Both the position numbers and the translations under genes were made by a program. The notes below the pieces were generated by a model. The model was given only the letters and a program-made list of their open reading frames with translations. It ran no database searches and was not told the origin of the DNA. Shown here piece after piece: positions 1-64,000 of a stretch of DNA of 64,000 bases. The stretch's first letter is position 1. Each line of letters starts with the position of its first letter. Source of the stretch: an archaeon. GTDB taxonomy: Archaea > Nanobdellota > Nanobdellia > Pacearchaeales > GW2011-AR1. The stretch covers positions 8,484-72,483 of the forward strand of contig JBDROH010000022.1 in assembly GCA_043810285.1 (NCBI GenBank), read 5' to 3'.

Positions 1-676
1 AAACATCTAGGTTAGAAGTCACAGGTCCAACCCTCTCCTCACAACTACTTAAAGCATTAAACCCAACACAATAAAGAGTAACATCATTACTAATCTCAGA
101 ACTCTTCATATAATCATAATTATCATACTTAAAGGAATCACCATCACAATAAAACTCAGCAGTCACATCATCGTCATCTGCACCACTAAAAAGAAAATAT
201 GCAGAATCTATTTCTTCACGAAACCAAAGAGTTCCTTCATCAGCATTATATATAGGTAAAAGAGTGCCAGAAGCAAAAGAGGTCCACCCGCTAGTTATCC
301 CCTCATAATTATTACCTGGATTTCCTGCATTACGTCCCCATTGAAAAGTCCAATTCTCAATCTCACAATTATCAGGATTAGCAACCACATAATCAGCAGC
401 AGTAGTAGAAATAATAGCAGGAACACCCGCAACACTACCCCAATTAGGCAAATCAGATTCACTATCACAAACCACCTTATCAGCCCTAACAGTTATACAC
501 GGCCCACAGTCCGAATCAGCACAATCAATCTGATCATCAAAATCGTTATCAATCTGATCATCACAAATTTCTGAAACACATAATGTATCTAAAGAAGCAC
601 TAACAATCCCTGTAGACAAAACACCAATCAATAACATCAAGAAAAAAGTTACACTAGAAAATTTCCTGAAATTCAT
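1..676 (-). CDS. Secreted or cell-surface protein, partial: N-terminal part present, C-terminus runs off the window edge
   Basis: The minus-strand ATG is the reverse complement of 674-676. The N-terminus MNFRKFSSVTFFLMLLIGVLSTGIVSAS is a signal peptide. It is followed by a Cys/Asp-rich region with repeated DDQID-like motifs (CDDQIDNDFDDQIDCADSDCGPC). The frame stays open to position 1. It is absent from the ORF track because it is truncated. Confidence 0.5.
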   Translation of the reverse strand, partial: MNFRKFSSVTFFLMLLIGVLSTGIVSASLDTLCVSEICDDQIDNDFDDQIDCADSDCGPCITVRADKVVCDSESDLPNWGSVAGVPAIISTTAADYVVANPDNCEIENWTFQWGRNAGNPGNNYEGITSGWTSFASGTLLPIYNADEGTLWFREEIDSAYFLFSGADDDDVTAEFYCDGDSFKYDNYDYMKSSEISNDVTLYCVGFNALSSCEERVGPVTSNLDV

Positions 677-931
677 AAAGATTATAGAAAAAGTTTGTTT
701 ATAAATATTATCATTACCGAGGATATATTAAAAAATTTAAAGGATTACTCAAGGGTAATTAATTTAGAGCACAATATGTAATACAAACACAAAGAAGAAC
801 ATACAATATATTGATAAATAATTTACCCTACTCTTATTTAATAAAGAAAATTAGTCACCCTACACTTATCCTAACAAAAGATTATCCTCCAATCACGACA
901 AAACTTATATCTCCCCAAAACTCATAATTAC

Positions 932-1411
932 ATGACCAAACTTTCCCCAGAAAAATTTTTAGCAAAGAAACTAAAAGAGATAAATCAAAAAATAAAAACC
1001 TCTTTCGTTCTAATTCGAAAAGATGTCGACGAAATGCAAACAACAATCAACGCAATGCGAAGATACCTCAAAAACAAAGACGAACAATACAAATACGCAA
1101 AAAAAGAAGACAACAAAATCAGAGATGAATTCCGACAAGAGGTCAACGAGTTCACACAGAAAATTTCCTCCCTAAGAATTGCACTGTCTGAAGTAAGAAC
1201 AATCCAAAAAGAAGTTGTATTAATGAAAGATTTAGCAAAAATTGAGGACAAAATCAAAACCTCCTTCAAAAATGAAATAGAAAACTACAAAGAACAAATC
1301 AAACTATTAAGAACCGAATTTAAAGAAGTAGAAAAAAGAATTACTGCAATAGAAAACGGAGATGTTCTAGAAAAAACGAAAGGTTGGTTTTTCAATAAAA
1401 AGGATAAATGA
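932..1411 (+). CDS. Hypothetical coiled-coil protein, Lys/Glu-rich
   Basis: 159-aa ORF with heptad-like K/E-rich composition and no recognisable catalytic motif. Confidence 0.45.
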   Translation: MTKLSPEKFLAKKLKEINQKIKTSFVLIRKDVDEMQTTINAMRRYLKNKDEQYKYAKKEDNKIRDEFRQEVNEFTQKISSLRIALSEVRTIQKEVVLMKDLAKIEDKIKTSFKNEIENYKEQIKLLRTEFKEVEKRITAIENGDVLEKTKGWFFNKKDK

Positions 1412-1414
1412 GAT

Positions 1415-2431
1415 TTATTTTAACTTTTCTACAGTCCTTTTACCGTCATCTCCAATATAAGCCACACGATTCCTACCATTTGCTTTCGCATAATACATAA
1501 GACCGTCAACTTCCTTAACAATCCAATTCGTAGCACATTGTGCGACAGACATATCGCGAATATTAGAATTATTTTCTACAACATAAGACTTAACAAAATT
1601 TCCAATTATCCCTACTCGTTTTCTAATCTCTTCCCTTGTTAACTCCTCTCTTTGAACAGGGGAATGATTCGTAGAATACCATCCGAAATAATTATTTAAC
1701 ATCCCCTCAAAATTAGGGTTATCATTAACATAATCAGATATTAACTGCTTCCCACTAGCCCCATACAGAAACCAAAGAGGATTTTCCTGATTTACTTCTA
1801 TAACGCCAGAACTAACAGTTACTGGTTTTCTATGTTTATTCCCTCTTCCATCTACAAAATTCACTTCTGTATCTTCAGTATGAGACTTTAATCTATACGC
1901 CACATCCAATGCATCCGCCTTTTTGGTGTTAGGCAACAAAACAAAAAATTCTTCTCCTCCATACCTAAATGCGACATCCGAATCCCGAATACTTTCTGAA
2001 ACAACACCACTTAAGGTTTTAAGAACAACATCTCCAGCATTATGACCATAAGTATCATTAAACGCCTTAAAACGGTCTATATCAAACATCATTACCGAAA
2101 AAGGATTACGAAGATTCCTATAAGTCGAAGCAAGTTGTTTTTTTAATTCAAAGTCTAAACACCTTCTATTAGATAATCCGGTTAGATAGTCTTTTGTTGA
2201 CAAATCCTTTGTCTTTTCATTTGCTTCATGAATAATATCTCTCAAGAATGAAATAGTATCAGAACTACATTTCCAATCCCTATCAAATATATTCTTCCAA
2301 ATTTCAGTACCTACATAGATTAAATCATTAGGATTTCCCAACGAACTAACCTCTTTTTTAATGCTCTCGGAACTAAGACCCTCATAACTAAGTCTTCTAA
2401 CGATTGAGTCCAATCCCTTATAACCGTTCAT
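1415..2431 (-). CDS. GGDEF-domain protein (diguanylate cyclase-like) with an intact GGEEF active-site motif and an insertion of about 75 aa inside the domain
   Basis: The GGDEF start DYLTGLSNRRCLDFEL, the motifs FDIDRFKAFNDTYGHNAGD and RYGGEEFFVLLP, and VTVSSGVIEV followed by ADGLMYYAKANGRNRV are all present. About 95 residues separate the last two motifs where about 20 is typical. Confidence 0.75.
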   Translation of the reverse strand: MNGYKGLDSIVRRLSYEGLSSESIKKEVSSLGNPNDLIYVGTEIWKNIFDRDWKCSSDTISFLRDIIHEANEKTKDLSTKDYLTGLSNRRCLDFELKKQLASTYRNLRNPFSVMMFDIDRFKAFNDTYGHNAGDVVLKTLSGVVSESIRDSDVAFRYGGEEFFVLLPNTKKADALDVAYRLKSHTEDTEVNFVDGRGNKHRKPVTVSSGVIEVNQENPLWFLYGASGKQLISDYVNDNPNFEGMLNNYFGWYSTNHSPVQREELTREEIRKRVGIIGNFVKSYVVENNSNIRDMSVAQCATNWIVKEVDGLMYYAKANGRNRVAYIGDDGKRTVEKLK

Positions 2432-2585
2432 GATAAATTAACTTAAAATTAAGGTTTAAATAATAATGTATACTTTAACCTAATATTTTACAAACCAACA
2501 CTCTCAAATGTAATTACACTATTTCAGTAAAAGACACAACAATACTTAAAAACCATCCTCCCGATTTTCTTCAACAAGGTGCTAT

Positions 2586-4475
2586 ATGTGGTCATTATAC
2601 GAGCGAAAAAATGAAGATTCTAGTGATGGTGTAAACTTATTTGATTACTCTGGTGAAAAGCTCAAACCACTGAAATTCTCAAATGGAAAAACTCAAGAAG
2701 ACGTCGTCAAAGAAGTCCTCGAGACAATCAACGCCGGAAACAAACTAATTTTCATAAAAGGAATATGCGGAACTGGAAAGTCGGCAATTGCCCTAAATTT
2801 AGCAAGACACTTTAAAAAAACATCAATCGTCGTCCCAATAAAATCCCTCCAAGAGCAATACGAAAAAGATTACACTCAAAAAAAATTCATTATGAAAAAA
2901 GATAGTAATCCTTTAAAAATTGCAGTTATAAAAGGAAGAAATAATTTTAGATGTCCTTTTTCCGGAGAACGTTCCGATGACCCAGAACTTCCATGTACAA
3001 TCGAAATTAGAGAGAAAAATACTGAGCAACTTTTAAAATACATTGATATGAATGAAGCAGTAGAAAAAGAAAATTTCTCATCAGCGTCGGATGTCCGAAG
3101 AATGAACATTGCTCCTGCATGTCCTTACTGGGCACCACTAATGCCTTCAGAAATTAATCCAAAAGGGCTAAATGATGTCACCAAGAAAAAATATCAAGCA
3201 ATATGCGGAAAAGAATTTGCATTATTCTGTAGAAAAAAAGGATGTGGATATTACGACCAATACAAATCCTATATCGACGCTGACGTTCTTATTTTTAACA
3301 GTATGAAATATCAGATAGAAAGTTCAATAGGAAGAAAACCAAAAACAGATATAGATATTATAGATGAGTGCGACGAATTTCTTGATAGTTTTGCTAATGA
3401 ACGAAAAATTAATTTAAACAGATTACACTCGGCACTCTCAAATCTCCAACCAAACGACCAAGAAAAACGAACAAAAGTCAAGGAACTAATCAAAGAAATA
3501 AATAATATTTTGTTCAATCCTCCAACAATAGAAATTCAAAAAATAAACTCCTCCTCATTCCTCAACCTAATAGAAACAATTCTCAAAAACCCAAATCTTG
3601 CCGAAGACGAAGAACTCAGTTATTACAATACTGTAGTAGAAATTGCACGAACATTCGAAAATCTTCTAGATGAAACATATATTTCTATAGCTAAAATAGA
3701 AGAAGAAACCAAACAGAAAGGACTTTTTGGAACTAATTTCTCCAACGAGAAAACAGTAATACTAAATCTGGTTTCAATAAACTTAGCACAAAAAATTCAT
3801 GAACTAATTGAACAAAACAATATTCTAGTCATGATGTCTGGAACCCTTCATTCCGAACAAGTTTTAAAAGATATTTTTGGTTTAGAAGAATTTAAAATCA
3901 TCGAAGCTGAAATCGAAAGCCCTGGCATTATAAAAAAACAACGAACAGGTTTAGAAAAAAATTGTAACTTCTCCAACTTCTCAAATAAAACCATTACTAG
4001 AAAAATGTACCTTAAGATATTAGATATGTGTATGGCAAATGCCGAGCAACCAACTTTAGTTCACGTGAGTGCTTTCAAAGACCTCCCCACAGAAGAAGAA
4101 AATGCCGAATACAAATTTGAAAATTTAATCACTCAAGAAAAATTAAAGGAACTCCAATCAAGAGGAAATACTTCAGTAGATGAATTTACATCAGGTGAAG
4201 AAGATGTTCTATTCACCACAAAATGTTCGCGAGGAGTAGATTTTGCTGGAAACAAATGCAATTCTATTGTCATAACAAAATTTCCCTATCCAAATATTCA
4301 AGGACTCTTCTGGAAGATTCTCAAACAAGAACAACCTGAAAAATTCAAGGAGTTCTATATGGACAAAGCACGAAGAGATTTGATTCAAAAAATCGCAAGA
4401 GGGGTTAGATTCAAGGGAGATAAAGTTTCATTATGGAGTCCGGATATTAGAGTAATGAATGCTAACTTAAATTAA
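2586..4475 (+). CDS. Superfamily 2 helicase of the XPD/Rad3/DinG type, compact at 629 aa
   Basis: Walker A (GICGTGKSA), a Walker B/DExD-like motif (IIDECDEF), a Cys-rich insert after GRNNFRCPF consistent with an FeS domain, the Rad3-family VMMSGTL motif, and a C-terminal TKCSRGVDF motif resembling Rad3 motif VI. Confidence 0.55.
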   Translation: MWSLYERKNEDSSDGVNLFDYSGEKLKPLKFSNGKTQEDVVKEVLETINAGNKLIFIKGICGTGKSAIALNLARHFKKTSIVVPIKSLQEQYEKDYTQKKFIMKKDSNPLKIAVIKGRNNFRCPFSGERSDDPELPCTIEIREKNTEQLLKYIDMNEAVEKENFSSASDVRRMNIAPACPYWAPLMPSEINPKGLNDVTKKKYQAICGKEFALFCRKKGCGYYDQYKSYIDADVLIFNSMKYQIESSIGRKPKTDIDIIDECDEFLDSFANERKINLNRLHSALSNLQPNDQEKRTKVKELIKEINNILFNPPTIEIQKINSSSFLNLIETILKNPNLAEDEELSYYNTVVEIARTFENLLDETYISIAKIEEETKQKGLFGTNFSNEKTVILNLVSINLAQKIHELIEQNNILVMMSGTLHSEQVLKDIFGLEEFKIIEAEIESPGIIKKQRTGLEKNCNFSNFSNKTITRKMYLKILDMCMANAEQPTLVHVSAFKDLPTEEENAEYKFENLITQEKLKELQSRGNTSVDEFTSGEEDVLFTTKCSRGVDFAGNKCNSIVITKFPYPNIQGLFWKILKQEQPEKFKEFYMDKARRDLIQKIARGVRFKGDKVSLWSPDIRVMNANLN

Positions 4476-4486
4476 TTTATACCTCC

Positions 4487-4610
4487 AATCACCGACGACC
4501 CTACTCGAGCATATTCAAGTGATATCGTATCGTTTGCTTTATACTAATTCACACTCAGACTTTTTAATGGTTATCGGTCTACTTATAGGTGACAAAAGTT
4601 AGGGAGATAT
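4487..4610. repeat. Copy 1 of a roughly 120 bp conserved intergenic element. It has a CTACTCGAGCAT arm and a TCGGTCTACTT..GGTGAC arm
   Basis: Aligns with 5222-5345 and 11120-11240 and partially with 6670-6800. It lacks the full CCCCAACC core but retains ACCGACGACCCTACTCGAGC. Confidence 0.6.
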
Positions 4611-4614
4611 AAAA

Positions 4615-4761
4615 TTACTTCTGCTTCTTAAATAAAACAATTGTTAAAATAATGAAGAATATACCAGTTAATGAATACCAAATAAAGTTAGTTTCTGGTT
4701 CTGGAAAAAATAACAGAATAAGTAATCCAATAATTAATGAAATTATCCAAAGGTTTTTCAT
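4615..4761 (-). CDS. Small membrane protein, 48 aa
   Basis: MKNLWIISLIIGLLILLFFPEPETNFIWYSLTGIFFIILTIVLFKKQK. An archaeal TATA box TTTAAATA lies about 25 nt upstream on the minus strand. The promoter and first codons are duplicated at 9898-9975. Confidence 0.35.
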   Translation of the reverse strand: MKNLWIISLIIGLLILLFFPEPETNFIWYSLTGIFFIILTIVLFKKQK

Positions 4762-4812
4762 ATTCTAATCAAGGATGAAACTTATTTAAACTAAACGCCC
4801 CCAACCATTTGT
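4738..4812 (-). promoter_or_regulatory. Archaeal promoter module (TATA TTTAAATA, near-leaderless start) plus the 5' codons of the small membrane protein. Copy A of a roughly 75 bp duplicated module
   Basis: Minus-strand reading GGGGGCGTTTAGTTTAAATAAGTTTCATCCTTGATTAGAAT-ATG. A near-identical copy lies at 9898-9975. Confidence 0.55.
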
Positions 4813-4924
4813 TAGATAGTTTTGGTACAAGTGCGTGTAGATTAAATATGGGCACAAAATCCCTTGAGTATTTAACAAATTCTTTTTTAGTTAAATAGAT
4901 ATATCTAATTTTTCTTATAAAGAT

Positions 4925-5193
4925 ATGAAGATTTCAGAAAGATAAAAAAAATTGCGAAGAAGATTAAAACCGAGATTAAAGTATACAAGGGTGTTTTAAA
5001 CGACAAAAGAACTCCAAAATTAGAAAAAATACTTCTCGGAGCTGGAATTGCATATTCTTTAAGTCCTATAGATATTATCCCAGATTTTATACCTATCTTA
5101 GGTTATGTTGATGATATAATACTCGTCCCTTTGTTGATATTTATAGGGTTAAAATTTATTCCAAGGAAAATCATTAAGAAGTATCGTTGGTAA
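4925..5193 (+). pseudogene. DUF1232 (YkvA-like) membrane protein gene with an apparent frameshift in an A8 run. Either a pseudogene, a programmed shift or a sequencing error
   Basis: ATG at 4925 gives MKISER then a stop. The +1 frame after the A-run at 4944-4951 encodes KKIAKKIKTEIKVYKGVLNDKRTPKLEKILLGAGIAYSLSPIDIIPDFIPILGYVDDIILVPLL, which carries the DUF1232 DxIPDxIPxxGyxDD signature. That frame has no ATG. Confidence 0.35.
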
Positions 5194-5204
5194 AATAAAA
5201 TTCC

Positions 5205-5345
5205 ACCCTTGAATGTCACAAAAGTCCCAACCGGCTAAGACCCTACTCGAGCATCCTTACGGAATGTCATGTAGTTTGCTTTATTCTATTTGGTGGCTTT
5301 TCTTTTTAAATCTTGTCGGTCTACTTGTGGGTGACACCTCTTGGG
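5205..5345. repeat. Copy 2 of the conserved intergenic element, including the tRNA-Asp 3'-end core fragment CCCAACCGG
   Basis: CCCAACCGGCTAAGACCCTACTCGAGCATCCTTACGGAATGTCATGTAGTTTGCTTTAT...TTTAAATCTTGTCGGTCTACTTGTGGGTGAC aligns with copies 1, 3 and 4. Confidence 0.6.
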
Positions 5346-5385
5346 GAGAAGATATAAATAAACCTAAATCAAGAGATTATCTGAT

Positions 5386-5569
5386 GAAAATACCTGAACT
5401 TGAAAAAAAATACGGGAAGGAATTAATTGACAAAATTTTGAAGGGTCATTATTTGGATGGCTGTACTATTGCGATAGTTAATGGCGAAGACGATATTCCT
5501 GAAGGCGATATAAGATTGGCAATTAGAGAAATAAATGGGGATGAAATTGGTAACTGGGAATGGGATTAA
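5386..5569 (+). CDS. Small hypothetical protein upstream of fic. The ORF-track start at 5213 overlaps the repeat element, so a downstream Met is preferred
   Basis: MKIPELEKKYGKELIDKILKGHYLDGCTIAIVNGEDDIPEGDIRLAIREINGDEIGNWEWD. Lies on the same strand directly 5' of the Fic gene. Confidence 0.3.
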
Positions 5570-5706
5570 TTCATGCCTAAAAGGTTATATTTTTGTTATA
5601 TTTTCCTGCCTAAAAGGTTACAGTAACAAACTATCCCCTCGATAACACTGATAATATTTCCTGCCCAAATAGTAAGGTTTTTAAATAAAGAAAACCTGTT
5701 ATAATC

Positions 5707-6663
5707 ATGAGTCATATAGAAATTAAAAAAACAAAAAGTAATAATTACGCATCATTTGTAAAGAAGGTAGTTTTTATGGGAGAGTCATGCGTGATTAAGA
5801 AAAGCATGGGCCTGCAGTCTTCTACCCTTAACAAAGAAAAATTCTTATTGGATAATATTGACTTAATAACAAAAGAAGAATTTGATTTTAGAAAAAAATA
5901 TCTAAGCCAAATTATTTCCAAGATTTCTCATAATGAAAAATTACCTGAAAAAATAGAATTAGCTTCGATTAAATTAAATAATCTAATTGATGCCAAGGAT
6001 TGTCAGGAAGTGGTGGATATAGAATTTGCAAAGGAGTTTATTTTTAATTCAAATAATATTGAAGGTTCCAAAATTCCTCCACAGGCGGTTAGGGAAATTA
6101 TCGATAAGGGTGATACGAGATATTCGGATAAAAATGAAATTAAGGAAGTAAAGAATTCAATTGAGGCATTTAATTATTTGAAAAAATCATTTAAGTTTAA
6201 TATCCAGTCTATAAAAAAACTCTATCATGTTTTAACAAAAGATTTGGAAATGCAAAAAGGGGTTTCTTATCCGAGAGGTTTTAAGAAAGTTCAAAATGTT
6301 GTGGGGAATTCTATAACAACTGCTCCAGAAAATGTGGAGTCTGAGTTAATTGGTTTATTAAGGTGGTATAGAGAAAATAAAGGTAAAATTCATCCGTTAA
6401 TTTTGGCCTTTGAATTTCATAAGCGATATGAAGGTATACATCCTTTTTTAGATGGAAATGGGAGAACAGGAAGGCTGATTATGAATAAGATTTTGATGGG
6501 TAAGGGATACCAGCCTATAATCGTCTATAAGGAAAATAAGGAATCGTATTTTAATTCTTTGGCAAAAGTTAATGATGGAATGTCAAAAAAATATTATCAG
6601 TTTATGTTGGAACAAACTAGAAAGAGTTATGATTTTTTAGAAAGTGTTATAAAAAAATATTAA
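5707..6663 (+). CDS. fic: Fic/Doc (Fido) family protein, a putative AMPylating toxin
   Basis: Canonical Fic motif HPFLDGNGRTGRLIMNKIL, matching HPFx[D/E]GNGRxxR. Confidence 0.85.
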   Translation: MSHIEIKKTKSNNYASFVKKVVFMGESCVIKKSMGLQSSTLNKEKFLLDNIDLITKEEFDFRKKYLSQIISKISHNEKLPEKIELASIKLNNLIDAKDCQEVVDIEFAKEFIFNSNNIEGSKIPPQAVREIIDKGDTRYSDKNEIKEVKNSIEAFNYLKKSFKFNIQSIKKLYHVLTKDLEMQKGVSYPRGFKKVQNVVGNSITTAPENVESELIGLLRWYRENKGKIHPLILAFEFHKRYEGIHPFLDGNGRTGRLIMNKILMGKGYQPIIVYKENKESYFNSLAKVNDGMSKKYYQFMLEQTRKSYDFLESVIKKY

Positions 6664-6669
6664 GGATCA

Positions 6670-6800
6670 ATTTACTCCTTGAATGACGGATAAATCCGAA
6701 ACACTACATTCTTGTCGTTTAGTCGTTTTTCCATTGGTGAGTGTGCGATGGAGACGATATTTAAATCTTGTCGACCACTAAGGGGTGACGGAAGTTAAGA
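6670..6800. repeat. Copy 4, degenerate, of the conserved intergenic element
   Basis: Shares CCTTGAATG at its 5' end and TTTAAATCTTGTCGACCACTAAGGGGTGAC at its 3' end with copy 2. Confidence 0.5.
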
Positions 6801-6809
6801 AAAATATAT

Positions 6810-7331
6810 TTATTCTTCCAGTATATTTTCTATTAATGTTAAAAATTCTTTAGCCCTTTCTAAAGAAGTTTGAGCCTTTGATTTTTTAATATTTTCAGTA
6901 GTCTCATATTGAAATGTAGATCTTTTAACTTTTTCAAAACCATATTTTGTCAAATAATTATCACTAACAGATAAAGCTTCATCTTTTCCTATCTCATAAG
7001 CTTTCAAAAGATGATTTTTTATTTTATGTCTGCCTTGCACAATTAAACCCTCATTTACTACTTGATGGACAATTTCATGTTTTGTTTTGTATCCTAGTTT
7101 GTATAAATATGCACAAGCCATATAGAACATGGAATAATAACTACTCACAACCACCCATAGTGACGAAGAATTATTCTTGAATAATAGGTTGGCGACGCTT
7201 AGGCTCTCTCTTGCATTTCTCAAATAGGTCTCATAAATTAATGTTTTAGGCTTGTCTATTTCCGTTATTTTTCCGTCTCTCAAATAATTTTTGAAATTAT
7301 CTTCCGCTTGTTTTATTCTTTTTTCATCCAT
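6810..7331 (-). CDS. HEPN-domain protein, putative toxin of a HEPN-MNT pair
   Basis: Alpha-helical 173-aa protein with an R-x(4-6)-H-like motif (RHKIKNH). Overlaps the upstream MNT gene by 19 nt, the typical arrangement. Confidence 0.55.
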   Translation of the reverse strand: MDEKRIKQAEDNFKNYLRDGKITEIDKPKTLIYETYLRNARESLSVANLLFKNNSSSLWVVVSSYYSMFYMACAYLYKLGYKTKHEIVHQVVNEGLIVQGRHKIKNHLLKAYEIGKDEALSVSDNYLTKYGFEKVKRSTFQYETTENIKKSKAQTSLERAKEFLTLIENILEE

Positions 7332-7909
7332 TCTGAAATTAAATTATAGTAATTCTCTTTCCCATAAAGTATAATGTTGTTTTTAATTATTTCGTTACCA
7401 AGATTATTTCCTTTCTTTTCTATCATTGAGGTAAATTCTTTTGAGGTAAATTCTTGTATTTCTAAGTTCAAAGATAATAGGCTTAGTTTCTCATTTAATA
7501 TTTTGGATTTAGATTCATTATCTAGAATTATGCAGATATCAATATCTGAATTCTTTGTGTTAGTTTTTTTAATATATGAACCAAATGCCAATACAGTTAG
7601 AAATGGGTAGTTTAATTCTTTGATATATTTTCTTATAACTTTTAAATTTAAATTTTTCGAGAAAAACTCTTCAGTTCTTTTTTCTTCTATTGAAAGAGTT
7701 TCTATATTGTTATTTTGATTAAATTCGATAAGATAGGAGTTTCCTTGCTTGCTTTTTAAATATGTTTTAGGATTTATTTTAGAGAGTGCTTGAGAAGTGT
7801 TTTTATAATCTGCTTTCAGTTTTTGAGAAATCTCCATGATAGAATGTGGAGATTCTTTGTTTTCGATTAAAAATTTCAATATCTTTTCTTTTAGGGTATA
7901 TTTTACCAT
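7313..7909 (-). CDS. Minimal nucleotidyltransferase (MNT), putative antitoxin partner of HEPN
   Basis: LAFGSYIKKTNTKNSDIDICIIL matches the GS-x(9-13)-D-x-D polymerase-beta-like nucleotidyltransferase signature. Confidence 0.7.
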   Translation of the reverse strand: MVKYTLKEKILKFLIENKESPHSIMEISQKLKADYKNTSQALSKINPKTYLKSKQGNSYLIEFNQNNNIETLSIEEKRTEEFFSKNLNLKVIRKYIKELNYPFLTVLAFGSYIKKTNTKNSDIDICIILDNESKSKILNEKLSLLSLNLEIQEFTSKEFTSMIEKKGNNLGNEIIKNNIILYGKENYYNLISEWMKKE

Positions 7910-8022
7910 GATATTATGGTAGTATATACCTTATTTAAATCTTGTGTTTTTGTCAAAACCCTCTCAACCGCCTCCTGCCCTTAATATGTCGACTGACTGT
8001 TGGGATTATCTCTTTTTCTTCT

Positions 8023-8177
8023 TAATTAAAAAATAAATCAATGCTCCACCAGCTAAAATCAAAAATATAGTCTAAAATGATGTCAGAATTTTCTTTGGAT
8101 ATATCTGGAATGCCGTTTTTTACAGATTCTTTCCATAAAAGATATCTTTCTTCATGCTGATATGGGTCAACTTTCAT
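8023..8177 (-). pseudogene. Remnant N-terminal fragment of a second tyrosine integrase
   Basis: MKVDPYQHEERYLLWKESVKNGIPDISKENSDIILDYIFDF is similar to the N-terminus of the intact integrase at 12644 (MEKRDPYKHKERYFRWLKENANGIGGISLRNSSLILAYLYDM). It ends after about 50 aa. Confidence 0.4.
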
Positions 8178-8471
8178 TAATTTTAGAAGGATTCGCAAAT
8201 AAAAAGGTCATTGTATAAATGTTGTATTTTAGACATAGTATCCTATTACTTAAGGAGATATAAAAATGTTTAGAAATCGCCCCAACCGCCGTGACTAGAT
8301 GAGTGTGTCTTTGGTAGGTGGATGGAATTTATTACCGTTTATTAAAATCAATTCCAATATCTTCTAAGATTTTAAGGGATTTTATAGTCTTGAAATAATA
8401 AACTTGTGCATCACTTCTCTTTTTAAAATATAAATAAAAACAAAATCCTGACAGGATCATCATAAACGATT

Positions 8472-9875
8472 TTATTTATGCTTTCCAAATATCTCTCTAA
8501 CATAAACGAACAAAACATCCATATTCATAGCCCACCGAAGAATAGTGCCCCTAAAAAACCCATATTTCTTTTCTTTAACAGGCTGAGAATAATCAAAAGT
8601 TTTATACCCAAATCCCCCAAAATATTTCTTAACATAACAATTTAATCCTGCTTCAACACGATATTTATATTTAAAATACTTAGGAAGAGTCTCCCAAACA
8701 ATTCTTCTCATTGCTCTTTCTCCAGAATTCAAAGCAATGAGACGAATCGTTTTTTGCATAAAATTACTCCTTAATCCAATAAACATATTGAAATCACCTC
8801 TTTTAACTGGTTCAATTATCCCTTTAATTATCTCTAAATTTAATCCTATCAGATCAGCATCACAAAAGAAAATAATATCTGCATCAGTTGAAAACACCCC
8901 TCTTTCCATCGATTCCGCCTTTCCAAGATTTTTCTCATTTTTAAAATATCTAACCTTTGGAAATTTTCTTACTATCTCATATGTATTATCCCTTGATCCA
9001 TCGTCAACAACAACAATTTCATCTATGGACTTGGATTTACTAATGACTTTTAGAACACTCCTTATTCTCTTGGACTCATTAAAAGAAGGTATTATTGCAG
9101 CAACCTTATTTTCATCTTTTTTCCCAAAAAGATTATTCTTTTCAATGAAATCTCCTATCACTCCACAGATTTCATCATCGTATTCTGAAAAAAACAAATT
9201 ATGAACTTTTGTATTAAAAATTTTCTGTTGTTTAACAAAAGATTTTACCTTTTTATTTATATCTCTTATAGAAGCATAATGACCAATTGGATCCAAATAT
9301 GAATGAATTGAAAGAATGGGACAATTTATATTTTCAAATTTTTCTCTCAATTTTTGAGCAGCTTGTTTTGAGATAAAAAATCCATTTACATGCATAAAGT
9401 CATAACTAAAAGCATTTTTTCTCTTTTCTTTTTCATTTTCACATCGATTTTTCCCCCAATATTTTTTATACTTTCTTAAAACCCCTATTCCCCACACATT
9501 AAAAGGAAATTTAAAAAGATAAGGTGGACAAACATCAAAGACACCAAGTATTGGATATTCTGAAGAAAAAGTTAATGCGAGCATAGCACCAAAACTAATC
9601 CCTCCAAGGATTATTCTTCTCCCTTTTCTAATGTCTTTTTCTAATTCTCTTTTAATTTGTTTAAAAAAATCTTCATATTCAAGATTATCTAGATCTTTTA
9701 CATTAGTTCCATGGCCACGTAAAAGAATAATTTTCACATTAGCATTAAATTTTTTATTCAAATAAGCTGGTAAATTGTTGAAATCTGTTGGGCTTCCAGT
9801 ATAGCCATGAATAAGAAAGAACTCCCGATTCGAATTAGCCTTCAATTCTATTGTTTTTACTTTTTCTTCAACCAT
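8472..9875 (-). CDS. Fusion protein: N-terminal alpha/beta-hydrolase (esterase/lipase GxSxG) and C-terminal family-2 glycosyltransferase
   Basis: N-terminal HGYTGSPTDF and GGISFGAMLAL (GxSxG). C-terminal AAIIPSFNESKRIRSV...VVVDDGSRDNT (GT2 DxD region). Confidence 0.65.
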   Translation of the reverse strand: MVEEKVKTIELKANSNREFFLIHGYTGSPTDFNNLPAYLNKKFNANVKIILLRGHGTNVKDLDNLEYEDFFKQIKRELEKDIRKGRRIILGGISFGAMLALTFSSEYPILGVFDVCPPYLFKFPFNVWGIGVLRKYKKYWGKNRCENEKEKRKNAFSYDFMHVNGFFISKQAAQKLREKFENINCPILSIHSYLDPIGHYASIRDINKKVKSFVKQQKIFNTKVHNLFFSEYDDEICGVIGDFIEKNNLFGKKDENKVAAIIPSFNESKRIRSVLKVISKSKSIDEIVVVDDGSRDNTYEIVRKFPKVRYFKNEKNLGKAESMERGVFSTDADIIFFCDADLIGLNLEIIKGIIEPVKRGDFNMFIGLRSNFMQKTIRLIALNSGERAMRRIVWETLPKYFKYKYRVEAGLNCYVKKYFGGFGYKTFDYSQPVKEKKYGFFRGTILRWAMNMDVLFVYVREIFGKHK

Positions 9876-9897
9876 TTTTTAGTAATCCAATACTTAA

Positions 9898-9975
9898 TGA
9901 AACTATCCAAAGGTTTTTCATATTCTAATCAAGGATGAAACTTATTTAAACTAAACGCCCCAACCACTGTTTACT
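9898..9975 (-). promoter_or_regulatory. Copy B of the duplicated promoter/leader module. It encodes a 17-aa truncated MKNLWIVSLSIGLLKNG upstream ORF that overlaps the start of the GT2 fusion gene
   Basis: About 70 of 75 nt identical to 4738-4812, including the TTTAAATA box. The TGA of the upstream ORF overlaps ATGGTTGAAG of the downstream gene. It ends in the att-core fragment CGCCCCAACC. Confidence 0.5.
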
Positions 9976-10037
9976 TCTAGTAGTGTTTGTTTACACCAAT
10001 TATATAAGATAAGTAAAATTCTTACTAATAATCAATT

Positions 10038-10361
10038 TTAATGTTGCATTGCAAGAATATTTTCTATTTCTTCTAGAGTATTATTTGTCGTTCTTAAAAG
10101 ATATTTAAATGCTTTAATATATTTTTCTTTCCCAGAAGTTTTAATAGCAACTTTCCTTTCTTCTTCATTATCAAAAGCAGAATTAATATATTCTTCATCT
10201 TTTAATACAATACCAAAATAAATTGGGTTCATTCCAAAAAATGTTCTCCATCTATTGTTTAACATGCATACATCACCAGGCTTACTACCTCTCTTAAATT
10301 TACTAAAATTCTTAATCTCTCTTTGTAGCGCCTCTTTGATAAACTTGTCCTGATTTTTCAT
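10038..10361 (-). CDS. Hypothetical protein, 107 aa, co-oriented immediately downstream of the NYN gene
   Basis: Clean ORF with no recognisable motif. Lies 60 bp downstream of the NYN gene on the same strand. Confidence 0.4.
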   Translation of the reverse strand: MKNQDKFIKEALQREIKNFSKFKRGSKPGDVCMLNNRWRTFFGMNPIYFGIVLKDEEYINSAFDNEEERKVAIKTSGKEKYIKAFKYLLRTTNNTLEEIENILAMQH

Positions 10362-10421
10362 ATTGATAATTATATTTAGTAAAGGATGTCTGAGTTTTTA
10401 TAGTTTTAGAATAATTTGAGA

Positions 10422-10958
10422 TTAGGATAATTTAATTTCTTCAATAAATTTTTCGTCTATTTTTATTGTTTTATAAGCTACTTTCTTTAGATGATAGGAT
10501 ATTGTTTTGCTGTTTCCTATTGCTACGTAGTTTATTTTTTTCGAAAATCTTTCTTGTGCTGCTTTAACTGCTCCTGAAAAATCTCCATCATTTGATATAA
10601 GAAATGCTTCGTCAAATTCGTTTGCTTGTGCGTCTAAAACTAAATCTAGTGCTAGGTTGACATCTGTCGCTTTTTCAACAAAGTATTCTTCTCCATCCTT
10701 TTTCCGTTTTTCTAATCTTCCAAAGATTATTTTTAGATTTTTGATTTCTCTAAATTTATCAAAAAAACTTTGTTGTTTTGCGTACATTTTAGAATTTTGA
10801 GTTTGGTCTACAGGTGCAATGTAATAATTTATTTTTACTAAATCATTTTTATTAGTAAGTTTTTTACAGAATTCTCCCATATCTATTTTACAATTAAATC
10901 TTTTCTTTATCGAAAAATAGAAATTGCTTCCATCAATGTAGACAATAGATTTTTTCAT
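10422..10958 (-). CDS. NYN-domain (PIN-like) predicted RNase
   Basis: N-terminal VYIDGSNFYF and later LISNDGDFSGAV are the two acidic-residue motifs typical of NYN/LabA-like nucleases. Confidence 0.6.
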   Translation of the reverse strand: MKKSIVYIDGSNFYFSIKKRFNCKIDMGEFCKKLTNKNDLVKINYYIAPVDQTQNSKMYAKQQSFFDKFREIKNLKIIFGRLEKRKKDGEEYFVEKATDVNLALDLVLDAQANEFDEAFLISNDGDFSGAVKAAQERFSKKINYVAIGNSKTISYHLKKVAYKTIKIDEKFIEEIKLS

Positions 10959-11119
10959 ATAATTAAAAAAATCATGGGGTCCGTGAAGATCCCATGGAGT
11001 TTATTGGAGTTAGATATAGTTTAATGTTTAAAAATGTTATGGTTGTGTATTTTTGTGTATTTTCTCGTTGGTAAATCTAAAAATTATGCGTTTTGTCGAC
11101 GTTGTTTTTATTTTTTACG

Positions 11120-11240
11120 ACCCGCCCCAACCGTCCACGACCCAAGTCGAGCATCCTTACGGGATGTCTTGTCATTTGCTTTATACTTGTTGATGGATTT
11201 TATTTAAAAATGTTGTCGACGACTTTGGGGTGACGAATTG
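11120..11240. repeat. Copy 3 of the conserved intergenic element, with the best-preserved tRNA-Asp 3'-end core CGCCCCAACCG
   Basis: CCGCCCCAACCGTCCACGACCCAAGTCGAGCATCCTTACGGGATGTCTTGTCATTTGCTTTATAC...TTGTCGACGACTTTGGGGTGAC. Confidence 0.6.
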
Positions 11241-11311
11241 ATTATTTACAATAGAAAGAAGCTTCTATTGGGAATAGAAACATTTATAAAATATAATCTT
11301 CTGAAATAGAC

Positions 11312-12526
11312 ATGATAACAAAGGAAGTTTTAATGAAAGTAATAAAAATACAAAGAGAGTGGATTAATACAATTGATAAGGGGATAATTAGGGAAAATTT
11401 CCATAACATAAAATTAAAAGAATCTTTCGCGTTGGTTATTTCGGGGATTAGAAGGTGTGGTAAAAGTACTCTTTTGAACCAAATTCTGAAAGGGCAGAAA
11501 AATTTTTATTATTTAAATCTTGAAGATCCTCGACTAGAGGGATTTGAGTTAAAAGATTTTAATAAAGTTGATGAAATTTTTCAAGAGTTATATGGTCCTA
11601 ACGGAACTTATTTCTTTGATGAGATTCAAAATATTGAAAAATGGGAGAAATTTATTAGATTTTTAGTAGACAGAAAAAACGAGATAGTAATAACGGGCTC
11701 AAATGCTTCCTTGTTAAGTCAAGAACTTGGGACAAGACTTACAGGAAGACATATCAGTTACGAATTATTCCCATTTTCATACTTAGAGTTTTTAGAGTTC
11801 TTTAAGCAAAAACCAAATGAAAAATCTTATTCAGAATATCTCTATGAAGGGGGTTTTCCAGAATATTTGAGGGAAAAGGATATGACTGTTTTGCATGAAT
11901 TATTAAAAGATGTTTTAATGAGGGATATTGCAAATAGATTCGGAATTAAGAATACGGAAACATTGAGAAAATTGGCTATCTATTTACTGAGTAATGTTGG
12001 AAAAGAATTTTCATACAATTCCCTTAAGAAAATGTTGGAAGTTAAATCTGTCCAGAGTATCATAGACTATGTTTCTTTTTTGGAGAATGCTTATCTGATT
12101 TTTACAATACCTAAATTCAGTTATTCTTATAAAAAACAACAAGTTAATCCCAAAAAAGTTTATTCAATAGATAACGGATTATCCTATGCTAACTCGGTTT
12201 CTTTTTCAAAAGATAAAGGTAAGATGTTAGAGAATAATGTTTTTTTGAATTTAAGAAAAAGGTATAAAGAAATATTCTATTTCCAAAAAGATAAAGAGTG
12301 TGATTTTGTGGTTAAGGACAGAGAAAAAGTCCTCCTCGCAATCCAAGTTTGTTATGAATTTAATGATGAAAATCAAGATAGAGAAATAAATGGATTACTT
12401 GAAGCTTTGAATGAATTAAAGCTTAAGACTGGATTAATTTTGACGTATAATCAAGAAGATGAATTTGAAATCGATGGGAAGAAAATAATTCTTAAGCCAG
12501 TTTGGAAGTGGTTGATGGAAGAGTAA
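11312..12526 (+). CDS. AAA+ ATPase of the archaeal AAA_14/DUF4143 type (COG1373-like)
   Basis: Walker A GIRRCGKSTLLNQIL, Walker B-like YFFDEIQNI, and a family-typical length of about 400 aa. Confidence 0.7.
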   Translation: MITKEVLMKVIKIQREWINTIDKGIIRENFHNIKLKESFALVISGIRRCGKSTLLNQILKGQKNFYYLNLEDPRLEGFELKDFNKVDEIFQELYGPNGTYFFDEIQNIEKWEKFIRFLVDRKNEIVITGSNASLLSQELGTRLTGRHISYELFPFSYLEFLEFFKQKPNEKSYSEYLYEGGFPEYLREKDMTVLHELLKDVLMRDIANRFGIKNTETLRKLAIYLLSNVGKEFSYNSLKKMLEVKSVQSIIDYVSFLENAYLIFTIPKFSYSYKKQQVNPKKVYSIDNGLSYANSVSFSKDKGKMLENNVFLNLRKRYKEIFYFQKDKECDFVVKDREKVLLAIQVCYEFNDENQDREINGLLEALNELKLKTGLILTYNQEDEFEIDGKKIILKPVWKWLMEE

Positions 12527-12643
12527 TCGTTTAATGCCTGGGATGAATTGCAGCAACTTGCCGGAAAACTTCTAAATAAAGATTTCAAAAAACATACCAA
12601 TAAGGTAAGAAAATTAGTTCTTTTTAAAAGTAATTAATATGGT

Positions 12644-13774
12644 ATGGAAAAAAGAGATCCATACAAACATAAAGAAAGATACTTCAGATGGTTAAAAGAA
12701 AATGCAAATGGGATAGGGGGGATTTCTTTAAGAAATTCTTCTTTAATCTTGGCTTATTTGTACGATATGCAAGAAGGATTAAATGTTTCAGTAAAATCAA
12801 AAAAAGGTCCAAGAAGTTATACAAGACTAAACAACATAATCCAAAGAATGGTTTTCTTGGCGAAGAAATTTGAAGAAATTTACAGATTAGAAGATATGTC
12901 TCAAATAGATGAAAACATTCTGCATAATTATTTCAATGGAGTAAAAGATGGGACTATCAGAAGATTTGATGGAGAAATATACAGGGACCCTGCAAATCTG
13001 GTAAAGATTTTCAAAGCTTTTTGGCACTGGTGGCAAAAAGTTAACAGAAAGGAAGGAAATGGAATAAAAGACATTACAATAGACTTAGATGCCACTTGTG
13101 ATAAGCCTAAATGGGTTTATATGACCGAAGAACAAATCGCCAAACTTTGTCAAAAAGCTTCTTTTGACTATAATGTCTTGATAACTTTTCTTTATGACTC
13201 TGGAATAAGGGCCCCAACAGAACTTTTAAACATAAGAATCTCGGACTTTCAAAACGAGTTCAGGGAACTGACTATAAGGGAAGAAGTAAGCAAGACTTTT
13301 GGAAGGAGAATCAAATTAATGTTCTCTTCTGAATTAATAAAAAAATATGTGGACAAAAAAGGGCTTTCAAAAGAAGACTATCTTTTCTCATTAAGTCCTT
13401 ATACAATAAATTCTAATCTTCAAAAACTGGTAAAAAAAGTTTTGGGGACAGAAGTAAGTCCTGCAGGACAAAAATACTCTGAACTCACCATGTATGATTT
13501 CCGACATTGCTCATGTTGTTACTGGCTACCAAAATATAAATCTGAATCAGGTCTAAAATATCGTTTTGGTTGGAAAAAGTCAGAAAGGATCCATTATTAT
13601 TCTGAGATGCTTGGGATGCAAGACACTATTTCTGAAGAAGATTTATTTGAAGATACTGGTGGGATGGTCTTCAAAAGAAAAGTGAATAAGATTTACACAG
13701 ATAATAGGCTACAAGAATCTAGGTTAGACTTTCTTGAGAGAAAGATTCAAGAGTTAGGTAAGAAAGTAACTTGA
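12644..13774 (+). CDS. Tyrosine recombinase/integrase
   Basis: Box I-like LYDSGIRAPTELLNIRISDF and box II-like MYDFRHCSCCYW (H-x-x-R) followed by Tyr residues. The gene ends 140 bp from the 3' end of the tRNA-Asp gene. Confidence 0.7.
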   Translation: MEKRDPYKHKERYFRWLKENANGIGGISLRNSSLILAYLYDMQEGLNVSVKSKKGPRSYTRLNNIIQRMVFLAKKFEEIYRLEDMSQIDENILHNYFNGVKDGTIRRFDGEIYRDPANLVKIFKAFWHWWQKVNRKEGNGIKDITIDLDATCDKPKWVYMTEEQIAKLCQKASFDYNVLITFLYDSGIRAPTELLNIRISDFQNEFRELTIREEVSKTFGRRIKLMFSSELIKKYVDKKGLSKEDYLFSLSPYTINSNLQKLVKKVLGTEVSPAGQKYSELTMYDFRHCSCCYWLPKYKSESGLKYRFGWKKSERIHYYSEMLGMQDTISEEDLFEDTGGMVFKRKVNKIYTDNRLQESRLDFLERKIQELGKKVT

Positions 13775-13913
13775 GTCCTCCAAAAAATACTTCAATGCCC
13801 CGTCAAAAATCTCGACGCTCCGAACGGACAAAGACTTGAGTTCTCAAGAGAAGTAAATGTATTCGTCGTCGACAAAAACTATAAAACTTCAATCCACCGT
13901 CGGTAAAAACCCA

Positions 13914-13985
13914 CGCCCCAACCGGGGATTGAACCCGGATCTCGACCGCGACAGGGTCGTGTACTAACCACTATACTATTGAGGC
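13914..13985 (-). tRNA. tRNA-Asp (GTC)
   Basis: Cloverleaf read by hand. Acceptor GCCTCAA/TTGGGGC, D arm GTAT-AGTGGTTA-GTAC, anticodon stem CGACC/GGTCG with loop CTGTCGC (anticodon GTC), T arm CCGGG-TTCAATC-CCCGG. 72 nt. Confidence 0.85.
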
Positions 13986-14034
13986 TTGTAATTTAATTGA
14001 AGAATTGATTTAAAAGACTTACTATTTTTTCTTT

Positions 14035-14988
14035 GTTGTGCAAGCAAGTGACATATGTCACCCCCTAAAACAATAGCTCAAAATCATTATAAATTTCATC
14101 TGGCGTTTTATTATCCAAGCTCATATGTGGTCTAAAATGATTATAGTTCATTCTCCAGAGCTCAACATCTTCATTGCAAAACTTAAACTCTCTTTTGAAA
14201 GTTTGAAACAATCTCTCAACTTTTCCTTGCGTTGTTGGGCTATGAACTGTTCCTCTAATGTGTTCTATTCCCCTCTTTCTACATCTTCTGTCAAATCTTG
14301 AATGTCTGCTTTTCAAACCATAAGCTGAACCATTATCAGTTAGAATTTGTTTTGGCTTGCCATAAATTTTAATTAACTTATCGATTAAATTTATCACAAT
14401 ATCCGTCGTAACAACGTTAGTTACAGCAAAAGCTAAACTTTTTCTTGAGCAATCATCGACGACAGAAACTACCCACTTATCTTTAATTTTTTGTTGGCTA
14501 TGATCAATCTGCCAAAGAGAATTAGGACGTTTTCTTTGAAAACGAATATATTTTATTCTTTTCTTTTTTCTTTTAGTTGGTTCAGTTAGTTTGTGTTTGT
14601 TTAGAATTTTATTAATAGATGTATGGCTTAAGTTTACAAAGTTTTCAATTTTTTCAGCCCCAAAACCAGTTTTCTCTCTTATAGAAATAATCTTATTTTC
14701 TATCTCTTTAGTTATTTTTCTATGAATCATTTTAGGACGTCTGGACTTATCATTCAAATCCCAATTATCATTTGTATCTAATTCGTGTACCCATCTTTTC
14801 AAAGTTCGATTAGTTATTTCGAATTTATGTTTTACAAAAAGTATTTTTCTACATTGGTTATATGAATGTCCCTCCATTTTTAGTTTAAAAAATATCTTTC
14901 TGATTTCTTCTTTTTTCATAAAAAGAATCAAAAAACACTGCGGAACTAATTTTCGGTGCTAGTGACATATGTCACTGGATTGCACACT
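14035..14988. mobile_element. Insertion sequence of about 950 bp with 18-19 bp imperfect terminal inverted repeats and a palindromic core AGTGACATATGTCAC at both ends
   Basis: Left TGTGCAAGCAAGTGACATATGTCAC (14035-14061) and right AGTGACATATGTCACTGGATTGCACA (14962-14988) flank a single transposase ORF. Confidence 0.75.
14065..14931 (-). CDS. DDE transposase with integrase core (rve) domain and N-terminal HTH, IS481/IS3-like
   Basis: WQIDHSQQKIKDKWVVSVVDDCSRKSLAFAVT....ILTDNGSAYG shows the D..D..E core pattern. An N-terminal helix-turn-helix region is present. Confidence 0.8.
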   Translation of the reverse strand: MILFMKKEEIRKIFFKLKMEGHSYNQCRKILFVKHKFEITNRTLKRWVHELDTNDNWDLNDKSRRPKMIHRKITKEIENKIISIREKTGFGAEKIENFVNLSHTSINKILNKHKLTEPTKRKKKRIKYIRFQRKRPNSLWQIDHSQQKIKDKWVVSVVDDCSRKSLAFAVTNVVTTDIVINLIDKLIKIYGKPKQILTDNGSAYGLKSRHSRFDRRCRKRGIEHIRGTVHSPTTQGKVERLFQTFKREFKFCNEDVELWRMNYNHFRPHMSLDNKTPDEIYNDFELLF

Positions 14989-15208
14989 ATTTTTTCTTTG
15001 TTTTCTTTTTTGTCTTATTTTCTGAAATCTTTGCAACTTCTACTCGGAGTTTTTCAATTTCTTCTAAGAGTGTTGCGTGATTTAGACTAAGGTGTTGTAT
15101 TTTCTCATGAATATCTGAAAAGGCATCGTTAAGCATTAACATATCTTTTTTCACATACCCGAAACTCGCAGAGATATCTTTTTCAATTTGTTTAATTGAT
15201 TTTTCCAT
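14987..15208 (-). CDS. Small coiled-coil protein (hypothetical)
   Basis: 73-aa ORF with heptad pattern and a Lys-rich tail. Weak support. Confidence 0.25.
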   Translation of the reverse strand: MEKSIKQIEKDISASFGYVKKDMLMLNDAFSDIHEKIQHLSLNHATLLEEIEKLRVEVAKISENKTKKKTKKK

Positions 15209-15302
15209 AATATTCCATATATTTTATATTTATAAACTTTTGTAACTTTAAAATTGCGACAAAAAACGGGAATGATTAAAAAGAACTAATCTCTGTAACT
15301 TT

Positions 15303-15578
15303 ATGGATAATCTCTTACAACGTTTACCTTCAGTTCATTCTTGTAATACTGTTTTGGAAGAGAGAAAAATTCAGGTAGATGGGAGAATCTTAAATTTGAA
15401 TCCCTATCCAGTTGATTATTGTCCGAAATGTAATATCTACAAGTATAATGATATCGAATCTATGAATCCAAGATTTGTTGGAAGGTACATAACTCGGTTG
15501 CAAGAAGAAACAAATCAACTAACAAATAAATCTATGTTTAACATCAAATTTAGATCTAGTCCAAACAAAAAGCCTTAA
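15303..15578 (+). CDS. Hypothetical small protein with a CxxC pair
   Basis: 91-aa ORF upstream of the U32 gene containing YCPKCNIY. Confidence 0.3.
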   Translation: MDNLLQRLPSVHSCNTVLEERKIQVDGRILNLNPYPVDYCPKCNIYKYNDIESMNPRFVGRYITRLQEETNQLTNKSMFNIKFRSSPNKKP

Positions 15579-15602
15579 AATGTTATTTTTTGTTCTTATT
15601 TT

Positions 15603-16793
15603 ATGAAATCAGATTACGAACTCTTAGCCCCTGTTGGAGATTTTAAGAATTTACATGCGGCGGTAGTAGCGGGAGCTGATGCAGTATACTTTGGGATTAA
15701 AGGATTTAATATGCGGGCTAGCGCAAAGAATTTCAGCGTTAGGGACTTAAAAAGAATTCGACGGATTTGCAATGATTCCTCTAGAAAGCCTAAAATGTAT
15801 TTAACCTTGAACACAGTAGTTTATGACAGAGAATTGAAGAAACTTGAGAAAATTGTAAAAGCGGTTAAGGGGAAAGTTGATGCGATTATTTGTTGGGATA
15901 TGTTGGTGATTGTATTATGTAAAAAATATGGTGTTCCATTTCATGTTTCTACTCAAGCATCTATTTCTAATGTTTCTGCCGCTAAAATTTATAAGAATCT
16001 TGGAGCTAAAAGAATAGTTCTTGCTAGAGAATTGAATTTAGAGCAGATTAAAAAAATATCCAATGTGATTGATATTGAGTGTTTTTGTCATGGAGCAATG
16101 TGCGTCGCAATTTCAGGAAGATGTTTTACTTCGCAATTTGTTAAAAGGCTTTCGGCTAATCGTGGACAGTGTGTGCAACTTTGTCGACGAGCTTGGGAAA
16201 TTAAAGATGATGAAGGAAATAAGTTGGTTCTGAATAATAATCGGGTGATGTCCGCGAAGGATTTGTGTACATTGCCTTTTATCGAGAATATGAAGAAAGC
16301 CGGAATTAAATCATTTAAAATTGAAGGAAGAAATCGAAGTCCAGAATATGTTTATGCAGTAGTATCTGAATATAGAAATGCTTTAGATAATAATTTAAAT
16401 CGAACTGAGATTATTGAAGGGATTGCTCGGTTGAAGAAAGTTTACAATAGAGGATTCAGTTCCGGGTTCTATTTGAAAATGCCGACGGCAGATGACTTTT
16501 CGTTTAGTGAAAATGGAGAACAAGAAGAAAGGAAAGAGTTTGTTGGACGAGTTGAGAGGTATTGGCCAAAGGCTGGAGCAGCATCGGTTAAAATGTTTGC
16601 TGGTTGTTTGAATGTTGGCGATAATGTGTATTTAATTTCGAAAGATGCCCCAATTCAGAGAGTTGTTGTTAAGAGTATTGAATTCGAAAGCAAGGATGTC
16701 AAGGTCGCTAAAAAGGGTCAGGAAATTGGAGTTAATTTTGGTGTTGTAGTAAAACGTGGCGACGAGGTTTATGTTATTAGGTCTGCTTCTTAA
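15603..16793 (+). CDS. Peptidase U32 family protein
   Basis: N-terminal ELLAPVGDFKNLHAAVVAGADAVYFG and the CHGAMCVAISGRCFTS Cys motif are characteristic of U32. Confidence 0.8.
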   Translation: MKSDYELLAPVGDFKNLHAAVVAGADAVYFGIKGFNMRASAKNFSVRDLKRIRRICNDSSRKPKMYLTLNTVVYDRELKKLEKIVKAVKGKVDAIICWDMLVIVLCKKYGVPFHVSTQASISNVSAAKIYKNLGAKRIVLARELNLEQIKKISNVIDIECFCHGAMCVAISGRCFTSQFVKRLSANRGQCVQLCRRAWEIKDDEGNKLVLNNNRVMSAKDLCTLPFIENMKKAGIKSFKIEGRNRSPEYVYAVVSEYRNALDNNLNRTEIIEGIARLKKVYNRGFSSGFYLKMPTADDFSFSENGEQEERKEFVGRVERYWPKAGAASVKMFAGCLNVGDNVYLISKDAPIQRVVVKSIEFESKDVKVAKKGQEIGVNFGVVVKRGDEVYVIRSAS

Positions 16794-17295
16794 AACTTAA
16801 AATAGTTAAAAAAAGAATTATCCCTCCGAAAATAAACCCTCCAATGATATCAGTTAACCAATGAACTCTTAGATAAATTCTCGTAAAACCTACTAAAAAA
16901 ATTGTTAGAATAGCAATTAGTGAGGATATTAATTTTATTTTCTTTGATTTGTTTTTCGAGAATAGATAAACTATTAGTCCAAAGAAAACAACAGCCATTG
17001 TTGAATGTCCGCTCGGAAACGAGAAACCAATTTCTTGAACTATTTGATTTAATGGACGAGTTCTTTGGAAAATTTCCTTGGATACTTTTATTAATATGCC
17101 CGTTAAGAGTATTGCCGAGGTAAAAATGATTCCTTTTTTCTTAGATGATTTAACGTAGAGGTATATTGCAATAATTAGAGAAATTGCAATTAAAGTTATT
17201 GGATCAAAAATTAATGCTAAGACTTTAGAGAAAATTGTTAATTGGGAAGTTTGGATTGATTGCATAAATATATTTGTCACGGTGTCGATTAGCAT
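16777..17295 (-). CDS. PAP2-family phosphatase (membrane)
   Basis: Motifs KxxxxxxRP (RTRPLNQ), SFPSGHS and RVHWLTDIIGG, with multiple TM helices. Confidence 0.8.
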   Translation of the reverse strand: MLIDTVTNIFMQSIQTSQLTIFSKVLALIFDPITLIAISLIIAIYLYVKSSKKKGIIFTSAILLTGILIKVSKEIFQRTRPLNQIVQEIGFSFPSGHSTMAVVFFGLIVYLFSKNKSKKIKLISSLIAILTIFLVGFTRIYLRVHWLTDIIGGFIFGGIILFLTILSFKKQT

Positions 17296-17296
17296 C

Positions 17297-18001
17297 CTAA
17301 GGGTAACGATAAAAGATTAATAAACCTTTTTCATCAGAGATATAGAGTGAATCACCTTCGTCATTCCAGATACACGAGAAACTTTTTATGAAAGTCCCTT
17401 TTTGGAGTGTTTCTTTATAGGTGTGGGTGGCGTCGTCTTTTATTGTTACAGAGATTTCATCGCAAGAGTTTTCTAAAATTAAAAGTTCATCATTAGAACA
17501 CCGTATTGGCTGTTCTTTGTATTTCAATTCGATGAGTTTGAGACAGTTTGCATTAGGTGAATTTTTCCAAAGACCCTTTTTATTGAGCCTTGCGAATTCT
17601 TCAGCTTGTTTTAGTTCGTCATAATATTTGTCTTTTTCATAGTAATATAATGTAGCGAAACCTTCTCCAAGAATCTCCTTATTTATGTTTTTTCCGTCAA
17701 TAAATATGTATGCTAGGGTTCTCCCATATTTATCTGTGCCATAGCTTTCGATTTCAATTGACTTATTTTCAACTAATTGTCTGACTAATTCAGTCGCTTC
17801 TTGGCTAAAAGACATTAATTTTTCAGGAGTATTAATTCCCTTAAGTCTAATTTTTTGTCCTCCTATTAATTCCAATGTATCTCCGTCTATAACTCTCACT
17901 ACAATTGTAGAAGTTTTTGCGATGGTATCTTCAGTTATTTGATAGTAGAATATGCAAGAAGAAAGAAACAAAATAGCGAGAAATAGAGATTTGAGATTCA
18001 T
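17297..18001 (-). CDS. Secreted/membrane-anchored staphylococcal-nuclease (SNase/thermonuclease)-like nuclease with a C-terminal extension
   Basis: Signal/TM N-terminus. The motifs VVRVIDGDTLELIGGQKIRLKGINTPE and YGRTLAYIF match the SNase fold. Confidence 0.7.
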   Translation of the reverse strand: MNLKSLFLAILFLSSCIFYYQITEDTIAKTSTIVVRVIDGDTLELIGGQKIRLKGINTPEKLMSFSQEATELVRQLVENKSIEIESYGTDKYGRTLAYIFIDGKNINKEILGEGFATLYYYEKDKYYDELKQAEEFARLNKKGLWKNSPNANCLKLIELKYKEQPIRCSNDELLILENSCDEISVTIKDDATHTYKETLQKGTFIKSFSCIWNDEGDSLYISDEKGLLIFYRYP

Positions 18002-18042
18002 AGGATTTGGAATACAGCAAGGTTTAAAAGTGTAATTTTTGT

Positions 18043-18360
18043 TTGTGTCTTATGTCAAAAGTACGAATCAAATTGCAAAGTGTAGAAATCGGTAAATTGA
18101 ATGACGTTATCGATATGATAAAAACTATTGCTAGCGGTGCAGGAATTCCAATAAGTGGACCGATTCCATTACCGACGAAGCGATTGAAAGTAACTACTAG
18201 GAAATCTCCTTGCGGTGATGGAACTGCAACTTTCGACAGATTCGAAATGAGGATTCACAAACGTATTATTGATTTACCTGCTAATGATAAAATTCTTCAT
18301 AGTATTATGAGAATCAATATTCCTAGAACGGTTAAGATTAAGATTGAGATGGTTGATTAA
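18043..18360 (+). CDS. rps10: Ribosomal protein uS10
   Basis: Archaeal S10 sequence: RIKLQSVEIGKLNDVIDMIKTIASGAGIPISGPIPLPTKRLKVTTRKSPCGDGTATFDRFEMRIHKRIID. Confidence 0.85.
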   Translation: MCLMSKVRIKLQSVEIGKLNDVIDMIKTIASGAGIPISGPIPLPTKRLKVTTRKSPCGDGTATFDRFEMRIHKRIIDLPANDKILHSIMRINIPRTVKIKIEMVD

Positions 18361-18399
18361 AGAGATTATAATAATACTTAAAAAGATGTTTTTTTCAAT

Positions 18400-18834
18400 T
18401 TGACTATGATGACCCCATTACAATCTAGAATTGAACTTTCAGTTACAGGAGGTCTAGGTTATGATAGTAGAACGGATTTTTCTAAATCTTATAGTATCTA
18501 TTCCGATTATTTATCTCCGGAGGAAGTTAAGAATACTAGTGAGGGTTTAAAGGCACATTTAAGGGAATTGGCTAGTCCCGAGTATCGTCTTTATGGCGTA
18601 TGTTCTGGATTTCTTTTTTCTTCTACAGGAATAAGGATGGACATTATGACTTCTAGTAAGTTTAGAGATATGCAAATGAAGTGGAAGAATAGGAAACTAA
18701 TTGACAAAGCATATAATACTTTAGCAAGAGAACAAGGTAGGATAAACACTTTTGTTAGTGGGTTTATGAAAAAGGCATTTAGAGATAACCCCTTAGGTTT
18801 AATTGAATATCTTAATTCTACAAATTCTAGTTAA
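18400..18834 (+). CDS. Hypothetical protein
   Basis: 144-aa ORF between rps10 and tRNA-Ser. No recognisable motif. Confidence 0.4.
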   Translation: MTMMTPLQSRIELSVTGGLGYDSRTDFSKSYSIYSDYLSPEEVKNTSEGLKAHLRELASPEYRLYGVCSGFLFSSTGIRMDIMTSSKFRDMQMKWKNRKLIDKAYNTLAREQGRINTFVSGFMKKAFRDNPLGLIEYLNSTNSS

Positions 18835-18857
18835 TCTTAAAAACCATTCTCTCGGTT

Positions 18858-18938
18858 ATTGTATATTGCCCATATCGCATAACGGTATTGCACAAGACTG
18901 GAACTCTTGACCCTTCGGGGTGCCCAGGTTCGACTCCT
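18858..18938 (+). tRNA. tRNA-Ser (GGA), class II with a long variable arm
   Basis: Acceptor GCCCATA/TGTGGGC. Anticodon stem CAAGA/TCTTG with loop CTGGAAC. A 14-nt variable arm. T arm CCAGG-TTCGACT-CCTGG. 81 nt. Confidence 0.8.
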
Positions 18939-18964
18939 GGTGTGGGCGTAAATTAAAATCAAGT

Positions 18965-19774
18965 CTAAGCAAACCCCTTACTAATTCCCTCTTTCCAAAA
19001 TGAAGGTAATGGATTACTCACAAACCCTCGAAATTTCCCAGAATAAATATGCGTCAACCCTTGGTGTTCTTTAAACCTCTCAAAATCCTTATCTGCAGAC
19101 TCATAAATTTTCTGGACTATCTTTCTCTCAAAATCTTTCTGCAATAATGACGAAGGCTTCAATACCAGAAAATCAGCCTGCCTTAAAATATTTACTTCAA
19201 GATTCGAAGAATTCTGCGATATAAAGATTATACTAATATTTTTATGCCGAGCAACCATTATCAACTGACTCAGCAATTTATTCGCACTACTCATAGAACT
19301 TCTAGAATTAAATAAAACCCCTCCCTCATCAATCAAAACCATAGAATTATTCTTAATCTCTCCAATATCCGAGACTACATTTATCCAAGAAGGTAGCTCT
19401 TCTTTCCGAAACCCTATCGCAAAACATTCTTTCTCATACTTAGAATAAAAATTCTCCAAAAACTTTATCGCAAACGCAGTCTTCCCGGATCCCCTCGCAC
19501 CAAGGATAATCCCCATCTGACTATCTGACTTCGAAACATCATTTACCCATTCGGAATAATCACCTTCTATAACATGAATTATTTTAAATTTCTCATACTT
19601 TGAATTAATAGAATCTCGTTTCTTCTTCACTTTTACCTCCCTATCTTTTTCTGATATTTTTTTATCAAGCAAATACGCTCCCTTAAAGCAATAATACGGA
19701 AGTTTTACTATAAACAATAAACCTTTCCCTAAATATCTTAAAAATTTAGAAACTTTCTTCTTCCTCTTTTTCAT
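18965..19774 (-). CDS. P-loop NTPase with an N-terminal membrane segment (Zot-like/unknown family), lying between two tRNA-Ser genes
   Basis: Walker A GARGSGKTA, Walker B MVLIDEGG, and a hydrophobic N-terminal region. Confidence 0.55.
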   Translation of the reverse strand: MKKRKKKVSKFLRYLGKGLLFIVKLPYYCFKGAYLLDKKISEKDREVKVKKKRDSINSKYEKFKIIHVIEGDYSEWVNDVSKSDSQMGIILGARGSGKTAFAIKFLENFYSKYEKECFAIGFRKEELPSWINVVSDIGEIKNNSMVLIDEGGVLFNSRSSMSSANKLLSQLIMVARHKNISIIFISQNSSNLEVNILRQADFLVLKPSSLLQKDFERKIVQKIYESADKDFERFKEHQGLTHIYSGKFRGFVSNPLPSFWKEGISKGFA

Positions 19775-19883
19775 ACTTACTAGATAGATTTCAGAATTAT
19801 AAATTTATGCTTATACTTCTTTAACACAAGCAGTCATCTAAGCGTAAAACCTTAAAAACCTCTCCCTTCTAAAATGTCTATAA

Positions 19884-19964
19884 GCCCATATCGCATAATG
19901 GTATTGCACCGGTCTAGAAAACCGGGTCCGAAAGGGCATCCCCGTTCGATTCGGGGTATGGGCG
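19884..19964 (+). tRNA. tRNA-Ser-like class II tRNA with an apparent anticodon AGA (A34). Its 5' half is identical to tRNA-Ser(GGA) at 18858
   Basis: Acceptor GCCCATA/TATGGGC. Anticodon stem CCGGT/ACCGG with loop CTAGAAA. A 14-nt variable arm. T arm CCCCG-TTCGATT-CGGGG. A 3'-end fragment is repeated at 20053-20069. Confidence 0.6.
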
Positions 19965-20102
19965 TTTTAGAATCGAACGTTCGATTTGAGCATCTTCGCT
20001 TTGAACAAAAACAAAATTCAAATAAATATTTTTGTGAAATGCAAAGTGCGAACAGGGATATGGGCGTTTAAAATGATTTCTTGAGTTAAGGGAAGAATTA
20101 AT

Positions 20103-21479
20103 TTATCTTCTATGCCTTCTATTCCCTGAACCTGATCTGCTTCTTCCCTCTCTACCTCTACTTGAGTTTGGTCTACTTGAACTTTGTCTTCTTGAACCAG
20201 TTCTAAAATTTCCCCTACCGCCATCATCTCGACTCTCACCCCTACGAGCACTTCTTCCATGTCCACCACCTCTTTCACGACCGCCGGTACGACCACTTTG
20301 ATTTCTTGGTGCTGGTTTTGCATCTTTACCTTCGGCACTTTTTGCTTTTACAGAATGATATTTGTGTTCTGCTTGTTGAGTTTTTCTTTTTGTTAATCTT
20401 TCTATTTGATTAAGATAGTTTCTATCTTCTGCTGCACAAAATGAATACGCAGTTCCTTCGCTTCCAGCTCTAGCAGTTCTTCCGATTCGGTGAATATAAT
20501 TTTCTGGTTCGTTTGGTAAATCATAGTTTATGACGTGACTAATGTTTTCAATATCAATTCCTCTAGCTGCAATATCTGTTGCTACTAGAACTCTAACTTT
20601 ACCAAGTTTAAAATTATTCAAAGCCCTTGTTCTCTGATGTTGTGACTTATTACCATGAATAGCGTCTGAAGCTATTCCGCTCATATTTAATACTCTTACA
20701 ACCTTATCGGCTCGGTACTTCATTCCAACGAATACTAATACTCGGTTTATGTTTTGCTGTTTGATTAAATCGATTAATAACTCATTCTTGTTTTCTTGGT
20801 CTACAAAGAACACACATTGTTCAATTTTTTCTACAGGGGTTGACTGAGGTGTGATTTCTATTTTCACCGGGTGTTTTAGAAATTTTCTTGTTAGTTCTTC
20901 TATTTCTCTAGACATTGTTGCTGAGAAAAATAAGGATTGTTTTTCGTTTGGTAATGAAGACGCGATTTTGTTAACATCTTTTGAGAATCCCATATCAAGC
21001 ATTCGGTCTGCTTCGTCTAAAGTAAAAAATTCTACTTTGCCAAGATTTACTTTTCCTTGGTTCATTAAATCTACCAATCTTCCAGGTGTAGCGATGAGAA
21101 TGTCGACTCCGTGTTGAAGCGTTCTTATTTGTGGCCCTATTCCTACACCGCCATATACTGCTAGATGTTTGAACTTAAGGAATTTGCCATAAGTTTCAAA
21201 ACTCTCAGAGATTTGTGCGGCTAGTTCTCTCGTTGGTGCTAAGATAAGTGCCTTGGGTATTGTCGCCTTGTTGAAACCATATTTCTCATACAATTTCTGT
21301 AACATAGGAACAACGAATGCGGCGGTTTTCCCAGTTCCAGTTTGTGCAATTCCAATTACATCCCTTTCATCTAAAAGTAAGGGAATAGTTTTTTCTTGTA
21401 TTGGTGTTGGCTCTACATAGCCTTCTTTCTCGAGTGCTCTCAGGAGCGGTTCTATAATCTTTAATGATTTGAATTCCAT
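20103..21479 (-). CDS. DEAD-box ATP-dependent RNA helicase with a C-terminal Arg/Gly/Ser-rich tail. The start is taken at the internal Met MEFKSLKII
   Basis: Q-motif region TPIQ, Walker A AQTGTGKT, DEAD box (TLDEADRMLDMGF), SAT, HRIGRTARAG and an RG-rich tail. Confidence 0.85.
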   Translation of the reverse strand: MEFKSLKIIEPLLRALEKEGYVEPTPIQEKTIPLLLDERDVIGIAQTGTGKTAAFVVPMLQKLYEKYGFNKATIPKALILAPTRELAAQISESFETYGKFLKFKHLAVYGGVGIGPQIRTLQHGVDILIATPGRLVDLMNQGKVNLGKVEFFTLDEADRMLDMGFSKDVNKIASSLPNEKQSLFFSATMSREIEELTRKFLKHPVKIEITPQSTPVEKIEQCVFFVDQENKNELLIDLIKQQNINRVLVFVGMKYRADKVVRVLNMSGIASDAIHGNKSQHQRTRALNNFKLGKVRVLVATDIAARGIDIENISHVINYDLPNEPENYIHRIGRTARAGSEGTAYSFCAAEDRNYLNQIERLTKRKTQQAEHKYHSVKAKSAEGKDAKPAPRNQSGRTGGRERGGGHGRSARRGESRDDGGRGNFRTGSRRQSSSRPNSSRGREGRSRSGSGNRRHRR

Positions 21480-21599
21480 AATGAATAAACGAAAAATGGC
21501 TATATAAAGGGGGTAGTATAATAAAGACCTATAGAATTCAAGTTCTATTGGTTCCAAAGAACATTCTAACTAATTTCTCTATAACCTTTCTAAATAAAT

Positions 21600-23642
21600 T
21601 TAAACAGTCAAATAGTTTTCTTTCAAGTTAGATATACTAGAATTATCTCCTTCCGAAGAAGACGAAAGAAATGATAAAATCAATTTATACACTTCCGGAT
21701 ATTTATTTGGTAATGGTAGCTCACTATGTAAAAGATTAACACCATCACAGGTTCCATTTATATAGTAATTATTTGCCCAAGAGAGATAGGCACTAGAATT
21801 TTTTGCAATACCATCACCAGTTTCATTTTCCATATTACATCCAATCCCAATTATATTCTCAACAGAAATCTCTGGAATTTTTCCATAGGTTAGCTTATTC
21901 ATAAATAAACTTTTTTTATCCATATCCTCACAATGTTGATCTGAACCTAAAACCGGACAGATAGATAAGACTATACCTTCAATCCCATGGTTAGGAGTTC
22001 CAATCATAATTAATTTTTCAACATCCTCTTCTCCAAATATTTGAAGATATTTTCTGGTTACTAATCCTCCCATACTATGGGTAATTATGATTACCTTCTC
22101 TTTATTGGTTTTTAATTTTACTTCATTTACTATTTCATTTATTCTTAAAGCATAAGTATCTAAATTATCTGACTGTGTTTCAAGAATTACCGTTTCTTCA
22201 GTATTTTTATAGATATCAAAATAATAACTCGCTAAGAATACTACTTGTTTTCTGGTTCGTTTAAAAGTCTCTGCTACGCCCTCACTCTTCAGAAGAAGAG
22301 TTCCGCCATCTAAAAAACCGTCAGAAAATAACTTTTCTTGTATATCTCTTAAATCCTTTAAACTTTTTTCTGCAGAAATTGCACTATTGAATGAATGCCC
22401 ATGTAGTAATATTATAGGATATTTCGTAGCATCATTCGTACACGAATCGTCACAACATTTTTCTTTTATTCCTCCAAAAGAACAAATTAATTCTTCCAAT
22501 GGAATTGACAAATTTATAGAGTAATCTTTTGTAAAATTAAGATACAAATATTCTAGAACTGATGAATCAATCGTTTCAAAGATTAAATTATTTATTTTAG
22601 AACCATTTAAACTTAAATTGATTCCTTTTAATTCGTTTATTAATTCGTTTATTTCTCTATTTTTATTTTCTATATTAATTGTAGAATTTAGAGTACTAAT
22701 AAAGAGATTATGCTTCTGAATAAAACTAGACGTATTTTCAAGGTCTTCTTCACTCATGTTTTCTTGCAAAATCAAGTTCCTTAATGTTTCTTCTTCCCCT
22801 TTAATTAATAAAACGAGATTATTATATTCGTTAACCTCTGATTTTAAGAAGGTATTTTCTTTTTTAAGTGTTTTATTTGAAAAATTAATAGTTTTACTCA
22901 TGACAGATTCATATTCATAATTTTCAAAGTCTTCTAGACATTTTCTTATTTGAAGTTCTATTCCAGAAAAATTATCTTGTTTTAATTCCTCTGTTAAAAT
23001 TTTTTCAGATAAAACTCCGTGCAAATATTCATTTTCTAAAGATAAGAGATTTAACTCAGTGTATCCTTCAATTAATTTCTCTAATTTTTTAACAGCCTTT
23101 TCTCGTAAAATAGATTGGCTTTCGCTAAGATTATAATTTAAAGATATAATAACGCTTTTCTGAATGGATTTTTCCTTTGTTTCACAAAAAATAGATTTAT
23201 TCCCCACACAACTAACCCAGAACCTATATAATTTTTGACCAGCACCTTTATCTGGTGCTTGGAAAAGATATCTCTGCGAATAGGGATTTGATATTAGTGT
23301 ACTAAAACTATTTTTATGAATAAGTTTATCTATTGAAATATCGGTTAAGCTATACTCACAAGTAGACTTACAAAACGGATTTGTTGAAACATATATATCA
23401 ATTTTAATCTCTGACGAATCAGAATTATTCAAAAATAAGTCTTGACTATCTAGAGTTAGTCGTAATAAAGAATCATGTCCCATAAGTAAATATATCATCA
23501 AATACATTTTTGTTCCAAAAAAAAGAATTATAGAAAAAATTGCGAAGAAAGCAAAATAATAAACAAGTTTTCTAGGGAAAAATAAAAATTTATTTTCTAC
23601 TTTTTTTATTCTTTTTTTAGAATGTTTTTTAAACAACCCCAT
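21600..23642 (-). CDS. Membrane-anchored protein with a C-terminal alpha/beta-hydrolase (lipase-like, GxSxG = HSMGG) domain
   Basis: N-terminal TM helices, a long Asn/Ser/Leu-rich region, and a C-terminal PIILLHGHSFN...IITHSMGGLVTR lipase/PGAP1-like motif. Confidence 0.5.
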   Translation of the reverse strand: MGLFKKHSKKRIKKVENKFLFFPRKLVYYFAFFAIFSIILFFGTKMYLMIYLLMGHDSLLRLTLDSQDLFLNNSDSSEIKIDIYVSTNPFCKSTCEYSLTDISIDKLIHKNSFSTLISNPYSQRYLFQAPDKGAGQKLYRFWVSCVGNKSIFCETKEKSIQKSVIISLNYNLSESQSILREKAVKKLEKLIEGYTELNLLSLENEYLHGVLSEKILTEELKQDNFSGIELQIRKCLEDFENYEYESVMSKTINFSNKTLKKENTFLKSEVNEYNNLVLLIKGEEETLRNLILQENMSEEDLENTSSFIQKHNLFISTLNSTINIENKNREINELINELKGINLSLNGSKINNLIFETIDSSVLEYLYLNFTKDYSINLSIPLEELICSFGGIKEKCCDDSCTNDATKYPIILLHGHSFNSAISAEKSLKDLRDIQEKLFSDGFLDGGTLLLKSEGVAETFKRTRKQVVFLASYYFDIYKNTEETVILETQSDNLDTYALRINEIVNEVKLKTNKEKVIIITHSMGGLVTRKYLQIFGEEDVEKLIMIGTPNHGIEGIVLSICPVLGSDQHCEDMDKKSLFMNKLTYGKIPEISVENIIGIGCNMENETGDGIAKNSSAYLSWANNYYINGTCDGVNLLHSELPLPNKYPEVYKLILSFLSSSSEGDNSSISNLKENYLTV

Positions 23643-23736
23643 TTTATTATATTGAATATAGAGTTTATTAACTTAAGGAAATATTTATTCTAAATCTCTG
23701 AACTAATTATTTAAAGTTCATTAATCTTGCACGAGT

Positions 23737-24021
23737 TTATGTAAGGAAATCCTTCTTCCCCCAAAACTCTTCTGCCTCTTTTTCTAATTTTTCCAACCGG
23801 TCATAATAATCTGAAAATTCATTTAAATGTGCTAATGCAATTTTTCCAGTAATAATCGGATCATCATTAGTAACATTTGTTTCAACATCCACTAAACCAT
23901 GCTCTAACTCTACATTCATCCCAATTTTAAATTGGTTAACATCAAATTTATCCCATTGGATACCTAATTGTTCTCCAACTATCTTGGCTTCTTCCTCATT
24001 AAACTCTTTTTTCGATACCAT
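23737..24021 (-). CDS. Hypothetical protein
   Basis: 94-aa acidic ORF with no motif recognised. Confidence 0.35.
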   Translation of the reverse strand: MVSKKEFNEEEAKIVGEQLGIQWDKFDVNQFKIGMNVELEHGLVDVETNVTNDDPIITGKIALAHLNEFSDYYDRLEKLEKEAEEFWGKKDFLT

Positions 24022-24103
24022 TATATCTTTGACTTACACTGCAAAACAACTAAAAATAAAATAAAAATCTATATTAGGTTAATAATCTTTAATGATTATC
24101 TCC

Positions 24104-24340
24104 TTATTTTCTGTTGTTAAAACAATCTCTACAGAAAACTTCTCTTCCTTCAGTTGGTTTGAATGGTACTTCGCATTCTTTCTTACAGCCAGAGCATGTT
24201 GCCTTGTGCATTTCTCTAGGTCCTCTGTCGAAGTTATTCCTTCCGCCAAAATTGCTTCTTCCGCCTGAACTATTGCTTCTATTGTCGAATCTTTTTCTTT
24301 GTTCCATATTACTTTTTACTCCTTTCAATCTATATTGCAA
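24104..24340 (-). CDS. Small zinc-ribbon protein with an RGG/Asn-rich N-terminal region
   Basis: Two CxxC pairs (CSGCKKEC...CRDC). Preferred over the overlapping plus-strand ORF. Confidence 0.4.
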   Translation of the reverse strand: MQYRLKGVKSNMEQRKRFDNRSNSSGGRSNFGGRNNFDRGPREMHKATCSGCKKECEVPFKPTEGREVFCRDCFNNRK

Positions 24341-24564
24341 TATTAAAGAAAGTATACTTGTAGGTATAGTTCTCCATAATATTCATATTCAAAGTTTTTA
24401 TCAGTTTAAAAAGCTATGTTATAGTAATTTTCCTCTAAAAACTCTTAAGTTTTAACACAGAAAATTGTGCAAAATTTTATCCCTAAAGGGGAATAAATAA
24501 ATATTAATTATCAAGGGGTAAACCACAAAAAGCTTATAAATTTAAAATCCATTAAAAAACAACT

Positions 24565-25296
24565 ATGGTCTTAAGTTTGCCAAAATGGGTAACTGAGCAT
24601 TATAAAGAGAATGGTAAACAGATCTCTGAGATTTTTGAGGCTAACGAATGTTTTATGTCTACAGCAAAAATTATGCAAACAAGATTGGCTCATGGTAAGG
24701 AATTTCCAGATTTATGGCATCACTTCTTTGATACTCCGGATTTAGTTATCTATCCTCAAGGAAATAATGATAATGTTTATCTCTTGTTAACTACTAACAA
24801 ACAAGGAAGAATTACTGAAAATGGAGAAAAATTATTAAAATTGATTAGACCTGAGAATTTAGCTTCAAATGGAGGGGCTATCGTTGAAATATTGGATCAC
24901 CTAAAAGGAAACAATTTAATAAAAGTTTCAAGAAAGAAAATTACCACTGAAAAATATTTAACAAAAGACCAAACATTGAAAGAACAAGTATGGAGAATTC
25001 TTGCAAGACATCCCGATGAAGTCCATGCAGAAATTGCTGAAAATGCAGATTTATTGCAAGTATATACTACAATGGTTCAATTAAAAACCCGTGACTCTGA
25101 AAATATGACTATCTGCTTAGACAACCCATTGAAAGATAAGACAACATTTAAGACATTATGTATTGGAGGGATTAGTGGAAGATCTTCAGCTACGGGATGG
25201 TATAATCTCAACGATTATAATGGAAGATTTATAGGACTAACGTCAGATATAAATCCTGAAAGTTCAAGATTAGAAAAATCAGTTATAAATTCTTAA
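24565..25296 (+). CDS. Hypothetical protein
   Basis: 243-aa ORF with normal composition and no motif recognised. Confidence 0.4.
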   Translation: MVLSLPKWVTEHYKENGKQISEIFEANECFMSTAKIMQTRLAHGKEFPDLWHHFFDTPDLVIYPQGNNDNVYLLLTTNKQGRITENGEKLLKLIRPENLASNGGAIVEILDHLKGNNLIKVSRKKITTEKYLTKDQTLKEQVWRILARHPDEVHAEIAENADLLQVYTTMVQLKTRDSENMTICLDNPLKDKTTFKTLCIGGISGRSSATGWYNLNDYNGRFIGLTSDINPESSRLEKSVINS

Positions 25297-25301
25297 AAAA
25301 T

Positions 25302-26213
25302 TTAATACAAAGAACTTATTCCTGCAATGTCTCCTGATTCAAGAATTCTCTTTTTAGTTTCACCATAACTTGCATAGCCATACATTGTTTGTTCTGAGCA
25401 TCCACTTGTATACAAATCTCCCATGCCTACTGCATGTCCAAGTTCATGTGTTACTATATTTTCAAAATCCATTTTGTTAGTACAATCCGTTGTACAATCT
25501 TCAGACCAATCAAAATCAACATCATCAAAAATCATATCCCATTCCACTAGCACTCTCTTATTAGGTCGTCCTCCGAAAATACCCCATATAATTGTAATTC
25601 CAATTGCTCCTTGTGAATCAATATTTGCAAACATTACTTCATTTTTACCATTTAAATCTCCAATAGTCTCTCTATTAACTGAACTAGAGGTATCTTCCTC
25701 TCCAAGGATATTAGCTCCGCCTGAAGCATCTTCCCATTTATTAATATCAAATGCTAAATTACTTCTTATAGATGTGTTACTCAATCCTCTTATATTCTCA
25801 GTATCAACTAAGTATGGTTCAACACTTTTCCATTTTGCTCCGCTTGCTAAAAATGTATAACAAGAACTTGTATCTGGTTCTGGGTCAGGTTCTGGGTCAG
25901 GTTCTGGGTCAGGAACTTCTCCACAATCTTGTGGGCAACCTCCATCAGCTTCAAACACTAGGTGACACTTTCCATCTCCACAAACAGCTTTTGCAACCTT
26001 TTTCTTATCTTCAATCATAAAAGCATAACCTTCCACAACTTTTCCTTTATCAAATGCTTTCCCCAAATAGAAAACTCCTGGAGCAATCTTTACTGCATTG
26101 TCTGGAAGTGTGAATTCCTTATCTTGTTTTTGAGACTCTTTCCCAGCAACAACCATCCCAACTATCATTAACATAAATCCTAGAATAAAACCAACTGCTA
26201 TTATTTTTTTCAT
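25302..26213 (-). CDS. Secreted zinc metallopeptidase (HExxHxxGxxD, metzincin/snapalysin-like) with a (PEPD)n linker
   Basis: Signal peptide MKKIIAVGFILGFMLMIVGMVVA. Zinc-binding motif HELGHAVGMGD near the C-terminus. PDPEPDPEPDPEPD is encoded by a tandem 12-bp repeat. Confidence 0.65.
   Translation of the reverse strand: MKKIIAVGFILGFMLMIVGMVVAGKESQKQDKEFTLPDNAVKIAPGVFYLGKAFDKGKVVEGYAFMIEDKKKVAKAVCGDGKCHLVFEADGGCPQDCGEVPDPEPDPEPDPEPDTSSCYTFLASGAKWKSVEPYLVDTENIRGLSNTSIRSNLAFDINKWEDASGGANILGEEDTSSSVNRETIGDLNGKNEVMFANIDSQGAIGITIIWGIFGGRPNKRVLVEWDMIFDDVDFDWSEDCTTDCTNKMDFENIVTHELGHAVGMGDLYTSGCSEQTMYGYASYGETKKRILESGDIAGISSLY
25876..25912. repeat. Tandem 12-bp repeat (GGTTCTGGGTCA x3) encoding the PEPD linker of the metallopeptidase
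   Basis: Direct tandem repeat visible in the sequence, in frame within the CDS. Confidence 0.8.
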
Positions 26214-26370
26214 ATTTTTTCACCTATTGAGATATTAGGGCATAGAAGTATAAAAATGTTGTGTTATTAAAAAAATAATTTTGTTTTAGTAGCTATTGAA
26301 ATGATATTTACTATATCTATACTACAGAAGATATCATCAATAAATTTGAAACCTCGAATACAAACTGTAT

Positions 26371-27201
26371 TTATTTAAAATATAAACTCGCCCCTAAAAC
26401 TCCTGGATGTTTCAGCTTGCTCCATAAGATTGGAGTCTTTTTCGGAAACCGAACATATCTATCTAAATGTTTTCTTATCATTCTCAAAAACTTATCGCCA
26501 CACTCACTAACCCCTCCGGCTAAAATAACTACCTCCGGGTCAAAACAATGAATAAGCGACGCAATTCCCTGCCCATAATATTTTGTAAACTCTTCCAATA
26601 TTTTATCTGCTTTCACATTTTTCATTTTCATTAATTCATTAAAAAGTTTTGATTCTCCAAATAAATTAGTAGTTATACTCATTAATCTCTTCGACGCAGC
26701 CAAACTCTCAAAATCCTTACCACCATCTAAAATAATATGTCCAAGTTCTCCCCCATACCCTTCCCCTCTGTAAGGTTTGCCCTCGATAACCACACCACCA
26801 CCTATTCCCGTTCCAAGAGTTAAAATAATAAAATTCTTTTTTCTACAACCCAGTTTTAATTCAGCAAAAGCAACGCAATCAGCATCATTTTTAATAACAA
26901 CTGGAACCTTAAATTTGTCTTGCAAATCTTTCTTTAAATTATAATTTTTTATAGGCAAGTTTGGAGTAACCTTTATCACACCATCTTTTAACAATCCAGG
27001 AACCGCAACAGCTATACCTTTCACCTCGTCAGACATATAACTTCCCACAAGTTCAAAAATTTTTTCCTTAATCTCCACGAAAGTTTTAGGTGTTCTTTCC
27101 TTCAAATACTTCAATATTTTCCTATTTTTAATAAGAGCAACTCGAACATTCGTCCCACCCAAATCAATCGCTATAATCTTATCACCTCTAGAAACTTTCA
27201 T
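26371..27201 (-). CDS. ROK-family sugar kinase (putative glucokinase). The start is taken at the internal Met
   Basis: IAIDLGGTNVRVALI (ATP-binding N-terminus), LGTGIGGGVV, and the GELGHI ROK signature. Confidence 0.7.
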   Translation of the reverse strand: MKVSRGDKIIAIDLGGTNVRVALIKNRKILKYLKERTPKTFVEIKEKIFELVGSYMSDEVKGIAVAVPGLLKDGVIKVTPNLPIKNYNLKKDLQDKFKVPVVIKNDADCVAFAELKLGCRKKNFIILTLGTGIGGGVVIEGKPYRGEGYGGELGHIILDGGKDFESLAASKRLMSITTNLFGESKLFNELMKMKNVKADKILEEFTKYYGQGIASLIHCFDPEVVILAGGVSECGDKFLRMIRKHLDRYVRFPKKTPILWSKLKHPGVLGASLYFK

Positions 27202-27249
27202 AAAAACAAAAGACTTCCAATGTTTAAAAATCTGTTCATATATCAACCC

Positions 27250-28917
27250 TCAAAACCCATCTCTCTTCTGATACTTAGTATGCAACAATTTCTCTGCTTT
27301 CTTACTCAACGGTTTCCCCAAATACTTCTTATAAATTTCTTTAACAATCGGATTCTCATGAGACCTCCTAAACTTCTTTCTCGAATCCTGTTTATACAAC
27401 GCCTTACTCCTTAATCCTAAAACTTTCTCATCAAAATAAATCGGTTGCCCTCCCCCACCAACACATCCTCCAGGACAAGCCATCATCTCAATAAAATGAT
27501 ACTTATCTTTATCTTTCAACAACCTCCGAATATTCGCCCCACCATTTGCACAAGCATATTTGATAGTTTTATCCCCCAACTTTACCGACCCTGTTTTTAT
27601 CCCCTTAGAATCCCGAAGATTATCAAACTCAACTTTCCTAAGTTCTTTCCCCGCCACAATCTCATAACTCGTCCTCAACGCCGCTTCCATAACTCCTCCA
27701 GCAGTTCCAAAAATATCTCCAGCCCCACTCGCAATTCCAAGAATAGGATCAAATTCCTGATCTTCGAGTTTAGCAAAATCAATATTTTTTTGTTTAATCA
27801 ACCTACCCAACTCTCTCGTCGTAAGAACATAATCCACTTCAGTATTCAACTCAGGACGCGTAGACTCAAACTTCTTCGCAACACAAGGCATAATACTCAC
27901 GACGACAATATCCTTCGGATTTATCTTTGCCTTCTCCGCATAATACGTTTTAATAAGTATACCTAACATTTCATGAGGACTCTTACACGTCGACATATTC
28001 GGAATAAGCTCGGGATAAAAATGCTCCATCATCAAAATCCAACTCGGACAACACGTAGTAATCATCGGGAACAATCCTCCCCCCTTAATCCTCTTCAACA
28101 ATTCTGCAGACTCTTCCATAATAGTCATATCAGCCCCCAAATCCACGTCGAACACCATATCAAAACCACATTGCTTTAATGCTGTAACCATTTTCCCAGT
28201 AACCAAAGTCCCATATTTCATACCAAAAAGTTCCCCTAACGTTGCTCTTATCGACGGTGCTGTCTGCGCAACAACATGCTTCTTAGGATTATCCAATGCC
28301 TCAATAACTTCTTTCAAATGCGACCGCTCAGAAATGGCCCCCACAGGACAATTAATCAAACACTGTCCACATTTTATACAAGCAATATCAGACAAATGTT
28401 TTTCATTATACGGGGTCACATGCTCATTATGTGCCCGACTCGCAAAATCCACTGCAAAAATTTCCTGAATTTTTCCACAGACCTGAACACACCGTCCACA
28501 ATTAACACATTTATTATTATCTCTAACAAGTGCCGCCCCAAGTTCGGGAACATAATTTTTAATCGATTTGAATCTCTCATTATCCAAACCAACCTGCTCA
28601 TAAATTTCTCTCGCCTCAAAATCATTCGACAGTGCACCAATATTTACACCAGGATTCATCAACTCCATATTTCTCCGTCGAGCTTTCAAAACTTTTTTAG
28701 AAGAAGTCATAATTTTAGAATACTCTTTCGCCCTTGTAGAACAAGCAGTCACCAATTTCCCGTCAAGGTCAACCAAACATAATCGACATCTTGCCTCAGG
28801 AAATAAACTTTTGTGATAACATAATGTAGGAATTTTAATATTCTGTTTCTGACATATTTCTAAAATTGTTTTCCCCTCATCGACTTCCAAGTTCTTCCCA
28901 TCAATTGTTATTTTCAT
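27250..28917 (-). CDS. hydA: [FeFe]-hydrogenase catalytic subunit HydA with N-terminal 2Fe-2S and 4Fe-4S ferredoxin domains
   Basis: H-cluster motifs L1 TTCCPSW, L2 MPCVAKKFE and L3 EMMACPGGCVGGGGQP. An N-terminal 2Fe-2S plant-type ferredoxin fold and CxxCxxCxxxCP motifs are present. Confidence 0.85.
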   Translation of the reverse strand: MKITIDGKNLEVDEGKTILEICQKQNIKIPTLCYHKSLFPEARCRLCLVDLDGKLVTACSTRAKEYSKIMTSSKKVLKARRRNMELMNPGVNIGALSNDFEAREIYEQVGLDNERFKSIKNYVPELGAALVRDNNKCVNCGRCVQVCGKIQEIFAVDFASRAHNEHVTPYNEKHLSDIACIKCGQCLINCPVGAISERSHLKEVIEALDNPKKHVVAQTAPSIRATLGELFGMKYGTLVTGKMVTALKQCGFDMVFDVDLGADMTIMEESAELLKRIKGGGLFPMITTCCPSWILMMEHFYPELIPNMSTCKSPHEMLGILIKTYYAEKAKINPKDIVVVSIMPCVAKKFESTRPELNTEVDYVLTTRELGRLIKQKNIDFAKLEDQEFDPILGIASGAGDIFGTAGGVMEAALRTSYEIVAGKELRKVEFDNLRDSKGIKTGSVKLGDKTIKYACANGGANIRRLLKDKDKYHFIEMMACPGGCVGGGGQPIYFDEKVLGLRSKALYKQDSRKKFRRSHENPIVKEIYKKYLGKPLSKKAEKLLHTKYQKRDGF

Positions 28918-30029
28918 TTTATATACTCCCGATAATCTTTTTTAAAATGTTTAAGACTTGTCAATATATGATTTCCACAAGACTGTCCTAATCCACACAA
29001 ACTAGTTTCCTGAATATGTTCTGCAAATTCTTTCAATAACTTTATATCACTCTCGTTGGCCTTTTTATTCTTTATTTTTTTCAACAAATTAACTAATCTT
29101 ATCGTTCCCTCTCTGCACGGAGTACATTTTCCGCAAGACTCGTAAGTATAAAATTTCGCAATACTCAAGCATATATCGACGATGTTATGTCTCTCACCAA
29201 TAAGAATAATACTAAACGCTCCGTGCTGACAATCACTTTTACATATAGTCTCTTGAGACACCGAGGAATTTTTATTAATCGGCATAATCCCTCCAAAACA
29301 ACCAAAAGACATTGCCTTAATTTTCTCCTTGGGTTTAACTGTCTCCAAAATCGTTGACATTTTCACTCCAAGTTCCCATTCATAAACTCCTGGATGATTA
29401 ACATCTCCCGAAATAGAAAACAGCCTATAATCCGGATTCCAATCTTCGTATACCAATGCTTGGGGAACACAAGTTAATGTCTCGACGTTATTCAATACAG
29501 TTGGTTTACCCCATAACCCTGAAATAGTAGGATAAGGAGGCTTGTACATTGAACTACCCCTATTCCCCATTATCGATTGAATAATTGCAGTCTCTTCCCC
29601 ACAAACATACGCACCAGCCCCCCTAACAATTTCAATAGAAACTTTCATCTTAGATTTCTTTAACATCTCTTTTATCTTTTCCTCAAGCTCTTCTCTCAAA
29701 TAATCATACTCTCCTCGAAGATAAATAAAACACCTCTTAACTTTCAAAACATAAGCTGCAATTAACAGTCCTTCAATCATTGTCTCAGGATTATTTTTTA
29801 AAATAAATTTATCCTTAAAAGTTCCTGGCTCACCTTCATCAGCGTTACATATAACATATCGTTCTTTTGCCTTTGTATCCATTGCCACCCCCCATTTTTT
29901 TGCAACAGAAAAATTTACACCTCCCCGACCGCCCAATTTCTTCTTCGATAAAATCTCAAGAACCTTCTTTCGCCCAATTTTTTTAGCCAATTTCAAACCG
30001 GCCAATTTCGTCTCTCTAAGTATCTGCAT
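28914..30029 (-). CDS. hydB: NADH-binding flavoprotein subunit (NuoF/HydB-like) of a multimeric hydrogenase
   Basis: GEPGTFKDK NADH/FMN-binding region and the C-terminal 4Fe-4S motif CGKCTPCREG...C. Overlaps hydA by 4 nt. Confidence 0.8.
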   Translation of the reverse strand: MQILRETKLAGLKLAKKIGRKKVLEILSKKKLGGRGGVNFSVAKKWGVAMDTKAKERYVICNADEGEPGTFKDKFILKNNPETMIEGLLIAAYVLKVKRCFIYLRGEYDYLREELEEKIKEMLKKSKMKVSIEIVRGAGAYVCGEETAIIQSIMGNRGSSMYKPPYPTISGLWGKPTVLNNVETLTCVPQALVYEDWNPDYRLFSISGDVNHPGVYEWELGVKMSTILETVKPKEKIKAMSFGCFGGIMPINKNSSVSQETICKSDCQHGAFSIILIGERHNIVDICLSIAKFYTYESCGKCTPCREGTIRLVNLLKKIKNKKANESDIKLLKEFAEHIQETSLCGLGQSCGNHILTSLKHFKKDYREYIK

Positions 30030-30444
30030 TTTTTCTTAATTCTCCCAAAATTTCCTTAACTCGTTGGATTGTTAATTTTGTATAAGGCACCCCATTAACC
30101 AACATCGCTGGAGCTTCATCACAACACCCGATACATGAAGTTTTATAAACAGAAAACAAATTATCTTTACTAGTTTCTCCAATTTCAATTTTCAATTCTT
30201 TTTCTAAAAAGTTTTCTATCTCTCTACTTCTGTTTAAAATACAACTTGGAGATCCACATAATTCTATTACATATTTTCCTTGTTTTTTGATTTTTAGCAT
30301 AGTATAAAATGTAGCAACCCCATAAAGCTTAGATATCGGAATATCGTATTCTATGCTAATTTCTTTTAAATTTTTTTCAGAAAGATAACCCTCTCTATCT
30401 TGTACTTCATGCAATATATTCAAAAGTATTTTATCTTCCATCAC
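30016..30444 (-). CDS. hydC: NuoE/HydC-like thioredoxin-fold 2Fe-2S subunit
   Basis: CGSPSC...C..CCDEAP four-Cys pattern of the NuoE family. 142 aa. Confidence 0.7.
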   Translation of the reverse strand: MMEDKILLNILHEVQDREGYLSEKNLKEISIEYDIPISKLYGVATFYTMLKIKKQGKYVIELCGSPSCILNRSREIENFLEKELKIEIGETSKDNLFSVYKTSCIGCCDEAPAMLVNGVPYTKLTIQRVKEILGELRKNADT

Positions 30445-31067
30445 ACAATCAACTCTTTTAACTCCTTCCGGGGATTTTTAGCATTACAAATCGCAGAACT
30501 AACTGCAATACCTGAAGCTCCAAGTTTCATTGCAATCTTAACATCCTCAGAAGAATGAATTCCTGCACCGACGAGAAAATTCATTTTCAAGCTCTTCTTT
30601 ATCTTCTCTATTAATTCCGGTTTAGACTTCGAAACAGAAATCTTACCACCAACAAGTTCTGGAGGTTCTATTACTAAATAATCAGGATTCAACTTTTCAA
30701 TTTTCAAAGCCTCCCCCAACGACGAAGCAAAAACCACAGTCTTCAAACCAACCTTATTACATCTCTTAATCGTCCTCTTTAAAATATCAAAATCCAACTT
30801 ATGTTCAGAATGATTTAAAAAACTTCCAATAGCTTTCTCACTTTTTACAGCCTCGGGAAGAACAAATCCTGTAGCTCGGCCTTTTTCCAAACAATCTACA
30901 TGCTGACTATAAACTTTTAATTTAGTCTTCTTAACAATCTCACAAATATCACTTGCCTGAACACCGACGATAATGTTCTTATCAACCTCCTCAATCTGCT
31001 TAGCTAAATTAACTGCTTCCTTTCCTTGCTTATATGTCTTAAAGTTTACAATAATAATCGGTTTCAT
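30441..31067 (-). CDS. tpiA: Triose-phosphate isomerase, archaeal short form. The start is taken at MKPIIIVNFKTY, and the ORF-track start overlaps the upstream gene
   Basis: NFKTY N-terminus, the NHSEHKL catalytic region, and about 208 aa as in archaeal TIMs. Confidence 0.8.
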   Translation of the reverse strand: MKPIIIVNFKTYKQGKEAVNLAKQIEEVDKNIIVGVQASDICEIVKKTKLKVYSQHVDCLEKGRATGFVLPEAVKSEKAIGSFLNHSEHKLDFDILKRTIKRCNKVGLKTVVFASSLGEALKIEKLNPDYLVIEPPELVGGKISVSKSKPELIEKIKKSLKMNFLVGAGIHSSEDVKIAMKLGASGIAVSSAICNAKNPRKELKELIV

Positions 31068-32257
31068 TTTAAACCATCCTTTCTTAACAAAATATATTCG
31101 GCATGACTCCATCCCAAGGGATTCGCCCAATAAACCATTTTTCTTCCTCTAAAATTTTTAACTGACTTTTCAGCTTTTTTCATTTCATTTATAATTCTCG
31201 AATTAAACTCAATTTCATGAGACTTCCAATCATCATATTCCTCTTTCGTCGCAATATGTTCCGGTAACAATCCATCTGAAAAAAAAGAAACTTCCCTTAA
31301 CCATTTAATACATTCGTTATATCCTCTCTTATTTTTAACCTTTTTATAAAATCTAGCAACCATTGCAGTGAGAGCACACCAACTTCCAGAACCTCCAGTA
31401 TACCAATGCCAATCATCACAAATCTCAAATTTTCTAAACCTTCTAAATCCTCCAATTTCACCATCCCAAATATGCTTTCTTAAATAAGCCAATGTATTCC
31501 TCAAAACTTTTTCATCATCATCAACATTAAAATAAAATGGAGCCAACTGAGAAATATCTGGGGAATCTGGAAACCTCTTATTTTTAATATAAATCTTAAG
31601 TTTCTTATTGAACAATCTCTTCTCAATATTCCCTTTAATTTTCTCCGCCTTTTTGTCCCACTCTTTGCTTTCTTTTTTATGATTCATTATTTCCGCAATC
31701 TTGGCCGCATCTTTTAATCCTCGATAACAAGCACAATTCACCCAGAGATCATATCCCTTCTCAAGTTTTTTGAATTCGTGAATACTAGAATTAGTTTTAA
31801 CTAACCCAAATCTAGAATAAGAAAATATAAGCCCAACGACTTGTTCAACTGTCGTCCACATATTCTCAAGAAAAGTCTCTTTCTTATTATGCAAATAAGT
31901 ATCATATATCCCGTGCAACAACAATCCCTCATTATCATTTTGAACTTTCCGTGTTACAGAAGGCAATCCTGAAGAGGTATACCTCTGAAAAACCTCTTTA
32001 TAATTTTCGACCTTAACTGCTTTTTTCATAAAATAATAAAATTTCTCCGAAGCATCAGCCATCCCTATACGATTCAATGCCTTACTAATAATAACGCTAT
32101 CCCTCGTATAAACATATGGATACGCCGCATCCTTGGGGGTCGCAAGTATACCTCCATTTTTTAACCGCAAAGACTTGACAACCTCTTCACTCTTTTTCAA
32201 CAAATCTATCTTACCTCTAGAAGTCTTAGAACTTAAAGTCATAATCATGTCCTGCAT
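31064..32257 (-). CDS. Glycoside hydrolase family 15 (glucoamylase/glucodextranase-like) catalytic domain
   Basis: ATPKDAAYPYVYTRDS, WTTVEQ, and GGFRRF...DDWHWYTGGSGSWCALTA of the (alpha/alpha)6 barrel of GH15. Confidence 0.65.
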   Translation of the reverse strand: MQDMIMTLSSKTSRGKIDLLKKSEEVVKSLRLKNGGILATPKDAAYPYVYTRDSVIISKALNRIGMADASEKFYYFMKKAVKVENYKEVFQRYTSSGLPSVTRKVQNDNEGLLLHGIYDTYLHNKKETFLENMWTTVEQVVGLIFSYSRFGLVKTNSSIHEFKKLEKGYDLWVNCACYRGLKDAAKIAEIMNHKKESKEWDKKAEKIKGNIEKRLFNKKLKIYIKNKRFPDSPDISQLAPFYFNVDDDEKVLRNTLAYLRKHIWDGEIGGFRRFRKFEICDDWHWYTGGSGSWCALTAMVARFYKKVKNKRGYNECIKWLREVSFFSDGLLPEHIATKEEYDDWKSHEIEFNSRIINEMKKAEKSVKNFRGRKMVYWANPLGWSHAEYILLRKDGLK

Positions 32258-32663
32258 TTTTACTATAGATTGTAAAAACTTCTAAATTACTTTTCCCAGT
32301 GTTAATAAGCCTATGTCCAGACTTCCCAGGGATAAAATAAATTTTACCCTTCTTCATATTTATTTCCTTAATTTTATTCTTTTCTTTAATCAAAAGTTTC
32401 CCTTTCCCGTTGATCAACATATAAATTTCCTCGACGGGATTTCTATGTCTATGCCCCTTAGTCATAAAATATTCTTTTCCAATCTTCCCAGATTCAATAA
32501 CTGTCAAACCAGTTTCAAAACTTTTAAAATCTTTAATATACACCACATAAATCAAAGGGTTCCCTTTAATTTCAGATTTATATTTATCCTTCATATCGGT
32601 ATACCTTCTTACCATTTTTTTATCGCACAACTTCTTTAAGTTTTTATAATCTACTTCAATCAT
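32226..32663 (-). CDS. Cupin-type glucose-6-phosphate isomerase (cPGI)-like protein
   Basis: Cupin motifs TKGHRHRNPVEEIY (TxGHxH....E) and GHRLINTG, resembling archaeal cupin PGIs. 145 aa is shorter than typical. Confidence 0.5.
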   Translation of the reverse strand: MIEVDYKNLKKLCDKKMVRRYTDMKDKYKSEIKGNPLIYVVYIKDFKSFETGLTVIESGKIGKEYFMTKGHRHRNPVEEIYMLINGKGKLLIKEKNKIKEINMKKGKIYFIPGKSGHRLINTGKSNLEVFTIYSKNAGHDYDFKF

Positions 32664-33411
32664 TTTTCCAAATCACCCCACTTATTTTTTTAGAAATCTT
32701 CAAAGGATTTTTGCTCTGCCAAACATTTCTCCCAATAGCAAACCCCGAACATCCAACCTTCATCGCTTCCTTTACTTCTTTAATCAAATCACTCTCATCT
32801 TTTTTTCTTCCACCAGCAATAACTACTCGAACCTTTCCCGCACTTTTAATCGCCCAAGCTAAATCCTCTTTTTTTCCAGTAGATTGAATCTTAATAATAT
32901 CTGCGCCAATCTCTAACCCCACCCTTGCAGCATAAGCCATCAAATCTTTTTTCTTTTTCCCAGAAACCCCTTTTCCTCGAGGATAAATCCAACAAATCAC
33001 TGGCAGACTATTCTTGTGTGCCTCTCTTTGTATCCCTTCAAACTCAGACAACATTTCCTCCTCATGTTTACTCCCAATATAAATTGTATATCCTACTGCA
33101 ACCGCACCAAGACTAATCGCTTCCTTTATCGTACAAAGTTGTTTTGATATAGGATCTCCTCCAACCAAATTTGTTTTCCCATTAAGTTTTATTATCAAAG
33201 GAACCTTACTTAATTTTATTTCCTGATTATACTTTTCCGCAATCCCTTTCTGAAAAATAATTCCGGTATACTTTCCCTCTTTTGCAATCTTTATAATATA
33301 TTCAGGATCTACATTCTTATCATTAAAATCCATCGGCCCATGTTCCAACCCCTGATCATAAGCTAAAAACAACGCCCTTCCCTTTCTCATAATTTTATTT
33401 AATTTAATCAT
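32656..33411 (-). CDS. Class I fructose-bisphosphate aldolase of the DhnA/FbaB family. An ADH synthase paralog is not excluded
   Basis: ALFLAYDQGLEHGP N-terminal motif and a TIM-barrel aldolase of about 250 aa. Lies in a glycolytic gene context. Confidence 0.6.
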   Translation of the reverse strand: MIKLNKIMRKGRALFLAYDQGLEHGPMDFNDKNVDPEYIIKIAKEGKYTGIIFQKGIAEKYNQEIKLSKVPLIIKLNGKTNLVGGDPISKQLCTIKEAISLGAVAVGYTIYIGSKHEEEMLSEFEGIQREAHKNSLPVICWIYPRGKGVSGKKKKDLMAYAARVGLEIGADIIKIQSTGKKEDLAWAIKSAGKVRVVIAGGRKKDESDLIKEVKEAMKVGCSGFAIGRNVWQSKNPLKISKKISGVIWKND

Positions 33412-34364
33412 TTTAACTTCATCCTTAATAATTTATTTTTCGCCCCAAAGTATCTAATTACAGATTCACTCTCCTTCAAACCTAATTTCAAACTTTCAGG
33501 AATCGTCTTTCCCACAATCATCCCGGCAACAAATCCTGAAGCAAACGCATCTCCAGCCCCAGTTCTTTCAACAACCTTAACTTTATTCGGCTTCAAAAAA
33601 TAATCTTCATTCCCGTCGCTACAACTTATCAAATTATTCTTATCAGTTATAACAATAATCTTCGGACCCAACTCCCTCAAACAAACCATCAAATTTCCCT
33701 TCTTCTTATACTTCTTGCAAAGCATCTCAGCTTCTTCTTTATTTAAAATTAAGACATCACATAATTTTAACATCGACGTCAAATCTTCTCTCTTAATCAA
33801 ATATTCTCCAGGATTAAATGCCAACTTCGTCCCTTCTTTTTTTAGTTTCATTACAAGTTTTTCTTGCGTCCGAAGACTCTTTCCCAGAACCGAAGAAAAA
33901 TAAAGCCAATCAGTTTTAAATTTCGGAATCTCGCTTAACCTAACATCATTCCCCGGACCCTTAAATGTTAAAATAGTTCTACTCCGATCTTTACTATCAA
34001 GAATTATAGAATACCCGGTTTTGCCTTTTATCTTCGAGCCAAGAAATTTAATTTTTTCATTTTTCAACATATTCAAAATATCTTGTCCATTATTGTCGTC
34101 GCCAATCTTACAAATACATCCAGTTCCTAATCCCAAACGTGCAAAAGCAACCGCAGTATTCGTTGCCCCTCCGCCAATATCAAACTTCAGATTATTGACC
34201 AGAATTTTAGAACCTGCAGGATAGTTAAACGAATTACTTCTTTCATTAAATTCAGTATCTACAAAAGCATCGATAACAGCACTTCCAAAACTAACCACCT
34301 CAAATTTCATCATCTTTTTTAGCTTATTCTCCGAAGAGAAAATTACTTCACTCCTTTTTCTCAT
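33408..34364 (-). CDS. PfkB/ribokinase-family carbohydrate kinase (candidate ATP-PFK or nucleoside kinase)
   Basis: GGGATNTAVAFARLG and the catalytic TGAGDAFASGF motif. Confidence 0.75.
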   Translation of the reverse strand: MRKRSEVIFSSENKLKKMMKFEVVSFGSAVIDAFVDTEFNERSNSFNYPAGSKILVNNLKFDIGGGATNTAVAFARLGLGTGCICKIGDDNNGQDILNMLKNEKIKFLGSKIKGKTGYSIILDSKDRSRTILTFKGPGNDVRLSEIPKFKTDWLYFSSVLGKSLRTQEKLVMKLKKEGTKLAFNPGEYLIKREDLTSMLKLCDVLILNKEEAEMLCKKYKKKGNLMVCLRELGPKIIVITDKNNLISCSDGNEDYFLKPNKVKVVERTGAGDAFASGFVAGMIVGKTIPESLKLGLKESESVIRYFGAKNKLLRMKLK

Positions 34365-34560
34365 TATTAGTAGATTTAATTAATTAAAAGCTTTTGTATT
34401 TCTAATTTAATGTCAAGTCATACCTCTATTCAGCAAACTTCTTACCGAATACCAGTCCAAACATAATTCGGACAACCTCCAATTCTATTGTTCCCAACTT
34501 TATCAACTCTCAACAAATCACAATAATCTCGAGAATCAATTTTCACCGACGAATCAGATT

Positions 34561-35121
34561 TTAGAACCGAACCGCGTCCCTACTCTGCTCACTCGACATT
34601 CCAATACTAATTCCTAAAGAAATCAAACCCTTCTCACCAATAATCTCTTTTCCAGTCTCGGCAAAACTCGCAATTCTAATTGGACACCGAGCCTTCCGAC
34701 AAATCTTAATATTTTGAATCAACCTAGACAAACGCAAAGCTTTCGCATTACTATCTAATCTCGACACCTCGCCAAAATCAATAACTATAGTTACACATCG
34801 CTTAGTCGCTTCCCCTGCGATAACATGATTCAATCCAGAATCTCTCTGCTTTAAACTATCATTTTTCAAACCCCGTTCAGGAGAAACCAGATAGTCTACT
34901 TTCAATGTTTCAATAGCCCGACGATTAAATACACTGTCCCCTCCAACGACAGCAATAACTTTCTCTTTTCCTTTTAAAGATTCAATAATCTTCCGAGCTT
35001 CATTCTCCGAAGCCTCAATCAAATAGCCATCGCAATCATCTTTCTCTAAAACTTCTGACTTTGATTTTATCTTCTTCAAAAAAATTGAATCTTTTGTTTT
35101 GAATAAAGTTATGTCTTTCAT
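34561..35121 (-). CDS. RNase P protein component 3 (Rpp30/Rnp3)-like
   Basis: GLNHVIAGEATKR and LISLGISIGMSSEQSRDAV resemble the conserved segments of archaeal Rpp30 as recalled from memory. Not verified by search. Confidence 0.45.
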   Translation of the reverse strand: MKDITLFKTKDSIFLKKIKSKSEVLEKDDCDGYLIEASENEARKIIESLKGKEKVIAVVGGDSVFNRRAIETLKVDYLVSPERGLKNDSLKQRDSGLNHVIAGEATKRCVTIVIDFGEVSRLDSNAKALRLSRLIQNIKICRKARCPIRIASFAETGKEIIGEKGLISLGISIGMSSEQSRDAVRF

Positions 35122-35801
35122 CCCGCTATCAAGGTTCCCCCAAAATTCTTTTCCCCTTTCAGAATTTTATCAATCGCCGTCAAAGAACCAACAATATATG
35201 TCGGAATTTTCTTTTTCAAAATAACTTTCGCTGCAGATTGGTCAAGGACAAAATGCTGTCCAGCCTTGAACTTTATCTTTCTAGTAATCTTTTCAAAATC
35301 CTTCCAAGTTATTTCCCTTATGAATTTTGCATTTTTATTAGTCTTAGGATTAGAAGTATACAAGCCTTTTACATTCGTGAGATTTATGAAAGGGCATTCC
35401 AAATATGCTGAAAGTTTTGCAGCAGTCCCATCCGAAGTATTACTTTTCTCATACCTCAAACCCCCGCAAAAAACAATTTGATTTTTGTTAAGTAAATCCT
35501 TAACTTTTTTCATATTATTTGGAATAACTTCATTCGCACTCTTACCAAAAAATCTCGCCATAAATCCTGCATGAAGTCTCGTAATTGCAATCCCCGAAAT
35601 AGACTGCGACTTCGTAGTCTTCCCCAATTTCCTCAACGCTGAAATATATTTCCTAGCGGTAGAACCTCCCCCAGTCACCCCAACAAACTTATGAGAAGGA
35701 TGTGAATCAACTAATTTTTTGAAGCTCATAAGAAACTTCTCATCTACTTCATCAGGAACAATCCGTGAACCACCGAGAGAAATCACCCAAACTTTTTTCA
35801 T
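35118..35801 (-). CDS. pyrH: Uridylate (UMP) kinase, archaeal type
   Basis: Amino-acid-kinase fold: VISLGGS N-terminus, VTGGGSTAR, and a length of about 225 aa. Confidence 0.75.
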   Translation of the reverse strand: MKKVWVISLGGSRIVPDEVDEKFLMSFKKLVDSHPSHKFVGVTGGGSTARKYISALRKLGKTTKSQSISGIAITRLHAGFMARFFGKSANEVIPNNMKKVKDLLNKNQIVFCGGLRYEKSNTSDGTAAKLSAYLECPFINLTNVKGLYTSNPKTNKNAKFIREITWKDFEKITRKIKFKAGQHFVLDQSAAKVILKKKIPTYIVGSLTAIDKILKGEKNFGGTLIAG

Positions 35802-35840
35802 AGATTGAGAGAGCGATTTAGATTTATATAGATTGTGGAA

Positions 35841-36122
35841 TCAACAAACAGTAAACAATCTATCATCACTAACATCAAATATCTTCAATCGAACTCCCGA
35901 ATCTAACCACCCGTGTGCATAATTCAAAGCCGCGAAAGCATTAACCAAATCACCCTTGTCCCCGAAGTGATGTGCATCCGAAACATAATTCCCAACCATA
36001 TCGATTATTTCTTTAGCCTCATTTTCCTTCCCTTCAAAAATATTCTTCTTCACCTCGGCAAAAGCCGTCTCAGTCAAACTAAAATACTTCTTCAACTTCT
36101 CAATACTAATCTCATTTTGCAT
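35841..36122 (-). CDS. Hypothetical small protein
   Basis: 93-aa ORF with no motif recognised. Confidence 0.35.
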   Translation of the reverse strand: MQNEISIEKLKKYFSLTETAFAEVKKNIFEGKENEAKEIIDMVGNYVSDAHHFGDKGDLVNAFAALNYAHGWLDSGVRLKIFDVSDDRLFTVC

Positions 36123-36146
36123 ACTAAAATAAAACTTAAAAGTTAT

Positions 36147-36959
36147 TTAAATCTGTCTCTCGAGTAAAGAATAAGGCGTCTGCTTCCTAATCACAAACCG
36201 CGACCCAACCATATCCGATATAATTGCATTAATAGAAAAGTTACCAACACTCGCTCGGAACACACCTTCAAGTAATGGAATATGTGCGTTATCTGAAATC
36301 TCTTGTAAAATCCTCTTAATTTCATCAGGGCTCAAAGTTATCCGTGTGAGTTGTTTCTGACCTGCTCGAAGAATCATTACAGGTTCTCCTGCTCCCGAAC
36401 ATTCAATCAAAGAAATCATAGGGTCATCTAAAAGCGGTTTAATCCTCCCATAATCTTGACCTGACTCGATTCCTACTTGAATATAAGGGGCTATAATCTG
36501 ATTACTTATCTGTTGCATTTGTCGAGGAGGTGATACAGGTGCTGGTATTTCCCGATGATGAATCATTTGAGGTGGTGAAAGAGTTTGCTTTTCAATGAAC
36601 TGTTTTGGCGGGAGGAGGATGGGCATTTGTTTAACTGGAGCCTTAATAACAATCGGCTTCTGTTCCATGGGGGCCCTATCCATAATAGATAATAATCTAA
36701 TTGGAATTTTAGGAACTTCAACAACAGGTTTACCCATAGGGATAACTAATTCTTTCAAATTCTCTTTCACAAAAGGAATCTCTTTTTCCTTTAAAGAAGA
36801 CTGCATAACTTTTTCCGAGACCATTGGCACTAAGTCTGCATGAATAATGTGTTTTTCTTCATAAGAAAAATTCTGCGACCGAATGCTTTGAATTATCGCA
36901 AAAACAAATTTCCTAATAAAAGGTTCTACTGCTATTAATGATAAATCTTCAGAGTTCAT
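36147..36959 (-). CDS. Protein with a Pro-rich middle region and a C-terminal domain resembling the N-terminal domain of FlaI/VirB11/PilB secretion ATPases. No ATPase domain is present
   Basis: DDPMISLIECSGAGEPVMILRAGQKQLTRITLSPDEIKRILQEISDNAHIPLLEGVFRASVGNFSINAIISDMVGSRFVIRKQ matches the DDP-I-DI..NG...V....G.......EE....I..I.....I.......A.L.DGSR.N.I.P...G...TIRKF pattern. The ORF stops before any Walker A. Confidence 0.5.
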   Translation of the reverse strand: MNSEDLSLIAVEPFIRKFVFAIIQSIRSQNFSYEEKHIIHADLVPMVSEKVMQSSLKEKEIPFVKENLKELVIPMGKPVVEVPKIPIRLLSIMDRAPMEQKPIVIKAPVKQMPILLPPKQFIEKQTLSPPQMIHHREIPAPVSPPRQMQQISNQIIAPYIQVGIESGQDYGRIKPLLDDPMISLIECSGAGEPVMILRAGQKQLTRITLSPDEIKRILQEISDNAHIPLLEGVFRASVGNFSINAIISDMVGSRFVIRKQTPYSLLERQI

Positions 36960-37417
36960 ATACTCGGAAGCGGTCTAGGTCTTTGAGGGGGCGCTCCCGG
37001 ATAAAAAGGTTTCTGCTCGACAACTTCAGAACGATTCCTCAAACTTTCTTCCATTAAAATCAAACCCTTCGCAATAGTTTTATTTTGATCCAACAAAGAA
37101 TCGATTTTCTTCAACATAGATTTATCATCTAACTTATCCCCTGAAATAAAACTCTTAGCAGCTTCTTCAAAAACTTGAAGCAATTTTGTAATGTTATCCG
37201 ACAGAGAACCAAATTTAACAGATAGGTTTGTCATTGCATGTTGTAACCCTACAAAATTTTCAAGCAAAAGTTCTTCACGTTCCTTGGCTGTCATTCCCTT
37301 ATTTACTGAACTCTTCCTCTCAATCTCCCTCGGAGAGTGTTCCTTCACGACAGATTTTTTAGAACCCTCACTTTCTACAACCGTAGTAACCGTCTTTTTC
37401 ACCACATCTTTTACCAT
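36956..37417 (-). CDS. Hypothetical protein, co-oriented upstream of the FlaI-N-domain protein and overlapping it by 4 nt
   Basis: 153-aa ORF with a Pro-rich C-terminus (PGAPPQRPRPLPSI). Confidence 0.35.
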   Translation of the reverse strand: MVKDVVKKTVTTVVESEGSKKSVVKEHSPREIERKSSVNKGMTAKEREELLLENFVGLQHAMTNLSVKFGSLSDNITKLLQVFEEAAKSFISGDKLDDKSMLKKIDSLLDQNKTIAKGLILMEESLRNRSEVVEQKPFYPGAPPQRPRPLPSI

Positions 37418-37577
37418 GACAAAACTAAGAAGCCTTTATTTATAAAAGTATTGGGCAATAAAAAATAATATGGGCTCAGCAGGAATCCTTCTCAAGATTC
37501 ACTCTAAAATTTCACATGTAATTTTTTGGGAAATTCGAGCAAATCTTTCGCCCCCGCCTTGGCGCGTGTTTGATAAA

Positions 37578-37648
37578 TGGGCACAGGAGGAATCAAACCC
37601 CCGCCCCCCGGGCTGGAGCCGAGTAGACTATCATTATCCGATGCACCC
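37578..37648 (-). tRNA. Candidate tRNA-Trp (CCA) with a non-canonical T-loop
   Basis: An isolated roughly 100-nt GC-rich island in an AT-rich intergenic region. Acceptor GGGTGCA/TGTGCCC with two G-U pairs. Anticodon stem CTCGG/CCGGG with loop CTCCAGC. T arm GGGGG-TTTGATT-CCTCC with U at position 56. 71 nt. Confidence 0.45.
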
Positions 37649-37809
37649 TAATAACCTAAAATATATTACAACCCTTCACTTTTAAATCTAATTAAATCTC
37701 TGACTGACCAAACAATTTCTATTTGTTACTACGCTTAAGAAACGACAAATAGAAAGATTTATAAACATTTAATTCCTAAGTATTTTATCAAAATATTGGA
37801 GATAATAAA

Positions 37810-38091
37810 ATGGCAATAAAAAATTTAGACAAAATAACCAACCATAACATATGTAGAGAAAAAGGACTTGAAATAATTAGTTGTAACAACCGTAACAGAT
37901 ATCTAAATAAGGATAGTGCTACAAGAGAAGTGGCTGTTGTAAGAATAGAAGGAGATATGGGGATAGCTGAGATGAATCGGAAAGAGTATTTCAATAGCCT
38001 AACAGACCCTATCAAAAAAGATGAATGTATTAGGTGTAAACTTAATCCTCAAAACTATAAAGAAAACTTAGCGTTATATTGTAATAAATAA
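37810..38091 (+). CDS. Hypothetical Cys-containing small protein
   Basis: 93-aa ORF. Weak support. Confidence 0.25.
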   Translation: MAIKNLDKITNHNICREKGLEIISCNNRNRYLNKDSATREVAVVRIEGDMGIAEMNRKEYFNSLTDPIKKDECIRCKLNPQNYKENLALYCNK

Positions 38092-38101
38092 ACTGCCCTG
38101 T

Positions 38102-38776
38102 TTAAATTAATTTTTTCATTTCTTCAATTTCAACAGAAGAAATCGCCGTGCCCTTAAACTTAACTCCATAAAGTAACGCATCAAGAAAATCTTTACTTTT
38201 TTTAATTGGCATCAATCCTTTTTTATACGCAACAAAAAGAATCTCAGAAGAACGAATAAATTTCAAATCTTTTAATTCATCCAACAACGACAACTCTACC
38301 TTAAGAGAAGTATGTAATTTTCTCTCCATCATCTCCTTTAAATTCTGTGGTGCCTCTGTCAACATCCGCGTAGTTCTCTCATCAATAACAATCACATTAT
38401 CTTCCCCACACAACTTAGAAAATGCAAGACATGATGCCTCACCCTCATGAATAATCTTAATTTTCTCTCCCGTTTGCACCGTCCTTAAAACTCCTCCAGT
38501 AACTTTCAAAATCTTTTTAATTTCTACATCTAACTTTTGGTTCGACACAATCTCCGAAGACATCTTAAAAACACCCCTCTCAATCATATCATTAACCTGA
38601 ATCGCTTCAAGTTTATACTTCTTAATTTTCATAGGCCTATCCACAACTTCTCTCTTCACTTGAAAAGTCAAAATAAACTCTCCATTAAAATCTTCTTTCA
38701 ACTTTTCAATTACATACAACATCCCATTCATCGTCAAAGAGATTATCGGACCAGCGTCGAAGATTAAATATTTCAT
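38102..38776 (-). CDS. PIN-like domain protein (predicted nuclease) with a C-terminal extension
   Basis: Acidic residues in PIN-like positions: IFDAGPI, IHEGEASCLAF and VIVIDERTT. Confidence 0.4.
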   Translation of the reverse strand: MKYLIFDAGPIISLTMNGMLYVIEKLKEDFNGEFILTFQVKREVVDRPMKIKKYKLEAIQVNDMIERGVFKMSSEIVSNQKLDVEIKKILKVTGGVLRTVQTGEKIKIIHEGEASCLAFSKLCGEDNVIVIDERTTRMLTEAPQNLKEMMERKLHTSLKVELSLLDELKDLKFIRSSEILFVAYKKGLMPIKKSKDFLDALLYGVKFKGTAISSVEIEEMKKLI

Positions 38777-39333
38777 CCAAAAATATCCTCCGCAATTTTA
38801 ATTCTCTTAGCAACTGGCATACTAATCGCAACTTTTGCATCACCTATCGACGATTGTCCAATATAACTCGCCATATCCCAAAGACTAACTCCTAGAAGTT
38901 CCGCAGTCTGTTCCGACGACAAACCGTGCTCATAAAGTTTAAACGCCTTATTAATTTCTGCCTTCCTAAAAATATCCTTAATATACTGACCTAAATTACC
39001 TGAAATTTTATTCAAAGAATTTCTAATTTTCCCAAGATAAATTCGTGTTTTATCAATATCATTTTTTTCAAGTTCCTGAATTGCCGAAGCAAAATCCTTG
39101 GTCATAGCATCATAAAATTCCGACCAACCTTCCATATCCCTATAATGCTCCCTCTCGAGAATCTTACTCAAGGAATAAACAAAAACAGCTACAATAATAT
39201 TATCCGCATCTTGAGAAATCGTAGCGGAGTGGATTGTTTGGTCTGAAAGAAGTTTTATTCCACGAGAATTATCCTCCTCAATAAATCTCTTAGTTTCCTT
39301 CAGAATCCTTAAAACATTTTCAACCTCTTTCAT
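38773..39333 (-). CDS. Hypothetical protein with a C-terminal HTH-like segment
   Basis: SSEQTAELLGVSLWDMASYIG resembles a helix-turn-helix. 186 aa. Confidence 0.35.
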   Translation of the reverse strand: MKEVENVLRILKETKRFIEEDNSRGIKLLSDQTIHSATISQDADNIIVAVFVYSLSKILEREHYRDMEGWSEFYDAMTKDFASAIQELEKNDIDKTRIYLGKIRNSLNKISGNLGQYIKDIFRKAEINKAFKLYEHGLSSEQTAELLGVSLWDMASYIGQSSIGDAKVAISMPVAKRIKIAEDIFG

Positions 39334-39383
39334 AAGTTTATTAAGAAGAGAAGTTATATAAATCTTCTCAGGCTATCTAAGAT

Positions 39384-39767
39384 ATGAAAATATTACTAGA
39401 CACAAATTTCGTTCTGACCTGTGTAAAACAAAAAATAGATTTTTACAGTATTACAAATGACTTTTCTGAAGAATCAATAGAATGGATTGTCCCTCAAGAA
39501 GTGTTAGAGGAATTAAAAAATCTAAAAGATAAAAAAAACATTAAAGTTAAAGAGAAGAATGCGGCCAAATTAAGCTTAGAAATCTTAAAAACAATCAAAC
39601 CTCAAGTTATAAAACTCAGAGGGAGAAACCCTAATGTAGACATCAAAATAGTAAATTATCTCTTGGGAACTAAAATTGTTTTAGCAACACTAGATAAGGA
39701 TTTGAAAAAAAGAGTAGCCAATAAAATTCTAACGATTAGAAACAAAAAGAATTTAGAAATTATTTAA
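39384..39767 (+). CDS. PIN-domain protein, Fcf1/Utp24-like
   Basis: KILLDTNFVL N-terminal Asp, and LATLDKDLKKRV resembling the ATxDxxLRRR Fcf1 motif. Confidence 0.5.
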   Translation: MKILLDTNFVLTCVKQKIDFYSITNDFSEESIEWIVPQEVLEELKNLKDKKNIKVKEKNAAKLSLEILKTIKPQVIKLRGRNPNVDIKIVNYLLGTKIVLATLDKDLKKRVANKILTIRNKKNLEII

Positions 39768-40991
39768 TCTAGCACTAATGCCCATTTCCTTCTCAACTTT
39801 CTTAACTAATCTAAAAATATCTTGGATACTAGTTTCTTTTTTAACCCACCAATAACCATTTTTCTTAAAAGAATTTTTGCCATTTGCCTTTCTAAAATTT
39901 TTAACGATATTGACTAATCCAACTGAAGGACCTCTAATCTCAATCTCCTTTTTCTCCTCTACCACTACATACCCTTTCGCTTTATCACCCTCTCCAAGAT
40001 AGTCAAACTCTTTCACTAAAACTTTCTGTTGTCTTCTTCCAAGTTCACTAACAAAAAAATCCAAGAACTTCTTCATTTTTGTTCCAGCAATATCTCCTTC
40101 TTGTCTATTCGTTTTTAAATTAATTTCTAAAAATGTTACTTTTTTCTTATCTGCAAACCTTTTCAAACCCCTAATATCAATCGACTGCCATTCAAAAAAA
40201 TTTAACGATGGAGATTTTAAAAATTTCTTAGCAACAATATTAAATTTCTCGAACGTTTCCTCACCAAGTCCTGCAGTCACATTTCTATACCTATATGTTG
40301 GGTCAATTAAAATAACTGGTCCAGTCAATTTGGAGGTATTTAACTCATTCAGAACTTCTCGTTCATTCTTAAAATACTTTAATGGATCAATAACTCTCTT
40401 TCTAGAAATTCCTTTCAGAAACTTAACAAAACTTCCAAAATAAATTACTAAAACTTCTAAAGAGTAACCGCTAAAACCTCGAACATAACCTTCCGCTCCA
40501 TAACATCGATTTGCCCAGCAAAACGCTTTAGCTAATTTAATCTCATCACTAATCTTGGGGTTCTTTTTTACAATCTCTCCTATATATTTAACATGACTCA
40601 AGGAAACATCTGTTACATTTTCTGCTAATTCAGGATTCTTATTTTTCATAACTGGAACTAATTCCAATAAAATATTTTCACAAATAATTTGAAAATAATC
40701 TCGCGACCCGTGAACTTTTTTCAACTGTCCAGGCAGTTTAATCATCTTCAAAACTTTTTCAAATCTTCGGATACCTTCATTAGAATCAAACACTACAAAA
40801 ATGTCTATATCTTGTTTTCCTGGTTTTTTAATCACAGTTCCCTTAGCTAAGCTACCTCCAACATAAGCTTTAATTTTTTTAGAAGCAAGTTGTTTGATAA
40901 ATTCTTTAGCAATTCTCTGCAAATCCAAAACCTCCTTCTGAGAAAGTGAAATCGCTACAAGTTCTTTTTCCAAAATAATTTTTATACCCAT
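39753..40991 (-). CDS. cca: Archaeal CCA-adding enzyme (class I tRNA nucleotidyltransferase)
   Basis: YVGGSLAKGTVIKKPGKQDIDIFVVFD (GS...G......DxD) and 412 aa, as in archaeal CCA enzymes. Confidence 0.8.
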   Translation of the reverse strand: MGIKIILEKELVAISLSQKEVLDLQRIAKEFIKQLASKKIKAYVGGSLAKGTVIKKPGKQDIDIFVVFDSNEGIRRFEKVLKMIKLPGQLKKVHGSRDYFQIICENILLELVPVMKNKNPELAENVTDVSLSHVKYIGEIVKKNPKISDEIKLAKAFCWANRCYGAEGYVRGFSGYSLEVLVIYFGSFVKFLKGISRKRVIDPLKYFKNEREVLNELNTSKLTGPVILIDPTYRYRNVTAGLGEETFEKFNIVAKKFLKSPSLNFFEWQSIDIRGLKRFADKKKVTFLEINLKTNRQEGDIAGTKMKKFLDFFVSELGRRQQKVLVKEFDYLGEGDKAKGYVVVEEKKEIEIRGPSVGLVNIVKNFRKANGKNSFKKNGYWWVKKETSIQDIFRLVKKVEKEMGISARLNNF

Positions 40992-41036
40992 ATCCTAAAC
41001 AATGAAAATTAGTTTATTAAAGTTTACAATCTCTCA

Positions 41037-41435
41037 TTACATCCGCTCAATATCTATCAAATACTTTCCCTCTTGTAACTTAAAAATAATCGGCTTTCTA
41101 TTCATCAATGAAACAATATCAATCTCGAATTGTCCAGGTTTAAGAACTCGAATACTTTCTAAATCTAAAATCACTGGCTTCGACTCATCCTCAATATCTA
41201 AAATAGCCCTCACATCTGACTCTATCTGTTTCTTATCTACAGTATCAAATTCAGGAATTAGAATCTCCTTTGAAGCGTTTATCTGTGCCACTTGTTCCTC
41301 ACGAATATAGAAAAAAAAATTCCCATTACAACTATTACACCCTTCAAGAATCTCTCGACTCCCAACTTTAATTATTTTTCCGCAGTGTACACATTGGTGT
41401 GGCATTTTATTTTTTATTGTATTCCTCCAATACAC
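41037..41435 (-). CDS. Zinc-ribbon protein (hypothetical)
   Basis: CVHCGK...CNSCNG four-Cys ribbon at the N-terminus. 132 aa. Confidence 0.4.
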   Translation of the reverse strand: MYWRNTIKNKMPHQCVHCGKIIKVGSREILEGCNSCNGNFFFYIREEQVAQINASKEILIPEFDTVDKKQIESDVRAILDIEDESKPVILDLESIRVLKPGQFEIDIVSLMNRKPIIFKLQEGKYLIDIERM

Positions 41436-41471
41436 TTAATTGAAACCATAAGAAATTAATAAATGTTTAGG

Positions 41472-41765
41472 TTACTTTCTCTTAACCTTAACGCCACGCG
41501 TCTTATGCCGAGCAATCATAATAAACACGAAAAGAGAAACTAAAAACACAACACCAAATTTAGACCAAGAACTCACAACCAATTTGTTAATTTGAAAATA
41601 ATTGGCAGCAAACACATTACTCCCTACCAACAAAATTAAAGAAACCCATCCTTTCCAATTAATGGGTACCCAACCCCACTCAGCACTTTTAGATTCAATA
41701 ACTTTCCTAAACCACATACCTTCTTTTTTCTTAATTTTCCTATTCACCATATTACTCTTAATCAT
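41472..41765 (-). CDS. Small membrane protein (hypothetical)
   Basis: Two predicted TM helices and a basic C-terminus. Confidence 0.3.
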   Translation of the reverse strand: MIKSNMVNRKIKKKEGMWFRKVIESKSAEWGWVPINWKGWVSLILLVGSNVFAANYFQINKLVVSSWSKFGVVFLVSLFVFIMIARHKTRGVKVKRK

Positions 41766-41821
41766 TAACCTCTAATAAATTAAATCAACAACCTTTATAA
41801 AATTTCCTAATAATCAATTAT

Positions 41822-42607
41822 ATGGAAAAAATCCCCCAAGATATAATTGGTGACATCGCACTCTTGAAATTTCCAAGACGAACACCTTGGTTAATAAAAA
41901 AACTAAAAGCAAGAAAATTTTTAATAGAACATAAAACTCTAAAAACTGTCCTAGAAAAAACCGAGGGATTCTCTGGAGAACTTCGAACATTAAAAACAAA
42001 ACATCTCGCTGGCATCAAAACAAAAGAAGCTACTTATAAAGAAAATGACTGTATATTCAAGTATAACGTAGATGAATCTTACTTTTCACCGAGACTATCA
42101 AATGAAAGAAAAGTAATAGCTGACGAAGTAGTTAAGATATCTAAAAAGAAAGGAACAAAAATTCTCGTAATGTTCGCAGGCATTTCTCCTTACCCTATTG
42201 TCATAGCCAAAAAGCTAAAACAATCAGGAAAACAAATAACAATAATTTCTAATGAATTAAACAAAAAAGCAAATATTGCAGGAAGGAAAAATATTGTCCT
42301 AAACAAACTACAAAATATAATAACGCTTATAGAAGGGGATGCAAAAAAACTCTCAACAAAATTAAAAGAAAAATTTGACATTATTCTAATGCCACGACCA
42401 AATCTAGAAGATACTTTTCTAGAAACTGCACTTAAACTTTCAAAAAAAGGAACGATAATTTTCTACCACGGCTTCGGAACAAAAGAAGAAGTCCTTAATG
42501 AAATAGAAAAAAATACTAGAAATAAAATAGAAAAAATTTCAATAAGAAAAGCCGGCGACATTGGACCTTACAAGTACCGTTGGCAAGCAAGATTTAAAGT
42601 TAAATAG
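41822..42607 (+). CDS. Class I SAM-dependent methyltransferase of the Trm5/Taw2 (Met-10+) family
   Basis: ILVMFAGISPYPIVIAKK (SAM-binding motif I, analogous to DMFAGvGpF) and MPRPNL (the NLP motif). Confidence 0.55.
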   Translation: MEKIPQDIIGDIALLKFPRRTPWLIKKLKARKFLIEHKTLKTVLEKTEGFSGELRTLKTKHLAGIKTKEATYKENDCIFKYNVDESYFSPRLSNERKVIADEVVKISKKKGTKILVMFAGISPYPIVIAKKLKQSGKQITIISNELNKKANIAGRKNIVLNKLQNIITLIEGDAKKLSTKLKEKFDIILMPRPNLEDTFLETALKLSKKGTIIFYHGFGTKEEVLNEIEKNTRNKIEKISIRKAGDIGPYKYRWQARFKVK

Positions 42608-42657
42608 AAACAGGTAAAACTATAAATTTCCCAACAGCAACTTTTTTCACAAAAATA

Positions 42658-43278
42658 TTAATTTAAATTTTCCTTCATTAAAAATCTTCTATAAGTTTCT
42701 GGAGTATTATCTTTTTTTAGTTGTTCCAAATGAGGTTCAAATGAATAATATTTAAAAACTTTTGAAAGGCCCTCTGGAGAAACAACACCCAAACTTTTAA
42801 GGGGATATTCAAAAGGATCAAGTTGATAAGCATCAATCCGCGTCTCATAAAGTTTATACCTATCATTAAACCTATCCACAAATTTTCCTTCCTTAAATTT
42901 CGTTTTATTTAGAACCACGTATTCTGCAAAGTGAAGTTTATAATCAATAAATAACTCAACAGCAAAATGAACCTCGGAATACTTCTTATAAGGTTGCTTC
43001 AATTCTTCTATCACTAAAGTTACATCAAAACCATTTTTCTTTAAAATTTCTACTAAAAGAAAAGTATAATCTGCACACGGATTCATATAACAAGTATGCC
43101 TATCTTTCAAAATCTCCGCAACAGTTCTTCTTCCAAATTTTTCTTCAAGTTGCTTATTAGTCCATTTCCTTTTTTCAATATTCCCTCTTACCCAATTCAT
43201 AGACTTTAATACTGTTTCTTTTTGGCTTCCAATAAAACTAGGCAACTCTAACTTTTTTTCAAGTACAATAGACTTCAT
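42658..43278 (-). CDS. Hypothetical protein
   Basis: 206-aa ORF with no motif recognised. Confidence 0.4.
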   Translation of the reverse strand: MKSIVLEKKLELPSFIGSQKETVLKSMNWVRGNIEKRKWTNKQLEEKFGRRTVAEILKDRHTCYMNPCADYTFLLVEILKKNGFDVTLVIEELKQPYKKYSEVHFAVELFIDYKLHFAEYVVLNKTKFKEGKFVDRFNDRYKLYETRIDAYQLDPFEYPLKSLGVVSPEGLSKVFKYYSFEPHLEQLKKDNTPETYRRFLMKENLN

Positions 43279-43477
43279 AAGATTCTCCTAAGTTTGTTCC
43301 TTGACAGAACTCTATACAAAATTTAAGAGCAAATATCTTATTTAAATCCTTCTAATAACTACTTTTTCGGGACTAAACTAAGGATAACATTTGTGTATAA
43401 TAAATACTTCACAATAAGCTATAAGTCTAACCTTAGTTAAACAATAACCTTAAAACCCTAATCTTCCCAAAATAAAT

Positions 43478-44212
43478 ATGACATTTTACTTGATAGGAAT
43501 AGGTCTAAATAAAAATTCAATCTCGGCTGAGGCTTTAGAAATTCTAAAAACTTGTGACAAAAGATACTTAGAAAACTACACTGTAAACTTCCCATACAGT
43601 CTAAAAGAATTAGAAGAAGCAATGGGGTTAAAACTTATTGAATTGAAAAGGGAAGTAATAGAAAACGAAACGATTATTAAAGAAGCAAAAGACAAAAACA
43701 TAGCCTTATTGATATATGGAGATTCGCTATCTGCAACAACCCACATTCAATTAATTCTCGAATGTAAAAAACAGGAAATTAAATCACAAATTTTTCATAA
43801 CACTTCAATCATAACAGCTATCGCAGAAACTGGACTTCAACTTTACAAATTTGGAAAAACCGCTTCAATGCCCAACTGGAAAGAACATACAAATAAACCA
43901 ACTTCTTTTATGAATTACATTAAGGAAAATCAATCAATAAAAGCACACACCTTAATATTAACAGATATAGGACTTGAAATAGTAAACGCAGTTAATCAAT
44001 TAAAAGAAGCTTCAGAAAAAGAAAATATAAAATTTCCAGAAAAAATCATTGCTTGCTCAAACATGGGAACCCAAAATCAAAAAATATTCTACGACACTCC
44101 AGACAACCTAGAAAAAATAGAAATAAAAATGCCGTTTTGTCTAATCATTCCGAGTGAAATGCATTTTCTCGAAGAAGAGGCTTTAGAAAATTTAAAAGAT
44201 AAACTTAAATAA
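43478..44212 (+). CDS. dphB: Diphthine synthase (Dph5/DphB)
   Basis: MTFYLIGIGLNKNSISAEALEILKTCDKRYLENYT matches the tetrapyrrole-methylase-like N-terminus of archaeal diphthine synthases. About 245 aa. Confidence 0.75.
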   Translation: MTFYLIGIGLNKNSISAEALEILKTCDKRYLENYTVNFPYSLKELEEAMGLKLIELKREVIENETIIKEAKDKNIALLIYGDSLSATTHIQLILECKKQEIKSQIFHNTSIITAIAETGLQLYKFGKTASMPNWKEHTNKPTSFMNYIKENQSIKAHTLILTDIGLEIVNAVNQLKEASEKENIKFPEKIIACSNMGTQNQKIFYDTPDNLEKIEIKMPFCLIIPSEMHFLEEEALENLKDKLK

Positions 44213-44232
44213 TTCAATCATAACAAACTAAT

Positions 44233-47025
44233 ATGGCAAAAGAATTCAGTGAAGAAGAAATTTTGAAGTTTTGGGAAAAGAAAGAAATCTATCAAAAATC
44301 TAAAAAGAAAAATGTGAACGGAGAAAAGTTCTATATGATGGATGGACCTCCATACGCAACAGGACACATTCATATGGGTACAGCCCTAAATAAAATTTCT
44401 AAAGATATCGCCATGCGAGCACAAAGACTCCAAGGAAAAAATGTATTTGATAGATGTGGATATGATACACATGGAGTCCCAATAGAATTTAAAGTGGAAA
44501 AAGAAATAGGGGCAAAAACTAAACAAGATATTGAAAAATTTGGAGTAAAAAAATTTGTAGAAAAATGCAAAGAATATGCAACTAAGTTTATAGGAATAAT
44601 GGGACCCGAATTTAGAAACTTAGGAGTTTGGATGGACTTCGATAATCCATATCTTACACTAGACACTGAATACATAGAAACAATTTGGGACACTTTCAAA
44701 ATTGCCGATGAGAAAAATCTCCTTTATTTAGGAAAATACCCTGTACATAATTGTCCTCGTTGTGCAACCGCAGTTTCCTTCAACGAAATTGAATATGCAA
44801 AACAAACAGACACCTCCATCTTCGTAAAATTTCCATTAAAAGATAAAAAAAATACTTACCTAATTATTTGGACCACAACACCTTGGACCCTCCCAGGGAA
44901 TACAGGAGTTATGGTAAACCCTGATATAGATTACCAACAAATAGAATTATCCTCGGGGGAAAATTGGATTATGGCTAAAGACCTTGTTCCAGAAATAATG
45001 GCAAAATTAGAAATGGGTTTCACACCTAAGGGGGAATTCAAGGGAAACAAAATGGTTGGATGGACTTACGAAAATGCACTATCAAAACATTTGAAATTAA
45101 AACTAAAAGATGCATATAGAGTCATTCCCTCATCAAGATATGTAACAATCGAAGAAGGAACCGGCCTTGTACATTGTGCACCTGGTCACGGAAAAGAAGA
45201 TTATGAAGTTGGAATTAAAGCAGGCATTGATGCTCCCTGCCCAGTAGACCTTAATGGATTGTTAACAGAAGAAGCAGGGAAATATGCTGGCAAAAAAGCA
45301 AGAGTTGTCGATGCAGAAATAATCGAAGACCTTGAAAAAGAAAAAGCTCTCGTCTATAAATTCCCCTACACTCATGATTATCCACTATGTTGGAGATGCA
45401 AATCCCCCCTTCTAATGATTTCACAACCACAATGGTTCCTAAAAATTTCAAGCATACAAAAACAAATTCTCAAGGAAAACGAAAAAACTAACTGGTCTCC
45501 AAAATGGATGCAACTAAGAATGAAAGCTTGGTTAGAAGGAATTTCTGACTGGCCAATCTCAAGAAAAAGATACTGGGGAACACCATTACCAATTTGGACC
45601 TGTAACAAATGTGAGGAAAGAAAAGTAGTTGGTTCATTAAAGGAATTAGAAAAAATTTCCGGAGAAAAAATTAAAGGAATTCACAAACCAGAAATAGACG
45701 CGGTGAAAATAAAATGCTCTTGTGGGGGGGAAATGTCAAGGGTCAATGAAGTCTTAGACGTTTGGTTTGACTCAGGAGTTTCAAGTTGGGCAGCACTAAA
45801 TTATATGAAAGACCAAACACAATTCAAAAAATTCTGGCCAGCAAACTTGAATCTCGAAGGAAAAGACCAAATTCGGGGTTGGTGGAACTCCCAATTTATT
45901 TTATCGCACATAAAATTCGATAAAAAACCATTTGAAAATATCTTAGTTCATGGAATGGTTTTAGATTTAAATAAAAAAAAGATGTCTAAATCAGACGGAA
46001 ATGCTATTACTCCTACAGATATTATCAAACAATATAATCGAGATTTTTTAAGATACTACTTCGCGAAAATTTCTAAGGGAGAGGACTTCTCCTTCCAAGA
46101 AAGAGAATTTAAAGACATAAGAAAAGTATTCACAATGATTCCAAATATAACGAATTTTGTAAGCCAATTAGACGGATCAAAAAACAAACAAACCCTCGAA
46201 GACAAATGGATTTCATCCAGATTCAATAGAACAATCGAAGAAGTGACTACCGCCTACGATAATTTTAATTTTCCAGAAGTCACAAAGCTTCTAGAAGATT
46301 TTCTCATAAATGACCTATCAAGAACTTATATTAAGATAATCCGAGAGAGAGCAAATGAAACAAAAGAGTTACTTGAAGAAATTTTAATTGGAGTTATAAA
46401 ACTTTTCGCACCAATAGCCCCATTTATAACTGAGAAAATCTGGCAAAATCTTTTAGAAAAAAAGGAAGTAAGTGAAGAATCCATTCATTTATCTCTCCTT
46501 CCCAAGGTTAACAAAAATAAAGTGAATAATGAGTTAGAAGAAGAATTTAGCACAACATTTAGACTAATAGAAGAAGGTTTAGCAAAGAGAAACCAAGCAC
46601 AAATAGGATTAAAATGGCCCCTTGCAAAAGCAACAATTAAATCTCCAAAAAAACTTAATAAAGAATTGGATATCATTATCAAGAATCAATTAAATATAAA
46701 AGAACTAATTTACAAAACCAGTAATACTTTAGAAATAATCCTAGACACAAAACTTACACCAGAATTAGAAGCTGAAGGTTTTGCTAGAGAGATAGCAAGA
46801 AAAATTCAAGCAGCGAGGAAAAAAGCAGAATTAGTAACGACAGATATAATTGAATTAGAAATATTTTCAGAATTCAAGGATAAGTTAAAGACACATCAAG
46901 ACTTTATAAAAGAGAGAGTTGGAGCAAAAAATATTTCATTTAACAAATCTGGAAAAAAATTTAGTTACTCTGAAGAGGGTAAAATCAAAGAGAAAACATT
47001 CATAATCCAATTTAATAGAATTTAA
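44233..47025 (+). CDS. ileS: Class I aminoacyl-tRNA synthetase, most likely isoleucyl-tRNA synthetase
   Basis: HIGH-region PPYATGHIHMGTAL, KMSKS (KKKMSKSDGN), and WPISRKRYWGTPLPIW, which is closer to the IleRS DWCISRQRYWG[V/I]PIP motif than to ValRS. 930 aa. Confidence 0.65.
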   Translation: MAKEFSEEEILKFWEKKEIYQKSKKKNVNGEKFYMMDGPPYATGHIHMGTALNKISKDIAMRAQRLQGKNVFDRCGYDTHGVPIEFKVEKEIGAKTKQDIEKFGVKKFVEKCKEYATKFIGIMGPEFRNLGVWMDFDNPYLTLDTEYIETIWDTFKIADEKNLLYLGKYPVHNCPRCATAVSFNEIEYAKQTDTSIFVKFPLKDKKNTYLIIWTTTPWTLPGNTGVMVNPDIDYQQIELSSGENWIMAKDLVPEIMAKLEMGFTPKGEFKGNKMVGWTYENALSKHLKLKLKDAYRVIPSSRYVTIEEGTGLVHCAPGHGKEDYEVGIKAGIDAPCPVDLNGLLTEEAGKYAGKKARVVDAEIIEDLEKEKALVYKFPYTHDYPLCWRCKSPLLMISQPQWFLKISSIQKQILKENEKTNWSPKWMQLRMKAWLEGISDWPISRKRYWGTPLPIWTCNKCEERKVVGSLKELEKISGEKIKGIHKPEIDAVKIKCSCGGEMSRVNEVLDVWFDSGVSSWAALNYMKDQTQFKKFWPANLNLEGKDQIRGWWNSQFILSHIKFDKKPFENILVHGMVLDLNKKKMSKSDGNAITPTDIIKQYNRDFLRYYFAKISKGEDFSFQEREFKDIRKVFTMIPNITNFVSQLDGSKNKQTLEDKWISSRFNRTIEEVTTAYDNFNFPEVTKLLEDFLINDLSRTYIKIIRERANETKELLEEILIGVIKLFAPIAPFITEKIWQNLLEKKEVSEESIHLSLLPKVNKNKVNNELEEEFSTTFRLIEEGLAKRNQAQIGLKWPLAKATIKSPKKLNKELDIIIKNQLNIKELIYKTSNTLEIILDTKLTPELEAEGFAREIARKIQAARKKAELVTTDIIELEIFSEFKDKLKTHQDFIKERVGAKNISFNKSGKKFSYSEEGKIKEKTFIIQFNRI

Positions 47026-47111
47026 TTAGCGTCGATAAAATTGCTTTTTCACCCCTCTAGTCCGAGACAATTCAAAGAAACATTTAAATACTATTCTACA
47101 TTAAAACAATT

Positions 47112-47918
47112 ATGATTGTCAAGGAAGAATTTTTAAGCAGGCTGAGAAAAATATTTGATCTTAATTTATATGAAGTAAAAGTTTGGACAGCACTTCTATC
47201 TCGAGGAACTTCCACTGCAGGAGAGCTCTCTTCAATTTCTGATGTACCCCGTTCTAGAACATATGATATCCTCGAATCCCTTGAAAAGAAAGGATTTATT
47301 GTAATGAAACTTGGTAAACCAATCAAATTCGTTGCACTAAAACCTGAAGAAGTAATTGAACGAGTAAAAAAGAACCTCGTGGTTACTGCAAGAGAAAAAT
47401 CACAAAGATTAGAAAAACTAAAAAGTGAAGATATTCTTGAGGAACTAACAGGTATATTTTCTGAGGGTATTAAATATGTTGAATCAACAGACTTATCTGG
47501 AGCCTTAAAAGGAAGACAAAATATTTACAATCATCTTGATATGTTGATAAGAGAAGCACAAAAGACTATTATACTTGTAACAACTGCAGATGGTTTAAGC
47601 AGAAAGTTAGAAATTCTTTTACCAAGTTTAGAAAAAGCAAAAAAACGAGGAGTTACAATAAGAATCTCCGCACCGATAAATGCGGAAAATAAACAAGTTG
47701 CAAAAGATTTTTCAAAAGTTGCCGAAGTTAAGGATATGGGAGCTCTTCGAGCAAGATTTATGGTAATTGATGGTGAGCAATTAATGTTTATGCTTCTAAA
47801 TGATGAAGAGGTTCATCCAAATTATGATGTTGGAGTTTGGCTAAACACAGAATTCTTCGCTCAAGCCTTGGAACAATTATTTGAAATAGCTTGGAACAAT
47901 TTTAAAGCGATTAAATAA
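47112..47918 (+). CDS. TrmB-family transcriptional regulator
   Basis: N-terminal winged HTH LYEVKVWTALLSRGTSTAGELSSISDVPRSRTYDILESLEKKGFI, typical of TrmB. Confidence 0.7.
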   Translation: MIVKEEFLSRLRKIFDLNLYEVKVWTALLSRGTSTAGELSSISDVPRSRTYDILESLEKKGFIVMKLGKPIKFVALKPEEVIERVKKNLVVTAREKSQRLEKLKSEDILEELTGIFSEGIKYVESTDLSGALKGRQNIYNHLDMLIREAQKTIILVTTADGLSRKLEILLPSLEKAKKRGVTIRISAPINAENKQVAKDFSKVAEVKDMGALRARFMVIDGEQLMFMLLNDEEVHPNYDVGVWLNTEFFAQALEQLFEIAWNNFKAIK

Positions 47919-47933
47919 TTCTAAATTGGCTCA

Positions 47934-48500
47934 TTAAGAAAAACCTTCAATCAACTTAGCTTCCCTAAACAAACCAAGTGCCTTATATGTCGAGAGCAAT
48001 TTCTGTTTTATCTCTGATTTCTCAACTTCCTCTAAATCCATCTTAATCAATCGCTCATAAAATTTCGCCGCATGTGCTTTCTTTCCCTTACGTTCCAATT
48101 CATGTGCAGAGATAAGATAAACATTTTTTCGAGCCAACTTTACCTTCATTCTCTGCTCAACATTCGCATCACGTCCTGCCCGAACAAACATATCATCAGC
48201 GTCGTCAACTTTGCCAACCCTCGAAAACAACTCCGCCGCAGTTATATAACTATCAATCTTATCTCTAAACGAAATCTCCATCCCAGCTTTATTCGCCATC
48301 GCTTTCGCTGACTTTTCAAACATTCCTCGCTCTTCATACAACCCCGCTAACTCCTTCCATAAAAATCGCTTAATCTCAAAACTAAAACTCGTAGCCTTCA
48401 ACACCGACTCCAAATAATTAATCTTATTCAACGCCGTGTCCATCTCCGCCAACCTACCTTCAATCTCCTCAACCGTCCTCTCACGCACTTGAATTACCAT
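47934..48500 (-). CDS. Hypothetical alpha-helical (TPR-like) protein
   Basis: 188-aa helical ORF occupying the position where rps10 is expected downstream of tuf. Confidence 0.4.
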   Translation of the reverse strand: MVIQVRERTVEEIEGRLAEMDTALNKINYLESVLKATSFSFEIKRFLWKELAGLYEERGMFEKSAKAMANKAGMEISFRDKIDSYITAAELFSRVGKVDDADDMFVRAGRDANVEQRMKVKLARKNVYLISAHELERKGKKAHAAKFYERLIKMDLEEVEKSEIKQKLLSTYKALGLFREAKLIEGFS

Positions 48501-48586
48501 AAGAGGAAAAACTATAAGGAGTTTTTAAGAATTTATGTGTTTCATTTAACCCAAATAACTAATAAAAAAGTCTTAACCCTTGGAAG

Positions 48587-48611
48587 GAAATCCTCCAAGG
48601 GATATATTACA
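48587..48611 (-). terminator. Hairpin (CCCTTGGA-N9-TCCAAGGG) followed by a T-tract on the minus strand, downstream of tuf
   Basis: Perfect 8-bp inverted repeat 29 nt after the EF-1alpha stop codon, with a TTTTTATT run following on the transcribed strand. Confidence 0.5.
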
Positions 48612-48639
48612 AAAAAATAAAAAAGAGGTCTAATCGACC

Positions 48640-49926
48640 TTAAAGTTTCTTTTCAACAAGAGACTTGCAAACACCTGCTGCGACTGTAACACCTGCGTCT
48701 CGGATAGCGAATCGAGCCATGTATGGATTATCTCCAACTGCCTCAAGTACTAAATTTCCGATCGGCTTGATTCTAACAATAGCAACGTCCCCATTCTTCA
48801 AAAAGTCTGGGTTTTCTTGTGCAACCTGTCCCGTAGCTGGATCCAACTTCGCTTTGATTTCTACAAATTGACATGGAACCTGAGCAGTATGAACATGGAA
48901 AACTGGTGTGTAGCCCTTAGCAATAACTGTCGGATGATTAATCACGGCAATCTGTGCTTCGAACTCTTCAACAATCTTCGCAGGATTAGCAGCATCACAA
49001 ATAACATCTCCTCGAGCAATATCTTTCTTAGCAACTCCTCTGATGCTTATACCGACATTATCTCCAGCTTCACCTTCTTTTAACTGTTCATGGTGAGCTT
49101 CAATACTTCGGACTTCGCCAGTTATTCCAGTTCCAGTTCGACCAGGTAATATAATAACCTTCTGACCTATTTTCATAATACCGGTTTCAATCTTTCCTAC
49201 AGGAACAGTACCGATACCAGTAATATCATAAACATCTTGAATAGGCATTCGCATTGGTAGACCAGTCGGCTTTTCTGGAGCAGGAAACTTATCAATCTGT
49301 TCCAAAATAGTAGGACCCTTATACCAAGGCATCTTATCTGACTTTTTAGCGATATTATCTCCCATCAAAGCAGAACCTGCTAAGAACGGAACCATATCAG
49401 GTTTGTAACCTGCTTGCTTGATAACTGCAGAAACTTCTTCCACAACTTTCTTGAATTTCTCTTCTGAATAATTAACAACATCCATTTTGTTTACCAAAAC
49501 AGCGAGCGACTTAACTCCCATAGTTCGAAGCAACCAAACGTGCTCCTTAGTCTGGGGTTGAACTCCACCATCGACAGAAACTGTCAAAAAAGCTGCATCT
49601 GCTTGCGAAGCACCAGTAATCATATTCTTAACGAAATCCTTGTGACCTGGAGCATCGATAATTGTAACTTCAAAATTCTTAGTCATAAGCTTTTTATAAG
49701 ACAAGTTAATAGTAACTCCTCTCTCTCGCTCTTCCTTCAAATTATCCATCACATAAGCAAATTCAAACCCTGCTTTACCATGCTTTGCTGCTTCTTCCTT
49801 GTGCTTTTTCATTTCCTGTTCGGAAACTCCACCACAATCATAAAAAAGTCTTCCAACTGTAGTAGACTTCCCGTGGTCAACGTGCCCAACGAAGACAACA
49901 TTCATTATTGGTTTTTCTTTAGCCAT
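48640..49926 (-). CDS. tuf: Translation elongation factor 1-alpha (aEF-1alpha)
   Basis: [18 protein letters not shown] and the full EF-Tu/EF-1alpha domain structure. 428 aa. Confidence 0.95.
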
Positions 49927-50004
49927 ATTTCTTAATTTTAATTTAGTTAATTTAATCTATCTTCCATCGAAGATATAATATGATATAAATTTTGGTTTAT
50001 AAGC

Positions 50005-52176
50005 CTATTGATTCTCAGCCAAACCTTTTCTACTCCTAATCTGCTTAATAACTTTCGCCTGAAACTGAGTTGGTAATTTCTTAAAAGTTTGACTAACCAA
50101 AGACGAAATACCTCGTCCCTCCGTCGCACTTCGTAAATCATTACTCCACCCTATCATCTCTTGAACAGGAAGTTCTGCTCTAATTGTAACTCCAGATTCA
50201 TCCTGCTGAACATCAACTAAAGTCCCTCTTTTTGTTGAAACCAAGGAAGTTACAGCACTCATAAATTCTATAGGTGCTTCAACCTGATGAACCTGAACTG
50301 GCTCAAAAATAGCTGGAGCCGCTTTTGCAAACGCTTCCTTAATCGCCTCTCGAACTGCCGGATAAACCTGTGCCGGTCCACGATGAATAGCATCCTCATG
50401 CAACTTCATATCAACAACTGAAATCTTCATTTTATGGCAAGGTTCTCGAGCCAATGGACCAGCGTCGACAACCTGTTCAAATGAATCTAAAAGTAACTCA
50501 ATAACCTCTCCAATTTGCACAATCCCTTTAGTTCTATCCAAAAAAATACAACCCTTATACACGTCTCGATATTGCTGAGCCTCATCCCGAGGGATACCCA
50601 ACCCAACTAAAGTTTCATCTAATGCCTTATCCTTCTTTTTAATTCGTCCAGTAGGCAATTTACCTTCAACAATAGCCTCGACAATCGCATCTTCTAGCGG
50701 TTCAACACTAATAAAAAAATCATTATGCTTATTCGGGGAACGTCCAATTGCGACATCACTCACTTTCATAACTGATTCCCTAAAGACTACAATAGGAGGA
50801 CCCATTTCAATATCAAGACCTTTCTCAGTTTTAATTCTGTTCTCAATAATTTCCAAATGCAACTCGCCCATTCCAGACATCAAAGATTCTCCAGTCTCTT
50901 CATTAATTTCAATCCTCAAAGAAGGATCTTCTTTCCCAACTCGTCTCAAAACTTCAATCAGCTTCGGTAAATCCGCGGTTCTTTTTGTACTGATAGATTT
51001 TGTAACAACAGGTTCAAATAAATGACTAATCGCCTCAAAAGGTTCAATAGGATTCCTTGAAACAGTTTCACCGACGACAACATTTCTCAAACCTACAATA
51101 CCCACAATATTTCCCGCAACAACTTCATCAATCTGAAATCTTTGAGCACCTTTGTAAATAGAAACCTGCTGAACTCGTACTTTCGTTCCAGCAATATTCA
51201 TATATAACTCATCCCCTTGTTTAATCGTCCCACTAAATAACCTACCACAAGCAACCTCTCCTGCATGAGGATCAACCACAATTTTAATCGGAACAAATGC
51301 CACTTCACCGTTAATATTACAGCTCATCAAATCTTTCGCAGCTTCGCTCTCTAAATCACCATGCCAAATCTTAGGAATCCTATATGCTTGAGCAGTTACA
51401 GGATCTGGATGATTATTAATAACCATATCCAAAACAACCTCGTGGAGAGGTGCTTTTTTCGCTAACTCCTTATATGTCTCTCCACCAGCTTCGGAAGCAT
51501 CAATAACTTCCTTAAAAGAAATCCCCTTCCTCTTCATATAAGGAATACTTAAAGCCCAATTATGAAAAGCCGAACCAAATGCAACAGAACCATCAGCAAC
51601 ATTAACTTGCCACTTCTGTTTGTATCCTTCTTCAGCAATCTGAGCAATCAACTTATTTACATCATTAATAATTTTGATAAACCTCTGTTGCATCTCTTCT
51701 GGAGTCAACTTAACTTCTCTAATCAAACGGTCAACCTTATTAATAAAAAGAATTGGTTTAACCCTCTCTTTCAAAGCCTGTCGAAGGACAGTCTCAGTCT
51801 GAGGCATAATACCTTCAGAAGCACAGCACAAAACAATCGCTCCGTCAACCGCCCTCATAGCTCGAGTAACATCACCACCAAAATCAACATGTCCAGGCGT
51901 TTCAATCAAATTAATTAAATAATCTTTTCCGTCAACACTATGAATCATCGACACTGAAGCTGAATCAATAGTAATACCTCTTTCAGTTTCATCATCATGA
52001 AAATCTAAAGTTCTAGCCTTCCCAGCCAAAGCATGACTCATCATTCCTGCACCTGCTAGGAGATTATCTGAAAAAGTCGTCTTTCCATGGTCAATATGTG
52101 CCGCAATCGCAATATTACGAATATATTTAGGAGTTTTCTGCAATTCCTTAATTCGTGTATTTATATCGGGCGCCAT
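50005..52176 (-). CDS. fusA: Translation elongation factor 2 (aEF-2)
   Basis: AHIDHGKTT G-domain and the diphthamide-region DAIHRGPAQVYPA. 723 aa. Confidence 0.95.
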   Translation of the reverse strand: MAPDINTRIKELQKTPKYIRNIAIAAHIDHGKTTFSDNLLAGAGMMSHALAGKARTLDFHDDETERGITIDSASVSMIHSVDGKDYLINLIETPGHVDFGGDVTRAMRAVDGAIVLCCASEGIMPQTETVLRQALKERVKPILFINKVDRLIREVKLTPEEMQQRFIKIINDVNKLIAQIAEEGYKQKWQVNVADGSVAFGSAFHNWALSIPYMKRKGISFKEVIDASEAGGETYKELAKKAPLHEVVLDMVINNHPDPVTAQAYRIPKIWHGDLESEAAKDLMSCNINGEVAFVPIKIVVDPHAGEVACGRLFSGTIKQGDELYMNIAGTKVRVQQVSIYKGAQRFQIDEVVAGNIVGIVGLRNVVVGETVSRNPIEPFEAISHLFEPVVTKSISTKRTADLPKLIEVLRRVGKEDPSLRIEINEETGESLMSGMGELHLEIIENRIKTEKGLDIEMGPPIVVFRESVMKVSDVAIGRSPNKHNDFFISVEPLEDAIVEAIVEGKLPTGRIKKKDKALDETLVGLGIPRDEAQQYRDVYKGCIFLDRTKGIVQIGEVIELLLDSFEQVVDAGPLAREPCHKMKISVVDMKLHEDAIHRGPAQVYPAVREAIKEAFAKAAPAIFEPVQVHQVEAPIEFMSAVTSLVSTKRGTLVDVQQDESGVTIRAELPVQEMIGWSNDLRSATEGRGISSLVSQTFKKLPTQFQAKVIKQIRSRKGLAENQ

Positions 52177-52322
52177 ATAATAATCGATTGAAAATTCAGT
52201 TTATAAAAGTTTGCATACTAAAAGATAAAATCACCGACGACGATTGAATAAACTTCTCTCCAAAATTCAAATTAAAGATTACCTCACCAACATATATCTC
52301 AAAGTATTCTTTTGATTGCCGA

Positions 52323-52577
52323 TTACCTTCCCCTTATATAAATCCAAAATCCAATAATCGCCAAGATGAAAAAAATCACCCCTAACAAATTCGTATCATT
52401 CGTAGAAAAATTTGAAATTGCATTCCCAGTAATATTAGTAACCAAAAATATAAGGCTCAAAGCAAAGCTACCCATACTCAAAATCAAAGTCATCCTACGG
52501 CTAACATTTCTCTCACTGCCGTCGACAACTATAACCTCTGGATTAGGTTTTCTAGCTTTATCTTTTAATATCACCAT
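52323..52577 (-). CDS. Small membrane protein (hypothetical) between EF-2 and S7
   Basis: 84-aa ORF with two hydrophobic helices. Weak support. Confidence 0.25.
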   Translation of the reverse strand: MVILKDKARKPNPEVIVVDGSERNVSRRMTLILSMGSFALSLIFLVTNITGNAISNFSTNDTNLLGVIFFILAIIGFWIYIRGR

Positions 52578-52648
52578 CTAAATAGAACAAAAATCTCCTT
52601 TAAATATATTTTGTAAACAACATAATTAATAATCTTAGTAAATAAAAC

Positions 52649-53263
52649 TTACCTAGCAGCATCTGCTTGCTTTTCAGCATCATTCTTCTTAGAAACAGCA
52701 TAACTCTCCGAACTACCTTCCGCAGCCAACATTAATTCTTTAGCTAAAGATTCGACAATCGTTGCCTTCTTATTAAAGGCTTTATCATAAGACCCATTGA
52801 TTATATACCTAAGAACCAAGTTCAATCTTCTTCTAGGAGAAACATCAACAGCCTGAGGATACCGAGCACCACCATATTCAATTGCAGTTACCATATCCCT
52901 AGGAGCCCCGTTTTCAATCGCCTTAATTAAAATCTTCAGAGGATTTTCTCCAGTTTTCTCCTCAATAATCTTAAACGCATCGATAACAATTTTAGTACAC
53001 CGAACCTGCTTCCCAGTAATTCGTCCAGTAATAATTTTATGTTTCTTCCCTCGAGAACCAGGAACTTGCAATAAATTTATCAATCTCTCAACAACATTAA
53101 CCTTCGCCCTCGTCGGATCCCACTTAATTCTACCGTGAGATTTCAACATTAACTTAGCATTCAAATTAATAACTTTCTTTAAACCAGGGTCTTCAACACG
53201 AACTTCAGAACTATCAAACAAACCAAAAATTTTCATTTCCATCTTATCGTCTTCCTTTCTCAA
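52649..53263 (-). CDS. rps7: Ribosomal protein uS7
   Basis: The [16 protein letters not shown] motif and an archaeal S7 length. Confidence 0.9.
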
Positions 53264-53666
53264 TCTTACCGGACCAAAGTCTAGCTAATGACTGATCATT
53301 TACTTTAATAACCTGAAACCGCACACCAGACAAATCTCCTTTCGTCCGTCCCTGTTTCCCACCAATTCGTTCAATCACAACCTCGTCATGCTCATCTACA
53401 AACTTCTGAGCCAAGTTCCCAGGAATAAAAGCCGTAACTTCCTTACCATTTTTAATCAACTGAACCCTGCAACATTTTCTCATAGCCGAGTTAGGCTGCT
53501 TCGCCTCTTTCTGAATCTTTTTAATGACAATACCTTTCGCTTGAGATGCTCGCCCAATAGGGTCAAACTTCAAACTAATTCCAAGTCGCTTTTTCTTCGC
53601 TGGCAACTTGTTATCTCTAAATTTCTTTCGAGATTTCTTCAATTTCAATGCATTCATCAATCCCAT
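53244..53666 (-). CDS. rps12: Ribosomal protein uS12
   Basis: [26 protein letters not shown] conserved core. Confidence 0.9.
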
Positions 53667-53741
53667 AAGTTGATATCCTCTGCCTTCAATATTTTATATA
53701 CCATTGTATAAATTAAGTGAAAATTCCTTTTATAAATTTAC

Positions 53742-54167
53742 CTACACAATTCGTAACTTAACAACATTAAAAAAATTTTTCAAAACCTCAGACAACTCCT
53801 TTTCTCTTTGACGATTTCGTCCAATCAAAGAAGCTTTACTCTGACGCCCTGCATTAATCACTACAGAATTTTCTTTTACCTCAATTTTATTAAATTCAAT
53901 AGGACTAATAACTGCCTCGACAAATTTTCCAATCTCATCATTATTGTTAATCATAGGCATAGCTACAACCCTGATTTTTCTTCTCAAGATACCATTAAGT
54001 TTCTTAACATTTATCCCATCTCTTCCAATTGCTCTTGAAACTTGTGTCTTAGGTACTGCAAAAATTATCTGATTATTATAAAAAAAACATTTTGTCGTCG
54101 AAACTTTTGTTACTCTAGCAAATAAATTAAGATATCTAATCAATTGCATATTAATAATTTCTGCCAT
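53742..54167 (-). CDS. nusA: Archaeal NusA-like KH-domain protein
   Basis: About 140 aa with two KH-like segments (VAVPKTQVSRAIGRDGINVKKL). Canonical position between L30e and S12. Confidence 0.75.
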   Translation of the reverse strand: MAEIINMQLIRYLNLFARVTKVSTTKCFFYNNQIIFAVPKTQVSRAIGRDGINVKKLNGILRRKIRVVAMPMINNNDEIGKFVEAVISPIEFNKIEVKENSVVINAGRQSKASLIGRNRQREKELSEVLKNFFNVVKLRIV

Positions 54168-54168
54168 C

Positions 54169-54468
54169 TTATTTTTTTTTATTTACAGAAGATAAATCTT
54201 TAGAAGCGATAGAAAAAACTTCGCATTCAAAGTCAAGATTTAGTTCCTTGGCTAAATCTTCTTTAGATTTCAAAACAATAAATTCGACTCCTGCGGAATC
54301 CAGTTTTTCAACAGTTTCATCTCGAGCATCTTTACTAATAAAAACATTAGATAATTTGACCCCCTTCGATTTGGGGTCTGCCGAGTGGCCAGCATGTTTC
54401 AAGGCCTGTCGAATCCCAAAGTAAACCTTTCCTTGTTCTATCGCTTCATTAATTTCCTTTACTGACAT
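54169..54468 (-). CDS. rpl30e: Ribosomal protein eL30 (L7Ae/L30e fold)
   Basis: 99 aa with the GKVYFGIRQALK N-terminal region. Canonical position after rpoA. Confidence 0.75.
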   Translation of the reverse strand: MSVKEINEAIEQGKVYFGIRQALKHAGHSADPKSKGVKLSNVFISKDARDETVEKLDSAGVEFIVLKSKEDLAKELNLDFECEVFSIASKDLSSVNKKK

Positions 54469-57400
54469 TTTTTTTAACTCCCTTCGATTTTTCCCGTTCC
54501 GCTAAAGAACCTGTAACTTTAACCAATAAACCTGGAAGACCTGTTCCAACAGGAACTGGTTGGTTTAATATAATATTCTCGATTACCGACGCTAGCCTAT
54601 CCCTCTTACCTGTCTTTGTTGCCTGGACAAATTGAGGAACTGGAGTTTCAAATGAGGCTCTTGCTAAAATCGAACTCTTATCCGAAATAATACCCATTCG
54701 AGTAATACCCTTAACCACTCCAGAAGCAGTCATTGTATCTGCAACCAACATAGCATGTTTCCAGTCAATTGCAAGACCTTGGGAGGTAACAACTTTTTGA
54801 ATCTCATTAATTATCGCCTGTCGTGCAGCCTCGATACCAATAGTATTAGCAATCTCATGAATGTCATTAGTAACAACCTTGTCACTATCAACGCCTTTGA
54901 ACTTCAAAATTTCTTTCAAGTTTGAACCTGCAGTCAAAATAACATAGTCCCTCTCTCGCTTAACAACTAATACTTGAGAAATACCTTTAATACCTGTCAA
55001 GATAACTTCCTTAAGTTTTTCTTTAGTTTTATAAATCATCTTGAAATCTTCTTTAGCCATATCAAGCACAAAACCATCTGAGGATTTTTTCGCACTAAAG
55101 CCTTTTTCATTCAAAACCTTAAGAGCACTATCAATATTGATATGTGCCGCCTTCAATCCAGTTGAATCAACACCAATCTTAATTTTCTTCGAACCAAAAT
55201 CAATAGCAATATCAGAAATAATTTCCTTCAACTTAACCTCTTTAATCTTCTCCGCAATAACTCTTGCGTCCTTCTCATTATTATGCTCTTTATCTAAATA
55301 GATTTCCATCGAAGGAGTTTTAGGTAATTTTCTCGCATCTAAAATTTCAACAAGTCTCGGAAGACCTTGGGTAACCTGCATTTCCGCTACACCCGCCGCA
55401 TGGAACACATTCAGAACCATCTGCGTCGACGCCTCTCCAAAAGACTGAGCAGTCACAACACCAATAGCCTCGCCAGGCGCAACCTTGCCACCAGTATGCT
55501 TAGCTGAAATATCAACACCATCAAGACCATAAATATATTGAACGATATTATTTGAAGCATCTCTTACAGTTCCATCATAAGCCACAACCAAATCCTGCAA
55601 AGCATTCGCTAAACGTCTAAATAAATAACCAGACTTAGGAGTTCTAAGTGCAACATCCATTAGACCATCTCTTCCAGTCATAGCACCAAAAAATAATTCA
55701 TCAGGTTCAAAACCTTTCATCAAAGAACTATAAATAAATCCGTGGGGTCTTGGCGACAAATCTCCTTTCTTGAAAAACGGTAAAGTTCTTTCAGTATAAC
55801 CAAAATCAATTCTACGCCCGTGAAGAACTTGCTGTCCAACCGAACAAGCAATCTGAGTAATATTCAACAAACTTCCCCCAGCTCCAGAGCTAATCATCTT
55901 ATTCGCTAAATTATCTTTAGGAAAACCAGCCTTAACAGCGTCACCAATATCAGTTCGAATCTCATTCAAAGCATGCAAAATCTTAGTTTCCCTCGTTTCC
56001 TCAGCACTCTTTCCAGGCAAACATTCAAGACTTTTATCGTAATAACTTTCTATAATCTTTTGGGTCTTAATTTCCGCAGCCTCGATAATTTTTTGAGTCT
56101 TCTTCTTAACTTCTTCAGGAACGTCAAGATCATCTGCAGAAAGAGTAAATCCCGTTCTCGACACAAAATTTGCTCCCAATGAAAAAACCTTTTTCAAAAG
56201 TTCAATAGTTCTCTCTCGACCAATCTTCTTATCTGCGATTCTCAGAACTGCACCGCTACCACTCTTAAATCCCTTAGGATCGATACTCTCATTTGCAATT
56301 TCCTTAGGAATAAGTTTCGCAAAAATATCTTTTCCAGAATTATTCTTATTCAAATTCCCCACCTCTACATTATTTTCGTACAACAACTGAGCCGCATCCT
56401 CTTTACTCAATTCGGATTCACCAAGAATGAAATTACCACTAACAGCGTCCTTAACACATCCAATAAAATTCATATTATTCTTAGGTGAAAATAGGTTCGC
56501 GTTGACATTCAACAAAATTTTTGCCTCAGCTCGAGCTTCTTCGGTTTGAGGAGCATGGATATTCATTTCATCACCATCAAAATCCGCACCATAAGGAGCA
56601 CAAACTGCTGGATGAATTCTGAACGTCCTTCCGGGAAGAACCTTTACTAAATGAGCCATAAGCGAAGCCCTATGCAAAGACGGATGTCGGTTAAATAAAA
56701 CAATATCTCCATCAACAAGATGTCGTTCAACAATATAACCTGGCTCAATTTCGTTCTGCAAATCTTCTCTCAAATCATCAGTAATTCGCTTCCTCTTTTC
56801 ATCAGGTCGAATAATATAATTAGCTCCAGGGTAACCCTTAGCCGCAATCAATTTTTTCATACGATTAATATTTCTAGAAGTAACTTTCTCAGCTACAGTC
56901 AAAACATTAGCAACAGTTAAGGGAATACCTACTTCATTCAACTTCAAATTAGGATCTGGAGAAATCACAGTTCTTGCAGAATAATTAACTCTCTTCCCCG
57001 CTAAATTCTTCCTAATTCTACCTTCCTTACCTTTAATTCTTTCAGTAATAGTCTTCAATGGCTGTCCACTTCTATGCCTTGCAGGAGGAATCTTAGCGAT
57101 AGAATTATCAAAAAATGTAGTAATATGATATTGCAATAAATCCCAAAGATCTTCGATAATAACTTCAGGCGCACCCGCATTCAAATTTTCCCAAAGCCTT
57201 TGATTAGACCGAATAATATCTGACAACTTATGAGTTAGGTCATCCTCTGATCTTTCACCAGTTTGTAACGTAATTGAAGGACGCACAGCGACGGAAGGAA
57301 CAAGTAACAGCGTCAATATAGCCCATTCAGGTCTTAAAGTTGCTGCATTAATTCCCAATACCTTCAAATCCTCGTCAGGAACATTAACTAATCTCTCACG

Positions 57401-57883
57401 AATCTCTGAAGGAAACAATCTCCTTCGCCCACTTCTAAAAGTGCATGGCTTCTCAAGCTTAACCCTTTCCTGAACAATACTACAATGAGGACATTTTTTC
57501 CCATCCTTTGCTTTTTTAATCCTATCAATTAAAGGTTTATTCAAATCTTTCTCATCTTTAATCAAAACTTTTCCACAAGCTTCACAAGTCGATCTTAAAA
57601 CCAAATCAATAATAGGCAGATATTTGATATGAACAATTGGTCGAGCTAACTCAATCATTCCAGGATGACCTAAACATTCTTTCAATCGCCCACCACAAGT
57701 CCTACACCTAACACCCGGGTCAATAGCACCAAGTCGCAAATCCATCAAACCACCGTCAACAGGATAACCATCCACATCATAAAGTTCAGGAGTTACAATT
57801 TTCGCAACAGATAATTTTTTAATCTGTTCAGGACTAACTAAATGAAAATTCATTCCACTAACTTGTTTCTTTACAGGTCTCAT
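54449..57883 (-). CDS. rpoA: DNA-directed RNA polymerase subunit A as a single fused A'/A'' polypeptide of 1144 aa
   Basis: Clamp/zipper Cys motifs, NRHPSLH, the active-site YGADFDGDEMN, bridge helix GRDGLMDVALRTPKSGYLFRRL, the trigger loop (normally in A'') GEAIGVVTAQSFGEASTQMVLNVFHAAG, and an A''-like C-terminus, all in one frame with no stop. Confidence 0.9.
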   Translation of the reverse strand: MRPVKKQVSGMNFHLVSPEQIKKLSVAKIVTPELYDVDGYPVDGGLMDLRLGAIDPGVRCRTCGGRLKECLGHPGMIELARPIVHIKYLPIIDLVLRSTCEACGKVLIKDEKDLNKPLIDRIKKAKDGKKCPHCSIVQERVKLEKPCTFRSGRRRLFPSEIRERLVNVPDEDLKVLGINAATLRPEWAILTLLLVPSVAVRPSITLQTGERSEDDLTHKLSDIIRSNQRLWENLNAGAPEVIIEDLWDLLQYHITTFFDNSIAKIPPARHRSGQPLKTITERIKGKEGRIRKNLAGKRVNYSARTVISPDPNLKLNEVGIPLTVANVLTVAEKVTSRNINRMKKLIAAKGYPGANYIIRPDEKRKRITDDLREDLQNEIEPGYIVERHLVDGDIVLFNRHPSLHRASLMAHLVKVLPGRTFRIHPAVCAPYGADFDGDEMNIHAPQTEEARAEAKILLNVNANLFSPKNNMNFIGCVKDAVSGNFILGESELSKEDAAQLLYENNVEVGNLNKNNSGKDIFAKLIPKEIANESIDPKGFKSGSGAVLRIADKKIGRERTIELLKKVFSLGANFVSRTGFTLSADDLDVPEEVKKKTQKIIEAAEIKTQKIIESYYDKSLECLPGKSAEETRETKILHALNEIRTDIGDAVKAGFPKDNLANKMISSGAGGSLLNITQIACSVGQQVLHGRRIDFGYTERTLPFFKKGDLSPRPHGFIYSSLMKGFEPDELFFGAMTGRDGLMDVALRTPKSGYLFRRLANALQDLVVAYDGTVRDASNNIVQYIYGLDGVDISAKHTGGKVAPGEAIGVVTAQSFGEASTQMVLNVFHAAGVAEMQVTQGLPRLVEILDARKLPKTPSMEIYLDKEHNNEKDARVIAEKIKEVKLKEIISDIAIDFGSKKIKIGVDSTGLKAAHINIDSALKVLNEKGFSAKKSSDGFVLDMAKEDFKMIYKTKEKLKEVILTGIKGISQVLVVKRERDYVILTAGSNLKEILKFKGVDSDKVVTNDIHEIANTIGIEAARQAIINEIQKVVTSQGLAIDWKHAMLVADTMTASGVVKGITRMGIISDKSSILARASFETPVPQFVQATKTGKRDRLASVIENIILNQPVPVGTGLPGLLVKVTGSLAEREKSKGVKKNVSKGN

Positions 57884-57885
57884 AA

Positions 57886-60800
57886 TTACTCGTATTTATT
57901 TTTCAAATGAAATTTAGTTATAATATGTAATCCTTGCAATTCTTCAATCAATAATTTGAAAGCATACGAAACTTCAATAGGCTCAACCTGATTTGAATGA
58001 CACAATCTACAAACTTTCTTGTTGTGAATTTTATCATCAATAACAAGACTTCCACACTTTGAACAGATATGAATAAGAACTTTGTCTGAATCGTAACGTT
58101 CTTTTAATAAAAGTGATGCTCCGTGCCCTACAAGTGCCTCTTGCTCCATTTCACCAAGCCTTAAAGCTCCTCCACGAGCCCGACCTTCAATAGGTTGCCT
58201 AGTCAATAAAGCAATCTTTCCAGATGCCCGAGCATGTAACCTATCCGCAACCATATACTTTAATTTCAAATAAAACATATTACCAATAAAAATTTTAACC
58301 GGCATCCTCTGTCCACTAATCCCATTATACATAATCTCCTTACCATTCTCCCTAAATCCTAACTTCTTCAAATTATTTTCTAAAGTATCAATAGTCTCTC
58401 CTGTAAACGCAGAAGCATCAATGATTTTTCCAGAAAGAGCCGCAACCTTACCACCAAGAATATCCATTAGATAACTAACAGTCATACGAGAAGGAATACC
58501 ATGTGGATTAAACATAATATCTGGCCGAATACCGTTAACTGTAAATGGAATATCTGCCTCTGGAGCAACCATACCCACAATACCTTTCTGACTATGAGGG
58601 TTTGAAAATTTATCTCCAATCTCCGGAATTCTTAACTCTCGTGTTCTAACCTGAACAATCTTATTACCCTCTTTATCTTGAGCAACAAAAACAGCATCAA
58701 TAATACCTGTTTCCTCTTGACGAATCGCAGAAGAAGCTTCATTTTTAGTTTGAATTGAAATCTCACGAGCTTCACTCAAAAACTTAGGAGGACTAATTTT
58801 TCCAATAACCACCTCTCCAGAAATCATCTCAGCTTCAGGATAAACAATTCCATCATCTTCTAAAAACCTATAACTCTCTTCAGTCCTATAACCTGAAACA
58901 TCTTTATCTGGAACAACAATCTCGTCTTTAAGACCTCCTGCATAATTCAACTCAACAGAAACATAAGGTCTAAATCTCGAACTTCGAGCAAGACCTCTAT
59001 CAACTGAACCCTTATTCAAAACTGTAGCATCTTCAATATTATACCCTTCATAAGGTAAAATACCTAATATCACATTTTGCCCAACAGGATGAACATCTAA
59101 GGTATCATAAATGAAAGTTCTAACTAGAGGTTTCTGGGGGTAATGTAAAAGTGAAACATCAGTATCAATTCTAACTGGAAAATTTCCAGCATAAAGACCA
59201 AGACCTTGACGGTAAGCTCTCGAACCACCCTTAACCATACGTGCAGGAGGACTATGATTACCAAACGGAATCAGTGCAACACTAACACCCAAAAGATCCA
59301 CAGGATCAACCTCAAGATGAGTATGCTCCTCAGTCAAATCACTTTCATTAAGTGCAACATAACAATCATCTTCTTCAGCAGCATCAAGATATTCTAAAAT
59401 TTTCTCCTTGAACAAGCCTTCCCAAGTTAAACTCCCATTACGAATTAATTCTAAATGTTCTGTCCTCAATTTTGAAACACCATTTTCAACAATAATCAGC
59501 GGACGTATAACTCTTCCAATCTCAGAGCTTATAAAAACCGTATCTAGAAATTTATCAAATTTTACAGACATTTCAATAGGTAACTTACCTTCTCGACGAT
59601 AATCCCTCACAACACTAACGAATGCTCTCACATCATTAGTAACTCCAATAAATCTCCCATTATAAAAAATATCAATATCTCCTTCATCATTTTTATTTAC
59701 AAACCCTTTTAAAATATTTAAGATATTCCCGTGATCCATCAAGGTTCGTGTTGAAATCCTTGCAAGTAAAGCCAAGTTCTTCCTCAACCCAATTTCAGTC
59801 CCTTCAGGAGTTTCAATAGGACAGAACCGACCATAATGGGTAGGATGAACTGTTCGTGCAGCTAAATTTTCTTGCTCACCTGGAAGAGTCGAAGTAACTC
59901 TCTGCAACTGAGACATAACTGAAAAAGAATTATTCATATCCATATTTTGAGTTACACCATTTCGCTCACCAATCCATGAACCTGTAGCAATCGCACTCTC
60001 TATTCGATGTGTGAACAAAGTAGATTTAGCAATTGTTTTAATAGAAAAAAACTTACGTCTCTTCACAGTCTTTTGTAATGTATGTTGAACTTCTCGAAGA
60101 AGAATACTCATATTTACCCTAAACAAATCCGACAATAAATCCCCTGAAAGCCTAACTCTCTTATTCGCATAATGGTCTTTATCAGTCATTGAATCTTTCG
60201 GATTTTCTTTCGTAACGTAAAATTGTTTAATAAATTTACAAAGAGTTTTAGCTTTCTCAAGCCGAGTTTCCTTATTAAGTCCGATATGTGGCAAAAAATA
60301 CGAATCTATTCTTTGCTTAACCCTATCAAGCATTTCCTTATTAGTTCCTTGCAACGAACTCTTCTCGGCAATCCACATCAAAGCATCGTTAACATTTGTA
60401 ACAGTAGCAAATTCATAAAAATTAACAATTAACCCATCTGTCTGTTTCCGAACTAATTTGGCAATATCAGCATCACTAGAAAGACCTAAAGCTTTCAACA
60501 AAACCATTGCGGGAATATCTCTAAATCTAGAAAAAGAAACTTCCAAGATTCCCTCAGAATTCTCAGACAATGAAATAGGAATTTTGTAAGCATCCTTCTG
60601 AGAAAACAAACGCAAAACCAACCGCTTCTTGATTTTCTGCCACTCAATAAACGTCTGATTCGATGCCAAATCCTCTGCCATAACCATCACTCTTTCATTA
60701 CCGTTAATCAAAAAATAACCACCGGTATCTTTAGGATCAATATAATTCTTAATCAAATCTTCCTCACTCATCCCATTAAGATTACAAGCCCCACTCTTAA

Positions 60801-61149
60801 TCATAATTGGAATTCTTCCAAGTTCTACCTTTTCAGTTTCAATCTGTCCTGCATAATTAATTGTCATCTCTATCCAAATTGGAGCTGAATAAGTTAATTT
60901 TCTTAACCTTGCCTCTGCAGGAGTTACCAGCTTCGAAGAACCATCCGACTCGATTATATTTGGTTTACCTACAATAACCTTTCCCAGTTTAATTTCAAAA
61001 TCCTCATTAGGTAATGAATCCGAAAGTCCAGTAACAATTTCCTGCATCCTAGTTTCAACAAAATCATTAAAAGATTTAATATTAGATTCGACTAGCGAAT
61101 GATTTTTCAAAAACTCTCTAACTAAAATATGATCATTTATCGCAACCAT
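57886..61149 (-). CDS. rpoB: DNA-directed RNA polymerase subunit B (unsplit). The start is taken at the internal Met MVAINDH, and the ORF-track start at 61200 would overlap rpoH by 50 nt
   Basis: Conserved Rpb2 motifs: the GEMEQ-like RLGEMEQEA and the C-terminal zinc ribbon CSKCGS...CRLC. About 1090-1104 aa. Confidence 0.9.
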   Translation of the reverse strand: MVAINDHILVREFLKNHSLVESNIKSFNDFVETRMQEIVTGLSDSLPNEDFEIKLGKVIVGKPNIIESDGSSKLVTPAEARLRKLTYSAPIWIEMTINYAGQIETEKVELGRIPIMIKSGACNLNGMSEEDLIKNYIDPKDTGGYFLINGNERVMVMAEDLASNQTFIEWQKIKKRLVLRLFSQKDAYKIPISLSENSEGILEVSFSRFRDIPAMVLLKALGLSSDADIAKLVRKQTDGLIVNFYEFATVTNVNDALMWIAEKSSLQGTNKEMLDRVKQRIDSYFLPHIGLNKETRLEKAKTLCKFIKQFYVTKENPKDSMTDKDHYANKRVRLSGDLLSDLFRVNMSILLREVQHTLQKTVKRRKFFSIKTIAKSTLFTHRIESAIATGSWIGERNGVTQNMDMNNSFSVMSQLQRVTSTLPGEQENLAARTVHPTHYGRFCPIETPEGTEIGLRKNLALLARISTRTLMDHGNILNILKGFVNKNDEGDIDIFYNGRFIGVTNDVRAFVSVVRDYRREGKLPIEMSVKFDKFLDTVFISSEIGRVIRPLIIVENGVSKLRTEHLELIRNGSLTWEGLFKEKILEYLDAAEEDDCYVALNESDLTEEHTHLEVDPVDLLGVSVALIPFGNHSPPARMVKGGSRAYRQGLGLYAGNFPVRIDTDVSLLHYPQKPLVRTFIYDTLDVHPVGQNVILGILPYEGYNIEDATVLNKGSVDRGLARSSRFRPYVSVELNYAGGLKDEIVVPDKDVSGYRTEESYRFLEDDGIVYPEAEMISGEVVIGKISPPKFLSEAREISIQTKNEASSAIRQEETGIIDAVFVAQDKEGNKIVQVRTRELRIPEIGDKFSNPHSQKGIVGMVAPEADIPFTVNGIRPDIMFNPHGIPSRMTVSYLMDILGGKVAALSGKIIDASAFTGETIDTLENNLKKLGFRENGKEIMYNGISGQRMPVKIFIGNMFYLKLKYMVADRLHARASGKIALLTRQPIEGRARGGALRLGEMEQEALVGHGASLLLKERYDSDKVLIHICSKCGSLVIDDKIHNKKVCRLCHSNQVEPIEVSYAFKLLIEELQGLHIITKFHLKNKYE

Positions 61150-61150
61150 T

Positions 61151-61354
61151 TTAAATAACCACCCGAAAATATACCTCTGCAAAATCGCCTTTCCTCTCAA
61201 TCTTCACAACATCTCCAGTATTGCAACCTTCTGGAAGAGCTGGATCTTTCTTAGAAATTTTAGGCAGTTGTGCTAAAGCAATATTAAATTGTGCTAAAAT
61301 CCTCTCAGCTTCGTCGGAATTCAATTTCTCGTGCTTCGGTTGGAGGGCGTGCAT
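61151..61354 (-). CDS. rpoH: RNA polymerase subunit H (Rpb5 C-terminal domain homolog)
   Basis: 67 aa with the HxLVPKHE-like region LQPKHEKLNSDEAERIL and the C-terminal GDVVKIERK. Confidence 0.75.
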   Translation of the reverse strand: MHALQPKHEKLNSDEAERILAQFNIALAQLPKISKKDPALPEGCNTGDVVKIERKGDFAEVYFRVVI

Positions 61355-61459
61355 TTCTGTTAGTAAAATATAAATTTTTAGATAAGAAAAATATCAAAAA
61401 TAGCTTTAAAAATCTTTTGCTTTTGTTATTCAAAAGTAGTTCGGGCAAAAATCAAGAAA

Positions 61460-62125
61460 TTATAATCTATTTTTTATTTGAGAGTAAATTTCAGTTCTAG
61501 AACACTTAGGTTTAAGATAATCTTTGACCTTCGAACCGATTAGAATTTCAGAAAAACTGTTACTCAAATTTAAAAAAAATGCTTCAGGACCCAAGCCTTT
61601 AATTAAATGAGGCAAATCAACAAGTTTTCTTCGAATTTTCTCTTGTTTCTTTTCAATCTTTAAATTATTAATATTAAAAGGCACACCCAAAGATGAATCA
61701 AATACATTATTAAACGACGCTTCAATTCTAGATTGCTCACTCGGAAAAATAATCTGTTCTTTCCCTAAATCAAAATCAATACCCTCGCCAGTTAAAACAC
61801 CATAATCTAGATGAAATTGAGTTGAAAATGTCATCTTTATAGGTAAGACCATCTTTGAAGTATCATTAAAAGAATCAATATATTTTATAGGTTCTCGATG
61901 ATACCTCACAATAGCTATTTCTTTACCTCTAGAATCCCTTACTTGATTATCCAATTCATAAAAAGATTTCCAAGATATAGAATTTGTGCCAACAGAACAA
62001 AAAACAAAATCATCAAACTTTTTCCCTAAACTTTCTTCTCCCTCCTTAATTCGTTCCCTTAAAGAATTAATTTCATCGTGTGTGTCTTGTAACTTCTTCG
62101 AAAGTCCTTCAACCCTTTCATTCAT
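61460..62125 (-). CDS. Hypothetical protein
   Basis: 221-aa ORF with no motif recognised. Confidence 0.4.
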   Translation of the reverse strand: MNERVEGLSKKLQDTHDEINSLRERIKEGEESLGKKFDDFVFCSVGTNSISWKSFYELDNQVRDSRGKEIAIVRYHREPIKYIDSFNDTSKMVLPIKMTFSTQFHLDYGVLTGEGIDFDLGKEQIIFPSEQSRIEASFNNVFDSSLGVPFNINNLKIEKKQEKIRRKLVDLPHLIKGLGPEAFFLNLSNSFSEILIGSKVKDYLKPKCSRTEIYSQIKNRL

Positions 62126-62289
62126 AAAAAATAAACCTCCTGAGACTATTTAAAAACTTATATGATAAAGATATATATTCAAATTTATTTGAGGATAAAT
62201 TTATTCTTGCCTTAAATATTCCGCCCTGTATGTACTTCTGGTGAAGCAATCCCACAAGTTTTTAAATCAAAATTTCTCATAGATACTAT

Positions 62290-62364
62290 GGCTCCGTAGC
62301 TCAGTCTGGCTAGAGCACTGGACTTTTAATCCAGGTGTCGGGGGTTCAAATCCCCTCGGGGCCA
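62290..62364 (+). tRNA. tRNA-Lys (TTT)
   Basis: Acceptor GGCTCCG/CGGGGCC. D arm GCTC-AGTCTGGCTA-GAGC. Anticodon stem CTGGA/TCCAG with loop CTTTTAA. T arm GGGGG-TTCAAAT-CCCCT. 75 nt. Confidence 0.85.
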
Positions 62365-62566
62365 TAAGTGCTATCGAAGATAGCACATATTCTCTGGAGA
62401 TTTTAAGTCACGGCAAAGTCGGGGGCGAAGAATTTGCTCCGAGTAAAATAAAATTCAGATAGATATTTTTACGAGGTGTGAATTATGAGTAAAATCCCCT
62501 CGGGGCCATAAAAATTTGAAATCACGAACAACATAGTTTTAAATAATCCAACGCTTATTTTTTCTG

Positions 62567-62977
62567 ATGTATAAGTTTTTAGAACATACTGCAGATGTAA
62601 AATTCAGAATTGAGAGTCCTACAATTGAAGAACTGTTCAGTTCGGCCGCCGAAGCTTTAAACGAAACTATTCGAGGAGATATTAAGATTTTAGAACAAGA
62701 AGAGAAGAGTTTTGAAATTGAAGGAAAAGATTTAGAAGAACTCCTCTACAACTTTTTAGAAGAATTTTTATTTTTACTAGATGCTGAAGATTTTCTAATT
62801 TCAAAAATTAAAAGTATTCAAATTGATTTAGAAAATAAAAGAATAAAATGTGCTGTAACAGGAGATAAAGCAGATAATTATAAATTTACTAACGACGTTA
62901 AGGCAATAACCTATAACGAAATGTTCGTCAAAAAAAAAGAGGGCAAGTTTATTTGTGAGGTAGTTTTAGATGTATAA
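62567..62977 (+). CDS. Archease
   Basis: MYKFLEHTADVKFRIESPTIEELF N-terminus typical of archease. Immediately upstream of and overlapping RtcB. Confidence 0.8.
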   Translation: MYKFLEHTADVKFRIESPTIEELFSSAAEALNETIRGDIKILEQEEKSFEIEGKDLEELLYNFLEEFLFLLDAEDFLISKIKSIQIDLENKRIKCAVTGDKADNYKFTNDVKAITYNEMFVKKKEGKFICEVVLDV

Positions 62978-64000
62978 AGAACAGTTGAAAAAAATATCTG
63001 AATTTGAATACGAATTACCTAGAACTGGTAAAATGAATGTCCCAGGGAAATTATTTTTATCCGAAAAATTATTAAACGACGTCGAGGAAAATTCTCTTAA
63101 ACAAATTGCCAACGTTGCAACGCTACCAGGAATTCAAAAATATTCAATTGGTCTTTCAGATATGCATACTGGTTACGGATTTCCTATCGGGGGTGTAGCC
63201 GCATTTGACATTGAAACTGGAATTATTAGCCCGGGGGGAGTTGGCTACGATATTAATTGCTCAGTTCGTTTACTAAAAACGAATTTAAAGATAGACGATT
63301 TAAAAGGAAAGGAAAAAGAAATTACACATTCATTATTCAGGACAATTCCCTCGGGAGTTGGTCACGGCGGAAAGTTGAATCTTAATGAAAAAGAATTAAA
63401 TAAAGTTCTCCTCGGAGGAGCACAATGGGCTGTTGAGAAAGGTTATGGTAAGAAAGAAGATTATTTACATATTGAAGAAAATGGAAAGTTAGAAAATGCC
63501 AACCCGTCGGCCGTATCACAAAGAGCAAAAAGTCGAGGCATGCCCCAATTAGGCTCGCTCGGTGCTGGAAACCATTTTTTAGATGTATTACTCGTCGATG
63601 AAATTTTTGATAAAAACATCGCGAAAGTTTTTGGTTTAGAGAAAGAACAAATCGTTATTATGATTCATTGTGGTTCACGAGGATTAGGGCATCAAGTAGC
63701 TTCGGATTATATTAAGCTGATGGACAATGAATATGGACATCCAGATTTTGATAGAGAATTAGTAAATGCTCCAATTAAATCCGAACTTGGAAAGAGATAT
63801 TTATCTGCGATGGCCTGTGCCGCAAACTTTGCATTTGCGAACAAACAATTAATCACTCATTGGATTCGTGAAAATATGAAAAATTATTTCCCTGACTTCA
63901 AAGCAGAAGTAGTATACGATATTTGCCATAACATTGCAAAATTTGAAAATCATATTATCGATGGAAAAGAGAGAAAAGTTTTGGTTATGAGGAAAGGAGC
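62969..64000 (+). CDS. rtcB: RtcB RNA 3'-phosphate ligase (tRNA-splicing ligase), partial: it continues beyond the window
   Basis: GVGYDINCSVRL, GSLGAGNHF and MIHCGSRGLGHQVASDY are RtcB active-site regions. The ATG at 62969 overlaps the archease stop. Confidence 0.85.

Follow-up and report, generated by a model that had tools for sequence, protein, structure and literature searches.

Introduction

Reviews and censuses describe the machinery of c-di-GMP signaling as essentially bacterial, and in them GGDEF and HD-GYP open reading frames (ORFs) from archaeal metagenome-assembled genomes (MAGs) are potential contaminants whose presence "needs to be confirmed in archaeal contigs" (PMC5847659, PMC10086821, bioRxiv 10.1101/2021.11.05.467447, PMC10249747). 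c-di-GMP itself is yet to be detected in an archaeon (PMC10249747), and Methanocella arvoryzae RCIX2274 (CAJ37382) is cited as the only accepted archaeal GGDEF protein (PMC5847659; bioRxiv 10.1101/2021.11.05.467447). Here we analyzed a stretch of 64,000 nucleotides (referred to here as the window; contig JBDROH010000022.1 of assembly GCA_043810285.1) from a tiny, symbiotic-type archaeon of the Pacearchaeales. A preliminary description of the window reported a catalytically intact GGDEF protein next to a helicase. Our data indicate that the GGDEF gene is native to its archaeal contig, that it occupies a fixed slot among related Pacearchaeota, and that its product is a candidate diguanylate cyclase with a helical insertion inside the GGDEF domain.

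A candidate diguanylate cyclase on an archaeal contig

The gene and the parts of its product are as follows.

1415..2431, minus strand: GGDEF protein gene, 338 aa (ORF, PF00990, TIGR00254, AF2, and Foldseek)
2195..2431, minus strand: N-terminal helical domain, aa 1-79 (AF2 secondary structure)
1793..2194, minus strand: first part of the GGDEF core, aa 80-213 (Pfam and WspR/PadC alignments)
1535..1792, minus strand: helical module specific to the lineage, aa ~214-299, inserted after the strand VTVSSGVIEV and before the last helix
1415..1534, minus strand: second part of the GGDEF core, aa 300-338, comprising the last helix and then the final strands

Both ORFs given in the preliminary description, this one and a 629-aa helicase ORF, were recovered unchanged. 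The sequence of the 338-aa product suggests a stand-alone diguanylate cyclase candidate. PF00990 matched aa 80-215 (profile positions 3-135 of 161; E 2.7e-37, 128.5 bits against a cut-off of 23.8), and TIGR00254 matched with E 7.5e-41 (139.6 bits against a cut-off of 37.4). The motifs DYLTGLSNRR (81-90), RYGGEEF (156-162), and VDGLMYYAKANGRNRV (308-323) are all present. The AF2 model (pLDDT 93, pTM 0.84) predicts a palm-like GGDEF fold, and the top 50 Foldseek matches in the PDB are diguanylate cyclases only (best E 9e-14; highest TM-score per target 0.90). Within the N-terminal domain the model places helices at 2-16, 21-29, and 34-50, followed by a long stalk helix (57-79) that runs into the GGDEF domain; aa 1-79 matched no Pfam family, even at E<=10.

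The first part of the core holds D117 and D119 (metal), N125 and D134 (guanine), R180, the I-site R149-x-x-D152, and R156-YGGEEF-162, and the last helix carries D309, Y313, K316, G319, and R320. The allosteric I-site, an RxxD motif five residues upstream of GGDEF, occurs in many, not all, family members; here, R149-D-S-D152 aligns to the RxxD of WspR. Past the insertion, YYAK316ANGR320N lines up with the YxAKxxGRN helix found in PadC and WspR. From motif alignment we take the PleD equivalents to be D327 for the metal Asp at the end of strand 1, N335 and D344 for the guanine Asn and Asp (D344 being D134 here), R390 for R180, and K442 and R446 for the Lys and Arg of the last helix. Across 13 members of the insertion-bearing family that share 31-62% identity, D117, D119, N125, D134, R149, R156, G159, E161, and F162 are invariant, as are D309, Y313, and K316 in the last helix; position 320 holds either R or K, conservation reaches at least 90% at D152 and G158, and R180 is invariant or likewise conserved to at least 90%. 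At the level of sequence, these alignments confirm the earlier view of a catalytically intact protein, in that every residue predicted to serve catalysis, guanine specificity, or the I-site is in place.

The contig is undoubtedly archaeal; had it been bacterial, the preliminary description would have lost its premise. In the same window we found Rpb1- and Rpb2-type RNA polymerase subunits (including Rpb2 domains 4 and 5), aEF-1alpha with GTP-eEF1A_C, aEF-2, and an archaeal CCA-adding enzyme. An identical protein is on deposit as 'MAG: GGDEF domain-containing protein [archaeon]' from an 84.7-kb contig, and an 82-kb Woesearchaeota contig that encodes a distant family member also carries exosome, proteasome, Rpp14, and RpoK genes. 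All genomes compared here are MAGs or metagenome contigs. A compositional test for recent transfer of the GGDEF gene was negative, with a GC of 0.346 and a GC3 of 0.26 compared to genome means of 0.335 and 0.275, and a codon-usage rank of 20 among 44.

The nearest bacterial proteins are approximately 33-49% identical over the core and contain neither the N-terminal domain nor the insertion. A search of genome contigs with the GGDEF protein returned bacterial GGDEFs only, via a generic motif, and was uninformative. An old bacterial origin of the GGDEF domain is likely. In a neighbor-joining tree of the domain (155 columns), an analysis also proposed earlier, all insertion-bearing forms and three short archaeal forms fell together with no bacterial sequence among them, but with bootstrap values of only 21 and 6%.

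The insertion is found only within this family

The insertion had been put at roughly 75 residues; its place inside the domain is borne out, and its length is slightly greater. In phmmer searches of the PDB, each match of the GGDEF protein falls into two pieces. For WspR, query residues 70-210 correspond to chain residues 20-159 and 304-325 to 174-195, which leaves 94 residues where WspR has about 15-19; the second stretch (query 301-325) matches the ADxALYxAKxxGRN helix present in PadC and WspR. When 42 other GGDEF proteins were aligned with MAFFT, query residues ~220-299 were unmatched in all 42, which gives an insertion of ~79-80 aa. The AF2 model contains helices at 218-222, 225-235, 241-255, and 266-286. 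The insertion is kept in all family members, with conserved residues E212, P218, W220, Y223, G227, Y248, and F279.

A profile of the insertion, searched against 1.84 billion proteins, was found only within GGDEFs of 336-376 aa and at the same position. One further candidate, a 1152-aa tandem-repeat protein, was rejected as a homologue because its score adds up from 12 weak repeats and looks spurious. The insertion had no Pfam match and no PDB fold match (best E 3.2); when the whole GGDEF protein was compared with solved structures, the best TM-score per query was 0.49, and the insertion was present in none. Duplication of the N-terminal domain was ruled out as its source (hhalign probability 0.2%). 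We propose that the insertion is a lineage-specific regulatory or docking surface. Judged from fold topology alone, it would follow a strand whose end lies at the I-site face of the domain. Its possible roles include an influence on dimer formation or product inhibition and the binding of a partner or ligand.

The GGDEF gene occupies a fixed slot in related genomes

The elements that flank the gene are listed here.

932..1411, plus strand: 159-aa coiled-coil protein gene, convergent with the GGDEF gene across a 3-nt gap
2454..2463, minus strand: putative TATA-like box of the GGDEF gene, TTATTTAAAC, 23-32 nt 5' of the start codon
2546..2552, plus strand: putative TATA-like box of the helicase gene, TTAAAAA, with AAGGTG at 2576-2581
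2586..4475, plus strand: Rad3/XPD/DinG-like SF2 helicase gene, 629 aa, divergent from the GGDEF gene

The coiled-coil gene and the helicase gene flank the GGDEF gene, which is encoded on the other strand and occupies the same slot in at least 10 independent assemblies of related Pacearchaeota from NCBI, ENA, JGI, and Logan (loci L001, L003-7, L010, L011, and L016-17). Three states of the slot were found. At 15 loci it is empty, the coiled-coil gene being followed directly by the helicase gene on the same strand. At 7-8 loci it holds a short, insertion-free GGDEF (approximately 245-265 aa) that is sometimes degenerate or a pseudogene. The third state is the insertion-bearing form, a small family in Pacearchaeota and Woesearchaeota. 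Overall, some GGDEF is present in the slot at about a quarter of sampled helicase loci. Decay is seen as a nonsense codon in L044/L076 (GGEEL) and as RYRGDEL in L043/L075, and the relative P0122 carries SGDEF; given the empty slots, the nonsense codon, and RYRGDEL, the gene is dispensable in many relatives. Identity is 60% for the GGDEF protein, compared to 88 and 82% for the helicase and the coiled-coil protein, respectively. The trio is kept down to 39% GGDEF identity (L016), and the family members at L008/9, L012/13, and L014/15 lack the helicase, with the coiled-coil gene missing from the latter two pairs as well.

Copies of the coiled-coil gene that adjoin the GGDEF gene (L003, L006, L008, L010, L011, and L016) are 56-84% identical, and their 159-aa product in the window matches no Pfam family. 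Given its place directly 5' of the helicase gene in the 15 loci that lack GGDEF, the coiled-coil gene is the ancestral upstream partner of the helicase gene. The sequence ATTATTaTAtAAAC is found at equal distance from the GGDEF start in L001, L003, L006, L008, L010, L011, and L016, and the position of the TATA-like box 23-32 nt before the start suggests a leaderless or near-leaderless archaeal transcript. For the TATA-like box of the helicase gene, the block GGTTTTTAAGGATTGTT, read on the opposite strand, is kept in all six aligned intergenic regions. A shared operator was sought in the divergent GGDEF-helicase intergenic region, where the only conserved elements are the two separate TATA-like boxes.

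The helicase had been described as compact, but 629 aa is the usual length in its family (622-635 aa). It matches Helicase_C_2 (PF13307, E 1.2e-13) and ResIII (E 3.9e-8), gives weak YoaA/DinG matches, and matches the PADLOC typeIV_DinG model at E 1.1e-43; since there are no Cas genes near it, it is not a type IV CRISPR component. More than 2000 homologues were found, and the best 120 are 68-89% identical and 622-669 aa long. Like XPD/Rad3/DinG Fe-S helicases, it has Helicase_C_2, an invariant Walker A (GxCGTGKS), and an invariant DECD box, and four Cys between motifs I and II (C123, C137, C179, and C220), invariant in 16 homologues, are a candidate Fe-S cluster site; it differs from that family in giving no DEAD_2 (PF06733) match even at E<=10 and only a marginal match among PDB sequences (DinG, E 2.8e-4). 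Its strong sequence conservation marks the helicase gene as part of the core gene set of the lineage. Since it mostly stands without a GGDEF neighbor, the adjacency appears positional, not functional.

The GGDEF gene lies outside a genome-specific island

Beyond the helicase gene lies a further element.

4480..15600, no strand assigned: mobile/defense island, genome-specific and outside the GGDEF unit (Pfam, PADLOC, repeats)

The island contains DUF1232, Fic, HEPN+NTase, GT2-hydrolase, NYN, and AAA_14-DUF4143 genes, together with an integrase-like ORF, tRNA-Asp, and an rve-type IS, and PADLOC matched PDC-S04/SoFic, PDC-M05A, HEC-09, and PDC-S01 within it. It is missing from the syntenic loci L003 and L006. 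The GGDEF gene had been placed at the edge of this island, which holds loosely: the helicase gene stands between the two, and the GGDEF gene is not within the island but in conserved, syntenic backbone. Recent horizontal acquisition with the island, suggested at the same time, is not supported, in view of the shared slot, the typical composition, the conserved putative TATA box, and the genome-specific nature of the island.

We also looked for signaling partners, as had been recommended, across approximately 85 kb, or about a tenth of the genome. No EAL or HD-GYP domain was found in the scanned ORFs of the window and the contig end (part of the ORFs at 26-35 kb included) or in the flanks of related loci, and the same scans gave no PilZ-type Pfam match. 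An Rfam scan of the window at gathering thresholds returned tRNAs only and no c-di-GMP riboswitch.

Proposed function and alternatives

The conserved residues suggest that the 338-aa protein is probably an active, product-inhibited diguanylate cyclase of DPANN archaea, native to and vertically inherited in Pacearchaeota. Two copies would dimerise through the N-terminal helical domain and the stalk helix, each GGDEF half-site binding one GTP-Mg2+ with the metal held by D117, D119, and E160. N125 and D134 would read the guanine and K316 and R320 would bind the phosphates, allowing the dimer to condense two GTP into c-di-GMP, which in turn may bind the I-site (R149 and D152, plus R180) and shut the enzyme off. 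The helicase and the island would be neighbors of the GGDEF protein, not partners.

The decayed relatives at the locus raise the question of whether the protein is instead a non-catalytic sensor or scaffold for GTP or c-di-GMP, with the insertion as its output surface. Many bacterial GGDEF proteins act as receptors, and no phosphodiesterase or receptor was seen near the gene in the regions scanned. We consider this unlikely: the residues for metal, guanine, and phosphate and those of GG(D/E)EF do not vary among members at 31-62% identity, which would be unexpected were catalysis dispensable, and a pure receptor needs a source of c-di-GMP, of which no other is known. An active enzyme might make something other than c-di-GMP, for example 3',3'-cGAMP or c-di-AMP in the manner of Hypr GGDEFs, or linear pppGpG, if the insertion, which comes before the helix with K316 and R320, reshapes the active site. 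The specificity of the fold can indeed shift, as Hypr GGDEFs show (PMC10249747, citing Hallberg 2016). The position of PleD D344 is, however, an invariant Asp (D134), which predicts GTP/GTP specificity, N125 is invariant too, and the intact RxxD motif points to c-di-GMP as the ligand, making another product very unlikely.

Other alternatives concern the surroundings of the gene. A joint function with the helicase and the coiled-coil protein, for example in signaling of DNA damage or replication stress, would fit the persistence of the trio at L016 and the occupancy of a quarter of helicase loci, but the compared genomes are close relatives, so synteny alone accounts for the linkage. At the 15 loci without GGDEF, the coiled-coil gene adjoins the helicase gene in the same orientation, the GGDEF gene has the opposite strand and its own putative TATA box, and several family members lack the helicase; such a partnership thus seems a slim prospect. 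Slimmer still is the chance of a second-messenger synthase of an anti-virus defense system gained along with the island, a role the preliminary description had left open. The Fic, HEPN/NTase, NYN, and AAA_14-DUF4143 genes of the island do match PADLOC models, the helicase matches typeIV_DinG, and the GGDEF protein diverges faster than both its neighbors. It matches no PADLOC model itself, though, and has none of the linked effectors of cyclic-nucleotide defense (CBASS, Pycsar, and type III CRISPR-like systems), no effector gene being co-oriented or co-conserved with it; it is syntenic where the island is missing, the helicase is a core gene, composition is native, and distant family members lie among housekeeping genes. 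A bacterial gene that entered an archaeal MAG through mis-assembly or mis-binning is the default suspicion for such ORFs (PMC5847659; bioRxiv 10.1101/2021.11.05.467447). We regard an artefact as having next to no probability here, given archaeal genes on both sides within an 84.7-kb contig, recurrence of the arrangement in independent assemblies from four sources, native composition, and the distance and different architecture of the nearest bacterial proteins.

The locus confirms a GGDEF gene in an archaeal contig for one lineage, on the grounds of archaeal informational genes, a putative archaeal promoter, native composition, and a slot that is fixed across many independent assemblies. Within this slot the gene has diversified, having been lost or having decayed at some loci and having gained a new module at others. 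The 338-aa protein is a concrete candidate for c-di-GMP synthesis, and the forms with and without the insertion are a natural pair for comparison. It is possible, though short of probable, that DPANN archaea (Pacearchaeota and Woesearchaeota) run genuine c-di-GMP signaling, with a cyclase inherited and remodelled within archaea and receptors unrelated to PilZ, EAL, or HD-GYP, possibly steering attachment to host cells. The N-terminal domain would have been acquired before the 80-aa regulatory module. If true, the domain Archaea would have its first native c-di-GMP system. The locus offers an entry point to archaeal c-di-GMP receptors in organisms with very small genomes.

Comparison with known systems

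Among the counterparts are the insertion-free Pacearchaeota GGDEFs (for example, 263 aa in GCA_023133415.1, L032/L033; P0249-P0257), which share the slot and orientation beside the helicase, an N-terminal domain collinear with that of the 338-aa protein, 34-40% identity over the core, and, in most cases, RYGGEEF and RxxD. They differ in having a canonical short loop (~13 aa) in place of the insertion, and some are degenerate or carry a nonsense codon. Hypr GGDEFs (GacA-type cGAMP synthases) have the GGDEF fold and the RxxD site in common with the 338-aa protein; Hypr enzymes carry Ser at the position of PleD D344, whereas the insertion-bearing family has the invariant Asp (D134).

Like the 338-aa protein, RCIX2274 of M. 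arvoryzae has a GGDEF domain in an archaeal genome. By its description it is set apart as a multidomain REC-PAS-PocR-GGDEF-HD-GYP fusion that occurs once, in a methanogen, whereas the DPANN GGDEF is a small single-output protein from a diversified family. Bacterial diguanylate cyclases of the stand-alone and stalk-regulated types (PleD, WspR, DgcB, DgcZ, and PadC; PF00990) have the same fold (TM-score per target 0.8-0.9), the GGEEF hairpin, the metal Asp, the guanine Asn/Asp, the phosphate Lys/Arg, and the RxxD inhibitory site with its secondary Arg (R180, presumably PleD R390), and in WspR, DgcB, and PadC a helix likewise runs into the domain. Unlike these, the 338-aa protein was seen with no partner EAL, HD-GYP, or PilZ protein in the approximately 85 kb and related flanks scanned, and it belongs to an archaeal host, begins with a domain of approximately 80 aa that matches no known sensor family, and carries a helical module of approximately 80 aa between the last core strand and the last helix.

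A GGDEF domain interrupted by an insertion

We found three genes in a row near the left end of the window:

932..1411, + strand, coiled-coil protein, 159 aa
1415..2431, - strand, GGDEF protein, 338 aa
2586..4475, + strand, Rad3/XPD/DinG-like helicase, 629 aa

The GGDEF and helicase genes, both recognized in the preliminary description, are divergent with 154 bp between them. The 338-aa protein matches Pfam GGDEF with an E-value of 2.7e-37 (residues 80-215 on profile positions 3-135 of 161) and TIGR00254 with an E-value of 7.5e-41. The Pfam match lacks the last 26 profile positions, a gap accounted for by phmmer against PDB sequences, in which every diguanylate cyclase matched aligned to the protein as two pieces; for WspR these are query 70-210 on chain 20-159 and query 304-325 on chain 174-195. 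In a MAFFT alignment, query residues ~220-299 lie opposite gaps in 42/42 other GGDEF proteins. The insertion proposed from the sequence is therefore real, and it comprises about 80 residues.

Residues were assigned from alignments with WspR and PadC, together with the functional roles established for PleD residues (Chan 2004; Wassmann 2007).

Residue assignments in the 338-aa GGDEF protein
D117, D119: predicted metal residues (alignments and PleD roles)
N125, D134: predicted guanine residues (alignments and PleD roles)
R156-YGGEEF-162: GGDEF active-site motif (alignments)
K316, R320: last-helix residues (alignments)
R149-D152, with secondary Arg R180: RxxD inhibitory site (alignments and PleD roles)

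Hypr enzymes carry Ser at the position of D134. From these residues, the protein looks like an active enzyme. A confident AlphaFold2 model (pLDDT 93, pTM 0.84) has a canonical GGDEF core preceded by three N-terminal helices and a long stalk helix (57-79); the insertion forms four helices (218-222, 225-235, 241-255 and 266-286). Foldseek against the PDB returned diguanylate cyclases only, with TM-scores of up to 0.90 per target but at most 0.49 per query; therefore, the core is canonical while the extra parts occur in no solved structure. Modelled alone, the insertion kept its helices (pLDDT 77) and had no fold match in the PDB (best E-value 3.2). No Pfam family matched the insertion or the N-terminal domain. 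We also considered whether the insertion is a copy of the N-terminal domain and rejected this, as comparison of the two was negative.

A small family shares the insertion

A search of 5.8 billion proteins returned only seven full-length relatives (55-62% identity, ~334-340 aa), all with the insertion, after which matches jumped to bacterial GGDEFs covering the core only. When a profile built from only the insertion was run with HMMER against 1.84 billion representative proteins, eight matched. Seven of these are GGDEFs of 336-376 aa that carry the insertion in the same position; the eighth was rejected as a repeat artefact. One of the seven shares a cluster with MAG07934.1, a protein of a Tara Oceans 'Candidatus Woesearchaeota' MAG. 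The MAG07934.1 gene lies on an 82-kb contig also bearing exosome, proteasome, RNase P Rpp14, SBDS and RpoK genes.

Across 13 family members (31-62% identity), D117, D119, N125, D134, R149, R156, G159, E161 and K316 were invariant, and D152 and G158 were conserved in at least 90%. The domain had been called catalytically intact, and this description stands. Within the insertion, E212, Y223, G227 and Y248 were invariant and P218, W220, L222 and F279 nearly so. Exceptions were SGDEF in one member and loss of the I-site Asp in one.

The host is an archaeon and the gene appears native

The window (GC 33.5%) encodes Rpb1- and Rpb2-type RNA polymerase subunits, including Rpb2 domains 4 and 5, EF-1alpha with the eEF1A C-terminal domain, EF-2, ribosomal proteins S12 and S7, and an archaeal CCA-adding enzyme. 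An identical protein has been deposited from the 84.7-kb contig JAZDEA010000012.1 under the title 'MAG: GGDEF domain-containing protein [archaeon]', and the proteins most similar to it carry the label Candidatus Pacearchaeota, which belongs to Nanobdellati/DPANN. The host is thus archaeal, and a bacterial origin of the contig can be set aside.

The GGDEF gene has a GC content of 0.346 and a GC3 of 0.26 (genome means 0.335±0.039 and 0.275±0.054), and its codon usage ranks 20th of 44 ORFs. A TATA-like box, TTATTTAAAC, lies at 2454-2463 (- strand), 23-32 nt upstream of the ATG, and is kept in all relatives, including the marine locus L008 despite its different upstream gene. We regard these features as signs that the gene is native and expressed. 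A separate TTAAAAA box, also conserved, and an AAGGTG precede the helicase gene, and no operator shared by the two genes was visible in the divergent intergenic region.

Two other features of this genome were noted. The RNA polymerase largest subunit is split into A' and A'' in most archaea; here, a single 1144-aa ORF (54449-57883, -) holds all five Rpb1 domains and would be a fused, rather short RpoA, and RpoB is likewise a single ORF (1104 aa). Three consecutive genes at 27250-30444 (-) look as if they encode [FeFe]-hydrogenase/NuoG-like (555 aa), NuoF-like (371 aa) and NuoE-like subunits, in which case this small DPANN genome would hold a HydABC-type module; the Pfam basis concerns the third gene only, a 2Fe-2S thioredoxin-like ferredoxin (PF01257, E-value 1.1e-39).

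The GGDEF gene occupies a conserved slot outside the island

The same three-gene order occurs in related loci L003/4/5, L006/7, L010 and L011 (GGDEF 59-62% identical) and in L016/17 (39%). Identity between the window and L003/L006 is 88% for the helicase and 77-82% for the coiled-coil protein but only 60% for the GGDEF protein, which therefore evolves faster than its neighbors. Relatives also have the same outer flanks, which carry acetyltransferase, radical SAM and methyltransferase genes to one side of the locus and S10, SNase, PAP2 and peptidase U32 genes to the other. The latter block, beyond the island, is inverted relative to related genomes.

An approximately 11-kb stretch (4480-15600) is absent from relatives sharing these flanks and is a genome-specific mobile/defence island in which genes of defence and toxin type abound:

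5707-6663, Fic (PADLOC SoFic/PDC-S04)
6810-7331, HEPN
7313-7909, nucleotidyltransferase, with the HEPN
8472-9875, GT2/hydrolase fusion
10422-10958, NYN nuclease (PADLOC HEC-09)
11312-12526, AAA_14-DUF4143 ATPase (PADLOC PDC-S01, E 6e-113)
12644-13774, integrase-like ORF, adjoining tRNA-Asp
13914-13985, tRNA-Asp
14065-14931, rve-type IS

The preliminary description placed the GGDEF gene at the island's edge, in a possible defence context and beside a compact helicase. Our data do not support these readings. The gene lies in a slot shared with relatives that lack the island, and the GGDEF protein has no PADLOC match, while island genes do match PADLOC models. A link to the helicase fares no better: the helicase is a core gene, and in 15 loci the coiled-coil gene immediately precedes it with no GGDEF gene between them. 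Nor is it compact, since its 629 aa are usual for a family of more than 2000 homologues, the best 120 of which (68-89% identical, 622-669 aa) are annotated 'Rad3-related DNA helicase' in Pacearchaeota and Nanoarchaeota. Walker A and the DECD box are invariant, with four Cys between them.

Repeats were also observed in the island. An 81-nt direct repeat (98% identity; 4721-4801 and 9881-9961) encloses about 5 kb, and a 93-nt element occurs in three copies (66-81% identity; 4484-4576, 5226-5318 and 11126-11218), two of which overlap small-ORF starts. The repeats could mark the ends of elements or form a small mobile or RNA element that is repeated. The rve-integrase IS (14021-15002) lies between exact 17-nt direct repeats, ACTATTTTTTCTTTGTT, at 14021 and 14986, and is also flanked by near-identical palindromic 18-mers, GCAAGTGACATATGTCAC, at 14044 and 14958. 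The two pairs have the appearance of a target-site duplication and of terminal repeats.

Several neighboring genes deserve mention. A 73-aa ORF (14987-15208, -) has an N-terminal motif in common with the 159-aa coiled-coil protein (I-x-x-S-F-x-x-V/I-K/R-K-D-x-x-x-L/M), which suggests a small coiled-coil family in the host genome. A 1545-aa protein without a Pfam match starts at 676 (-) and runs past the left end (11756-16393 of L001, the extended locus); the corresponding region of L006 encodes a 2041-aa LTD-domain protein, and both may be large surface proteins. In the lineage of family member P0007 (marine metagenome contigs L008 and L009), the gene after the GGDEF/coiled-coil pair encodes a 356-aa RelA_SpoT-domain protein (L008 2486-3556, L009 2104-3174; PF04607, E-value 1.4e-17), by its domain a second nucleotide-alarmone-type synthetase beside the predicted cyclase, and the helicase is not adjacent. 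A Hel308/Ski2-like helicase fragment with an apparent intein-like segment, judged by eye, adjoins the distant insertion-bearing GGDEF P0127 (L014 2989-4818).

Three states of the slot

We surveyed the upstream regions of 43 metagenomic helicase loci and two loci from helicase homologues. The slot was empty in the 15 loci, with the coiled-coil gene on the same strand as the helicase (82-bp gap in L031). An insertion-free GGDEF gene, placed and oriented like that of the window, occurred in seven metagenomic loci and Pacearchaeota MAG GCA_023133415.1 (L032/33). These proteins (204-265 aa) are 34-40% identical to the window GGDEF, with a collinear N-terminal domain. Three short forms carry RYGGEEF. 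One type (L043, L075; 204 aa) has RYRGDEL, a degenerate active site and a truncated N-terminus; another (L044 ~118-816, L076 ~4180-4878) has GGEEL and an in-frame TAA where a Glu codon is otherwise conserved, the same in both samples in which it occurred. Copies of both types are decaying in the slot. The L032-type protein belongs to its own small family of nine clusters, after which matches drop to bacterial ones.

We propose that an ancestor of this Pacearchaeota group acquired a GGDEF gene between its coiled-coil and helicase genes. The gene would then have been inherited vertically, with loss or decay in many lines, and one branch may have gained the 80-aa module, with catalytic residues fixed thereafter. 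A neighbor-joining tree is compatible with this history: all of the insertion-bearing forms group with three short ones, and no bacterial sequence falls inside the group, although bootstrap support is weak (21% and 6%).

Predicted activity and relation to known systems

The protein would homodimerize through its N-terminal helices and stalk, the dimer would condense two GTP into c-di-GMP, and the product would feed back as an inhibitor at RxxD. In a ferredoxin-like palm fold with sheet order 4-1-3-2, strand VTVSSGVIE would run antiparallel to strand 1, so that its C-terminal end, from which the insertion departs, would point away from the metal site, toward the I-site face. Because of this placement, and going by fold topology alone, we favor an insertion that regulates product inhibition, the geometry of the dimer or the binding of a partner over one that takes part in the chemistry. 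A search for companion genes found no EAL, HD-GYP or PilZ protein among scanned ORFs of the 84.7-kb contig (in the window, all but a few between 26 and 35 kb) or in annotated flanks of related loci, and no c-di-GMP riboswitch on that contig or those flanks, a small part of each genome.

Galperin et al. 2018 recognized one archaeal GGDEF (Methanocella arvoryzae) and considered MAG-derived ones possible contamination (PMC5847659), and Galperin and Chou 2021 viewed HD-GYP in archaea likewise (bioRxiv 10.1101/2021.11.05.467447). According to Römling 2022, archaeal GGDEFs were still to be confirmed within archaeal contigs (PMC10086821), and a 2023 review of archaeal second messengers states that c-di-GMP has been detected in no archaeon (PMC10249747). 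We found no description of an insertion-bearing archaeal GGDEF family in the literature searched. Our data establish the fold, motifs, conservation, archaeal context and history of this locus, and the initial proposal of an archaeal GGDEF with an insertion holds and is strengthened. As a predicted enzyme, this variant is credible from its sequence features: a known enzyme family met in an unexpected domain of life, in a form that carries an insertion.

Follow-up and report, generated by a model that had tools for sequence, protein, structure and literature searches.

The cis-mobilizable elements of streptococcal ICEs are integrase-less segments which carry the attachment sites of a neighbour and accumulate at one site. 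Islander islands (PMC4383910) have a tyrosine integrase at the 3' end of a tRNA gene that is regenerated, with displaced 3' fragments in direct orientation at their ends, and successive integrations produce tandem arrays. That survey accepted a tandem array only where each member brought both an integrase and a fragment, and it counted 125 arrays with at least two members and 4 with at least three. Prochlorococcus tycheposons (10.1101/2020.12.28.424599) also target tRNA genes with a tyrosine recombinase, newcomers push older elements inward, the islands are strewn with partial tRNAs and integrase fragments and the cargo is adaptive or defensive; they carry replication modules (primase/helicase) or are PICI-like. 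Archaeal pNOB8-type elements (PMC8371274; PMC6563490) have an R…YxxR…Y integrase, whose gene is not split by integration, and a tRNA target. Tandem integration, loss of the integrase after integration and cryptic elements down to 2.6 kb have been reported in archaea (PMC8371274; Thaumarchaeota survey PMC6563490), and DPANN is mentioned 0 times in the 2021 review (PMC8371274).

At the locus described here, elements have accreted in tandem beside a tRNA gene in the manner of Islander arrays, tycheposons and archaeal tandem integrated elements. The island occupies positions 4482-13924 (~9.4 kb) of the window, the whole 64 kb stretch of DNA that was analysed, with a helicase (ResIII/Helicase_C_2) to its left and a tRNA-Asp gene as its anchor. 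We consider it likely to be a tandem array of small integrative elements, formed by serial site-specific integration at the 3' end of tRNA-Asp. It shares the properties of Islander islands given above, but the integrase is found in the newest member only, member size is very small (0.3-2.8 kb) and the block of identity spans only 11-13 nt. It has the tycheposon traits named above except the replication modules, since a search of the window's island detected no gene for replication. Its host, a DPANN archaeon, is another difference, and the likeness drawn to tycheposons is one of architecture. As in the streptococcal elements, integrase-less segments flanked by attachment sites accrete beside an integrase-bearing element; conjugation genes are absent here, and the likeness is one of gene layout. 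The features of the island, with loci of other genomes given as L numbers, are as follows.

4482-4609, plus strand: leftmost junction and distal boundary of the island, a degenerate core (CCTCCAATCACCG, at 4484, 8 nt past the helicase stop codon) and a D1 arm (nhmmer D1 E 2.4e-29).
4615-4806, minus strand: 48-aa membrane ORF (4615-4761) with promoter, then core CGCCCCCAACC (4796-4806, with a 1-nt insertion), right end of module a; D2 copy 1 (4721-4806/4807) overlaps ORF and core.
4927-5193, plus strand: DUF1232 ORF, module b (Pfam DUF1232 1.2e-14; three-frame translations), without an in-frame start codon and probably a pseudogene.
5204-5351, plus strand: b/c junction, with R2 arm (5204-5227; 22/24 positions match, 0 expected by chance), 9-mer core CCCAACCGG (5226-5234) and D1 arm (5223-5351; nhmmer E 2.8e-34; 88% identity over 110 nt to L154).
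5384-6663, plus strand: module c, a 61-aa ORF (5384-5569) and a Fic protein (5707-6663; Pfam Fic 4.6e-16; PADLOC PDC-S04 3e-38, SoFic 4e-27).
6680-6798, plus strand: c/d junction, with R2-like arm (6680-6708, supported by the R2 alignment), core lost, and right part of D1 (6758-6798; nhmmer positions 84-124, E 6.5e-6; 97% over 33 nt to L111 and L144).
6810-7909, minus strand: module d, MNT nucleotidyltransferase (7313-7909; Pfam NTP_transf_2 2.6e-10; PADLOC PDC-M05A/PDC-S09) and HEPN (6810-7331; Pfam 7.6e-8), 55-76% identical to the pair past the repeats in L044.
7963-8010, plus strand: tentative, weak degenerate core CTCAACCGCC and D1 right-end fragment ATATGTCGACTGACTGTTGGGAT, found by eye and too short for the nhmmer profile.
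8055-8277, minus strand: remnant of a B-type element, the tRNA-proximal arm with integrase promoter (8178-8277) and the first 41 integrase codons (8177 down to 8055).
8278-8322, plus strand: core (11/11, exact 11-mer) and D3 arm CCGTGACTAGATGAGTGTGTCTTTGGTAGGTGG, left end of module e (89% over 45 nt to L003 18862-18818; similar arms in L017 and L003).
8472-9875, minus strand: α/β-hydrolase and GT2 glycosyltransferase fusion, module e (Pfam Glycos_transf_2 2e-22, Hydrolase_4 2e-9).
9881-9966, plus strand: D2 copy 2, the e/f boundary, where the 48-aa membrane ORF recurs as its promoter and a truncated 5' end, with a core (9955-9965); 96.5-98% identical to 4721-4807.
10038-10361, minus strand: 107-aa ORF, partner of the NYN gene, with no match in Pfam, PHROG or PADLOC.
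10422-10958, minus strand: NYN-domain protein, module f (Pfam NYN 1.3e-18; PADLOC HEC-09 5e-26), 70% identical to the NYN adjoining the L012 integrase and 66% to that of the L017 array.
10959-11122, plus strand: right-arm remnant of module f without integrase, containing TTTTGTCGACG, the reverse complement of the integrase-side arm's motif; positioned as in the L012 order Int-NYN(-)-arm-core.
11123-11240, plus strand: core (11/11, exact 11-mer) and D1 arm (nhmmer D1 E 2.6e-32), left end of module g (11123-13924, 2.8 kb).
11312-12526, plus strand: AAA_14/DUF4143 ATPase, module g cargo (Pfam 3e-36 and 3e-24; PADLOC PDC-S01 6e-113), with a 79% identical counterpart in the L012 array.
12644-13774, plus strand: intact A-type integrase, 376 aa (phrog_1 integrase, XerA, homologues, family-invariant residues, Foldseek).
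13775-13913, plus strand: integrase-side arm of the newest element, with CGTCGACAAAA and CCACCGTCGGTAAAAACCCA immediately ahead of the core.
13914-13985, minus strand: tRNA-Asp(GTC) (ARAGORN; Rfam tRNA 63 bits; sequence).

An earlier sequence-only reading of this DNA had listed Fic, HEPN-MNT, a GT2 fusion, NYN plus a partner, an AAA ATPase and an XPD-like helicase, a gene content that is confirmed (Fic, HEPN, MNT, α/β-hydrolase plus GT2, NYN, AAA_14/DUF4143 and the ResIII/Helicase_C_2 helicase). Four modules match defence or defence-candidate models, through Fic, the MNT of HEPN–MNT, NYN and AAA_14/DUF4143. Cargo genes sit on both strands, and the integrase-less modules are small (0.3-1.7 kb) with mostly one operon each. 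The island is compositionally foreign, its GC content (29.8%, against 34.2% elsewhere) is lower than that of all 80 windows of the same size.

The attachment core is the last 11 nt of tRNA-Asp (13914-13924), CGCCCCAACCG on the plus strand; because the gene lies on the minus strand, the plus strand at 13914 shows the tRNA 3' end in reverse complement (CGCCCCAACCGGGG). Identical 11-mers are present at 8278-8288 and 11123-11133 (both CGCCCCAACCG), and 9955-9965 (ACGCCCCAACC) is an exact 11-mer of the same tRNA-Asp position which counts as 10/11 in the core-integrity series. Nowhere in the whole window does the tRNA region have a longer match than these three. Core integrity drops away from the tRNA (11/11, 10/11, 11/11, lost, 9/11, one insertion, degenerate); at the ~6708 junction the core is gone and both flanking arms are kept, and a clean core is missing at three boundaries (4484, ~6708 and 7963). 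The recurrence of core copies in one orientation, proposed in the sequence-only reading with coordinates right to within 1-4 nt, is borne out, and boundaries at 4484, ~6708 and possibly 7963 are added to it. The cores are parts of longer repeats or arms and not independent short motifs.

The 376-aa protein, encoded by an intact ORF, is a divergent tyrosine recombinase with a pNOB8-type R…YxxR…Y motif (R189, Y284-x-x-R287, W310, Y318/Y319). As in the archaeal elements of that type, integration leaves its gene unsplit. A Pfam search of the protein itself gave no match; it matches the phrog_1 integrase (1.4e-12) and XerA 4a8e (E 0.004), it has 2,191 homologues, many with PF00589, and its best 41 Foldseek matches are all tyrosine recombinases. 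The structure model has low confidence in the segment with the presumed nucleophile tyrosine. Nearly all of the more than 2,000 homologues are from DPANN archaea. The integrase-side arm aligns with the arms of L003, L009 and L012, with 92% identity over 49 nt to its L003 counterpart; L154 is similar.

The second integrase N-terminus that the sequence-only reading had placed at 8023-8177 is real and truncated, with minus-strand coordinates 8055-8177. It shares 83% identity with homologue P0018 over residues 1-41 of the latter (E 9e-17) and belongs to another subfamily than the 376-aa integrase; two integrase lineages are present in the island. The remnant is 100 nt from the core, on the strand of the tRNA, a gap from core to start codon typical of B-type loci, 24 of which have the tRNA and then the integrase after about 90 nt. 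From core to codon 41 it aligns with the intact tRNA-Asp-to-integrase loci L033 and L026. This is the only integrase remnant surviving among the six or seven integrase-less modules. A single driving integrase, as proposed in the sequence-only reading, is not supported, as the remnant shows that at least one module came with another integrase subfamily.

The arms that flank the cores, namely D1, R2, D3 and that on the integrase side, recur in conserved form in other DPANN genomes. D1 is a repeat of about 125 nt with four copies in the window, and 14 copies from at least 8 contigs were aligned; it holds a TATA-like TTTAAAT and in small complete elements faces the cargo-integrase operon. R2, present at 9 junctions, is the core-proximal portion of the B-type integrase-side arm. 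The arms of the integrase-less modules are well conserved, an observation that counts against serial integration and fits simple decay only if selection on the tRNA guards the tRNA-proximal arm and D1 is kept as a promoter. D2 is an 87-nt repeat with two copies, a duplication that simple serial integration leaves unexplained; the L030 homologue of the 48-aa membrane ORF is 79% identical and has no adjacent core.

The closest relatives of the integrase (73-84% identical) have the layout core+D1, cargo, Int, arm, core and keep the integrase-to-tRNA-Asp arrangement of the window; in L003 and L016 the last core is inside an intact tRNA-Asp. Several cores or D1 arms are found in direct orientation in L009, L012, L017 and L154, and both cores of L009 carry one shared C-to-T variant. 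In L044 the tRNA-Asp acceptor stem differs, and the variant tRNA end (CGGCGTGGGCG) is followed downstream by two repeats of the same variant (13-14 nt), showing that the core sequence follows the host tRNA. The 5' neighbour of the tRNA is stable and its 3' side variable: the 73-aa ORF on its 5' side accompanies tRNA-Asp in many DPANN genomes as a conserved neighbour, and the insert at tRNA-Asp in a related species is a different one and much smaller. For this species no empty site or module-level presence/absence polymorphism was found, nor was a circular form of an A-type element; both results count against serial integration. The insert, the conserved arms, the variant repeats of L044, the layout of the relatives and the foreign GC content uphold the proposal that a modular island arose by repeated integration into the 3' end of tRNA-Asp.

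In serial integration each element would carry an attachment site with an 11-13 nt core identical to the tRNA end. A tyrosine integrase would recombine this site with the tRNA, so that the tRNA is rebuilt and a displaced core copy is left at the far end of the element. Every newcomer would shift earlier elements farther from the tRNA, the newest adjoining it. The newest element (11123-13924) is complete, comprising core+D1, ATPase, integrase, integrase-side arm and tRNA. The six or seven older modules would have lost their integrases and kept arm pieces and cargo (Fic, HEPN-MNT, hydrolase-GT2, NYN and small ORFs), and one would retain 41 codons of a different integrase subfamily. We infer the order of the integration events, the activity of the resident 376-aa integrase and the loss of integrases from older modules by deletion.

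Alternatively, the integrase-less modules may be non-autonomous elements with a complete two-sided attachment site (R2, core, D1), excised and re-inserted in trans by the resident integrase, which we think improbable. In at least 6 genomes junctions do combine R2, core and D1, with R2 matching at 22-24 of 24 positions at five junctions, but R2 as part of the B-type arm runs on into truncated integrases in the window and L017, where the cut codons differ, which looks like independent deletion. Arrays of one integrase and several arm-bounded modules recur (the window, L009, L012, L017 and L154), arrays in L133 and L109 have no integrase within the 11-13 kb fetched, and the modules have the small, mostly single-operon form of cassettes. 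The integrase-bearing backbone elsewhere exchanges single cargoes (MNT-HEPN, RelA_SpoT or AAA_14), which also speaks for serial integration. Against this, a near-identical integrase-less module was not seen in two different contexts (the cargo is 35-79% identical to that of other loci), circular contigs of modules were not found and several junctions of the window are degenerate or lack a core. If this reading were true, the array would amount to a library of defence and toxin cassettes in shuffled order, the counterpart in an archaeon, by function, of the integron or of cis-mobilizable elements.

Local duplication, in which D1 is a promoter or leader copied before several defence operons and the tRNA match is incidental, is largely refuted and very unlikely. 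The orientation of D1 and its TATA-like box suit it, and D2 shows that local copying happens here, but the cores at 8278 and 9955 lack D1, the core of L044 changes with the host tRNA and two integrase lineages are found at the expected ends. In addition, two D1 copies, at 5223 and 4482, resemble those of L154 (85-88%) more than the window's own copies resemble each other (66-81%); the copy at 11123 has comparable similarity to both. Chance recurrence of GC-rich short words in an AT-rich genome has a negligible probability and is refuted by shuffle controls: the exact matches are just 8-11 nt, but CGCCCCAACCG at no more than one mismatch has 4 matches against 0.07 expected (0/100 shuffles gave 4), CCCCAACC has 5 occurrences where 0.94 would be expected over the two strands, and the copies, all inside longer conserved arms, are confined to the plus strand within 4799-13923 (9.1 kb), between helicase and tRNA, a clustering with a rough chance of 2.6e-5.

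The sequence-only reading had also likened the island, in function, to an integron-like cassette array; as a mechanism this analogy is not supported. As in integrons, small and mostly single-operon modules are arrayed beside one tyrosine recombinase gene at one site, but every integron feature tested fails. The island has neither attI nor attC; its boundaries are direct repeats of the tRNA-derived core, flanked by conserved arms some 35-115 nt long and lacking a conserved hairpin, its genes are on both strands and each D1 arm has a promoter-like box in place of a single common promoter. Nor is the integrase IntI-like: its distance to IntI is no smaller than to Xer, Cre or lambda Int.

In the literature searched we found no description of this integrase family, which has more than 2,000 members and two fixed layouts relative to the tRNA, or of the arm architecture. 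Tandem accretion at a tRNA gene is already known in other microbes, and for DPANN it is undescribed in that literature. Under serial integration, the tRNA-Asp gene of a small archaeon would have been struck repeatedly by tiny integrase-borne elements, building up a stack of defence and toxin modules.

The tRNA-Asp(GTC) gene is found at 13914-13985 on the minus strand (predicted by ARAGORN, confirmed by Rfam), and its 3' end reads CGCCCCAACCGGGG on the plus strand from 13914. The three longest maximal exact matches to the tRNA region in the whole 64 kb are all of 11 nt, at 8278, 9955 and 11123; each matches the very end of tRNA-Asp, is on the plus strand and lies to the left of the tRNA. Shorter copies of this core are present as a 9-mer at 5226 and as CGCCCCCAACC at 4796. 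CCCCAACC occurs five times, where 0.94 occurrences are expected. At one mismatch or fewer the core 11-mer is found four times against an expected 0.07, a number reached in none of 100 shuffles, confirming that the core copies noticed in the sequence-only reading are well above expectation. The probability that all copies would share one strand and a span of 9.1 kb is approximately 3e-5. Core integrity drops roughly with growing distance from tRNA-Asp, and Rfam detects only the real tRNA-Asp in the interval 4000-15000.

The map of the island (4482-13924), in which D1, D2, D3 and R2 are longer repeats that hold or flank the cores, is as follows.

Features of the tRNA-Asp island and its left flank
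To 4475, left flank: helicase
4482-4806, module a: degenerate core and D1, 48-aa membrane ORF (minus strand), core
4796-5236, module b: possible DUF1232 pseudogene, R2, core
5226-6708, module c: D1, 61-aa ORF, Fic, R2-like arm, core lost
6708-8288, module d: partial D1, HEPN (minus strand), MNT (minus strand), possible degenerate core at 7963, B-type integrase remnant (minus strand), arm, core
8278-9965, module e: D3, hydrolase-GT2 (minus strand), D2 copy, core
9955-11133, module f: 107-aa ORF (minus strand), NYN (minus strand), arm remnant, core
11123-13924, module g: D1, AAA_14/DUF4143, integrase, arm, tRNA-Asp

Three of the island boundaries are degenerate. The genes first listed for the island match its ORF and Pfam content. 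The GC content is 29.8%, which is below every window of equal size elsewhere in the sequence (minimum 31.7%). Four cargo proteins have PADLOC matches, these are Fic (PDC-S04/SoFic), MNT (PDC-M05A/PDC-S09), NYN (HEC-09) and AAA_14 (PDC-S01). Judged by these matches, the island appears to be a cluster of defence and toxin-antitoxin genes, mostly of candidate families. The DUF1232 ORF (4925-5193) lacks a start codon in frame, as the ATG at 4925 is one base off, and is either a pseudogene or a sequencing error. In a Logan contig with the same element (L002, 339-1552; SRR27925880) the AAA_14/DUF4143 gene is broken into ORFs of 117 and 271 aa, owing either to a frameshift variant or to an error of assembly.

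On the 5' side of tRNA-Asp a 73-aa ORF is a conserved neighbour of this tRNA across DPANN genomes, and the 3' side varies. An insertion sequence of 948 bp (14038-14985) lies 52 nt upstream of tRNA-Asp. It encodes an rve/DDE transposase (14065-14931, minus strand), has 24-nt terminal inverted repeats (GTGCAAGCAAGTGACATATGTCAC / GTGCAATCCAGTGACATATGTCAC) and is flanked by a 17-bp direct duplication, ACTATTTTTTCTTTGTT. The NCBI contig for this MAG (JAZDEA010000012.1) lacks the insertion sequence, whose junction with the 73-aa ORF is also present in short contigs of three other samples; thus the insertion is polymorphic. The helicase at the other end of the island (2586-4475; ResIII and Helicase_C_2) matches the PADLOC model of the type IV CRISPR-associated DinG helicase (1e-43). 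It is probably a chromosomal XPD/DinG-like gene, since it is kept in the species of a related locus, L003, at 75% identity and in a different neighbourhood. Just upstream of it is a protein with a GGDEF diguanylate cyclase domain (1415-2431; Pfam 2.7e-37), a domain expected to be unusual in a DPANN archaeon.

The integrase ORF (12644-13774) is complete, encodes 376 aa and stops 139 nt before the core. The protein has no Pfam match even at E <= 10; homologues 82-84% identical to it carry weak precomputed matches to PF00589. It matches the PHROG integrase family phrog_1 (1.4e-12) and archaeal XerA (4a8e, E 0.004), with which box I and box II align; in a profile search of the PDB the only matches besides XerA were spurious ones to polyubiquitin. 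An AlphaFold2 model (mean pLDDT 72) was compared with the PDB using Foldseek, the top 41 matches are all tyrosine recombinases, 19 of them at E <= 0.001, with low TM-scores (0.27-0.31). Residues R189, Y284, R287, W310, Y318 and Y319 are invariant in 20 members of the family. On the PHROG, XerA, fold and invariant-residue tests, the protein is a tyrosine recombinase, by its fold (shared with Xer, Cre and lambda Int) and by the active-site residues R…(H/Y)xxR…(H/W)…Y. We infer the nucleophile to be tyrosine 318 or 319, in a segment of the model with pLDDT below 50.

Integrases of the pNOB8 type are defined by the motif R…YxxR…Y and by an integrase gene that integration leaves whole (PMC8371274). 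Y284-D-F-R287 is invariant across the family and agrees with this consensus; the ORF is likewise intact, with the attachment site outside it, in the related loci L003 and L016. By motif and unsplit gene, the window integrase would be classed as pNOB8-type. A suicidal SSV-type integrase would have the attachment site inside the gene, a split into Int(N) and Int(C) and the motif R…KxxR…Y; the window integrase is intact with YxxR. In the N-terminal integrase fragment at 8055-8177 it is the start of the gene, not a broken end, that faces the core, unlike an SSV-type split. The family has 2,191 homologues, strongly conserved at 53-84% identity, and nearly all of the named ones are from Woesearchaeota, Pacearchaeota or Nanoarchaeota. 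No relatives were found among IMG/VR viral contigs, and no description of this DPANN family was found in the literature searched, of which coverage was incomplete.

Repeat finding revealed that the cores are embedded in longer repeats. D1 comprises a core and approximately 115 nt of the form …GACCCTAGTCRAGCATCC…GTTTGCTTTAT…TTTAAATCTTGTCG…GGGTGAC, with copies at 4482, 5223 and 11122 (nhmmer E-values for these three full copies 1e-29 to 1e-34) and a partial copy at 6758. Each D1 arm has its own TATA-like box, a predicted promoter. D1 is also found in L003, L009, L012, L016, L017, L032, L111, L133 and L154, among other related loci, and in other genomes the arms always adjoin a core. D2 is an 87-nt repeat (4721-4807 and 9881-9966, 96.5-98% identity) that spans the core and, of the 48-aa membrane ORF, the promoter and codons 1-14. 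The D2 pair is far more alike than any other repeat pair in the island; the duplication may have been left behind by an aberrant excision and re-integration, or by recombination inside the array. Two kinds of arm lie to the left of cores, the integrase-side arm (…CCGTCGGTAAAAACCCA directly before the core) and R2 (CACCCATGAAAGTCACAAAAGTCC-N4-CGC directly before the core). The R2 copy at 5204-5227 matches at 22 of 24 positions, against a chance expectation of none, and a weaker copy is present at 6680-6708. R2 is the core-proximal portion of the arm of B-type elements, the second of the two integrase subfamilies described below. A third arm, D3, follows the core at 8278 and is also present in L003 and L017.

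Other origins considered for D1 were rejected. As a decayed tRNA-Asp with a promoter, D1 beyond the core aligns globally with the tRNA body no better than shuffles do (z -0.9 to -0.07). As a structured RNA, an alignment of 14 copies folds at -3.1 kcal/mol without covariation. The GGGGTGAC of D1 is not an insertion-sequence end; where it recurs at 14057 it is part of the inverted repeat of the insertion sequence at 14038-14985, a separate and unrelated element. In L044, a related locus, the tRNA-Asp end reads CGGCGTGGGCG and exactly this variant recurs in two downstream direct repeats of 13-14 nt, the second of which is preceded by a D1 arm. In L009 the variant CGCCCTAACCG is common to both cores. 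The core therefore tracks the host tRNA in L044 and varies in concert in L009, which excludes its being merely part of a repeated promoter element.

The relatives fall into two subfamilies with opposite layouts. A-type relatives share 73% identity or more with the window integrase and have the order core and D1, cargo, integrase, arm, core, and in two of them (L003 and L016) the last core sits in an intact tRNA-Asp on the opposite strand. B-type relatives, approximately 55% identical, have the reverse order, a tRNA followed after approximately 90 nt by an integrase on the same strand. The B-type layout is seen at 24 genome loci, 13 of them at tRNA-Asp and the others at tRNA-Glu, Gly, Ser, Gln, Met or Leu; distal repeats within 10 kb were seen only in L044. 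One contig, L089 (1-5031, JAHJSH010000025.1, from a Nanoarchaeota MAG), has a terminal overlap of 136 nt, so that it is probably a circle of approximately 4.9 kb, and is a candidate for a free form of these elements. It encodes a B-type integrase, whose gene is frameshifted in the assembly, and has a reverse-transcriptase-like ORF of 346 aa with a YVDD motif.

The integrase remnant in module d, reading from 8177 down to 8055, is on the same strand as tRNA-Asp and 100 nt from the core at 8278. It is 83% identical to residues 1-41 of a B-type integrase, P0018 (E 9e-17), and only 50% identical to the resident integrase; intact B-type loci at tRNA-Asp can be aligned with it all the way from the core to codon 41. 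Sequence comparison thus identifies the remnant as B-type. As the resident integrase is A-type, at least two integrase lineages have used the tRNA-Asp site. A similar remnant in L017 breaks off at another codon, pointing to deletions that occurred independently.

The minimal A-type backbone is approximately 2.7 kb and has one cargo, which is MNT-HEPN in L003, L009 and L154, RelA_SpoT in L017 and L153, and AAA_14 in the window. Arrays with several cores or D1 arms and one integrase are found in L009, L012, L017 and L154, and in L133 and L109 the arrays lack an integrase throughout the 11-13 kb retrieved. The NYN and AAA proteins of the window are 66-79% identical to array members of L012 and L017. 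In L012 an NYN gene lies between integrase and arm, and module f looks like such an element minus its integrase. Directly past the right-hand core of the L012 element, a core at which no tRNA was detected, lies an 1,828-aa protein with a family-B DNA polymerase domain (12543-18029). In L003 (8153-18860) a PAP2-SNase-S10-tRNA-Ser block is on the opposite side of the tRNA-Asp element compared with the window, the distal core directly adjoins the conserved 5' neighbour of tRNA-Asp, and cores at 14343 and 18853 are in reverse orientation. This suggests inversions between attachment cores. The neighbourhood in this species is rearranged and offers no clean empty site. Exact-protein look-ups with the integrase, the helicase and the 73-aa neighbour, made for an empty site or module polymorphism, uncovered a single arrangement, that of the window, in copies with and copies lacking the insertion sequence.

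These observations are best explained by serial site-specific integration at tRNA-Asp followed by loss of the integrase from older elements, a reading that we consider likely. Successive elements would integrate at tRNA-Asp, and the older ones would later lose their integrases. Islander islands have an intact tRNA at one end, a displaced direct 3' fragment at the other and an integrase inside, as does 11123-13924. In the tandem arrays of Islander every member has an integrase, whereas tblastn of the island finds one intact integrase and one 41-codon remnant. Tandem islands at tRNA genes arise by the same process as is proposed for the window (Islander, PMC4383910), and archaeal elements integrated in tandem, with loss of the integrase after integration, have been reported (PMC8371274, PMC6563490). 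The island also shares with tycheposons a tRNA-targeted tyrosine recombinase, partial tRNAs between tandem members and degraded remnants; tycheposons differ in having a replication module (primase/helicase) or PICI-like packaging genes, and no such Pfam domain is present in any island ORF. Tandem accretion and decay are already well known, and the window locus extends this picture without changing it.

A different reading is a tRNA-anchored cassette system in DPANN archaea (Woesearchaeota, Pacearchaeota and Nanoarchaeota), in which integrase-less modules with defence and toxin genes depend on the resident pNOB8-type integrase, acting in trans, for capture, excision and reshuffling. The modules would then be promoter-bearing and the two-sided attachment site complete, consisting of an R2 arm, a tRNA-derived core and a D1 arm. 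The conserved arms kept on both sides of integrase-less modules are consistent with this, but selection could also explain them, the tRNA-proximal arm being protected with the tRNA and D1 perhaps being kept as a promoter. The analysis found no integrase-less module in circular form or at a new location. L011 starts and ends inside D1, but in two different copies, and so is not a circular A-type form; L089, with its B-type integrase, is the only contig that is probably circular. A metagenome scan with the D1 pattern gave 48 loci, approximately 30 of them unrelated chance matches (many near a tRNA-Ser) and approximately 18 true D1 arms, and none is a circular module. Because of the role open to selection and of this absence, we regard mobilisation in trans as improbable; if true, the tRNA-Asp locus would be an archaeal counterpart of the integron for defence genes.

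The likeness to an integron drawn in the sequence-only reading fails on every defining feature tested. PDB sequence searches with the window integrase return only XerA, and by fold IntI (2a3v), at 13% identity, comes no higher in the ranking than Xer, Cre or lambda Int. Integron cassettes are bounded by attC hairpins and inserted at attI next to the integrase gene, whereas the island modules are bounded by the tRNA end, repeated directly and accompanied by D1, R2 or D3 arms, and the recombination site is within the tRNA gene. Cassettes are promoterless and in one orientation under a common promoter, whereas the island cargo is on both strands with a putative TATA-like promoter in each D1 arm.

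DPANN archaea have tiny genomes and live on other cells, and to our knowledge almost nothing is known of their mobile elements. The tRNA genes of these archaea, and mainly tRNA-Asp, are here the targets of a single conserved integrase family that numbers more than 2,000 members. The smallest elements of this family, of approximately 2.7 kb, carry a single toxin or defence operon, and repeated hits convert the tRNA locus into a defence island. Sequence alone suffices to read the architecture of the attachment site, with its 11-nt core, its D1, R2 and D3 arms and its integrase-side arm. This provides a concrete recombination system that is testable in vitro, perhaps a genetic tool for a group without any, and a simple marker for horizontally acquired genes in DPANN genomes.

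Follow-up and report, generated by a model that had tools for sequence, protein, structure and literature searches.

Conserved elements of about 120 bp next to tRNA-Asp core repeats in a DPANN archaeon are probable arms of an attachment site

DPANN archaea have tiny genomes, and their mobile elements are poorly charted. In lambda/P4-type islands and in ICEs, with their attP and attL-attR arms, both ends carry the same short core, identical to a tRNA 3′ end; the integrase gene lies at the tRNA-side end, and variable cargo fills the space between. CIMEs, known from the ICESt1/CIME work in Streptococcus thermophilus, are cis-mobilizable elements flanked by att sites without integrase. In the tycheposons of Prochlorococcus, successive integrations are separated only by partial tRNA copies, and in the islands of this organism older events can be recognised by integrase fragments and additional partial tRNAs (bioRxiv 10.1101/2020.12.28.424599). 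The locus described here shares with the first group the duplicated core, the integrase position and the variable cargo. It shares with CIMEs and ICE accretion the presence of integrase-less modules with functional-looking att sites, in tandem to an integrase-bearing element, and its growth next to a tRNA follows exactly the tycheposon pattern. It lies in a window of 64 kb, by which we mean the whole stretch of DNA that was analysed.

A repeat search in the window brought out three segments, 4484-4576, 5226-5318 and 11126-11218, mutually 66-81% identical, and nhmmer gave the corresponding limits 4478-4607, 5214-5349 and 11114-11241 (E 2e-31 to 7e-37). A profile built only from copies of other genomes, hence independent of any window sequence, recovered all three (5222-5336, E 1e-27; 11123-11235, E 1e-24; 4484-4594, E 2e-15). 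The repeat family, called class A here, is thus real and conserved across related genomes, and the family of elements of about 120 bp with three full copies proposed in the initial annotation was borne out. The alignment of 14 copies from 9 loci held together, with a mean column identity of 82%, and the two arms quoted beforehand both appeared as conserved blocks; a covariance model scored the window copies at 94.6-119.7 bits. All three full copies are on the + strand. Over the 64 kb, beyond the full copies and an isolated distal arm at 6757-6790, the next-best match of the independent profile had an E of only 0.2. No class-A copy was found outside the array in the window, or away from arrays and att junctions in about 250 kb of related loci. 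In a collection of genome contigs, the loose pattern TCGAGCATN{18,22}TTTGCTTTAT gave 96 matches; the flanking motifs checked were also present only in L011, and the remaining matches look like chance. A scan of viral contigs gave 0 matches, and literature searches brought up no description of this family.

Each full copy starts with the final 11 nt of tRNA-Asp (CGCCCCAACCG), and the spacing is fixed: in the 14 copies, the distances among this core and the conserved blocks vary by no more than ±1 nt. The fixed distance to the att core was therefore confirmed, as was the placement beside a tRNA-core fragment (3 of 3 full copies), and the core belongs to the conserved element itself. The core-proximal part contains a near-repeat of the core (ACGACCC versus ACGCCCC), a CATC-N7-GATG palindrome and the invariant TTTGCTTTAT. 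The distal part, read on the minus strand, runs GTCACC-N9-CGACAAGA-TTTAAA. By direct reading of the sequence, the two arms form a weak inverted repeat (ACGACCC..TCGAG versus GTCGAC..GGGTGAC).

The three copies differ in the state of their core. Copy 3 (11114-11241, 112.7 bits) has an exact core at 11123-11133, a proximal arm of the form ACGACCC..TCGAGCATCC-loop-GGATGTC...TTTGCTTTAT and a distal arm TTTAAAAATGTTGTCGACGAC...GGGGTGAC; it is the distal end, or P arm, of the sole module still holding an integrase. Copy 2 (5214-5349, 119.7 bits) retains 9 of 11 core positions (CCCAACCGG, 5226-5234) and has on its left CCACCCTTGAATG, the kind of arm found before integrase genes in related elements. 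Copy 1 (4478-4607, 94.6 bits) has decayed furthest: its core is degenerate (TCCAATCACCG, 4484-4494), and its small palindrome has shifted to ATAT-N7-ATAT. This copy directly adjoins the stop codon of a chromosomal helicase gene (2586-4475) and therefore marks the far end of the array.

At the other end stands an intact tRNA-Asp(GTC) on the minus strand (13914-13985), whose final 11 nt (13914-13924) are the att core. The core sequence occurs at 11123, 9956, 8278 and 13914, with 5 matches versus 0.69 expected by chance. Between copy 3 and this tRNA, and convergent with it, lies the gene of a divergent 376-aa tyrosine recombinase (12644-13774, + strand), which is annotated as 'hypothetical' in the window. 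The protein itself had no Pfam match even at E≤1, and its identity rests on its homologues (more than 2191, many with PF00589 and exceeding the cutoff of that model), on its best PDB sequence match (XerA 4a8e, E 0.004) and on a predicted fold matching Cre, XerH and Tn1549 Int. In the predicted structure, the N-terminal region is all-helical and, unlike the lambda enzyme, the recombinase looks like a two-domain Cre/Xer-type protein without an arm-binding domain; the arm, if bound, would thus be bound via core-type contacts or by other proteins. From the integrase stop codon to the tRNA core extends a second conserved arm, the P′ arm (13775-13913, + strand), conserved with L105, L108 and L119. 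In it, CTTCAAT(G/C)C(C/A)CCGTC is repeated near 13790 and 13887, and GTCGTCGAC occupies 13864-13873. The cargo of this intact module is an AAA_14/DUF4143 ATPase gene (11312-12526, + strand).

The same module was observed on related DPANN contigs: core and element, variable cargo, integrase, second conserved arm and core again, the terminal core being in L108 that of an intact tRNA-Asp. It recurs with differing cargo in L102, L105, L108 and L116, and alignment between genomes is confined to the element, the integrase and the P′ arm. At the position of the DUF4143 ATPase, cargo is swapped for NT/HEPN genes in L105 and L108 and for RelA_SpoT in L102. Integrase homologues 55-60% identical abut tRNA-Asp in L114, L123, L124 and L125. 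Homologues more distant than those of the shared module lie directly beside tRNA-Asp and head conjugative-like, T4SS-bearing islands; this is a further likeness to ICEs, although conjugation genes are missing from the integrase-bearing module of the window. In two contigs the sequence breaks off at the core. Neither an excised circle nor an empty site was found, the short contigs being without terminal overlap.

The array also holds partial and decayed copies. For the degenerate copy annotated at 6670-6800, the independent profile recovered the distal arm alone (6757-6790, E 1e-5) and the covariance model gave 25.8 bits over 6691-6791, while the rest of the element is absent. On the minus strand, this distal-arm-only copy (6691-6799) consists of GTCACCCC..GTCGACAAGATTTAAATAT, about 25 nt (CCATCGCACAC) and then ATG GAA AAA CGA. 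It reads as a putative integrase-type promoter followed by a four-codon integrase-like stub (MEKR), and its promoter module is also found immediately upstream of the int ATG in L112. The region 7920-8000, listed earlier as a weaker copy, proved not to be one. It is a promoter-like stretch followed by unrelated sequence, undetected at E≤10 by the independent profile and without match in nhmmer and covariance-model searches; it shares with the family only about 13 nt (ACAAGATTTAAAT), some 25 nt upstream of a minus-strand ATG at 7909 that belongs to a nucleotidyltransferase/HEPN operon. Minus-strand positions 8022-8288 are the remnant of an older element with another layout: a core (8278-8288), an integrase-promoter arm (about 8199-8277) matching L114, L097 and L102, and an integrase N-terminal fragment (8022-8198; BLASTP E 5e-12, 80.6% to the 5′ end of the L114 int gene). 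An exact core without class-A arm marks the boundary of two decayed modules (9956-9965, + strand), and a degenerate core with one extra C, CGCCCCCAACC, stands at another module boundary (4796-4806, + strand). Several cores, those at 9956 and 8278 among them, bear arm types other than class A. The region 4.4-14 kb of the window is therefore a stack of no fewer than six elements integrated in tandem, mostly decayed.

We consider it probable that the element of about 120 bp is the P arm of attP, kept at one end of each integrated element. The family most likely comprises small integrative elements of DPANN archaea that insert serially into the tRNA-Asp 3′ end by means of the Cre/Xer-like tyrosine recombinase. 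The free circular form would carry, in this order, the P′ arm, the 11-bp core with the exact sequence of the tRNA end, and the class-A element. After integration, the P′ arm would stay with the tRNA and the integrase gene, core and class-A element forming the far end. Repeated insertion at one tRNA would push older elements outward, and these would lose the integrase and keep the arm, leaving three same-strand copies at module boundaries; an integrase N-terminal fragment and an integrase-type promoter stub are present as decay products. The suggestion that an extended att arm is delivered with each module is supported by the core at fixed spacing, the recombinase next to the intact tRNA and the recurring layout with different cargo. 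The core-proximal part may be bound, in double-stranded form, by the recombinase or by helper proteins. This is suggested by the motif ACGACCC, which nearly repeats the core and is clustered: all six ACG[AC]CCC sites on the + strand of the 64 kb fall inside the array. That such elements may still move today is suggested by comparative structure only.

As with lambda/P4-type arms, conserved non-coding sequence of about 100-140 bp lies on each side of the core, for a putative attP of about 260 bp. Unlike in these systems, the core measures only 11 bp, the elements reside in a DPANN archaeon and one arm appears to bear an outward-facing archaeal promoter. The array differs from tycheposons in domain of life and integrase family, in its remnants of 0.3-3 kb with mostly toxin-antitoxin and defence genes, and in retaining a long conserved arm, not a tRNA fragment alone. 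It also differs from SSV-type integration, where attP lies inside the integrase gene and the gene is partitioned: here the integrase is intact and outside the core, and the element has no conserved open frame. In the coding test at most 3 of 14 copies were open in any frame, without 3-nt periodicity.

The distal arm is a putative archaeal promoter module facing the core, which would serve the family as promoter/operator and fire toward the core. In a set of 48 long ORFs, TATA-like hexamers peak at -26 relative to the ATG; the distal arm shows the same geometry before the int ATG in L112 and before small ORFs. The initial annotation had also offered a repeated regulatory element, which is right only in part: the distal arm is of promoter type and stands directly upstream of the L112 integrase gene. 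A role of the outward promoter in driving the neighbouring cassette was rejected, a same-strand gene being downstream in only 5 of 11 copies. With the layout of the window, transcription from this promoter would be antisense to the integrase once the element is circular. This orientation, the count of 5 in 11, the cores with other arm types, the predicted lack of a lambda-type arm-binding domain and the negative search for circles and empty sites weigh against the attP-arm reading.

The same geometry could instead belong to a gene for a small non-coding RNA: driven by the distal-arm promoter, a transcript of about 55-60 nt would start in the invariant ATAAAGCAAA, contain a small hairpin, end in the tRNA-Asp 3′-end sequence and act on recombination or tRNA processing. 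The predicted start falls within the invariant block in all copies, and pairing in the 5-bp hairpin holds in 95.7% of cells although its loop varies. However, this 5-bp stem is the only consensus structure. RNAalifold gave just -3.3 kcal on the + strand and -2.1 kcal on the - strand, single-sequence z-scores (computed with RNA energy parameters) scattered around 0, and no compensatory pair was found, shuffles equalling the observed alignment; the conserved secondary structure suggested for checking was thus not observed. Moreover, the wobble pairs of the hairpin suit the + strand, opposite to the - strand of the promoter, the core is not followed by a terminator, and no Rfam family matches the element, only tRNAs being returned. 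We regard such a gene as improbable. The absence of a stable hairpin on either strand, under the same energy parameters, bears equally on an integron-like platform, in which the elements would be attC analogues recombined as folded single strands and the recombinase by tRNA-Asp would capture single cassettes. Integrons, including archaeal ones, likewise combine arrays of small cassettes, a repeated recombination site and an adjoining tyrosine recombinase (PMC9668308), and the cassettes here are short, rich in toxin-antitoxin and defence-type genes (Fic, HEPN/NT, NYN, DUF4143 ATPase) and each bounded by a common site with weakly inverted arms. Yet the recombinase has no IntI signature (22.2 bits against TIGR02249, cutoff 265), the site has a tRNA end as its anchor, and cassette genes occur on both strands, those inspected having a TATA-like box about 25 nt upstream of the ATG. 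The junctions hold integrase remnants and P′ arms, as accretion of whole elements predicts, and the integron-like reading appears very unlikely.

The position of the element relative to the core, which is that of a tRNA body, would also suit a decayed tRNA-Asp gene with its promoter, carried along or duplicated without function of its own. Its TATA box is about 70 nt from the core versus about 85 nt in the real gene, short matches exist (ACGACCC, TCGAG) and the covariance model aligns weakly to the L119 tRNA-Asp locus (17 bits, E 0.32). This similarity is not significant, however, and a MAFFT alignment of the element with the tRNA-Asp locus did not reveal any convincing homology. The element lacks a T arm as well as acceptor pairing, and its blocks are invariant in 14 copies from different genomes while spacers vary, unlike in neutral decay, which makes this origin most unlikely. 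A split tRNA half was rejected on direct reading, the element being without T arm or acceptor complement. As for a MITE or other dispersed mobile repeat clustering here by chance, the element is short, non-coding, multi-copy and weakly inverted in its arms. The confinement to arrays and att junctions described above, the single orientation, the tRNA core as only common flank, without other target-site duplication, and a sole nearby transposase that belongs to an unrelated IS with its own inverted repeats leave this reading, also raised in the initial annotation, close to refuted.

Beyond the attP-arm interpretation, which we favour, one may speculate that the tRNA-Asp locus is a cassette-capture platform of a non-IntI Cre/Xer-like recombinase. 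Integrase-less modules with a class-A (or B/C/D) arm and core would then be live: excised and put back in trans, they would reshuffle defence and toxin-antitoxin genes among genomes. The core-directed promoter would be a recombination-coupled switch, active only across a joined site; we hold this whole reading to be unlikely. The feature itself is of an ordinary kind and reveals no new mechanism. It links a conserved non-coding site with a large, badly annotated integrase family (more than 2000 homologues) and with tRNA-Asp as common target, and it is of practical use in drawing the limits of integrated elements and defence islands in DPANN genomes and in explaining assembly breaks at the tRNA-Asp locus.

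A repeat search in the window recovered three same-strand copies of the ~120-bp non-coding class-A element (4484-4576, 5226-5318 and 11126-11218; 66-81% identity), which an nhmmer profile widened to 4478-4607, 5214-5349 and 11114-11241 (copies 1 to 3; E 2e-31 to 7e-37). A profile made exclusively from copies of other genomes regained all three (E 1e-27 for copy 2, 1e-24 for copy 3 and 2e-15 for copy 1) and, one partial copy aside, detected none further in the 64 kb better than E 0.2; a covariance model concurred on the window copies. Repeat search, nhmmer, independent profile and covariance model thus confirmed the family of three full copies proposed in the initial annotation. Of the degenerate copy it placed at 6670-6800, only the distal arm is present, matched by nhmmer at 6758-6799 and regained by the other-genome profile (E 1e-5). 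The weaker copy assigned to 7920-8000 was undetected by the profile and shares merely a promoter-like 13-mer, located ~25 nt upstream of a minus-strand ATG at 7909. We also observed a 34-nt exact match between 7967-8000 and 10102-10135 of the related contig L100, in otherwise unrelated contexts.

True copies occur in one genome-collection locus (L011) and five metagenome loci (L097-L101), and additional ones came from contigs retrieved via integrase homologues. Alignment of 14 distinct copies from nine loci gave 82% mean column identity, essentially gapless between blocks. On the + strand these are, in order: the att core, ACGACCC-A-TCGAGCAT, a CATC-N7-GATG palindrome with a variable loop, the invariant TTTGCTTTA, AATTGGTGGCTTTT, TTTAA-TCTTGTCG and GGTGAC. 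The core is the final 11 nt of tRNA-Asp(GTC) (13985..13914, minus strand), CGCCCCAACCG as read on the + strand. It recurs exactly at 11123, 9956 and 8278 and in degenerate versions at 5226, 4796 and 4484; five matches with at most one mismatch were observed for 0.69 expected. The adjacency to a tRNA-core fragment noted earlier holds for the three full copies; the core itself is the first block of every full copy. Ahead of the L011 and L097-L101 copies stands CGCCCCAACCG or CGCCCTAACCG, except in L011 and L099, with the degenerate core CCCTCCG. The ACGACCC of the proximal, core-side arm is a near-repeat of the core's ACGCCCC, and all + strand ACG[AC]CCC sites of the window (6/6) lie inside the array.

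The source archaeon is AT-rich (GC about 0.29-0.39) and the RNA polymerase encoded in the window has Rpb2 domains 4 and 5. TATA-like hexamers peak at 26 nt upstream of ATG in 48 long ORFs of the window, the spacing that leaderless genes have in archaea. Read on the minus strand, the distal arm is GTCACC-N9-(A)CCGACAAGA-TTTAAA. This module lies ~27 nt upstream of the integrase ATG in L112 and precedes small ORFs with similar spacing at 6691-6799 of the window and 415-469 of L100. In full copies, promoter geometry places the predicted start within the invariant ATAAAGCAAA block, directed toward the core. Core and distal module are common to other arm classes too.

The ORF at 12644-13774 itself had no Pfam match and fell far under both cutoffs of the NCBIfam XerA and integron-integrase models. 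It has >2191 homologues, the best 120 being 54-100% identical, mostly ~375-395 aa and, where the source is named, from Pacearchaeota, Nanoarchaeota and Diapherotrites. Many homologues are annotated as tyrosine recombinase, two pass the PF00589 cutoff, XerA is the best PDB sequence match and the AlphaFold model (mean pLDDT 72.8) resembles Cre, XerH, Tn1549 Int and XerA; the ORF is therefore assigned as a tyrosine recombinase. Its modelled N-terminal region is all-helical, without a lambda-type arm-binding domain, which leaves classical arm-site recognition unsupported and points to core-type binding or binding via accessory proteins. The conserved P' arm, between the integrase stop and the tRNA-Asp core, has CTTCAAYGCCCCGTC-like repeats in two or three copies, as well as a motif, GTCGTCGAC, mirroring GTCGACGAC of the distal arm.

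BLASTN of the window against related loci aligned the element, integrase, P' arm, tRNA and scattered cargo genes, and nothing else. L108-L111 have the layout element (8549-8674, core 8555), NT/HEPN, integrase, 118-nt arm and tRNA-Asp; L105 is alike, but with another arm type beyond the second core. The cargo is RelA_SpoT in L102; in L116, three class-A copies lie on the upstream side of the integrase. The DUF4143 ATPase adjoining copy 3 is also found in L116, reversed relative to its element; a gene for a 1828-aa family-B DNA polymerase adjoins the att array there (12543-18029). Integrase homologues of 55-60% identity stand directly 3′ of tRNA-Asp in L114, L123, L124 and L125, heading islands with N6/N4 methylase, TrbC-like pilin and TraC/VirB4-like ATPase. 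In L112, L114, L123, L124 and L125 (about 11-21 kb of each locus), integrase homologues beside tRNA-Asp head conjugative-like DPANN islands with N6/N4 methylase, TrbC/T4SS pilin and TraC/VirB4-like ATPase; among the defence genes these carry are those for a Shedu SduA domain, OLD-TOPRIM ATPase with UvrD helicase, GmrSD and HEPN. One of the other arm classes builds a 24-bp inverted repeat, GCACCCATSAAATGCCGAC.GTCT, around the att core of L118 (about 15940-16040), where an integrase-promoter arm meets a class-C arm; this architecture is unlike class A.

The window array is one of tandem accretion and decay, like the pattern described for tRNA-proximal islands. Outward from the tRNA, E1 comprises P' arm, integrase, ATPase, class-A copy 3 and the core at 11123; E2 a P'-like arm, an NYN gene, a 107-aa ORF and the core at 9956; E3 a GT2/hydrolase gene, another arm type and the core at 8278. 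E4 begins on the tRNA side with an integrase-promoter arm, followed by an N-terminal piece of an integrase (8022-8198; E 5e-12 in BLASTP, 80.6% to the 5′ region of the L114 integrase); beyond these lie NT/HEPN, a promoter stub of integrase type (6691-6799), Fic, class-A copy 2 and the core at 5226. E5 holds a DUF1232-like gene (about 4937-5194, by-eye reading) and the core at 4796, and E6 a 48-aa membrane protein, class-A copy 1 and a degenerate core abutting a helicase gene.

An 81-nt repeat (98% identity; 4721-4801 and 9881-9961), spanning the promoter and start of the 48-aa membrane-protein gene and in its second copy preceding the GT2/hydrolase fusion gene, is a sign of recent recombination within the array. 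Inverted att cores and distal arms lie across tRNA-Asp from the main array in L108 (12895-14354 and 18853), and the SNase-PAP2-tRNA-Ser block (window 16777-18949) is on the side of tRNA-Asp opposite to that in L108/L114; together these suggest inversions between att sites. An IS element (14037-14986; rve-family transposase at 14065-14931, minus strand; 25-nt terminal inverted repeats) has inserted immediately before the promoter of tRNA-Asp. Elsewhere in the window, 37578-37648 (minus strand) is a tRNA by Rfam (44 bits), absent from ARAGORN output, and 1415-2431 (minus strand) encodes a GGDEF diguanylate-cyclase domain protein, here archaeal.

These data support the att-arm interpretation offered initially. 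The MITE reading was rejected, no copies better than E 0.2 being found outside the array in the 64 kb. As a structured RNA, the element yields in consensus folding merely a 5-bp stem (-3.3 kcal), 95.7% paired yet with zero compensatory changes and equalled by shuffles; single-sequence folding z-scores scatter about zero and Rfam gave no match. Any given frame is open in at most 3/14 copies, and variability lacks 3-nt periodicity. Alignment of the element with tRNA-Asp was likewise without significance.

We infer that the class-A element acts in double-stranded form as the P arm of a ~260-bp attP and would gather recombinase and helper proteins, its putative promoter being a module of the element family. 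No circular form was found among the contigs. Assemblies break at the class-A/core repeat: L106 stops precisely where the att core lies, whereas the start of L107 falls within a class-A element. Literature searches returned no description of this element; it is a new representative of an established feature type, in an under-studied group.
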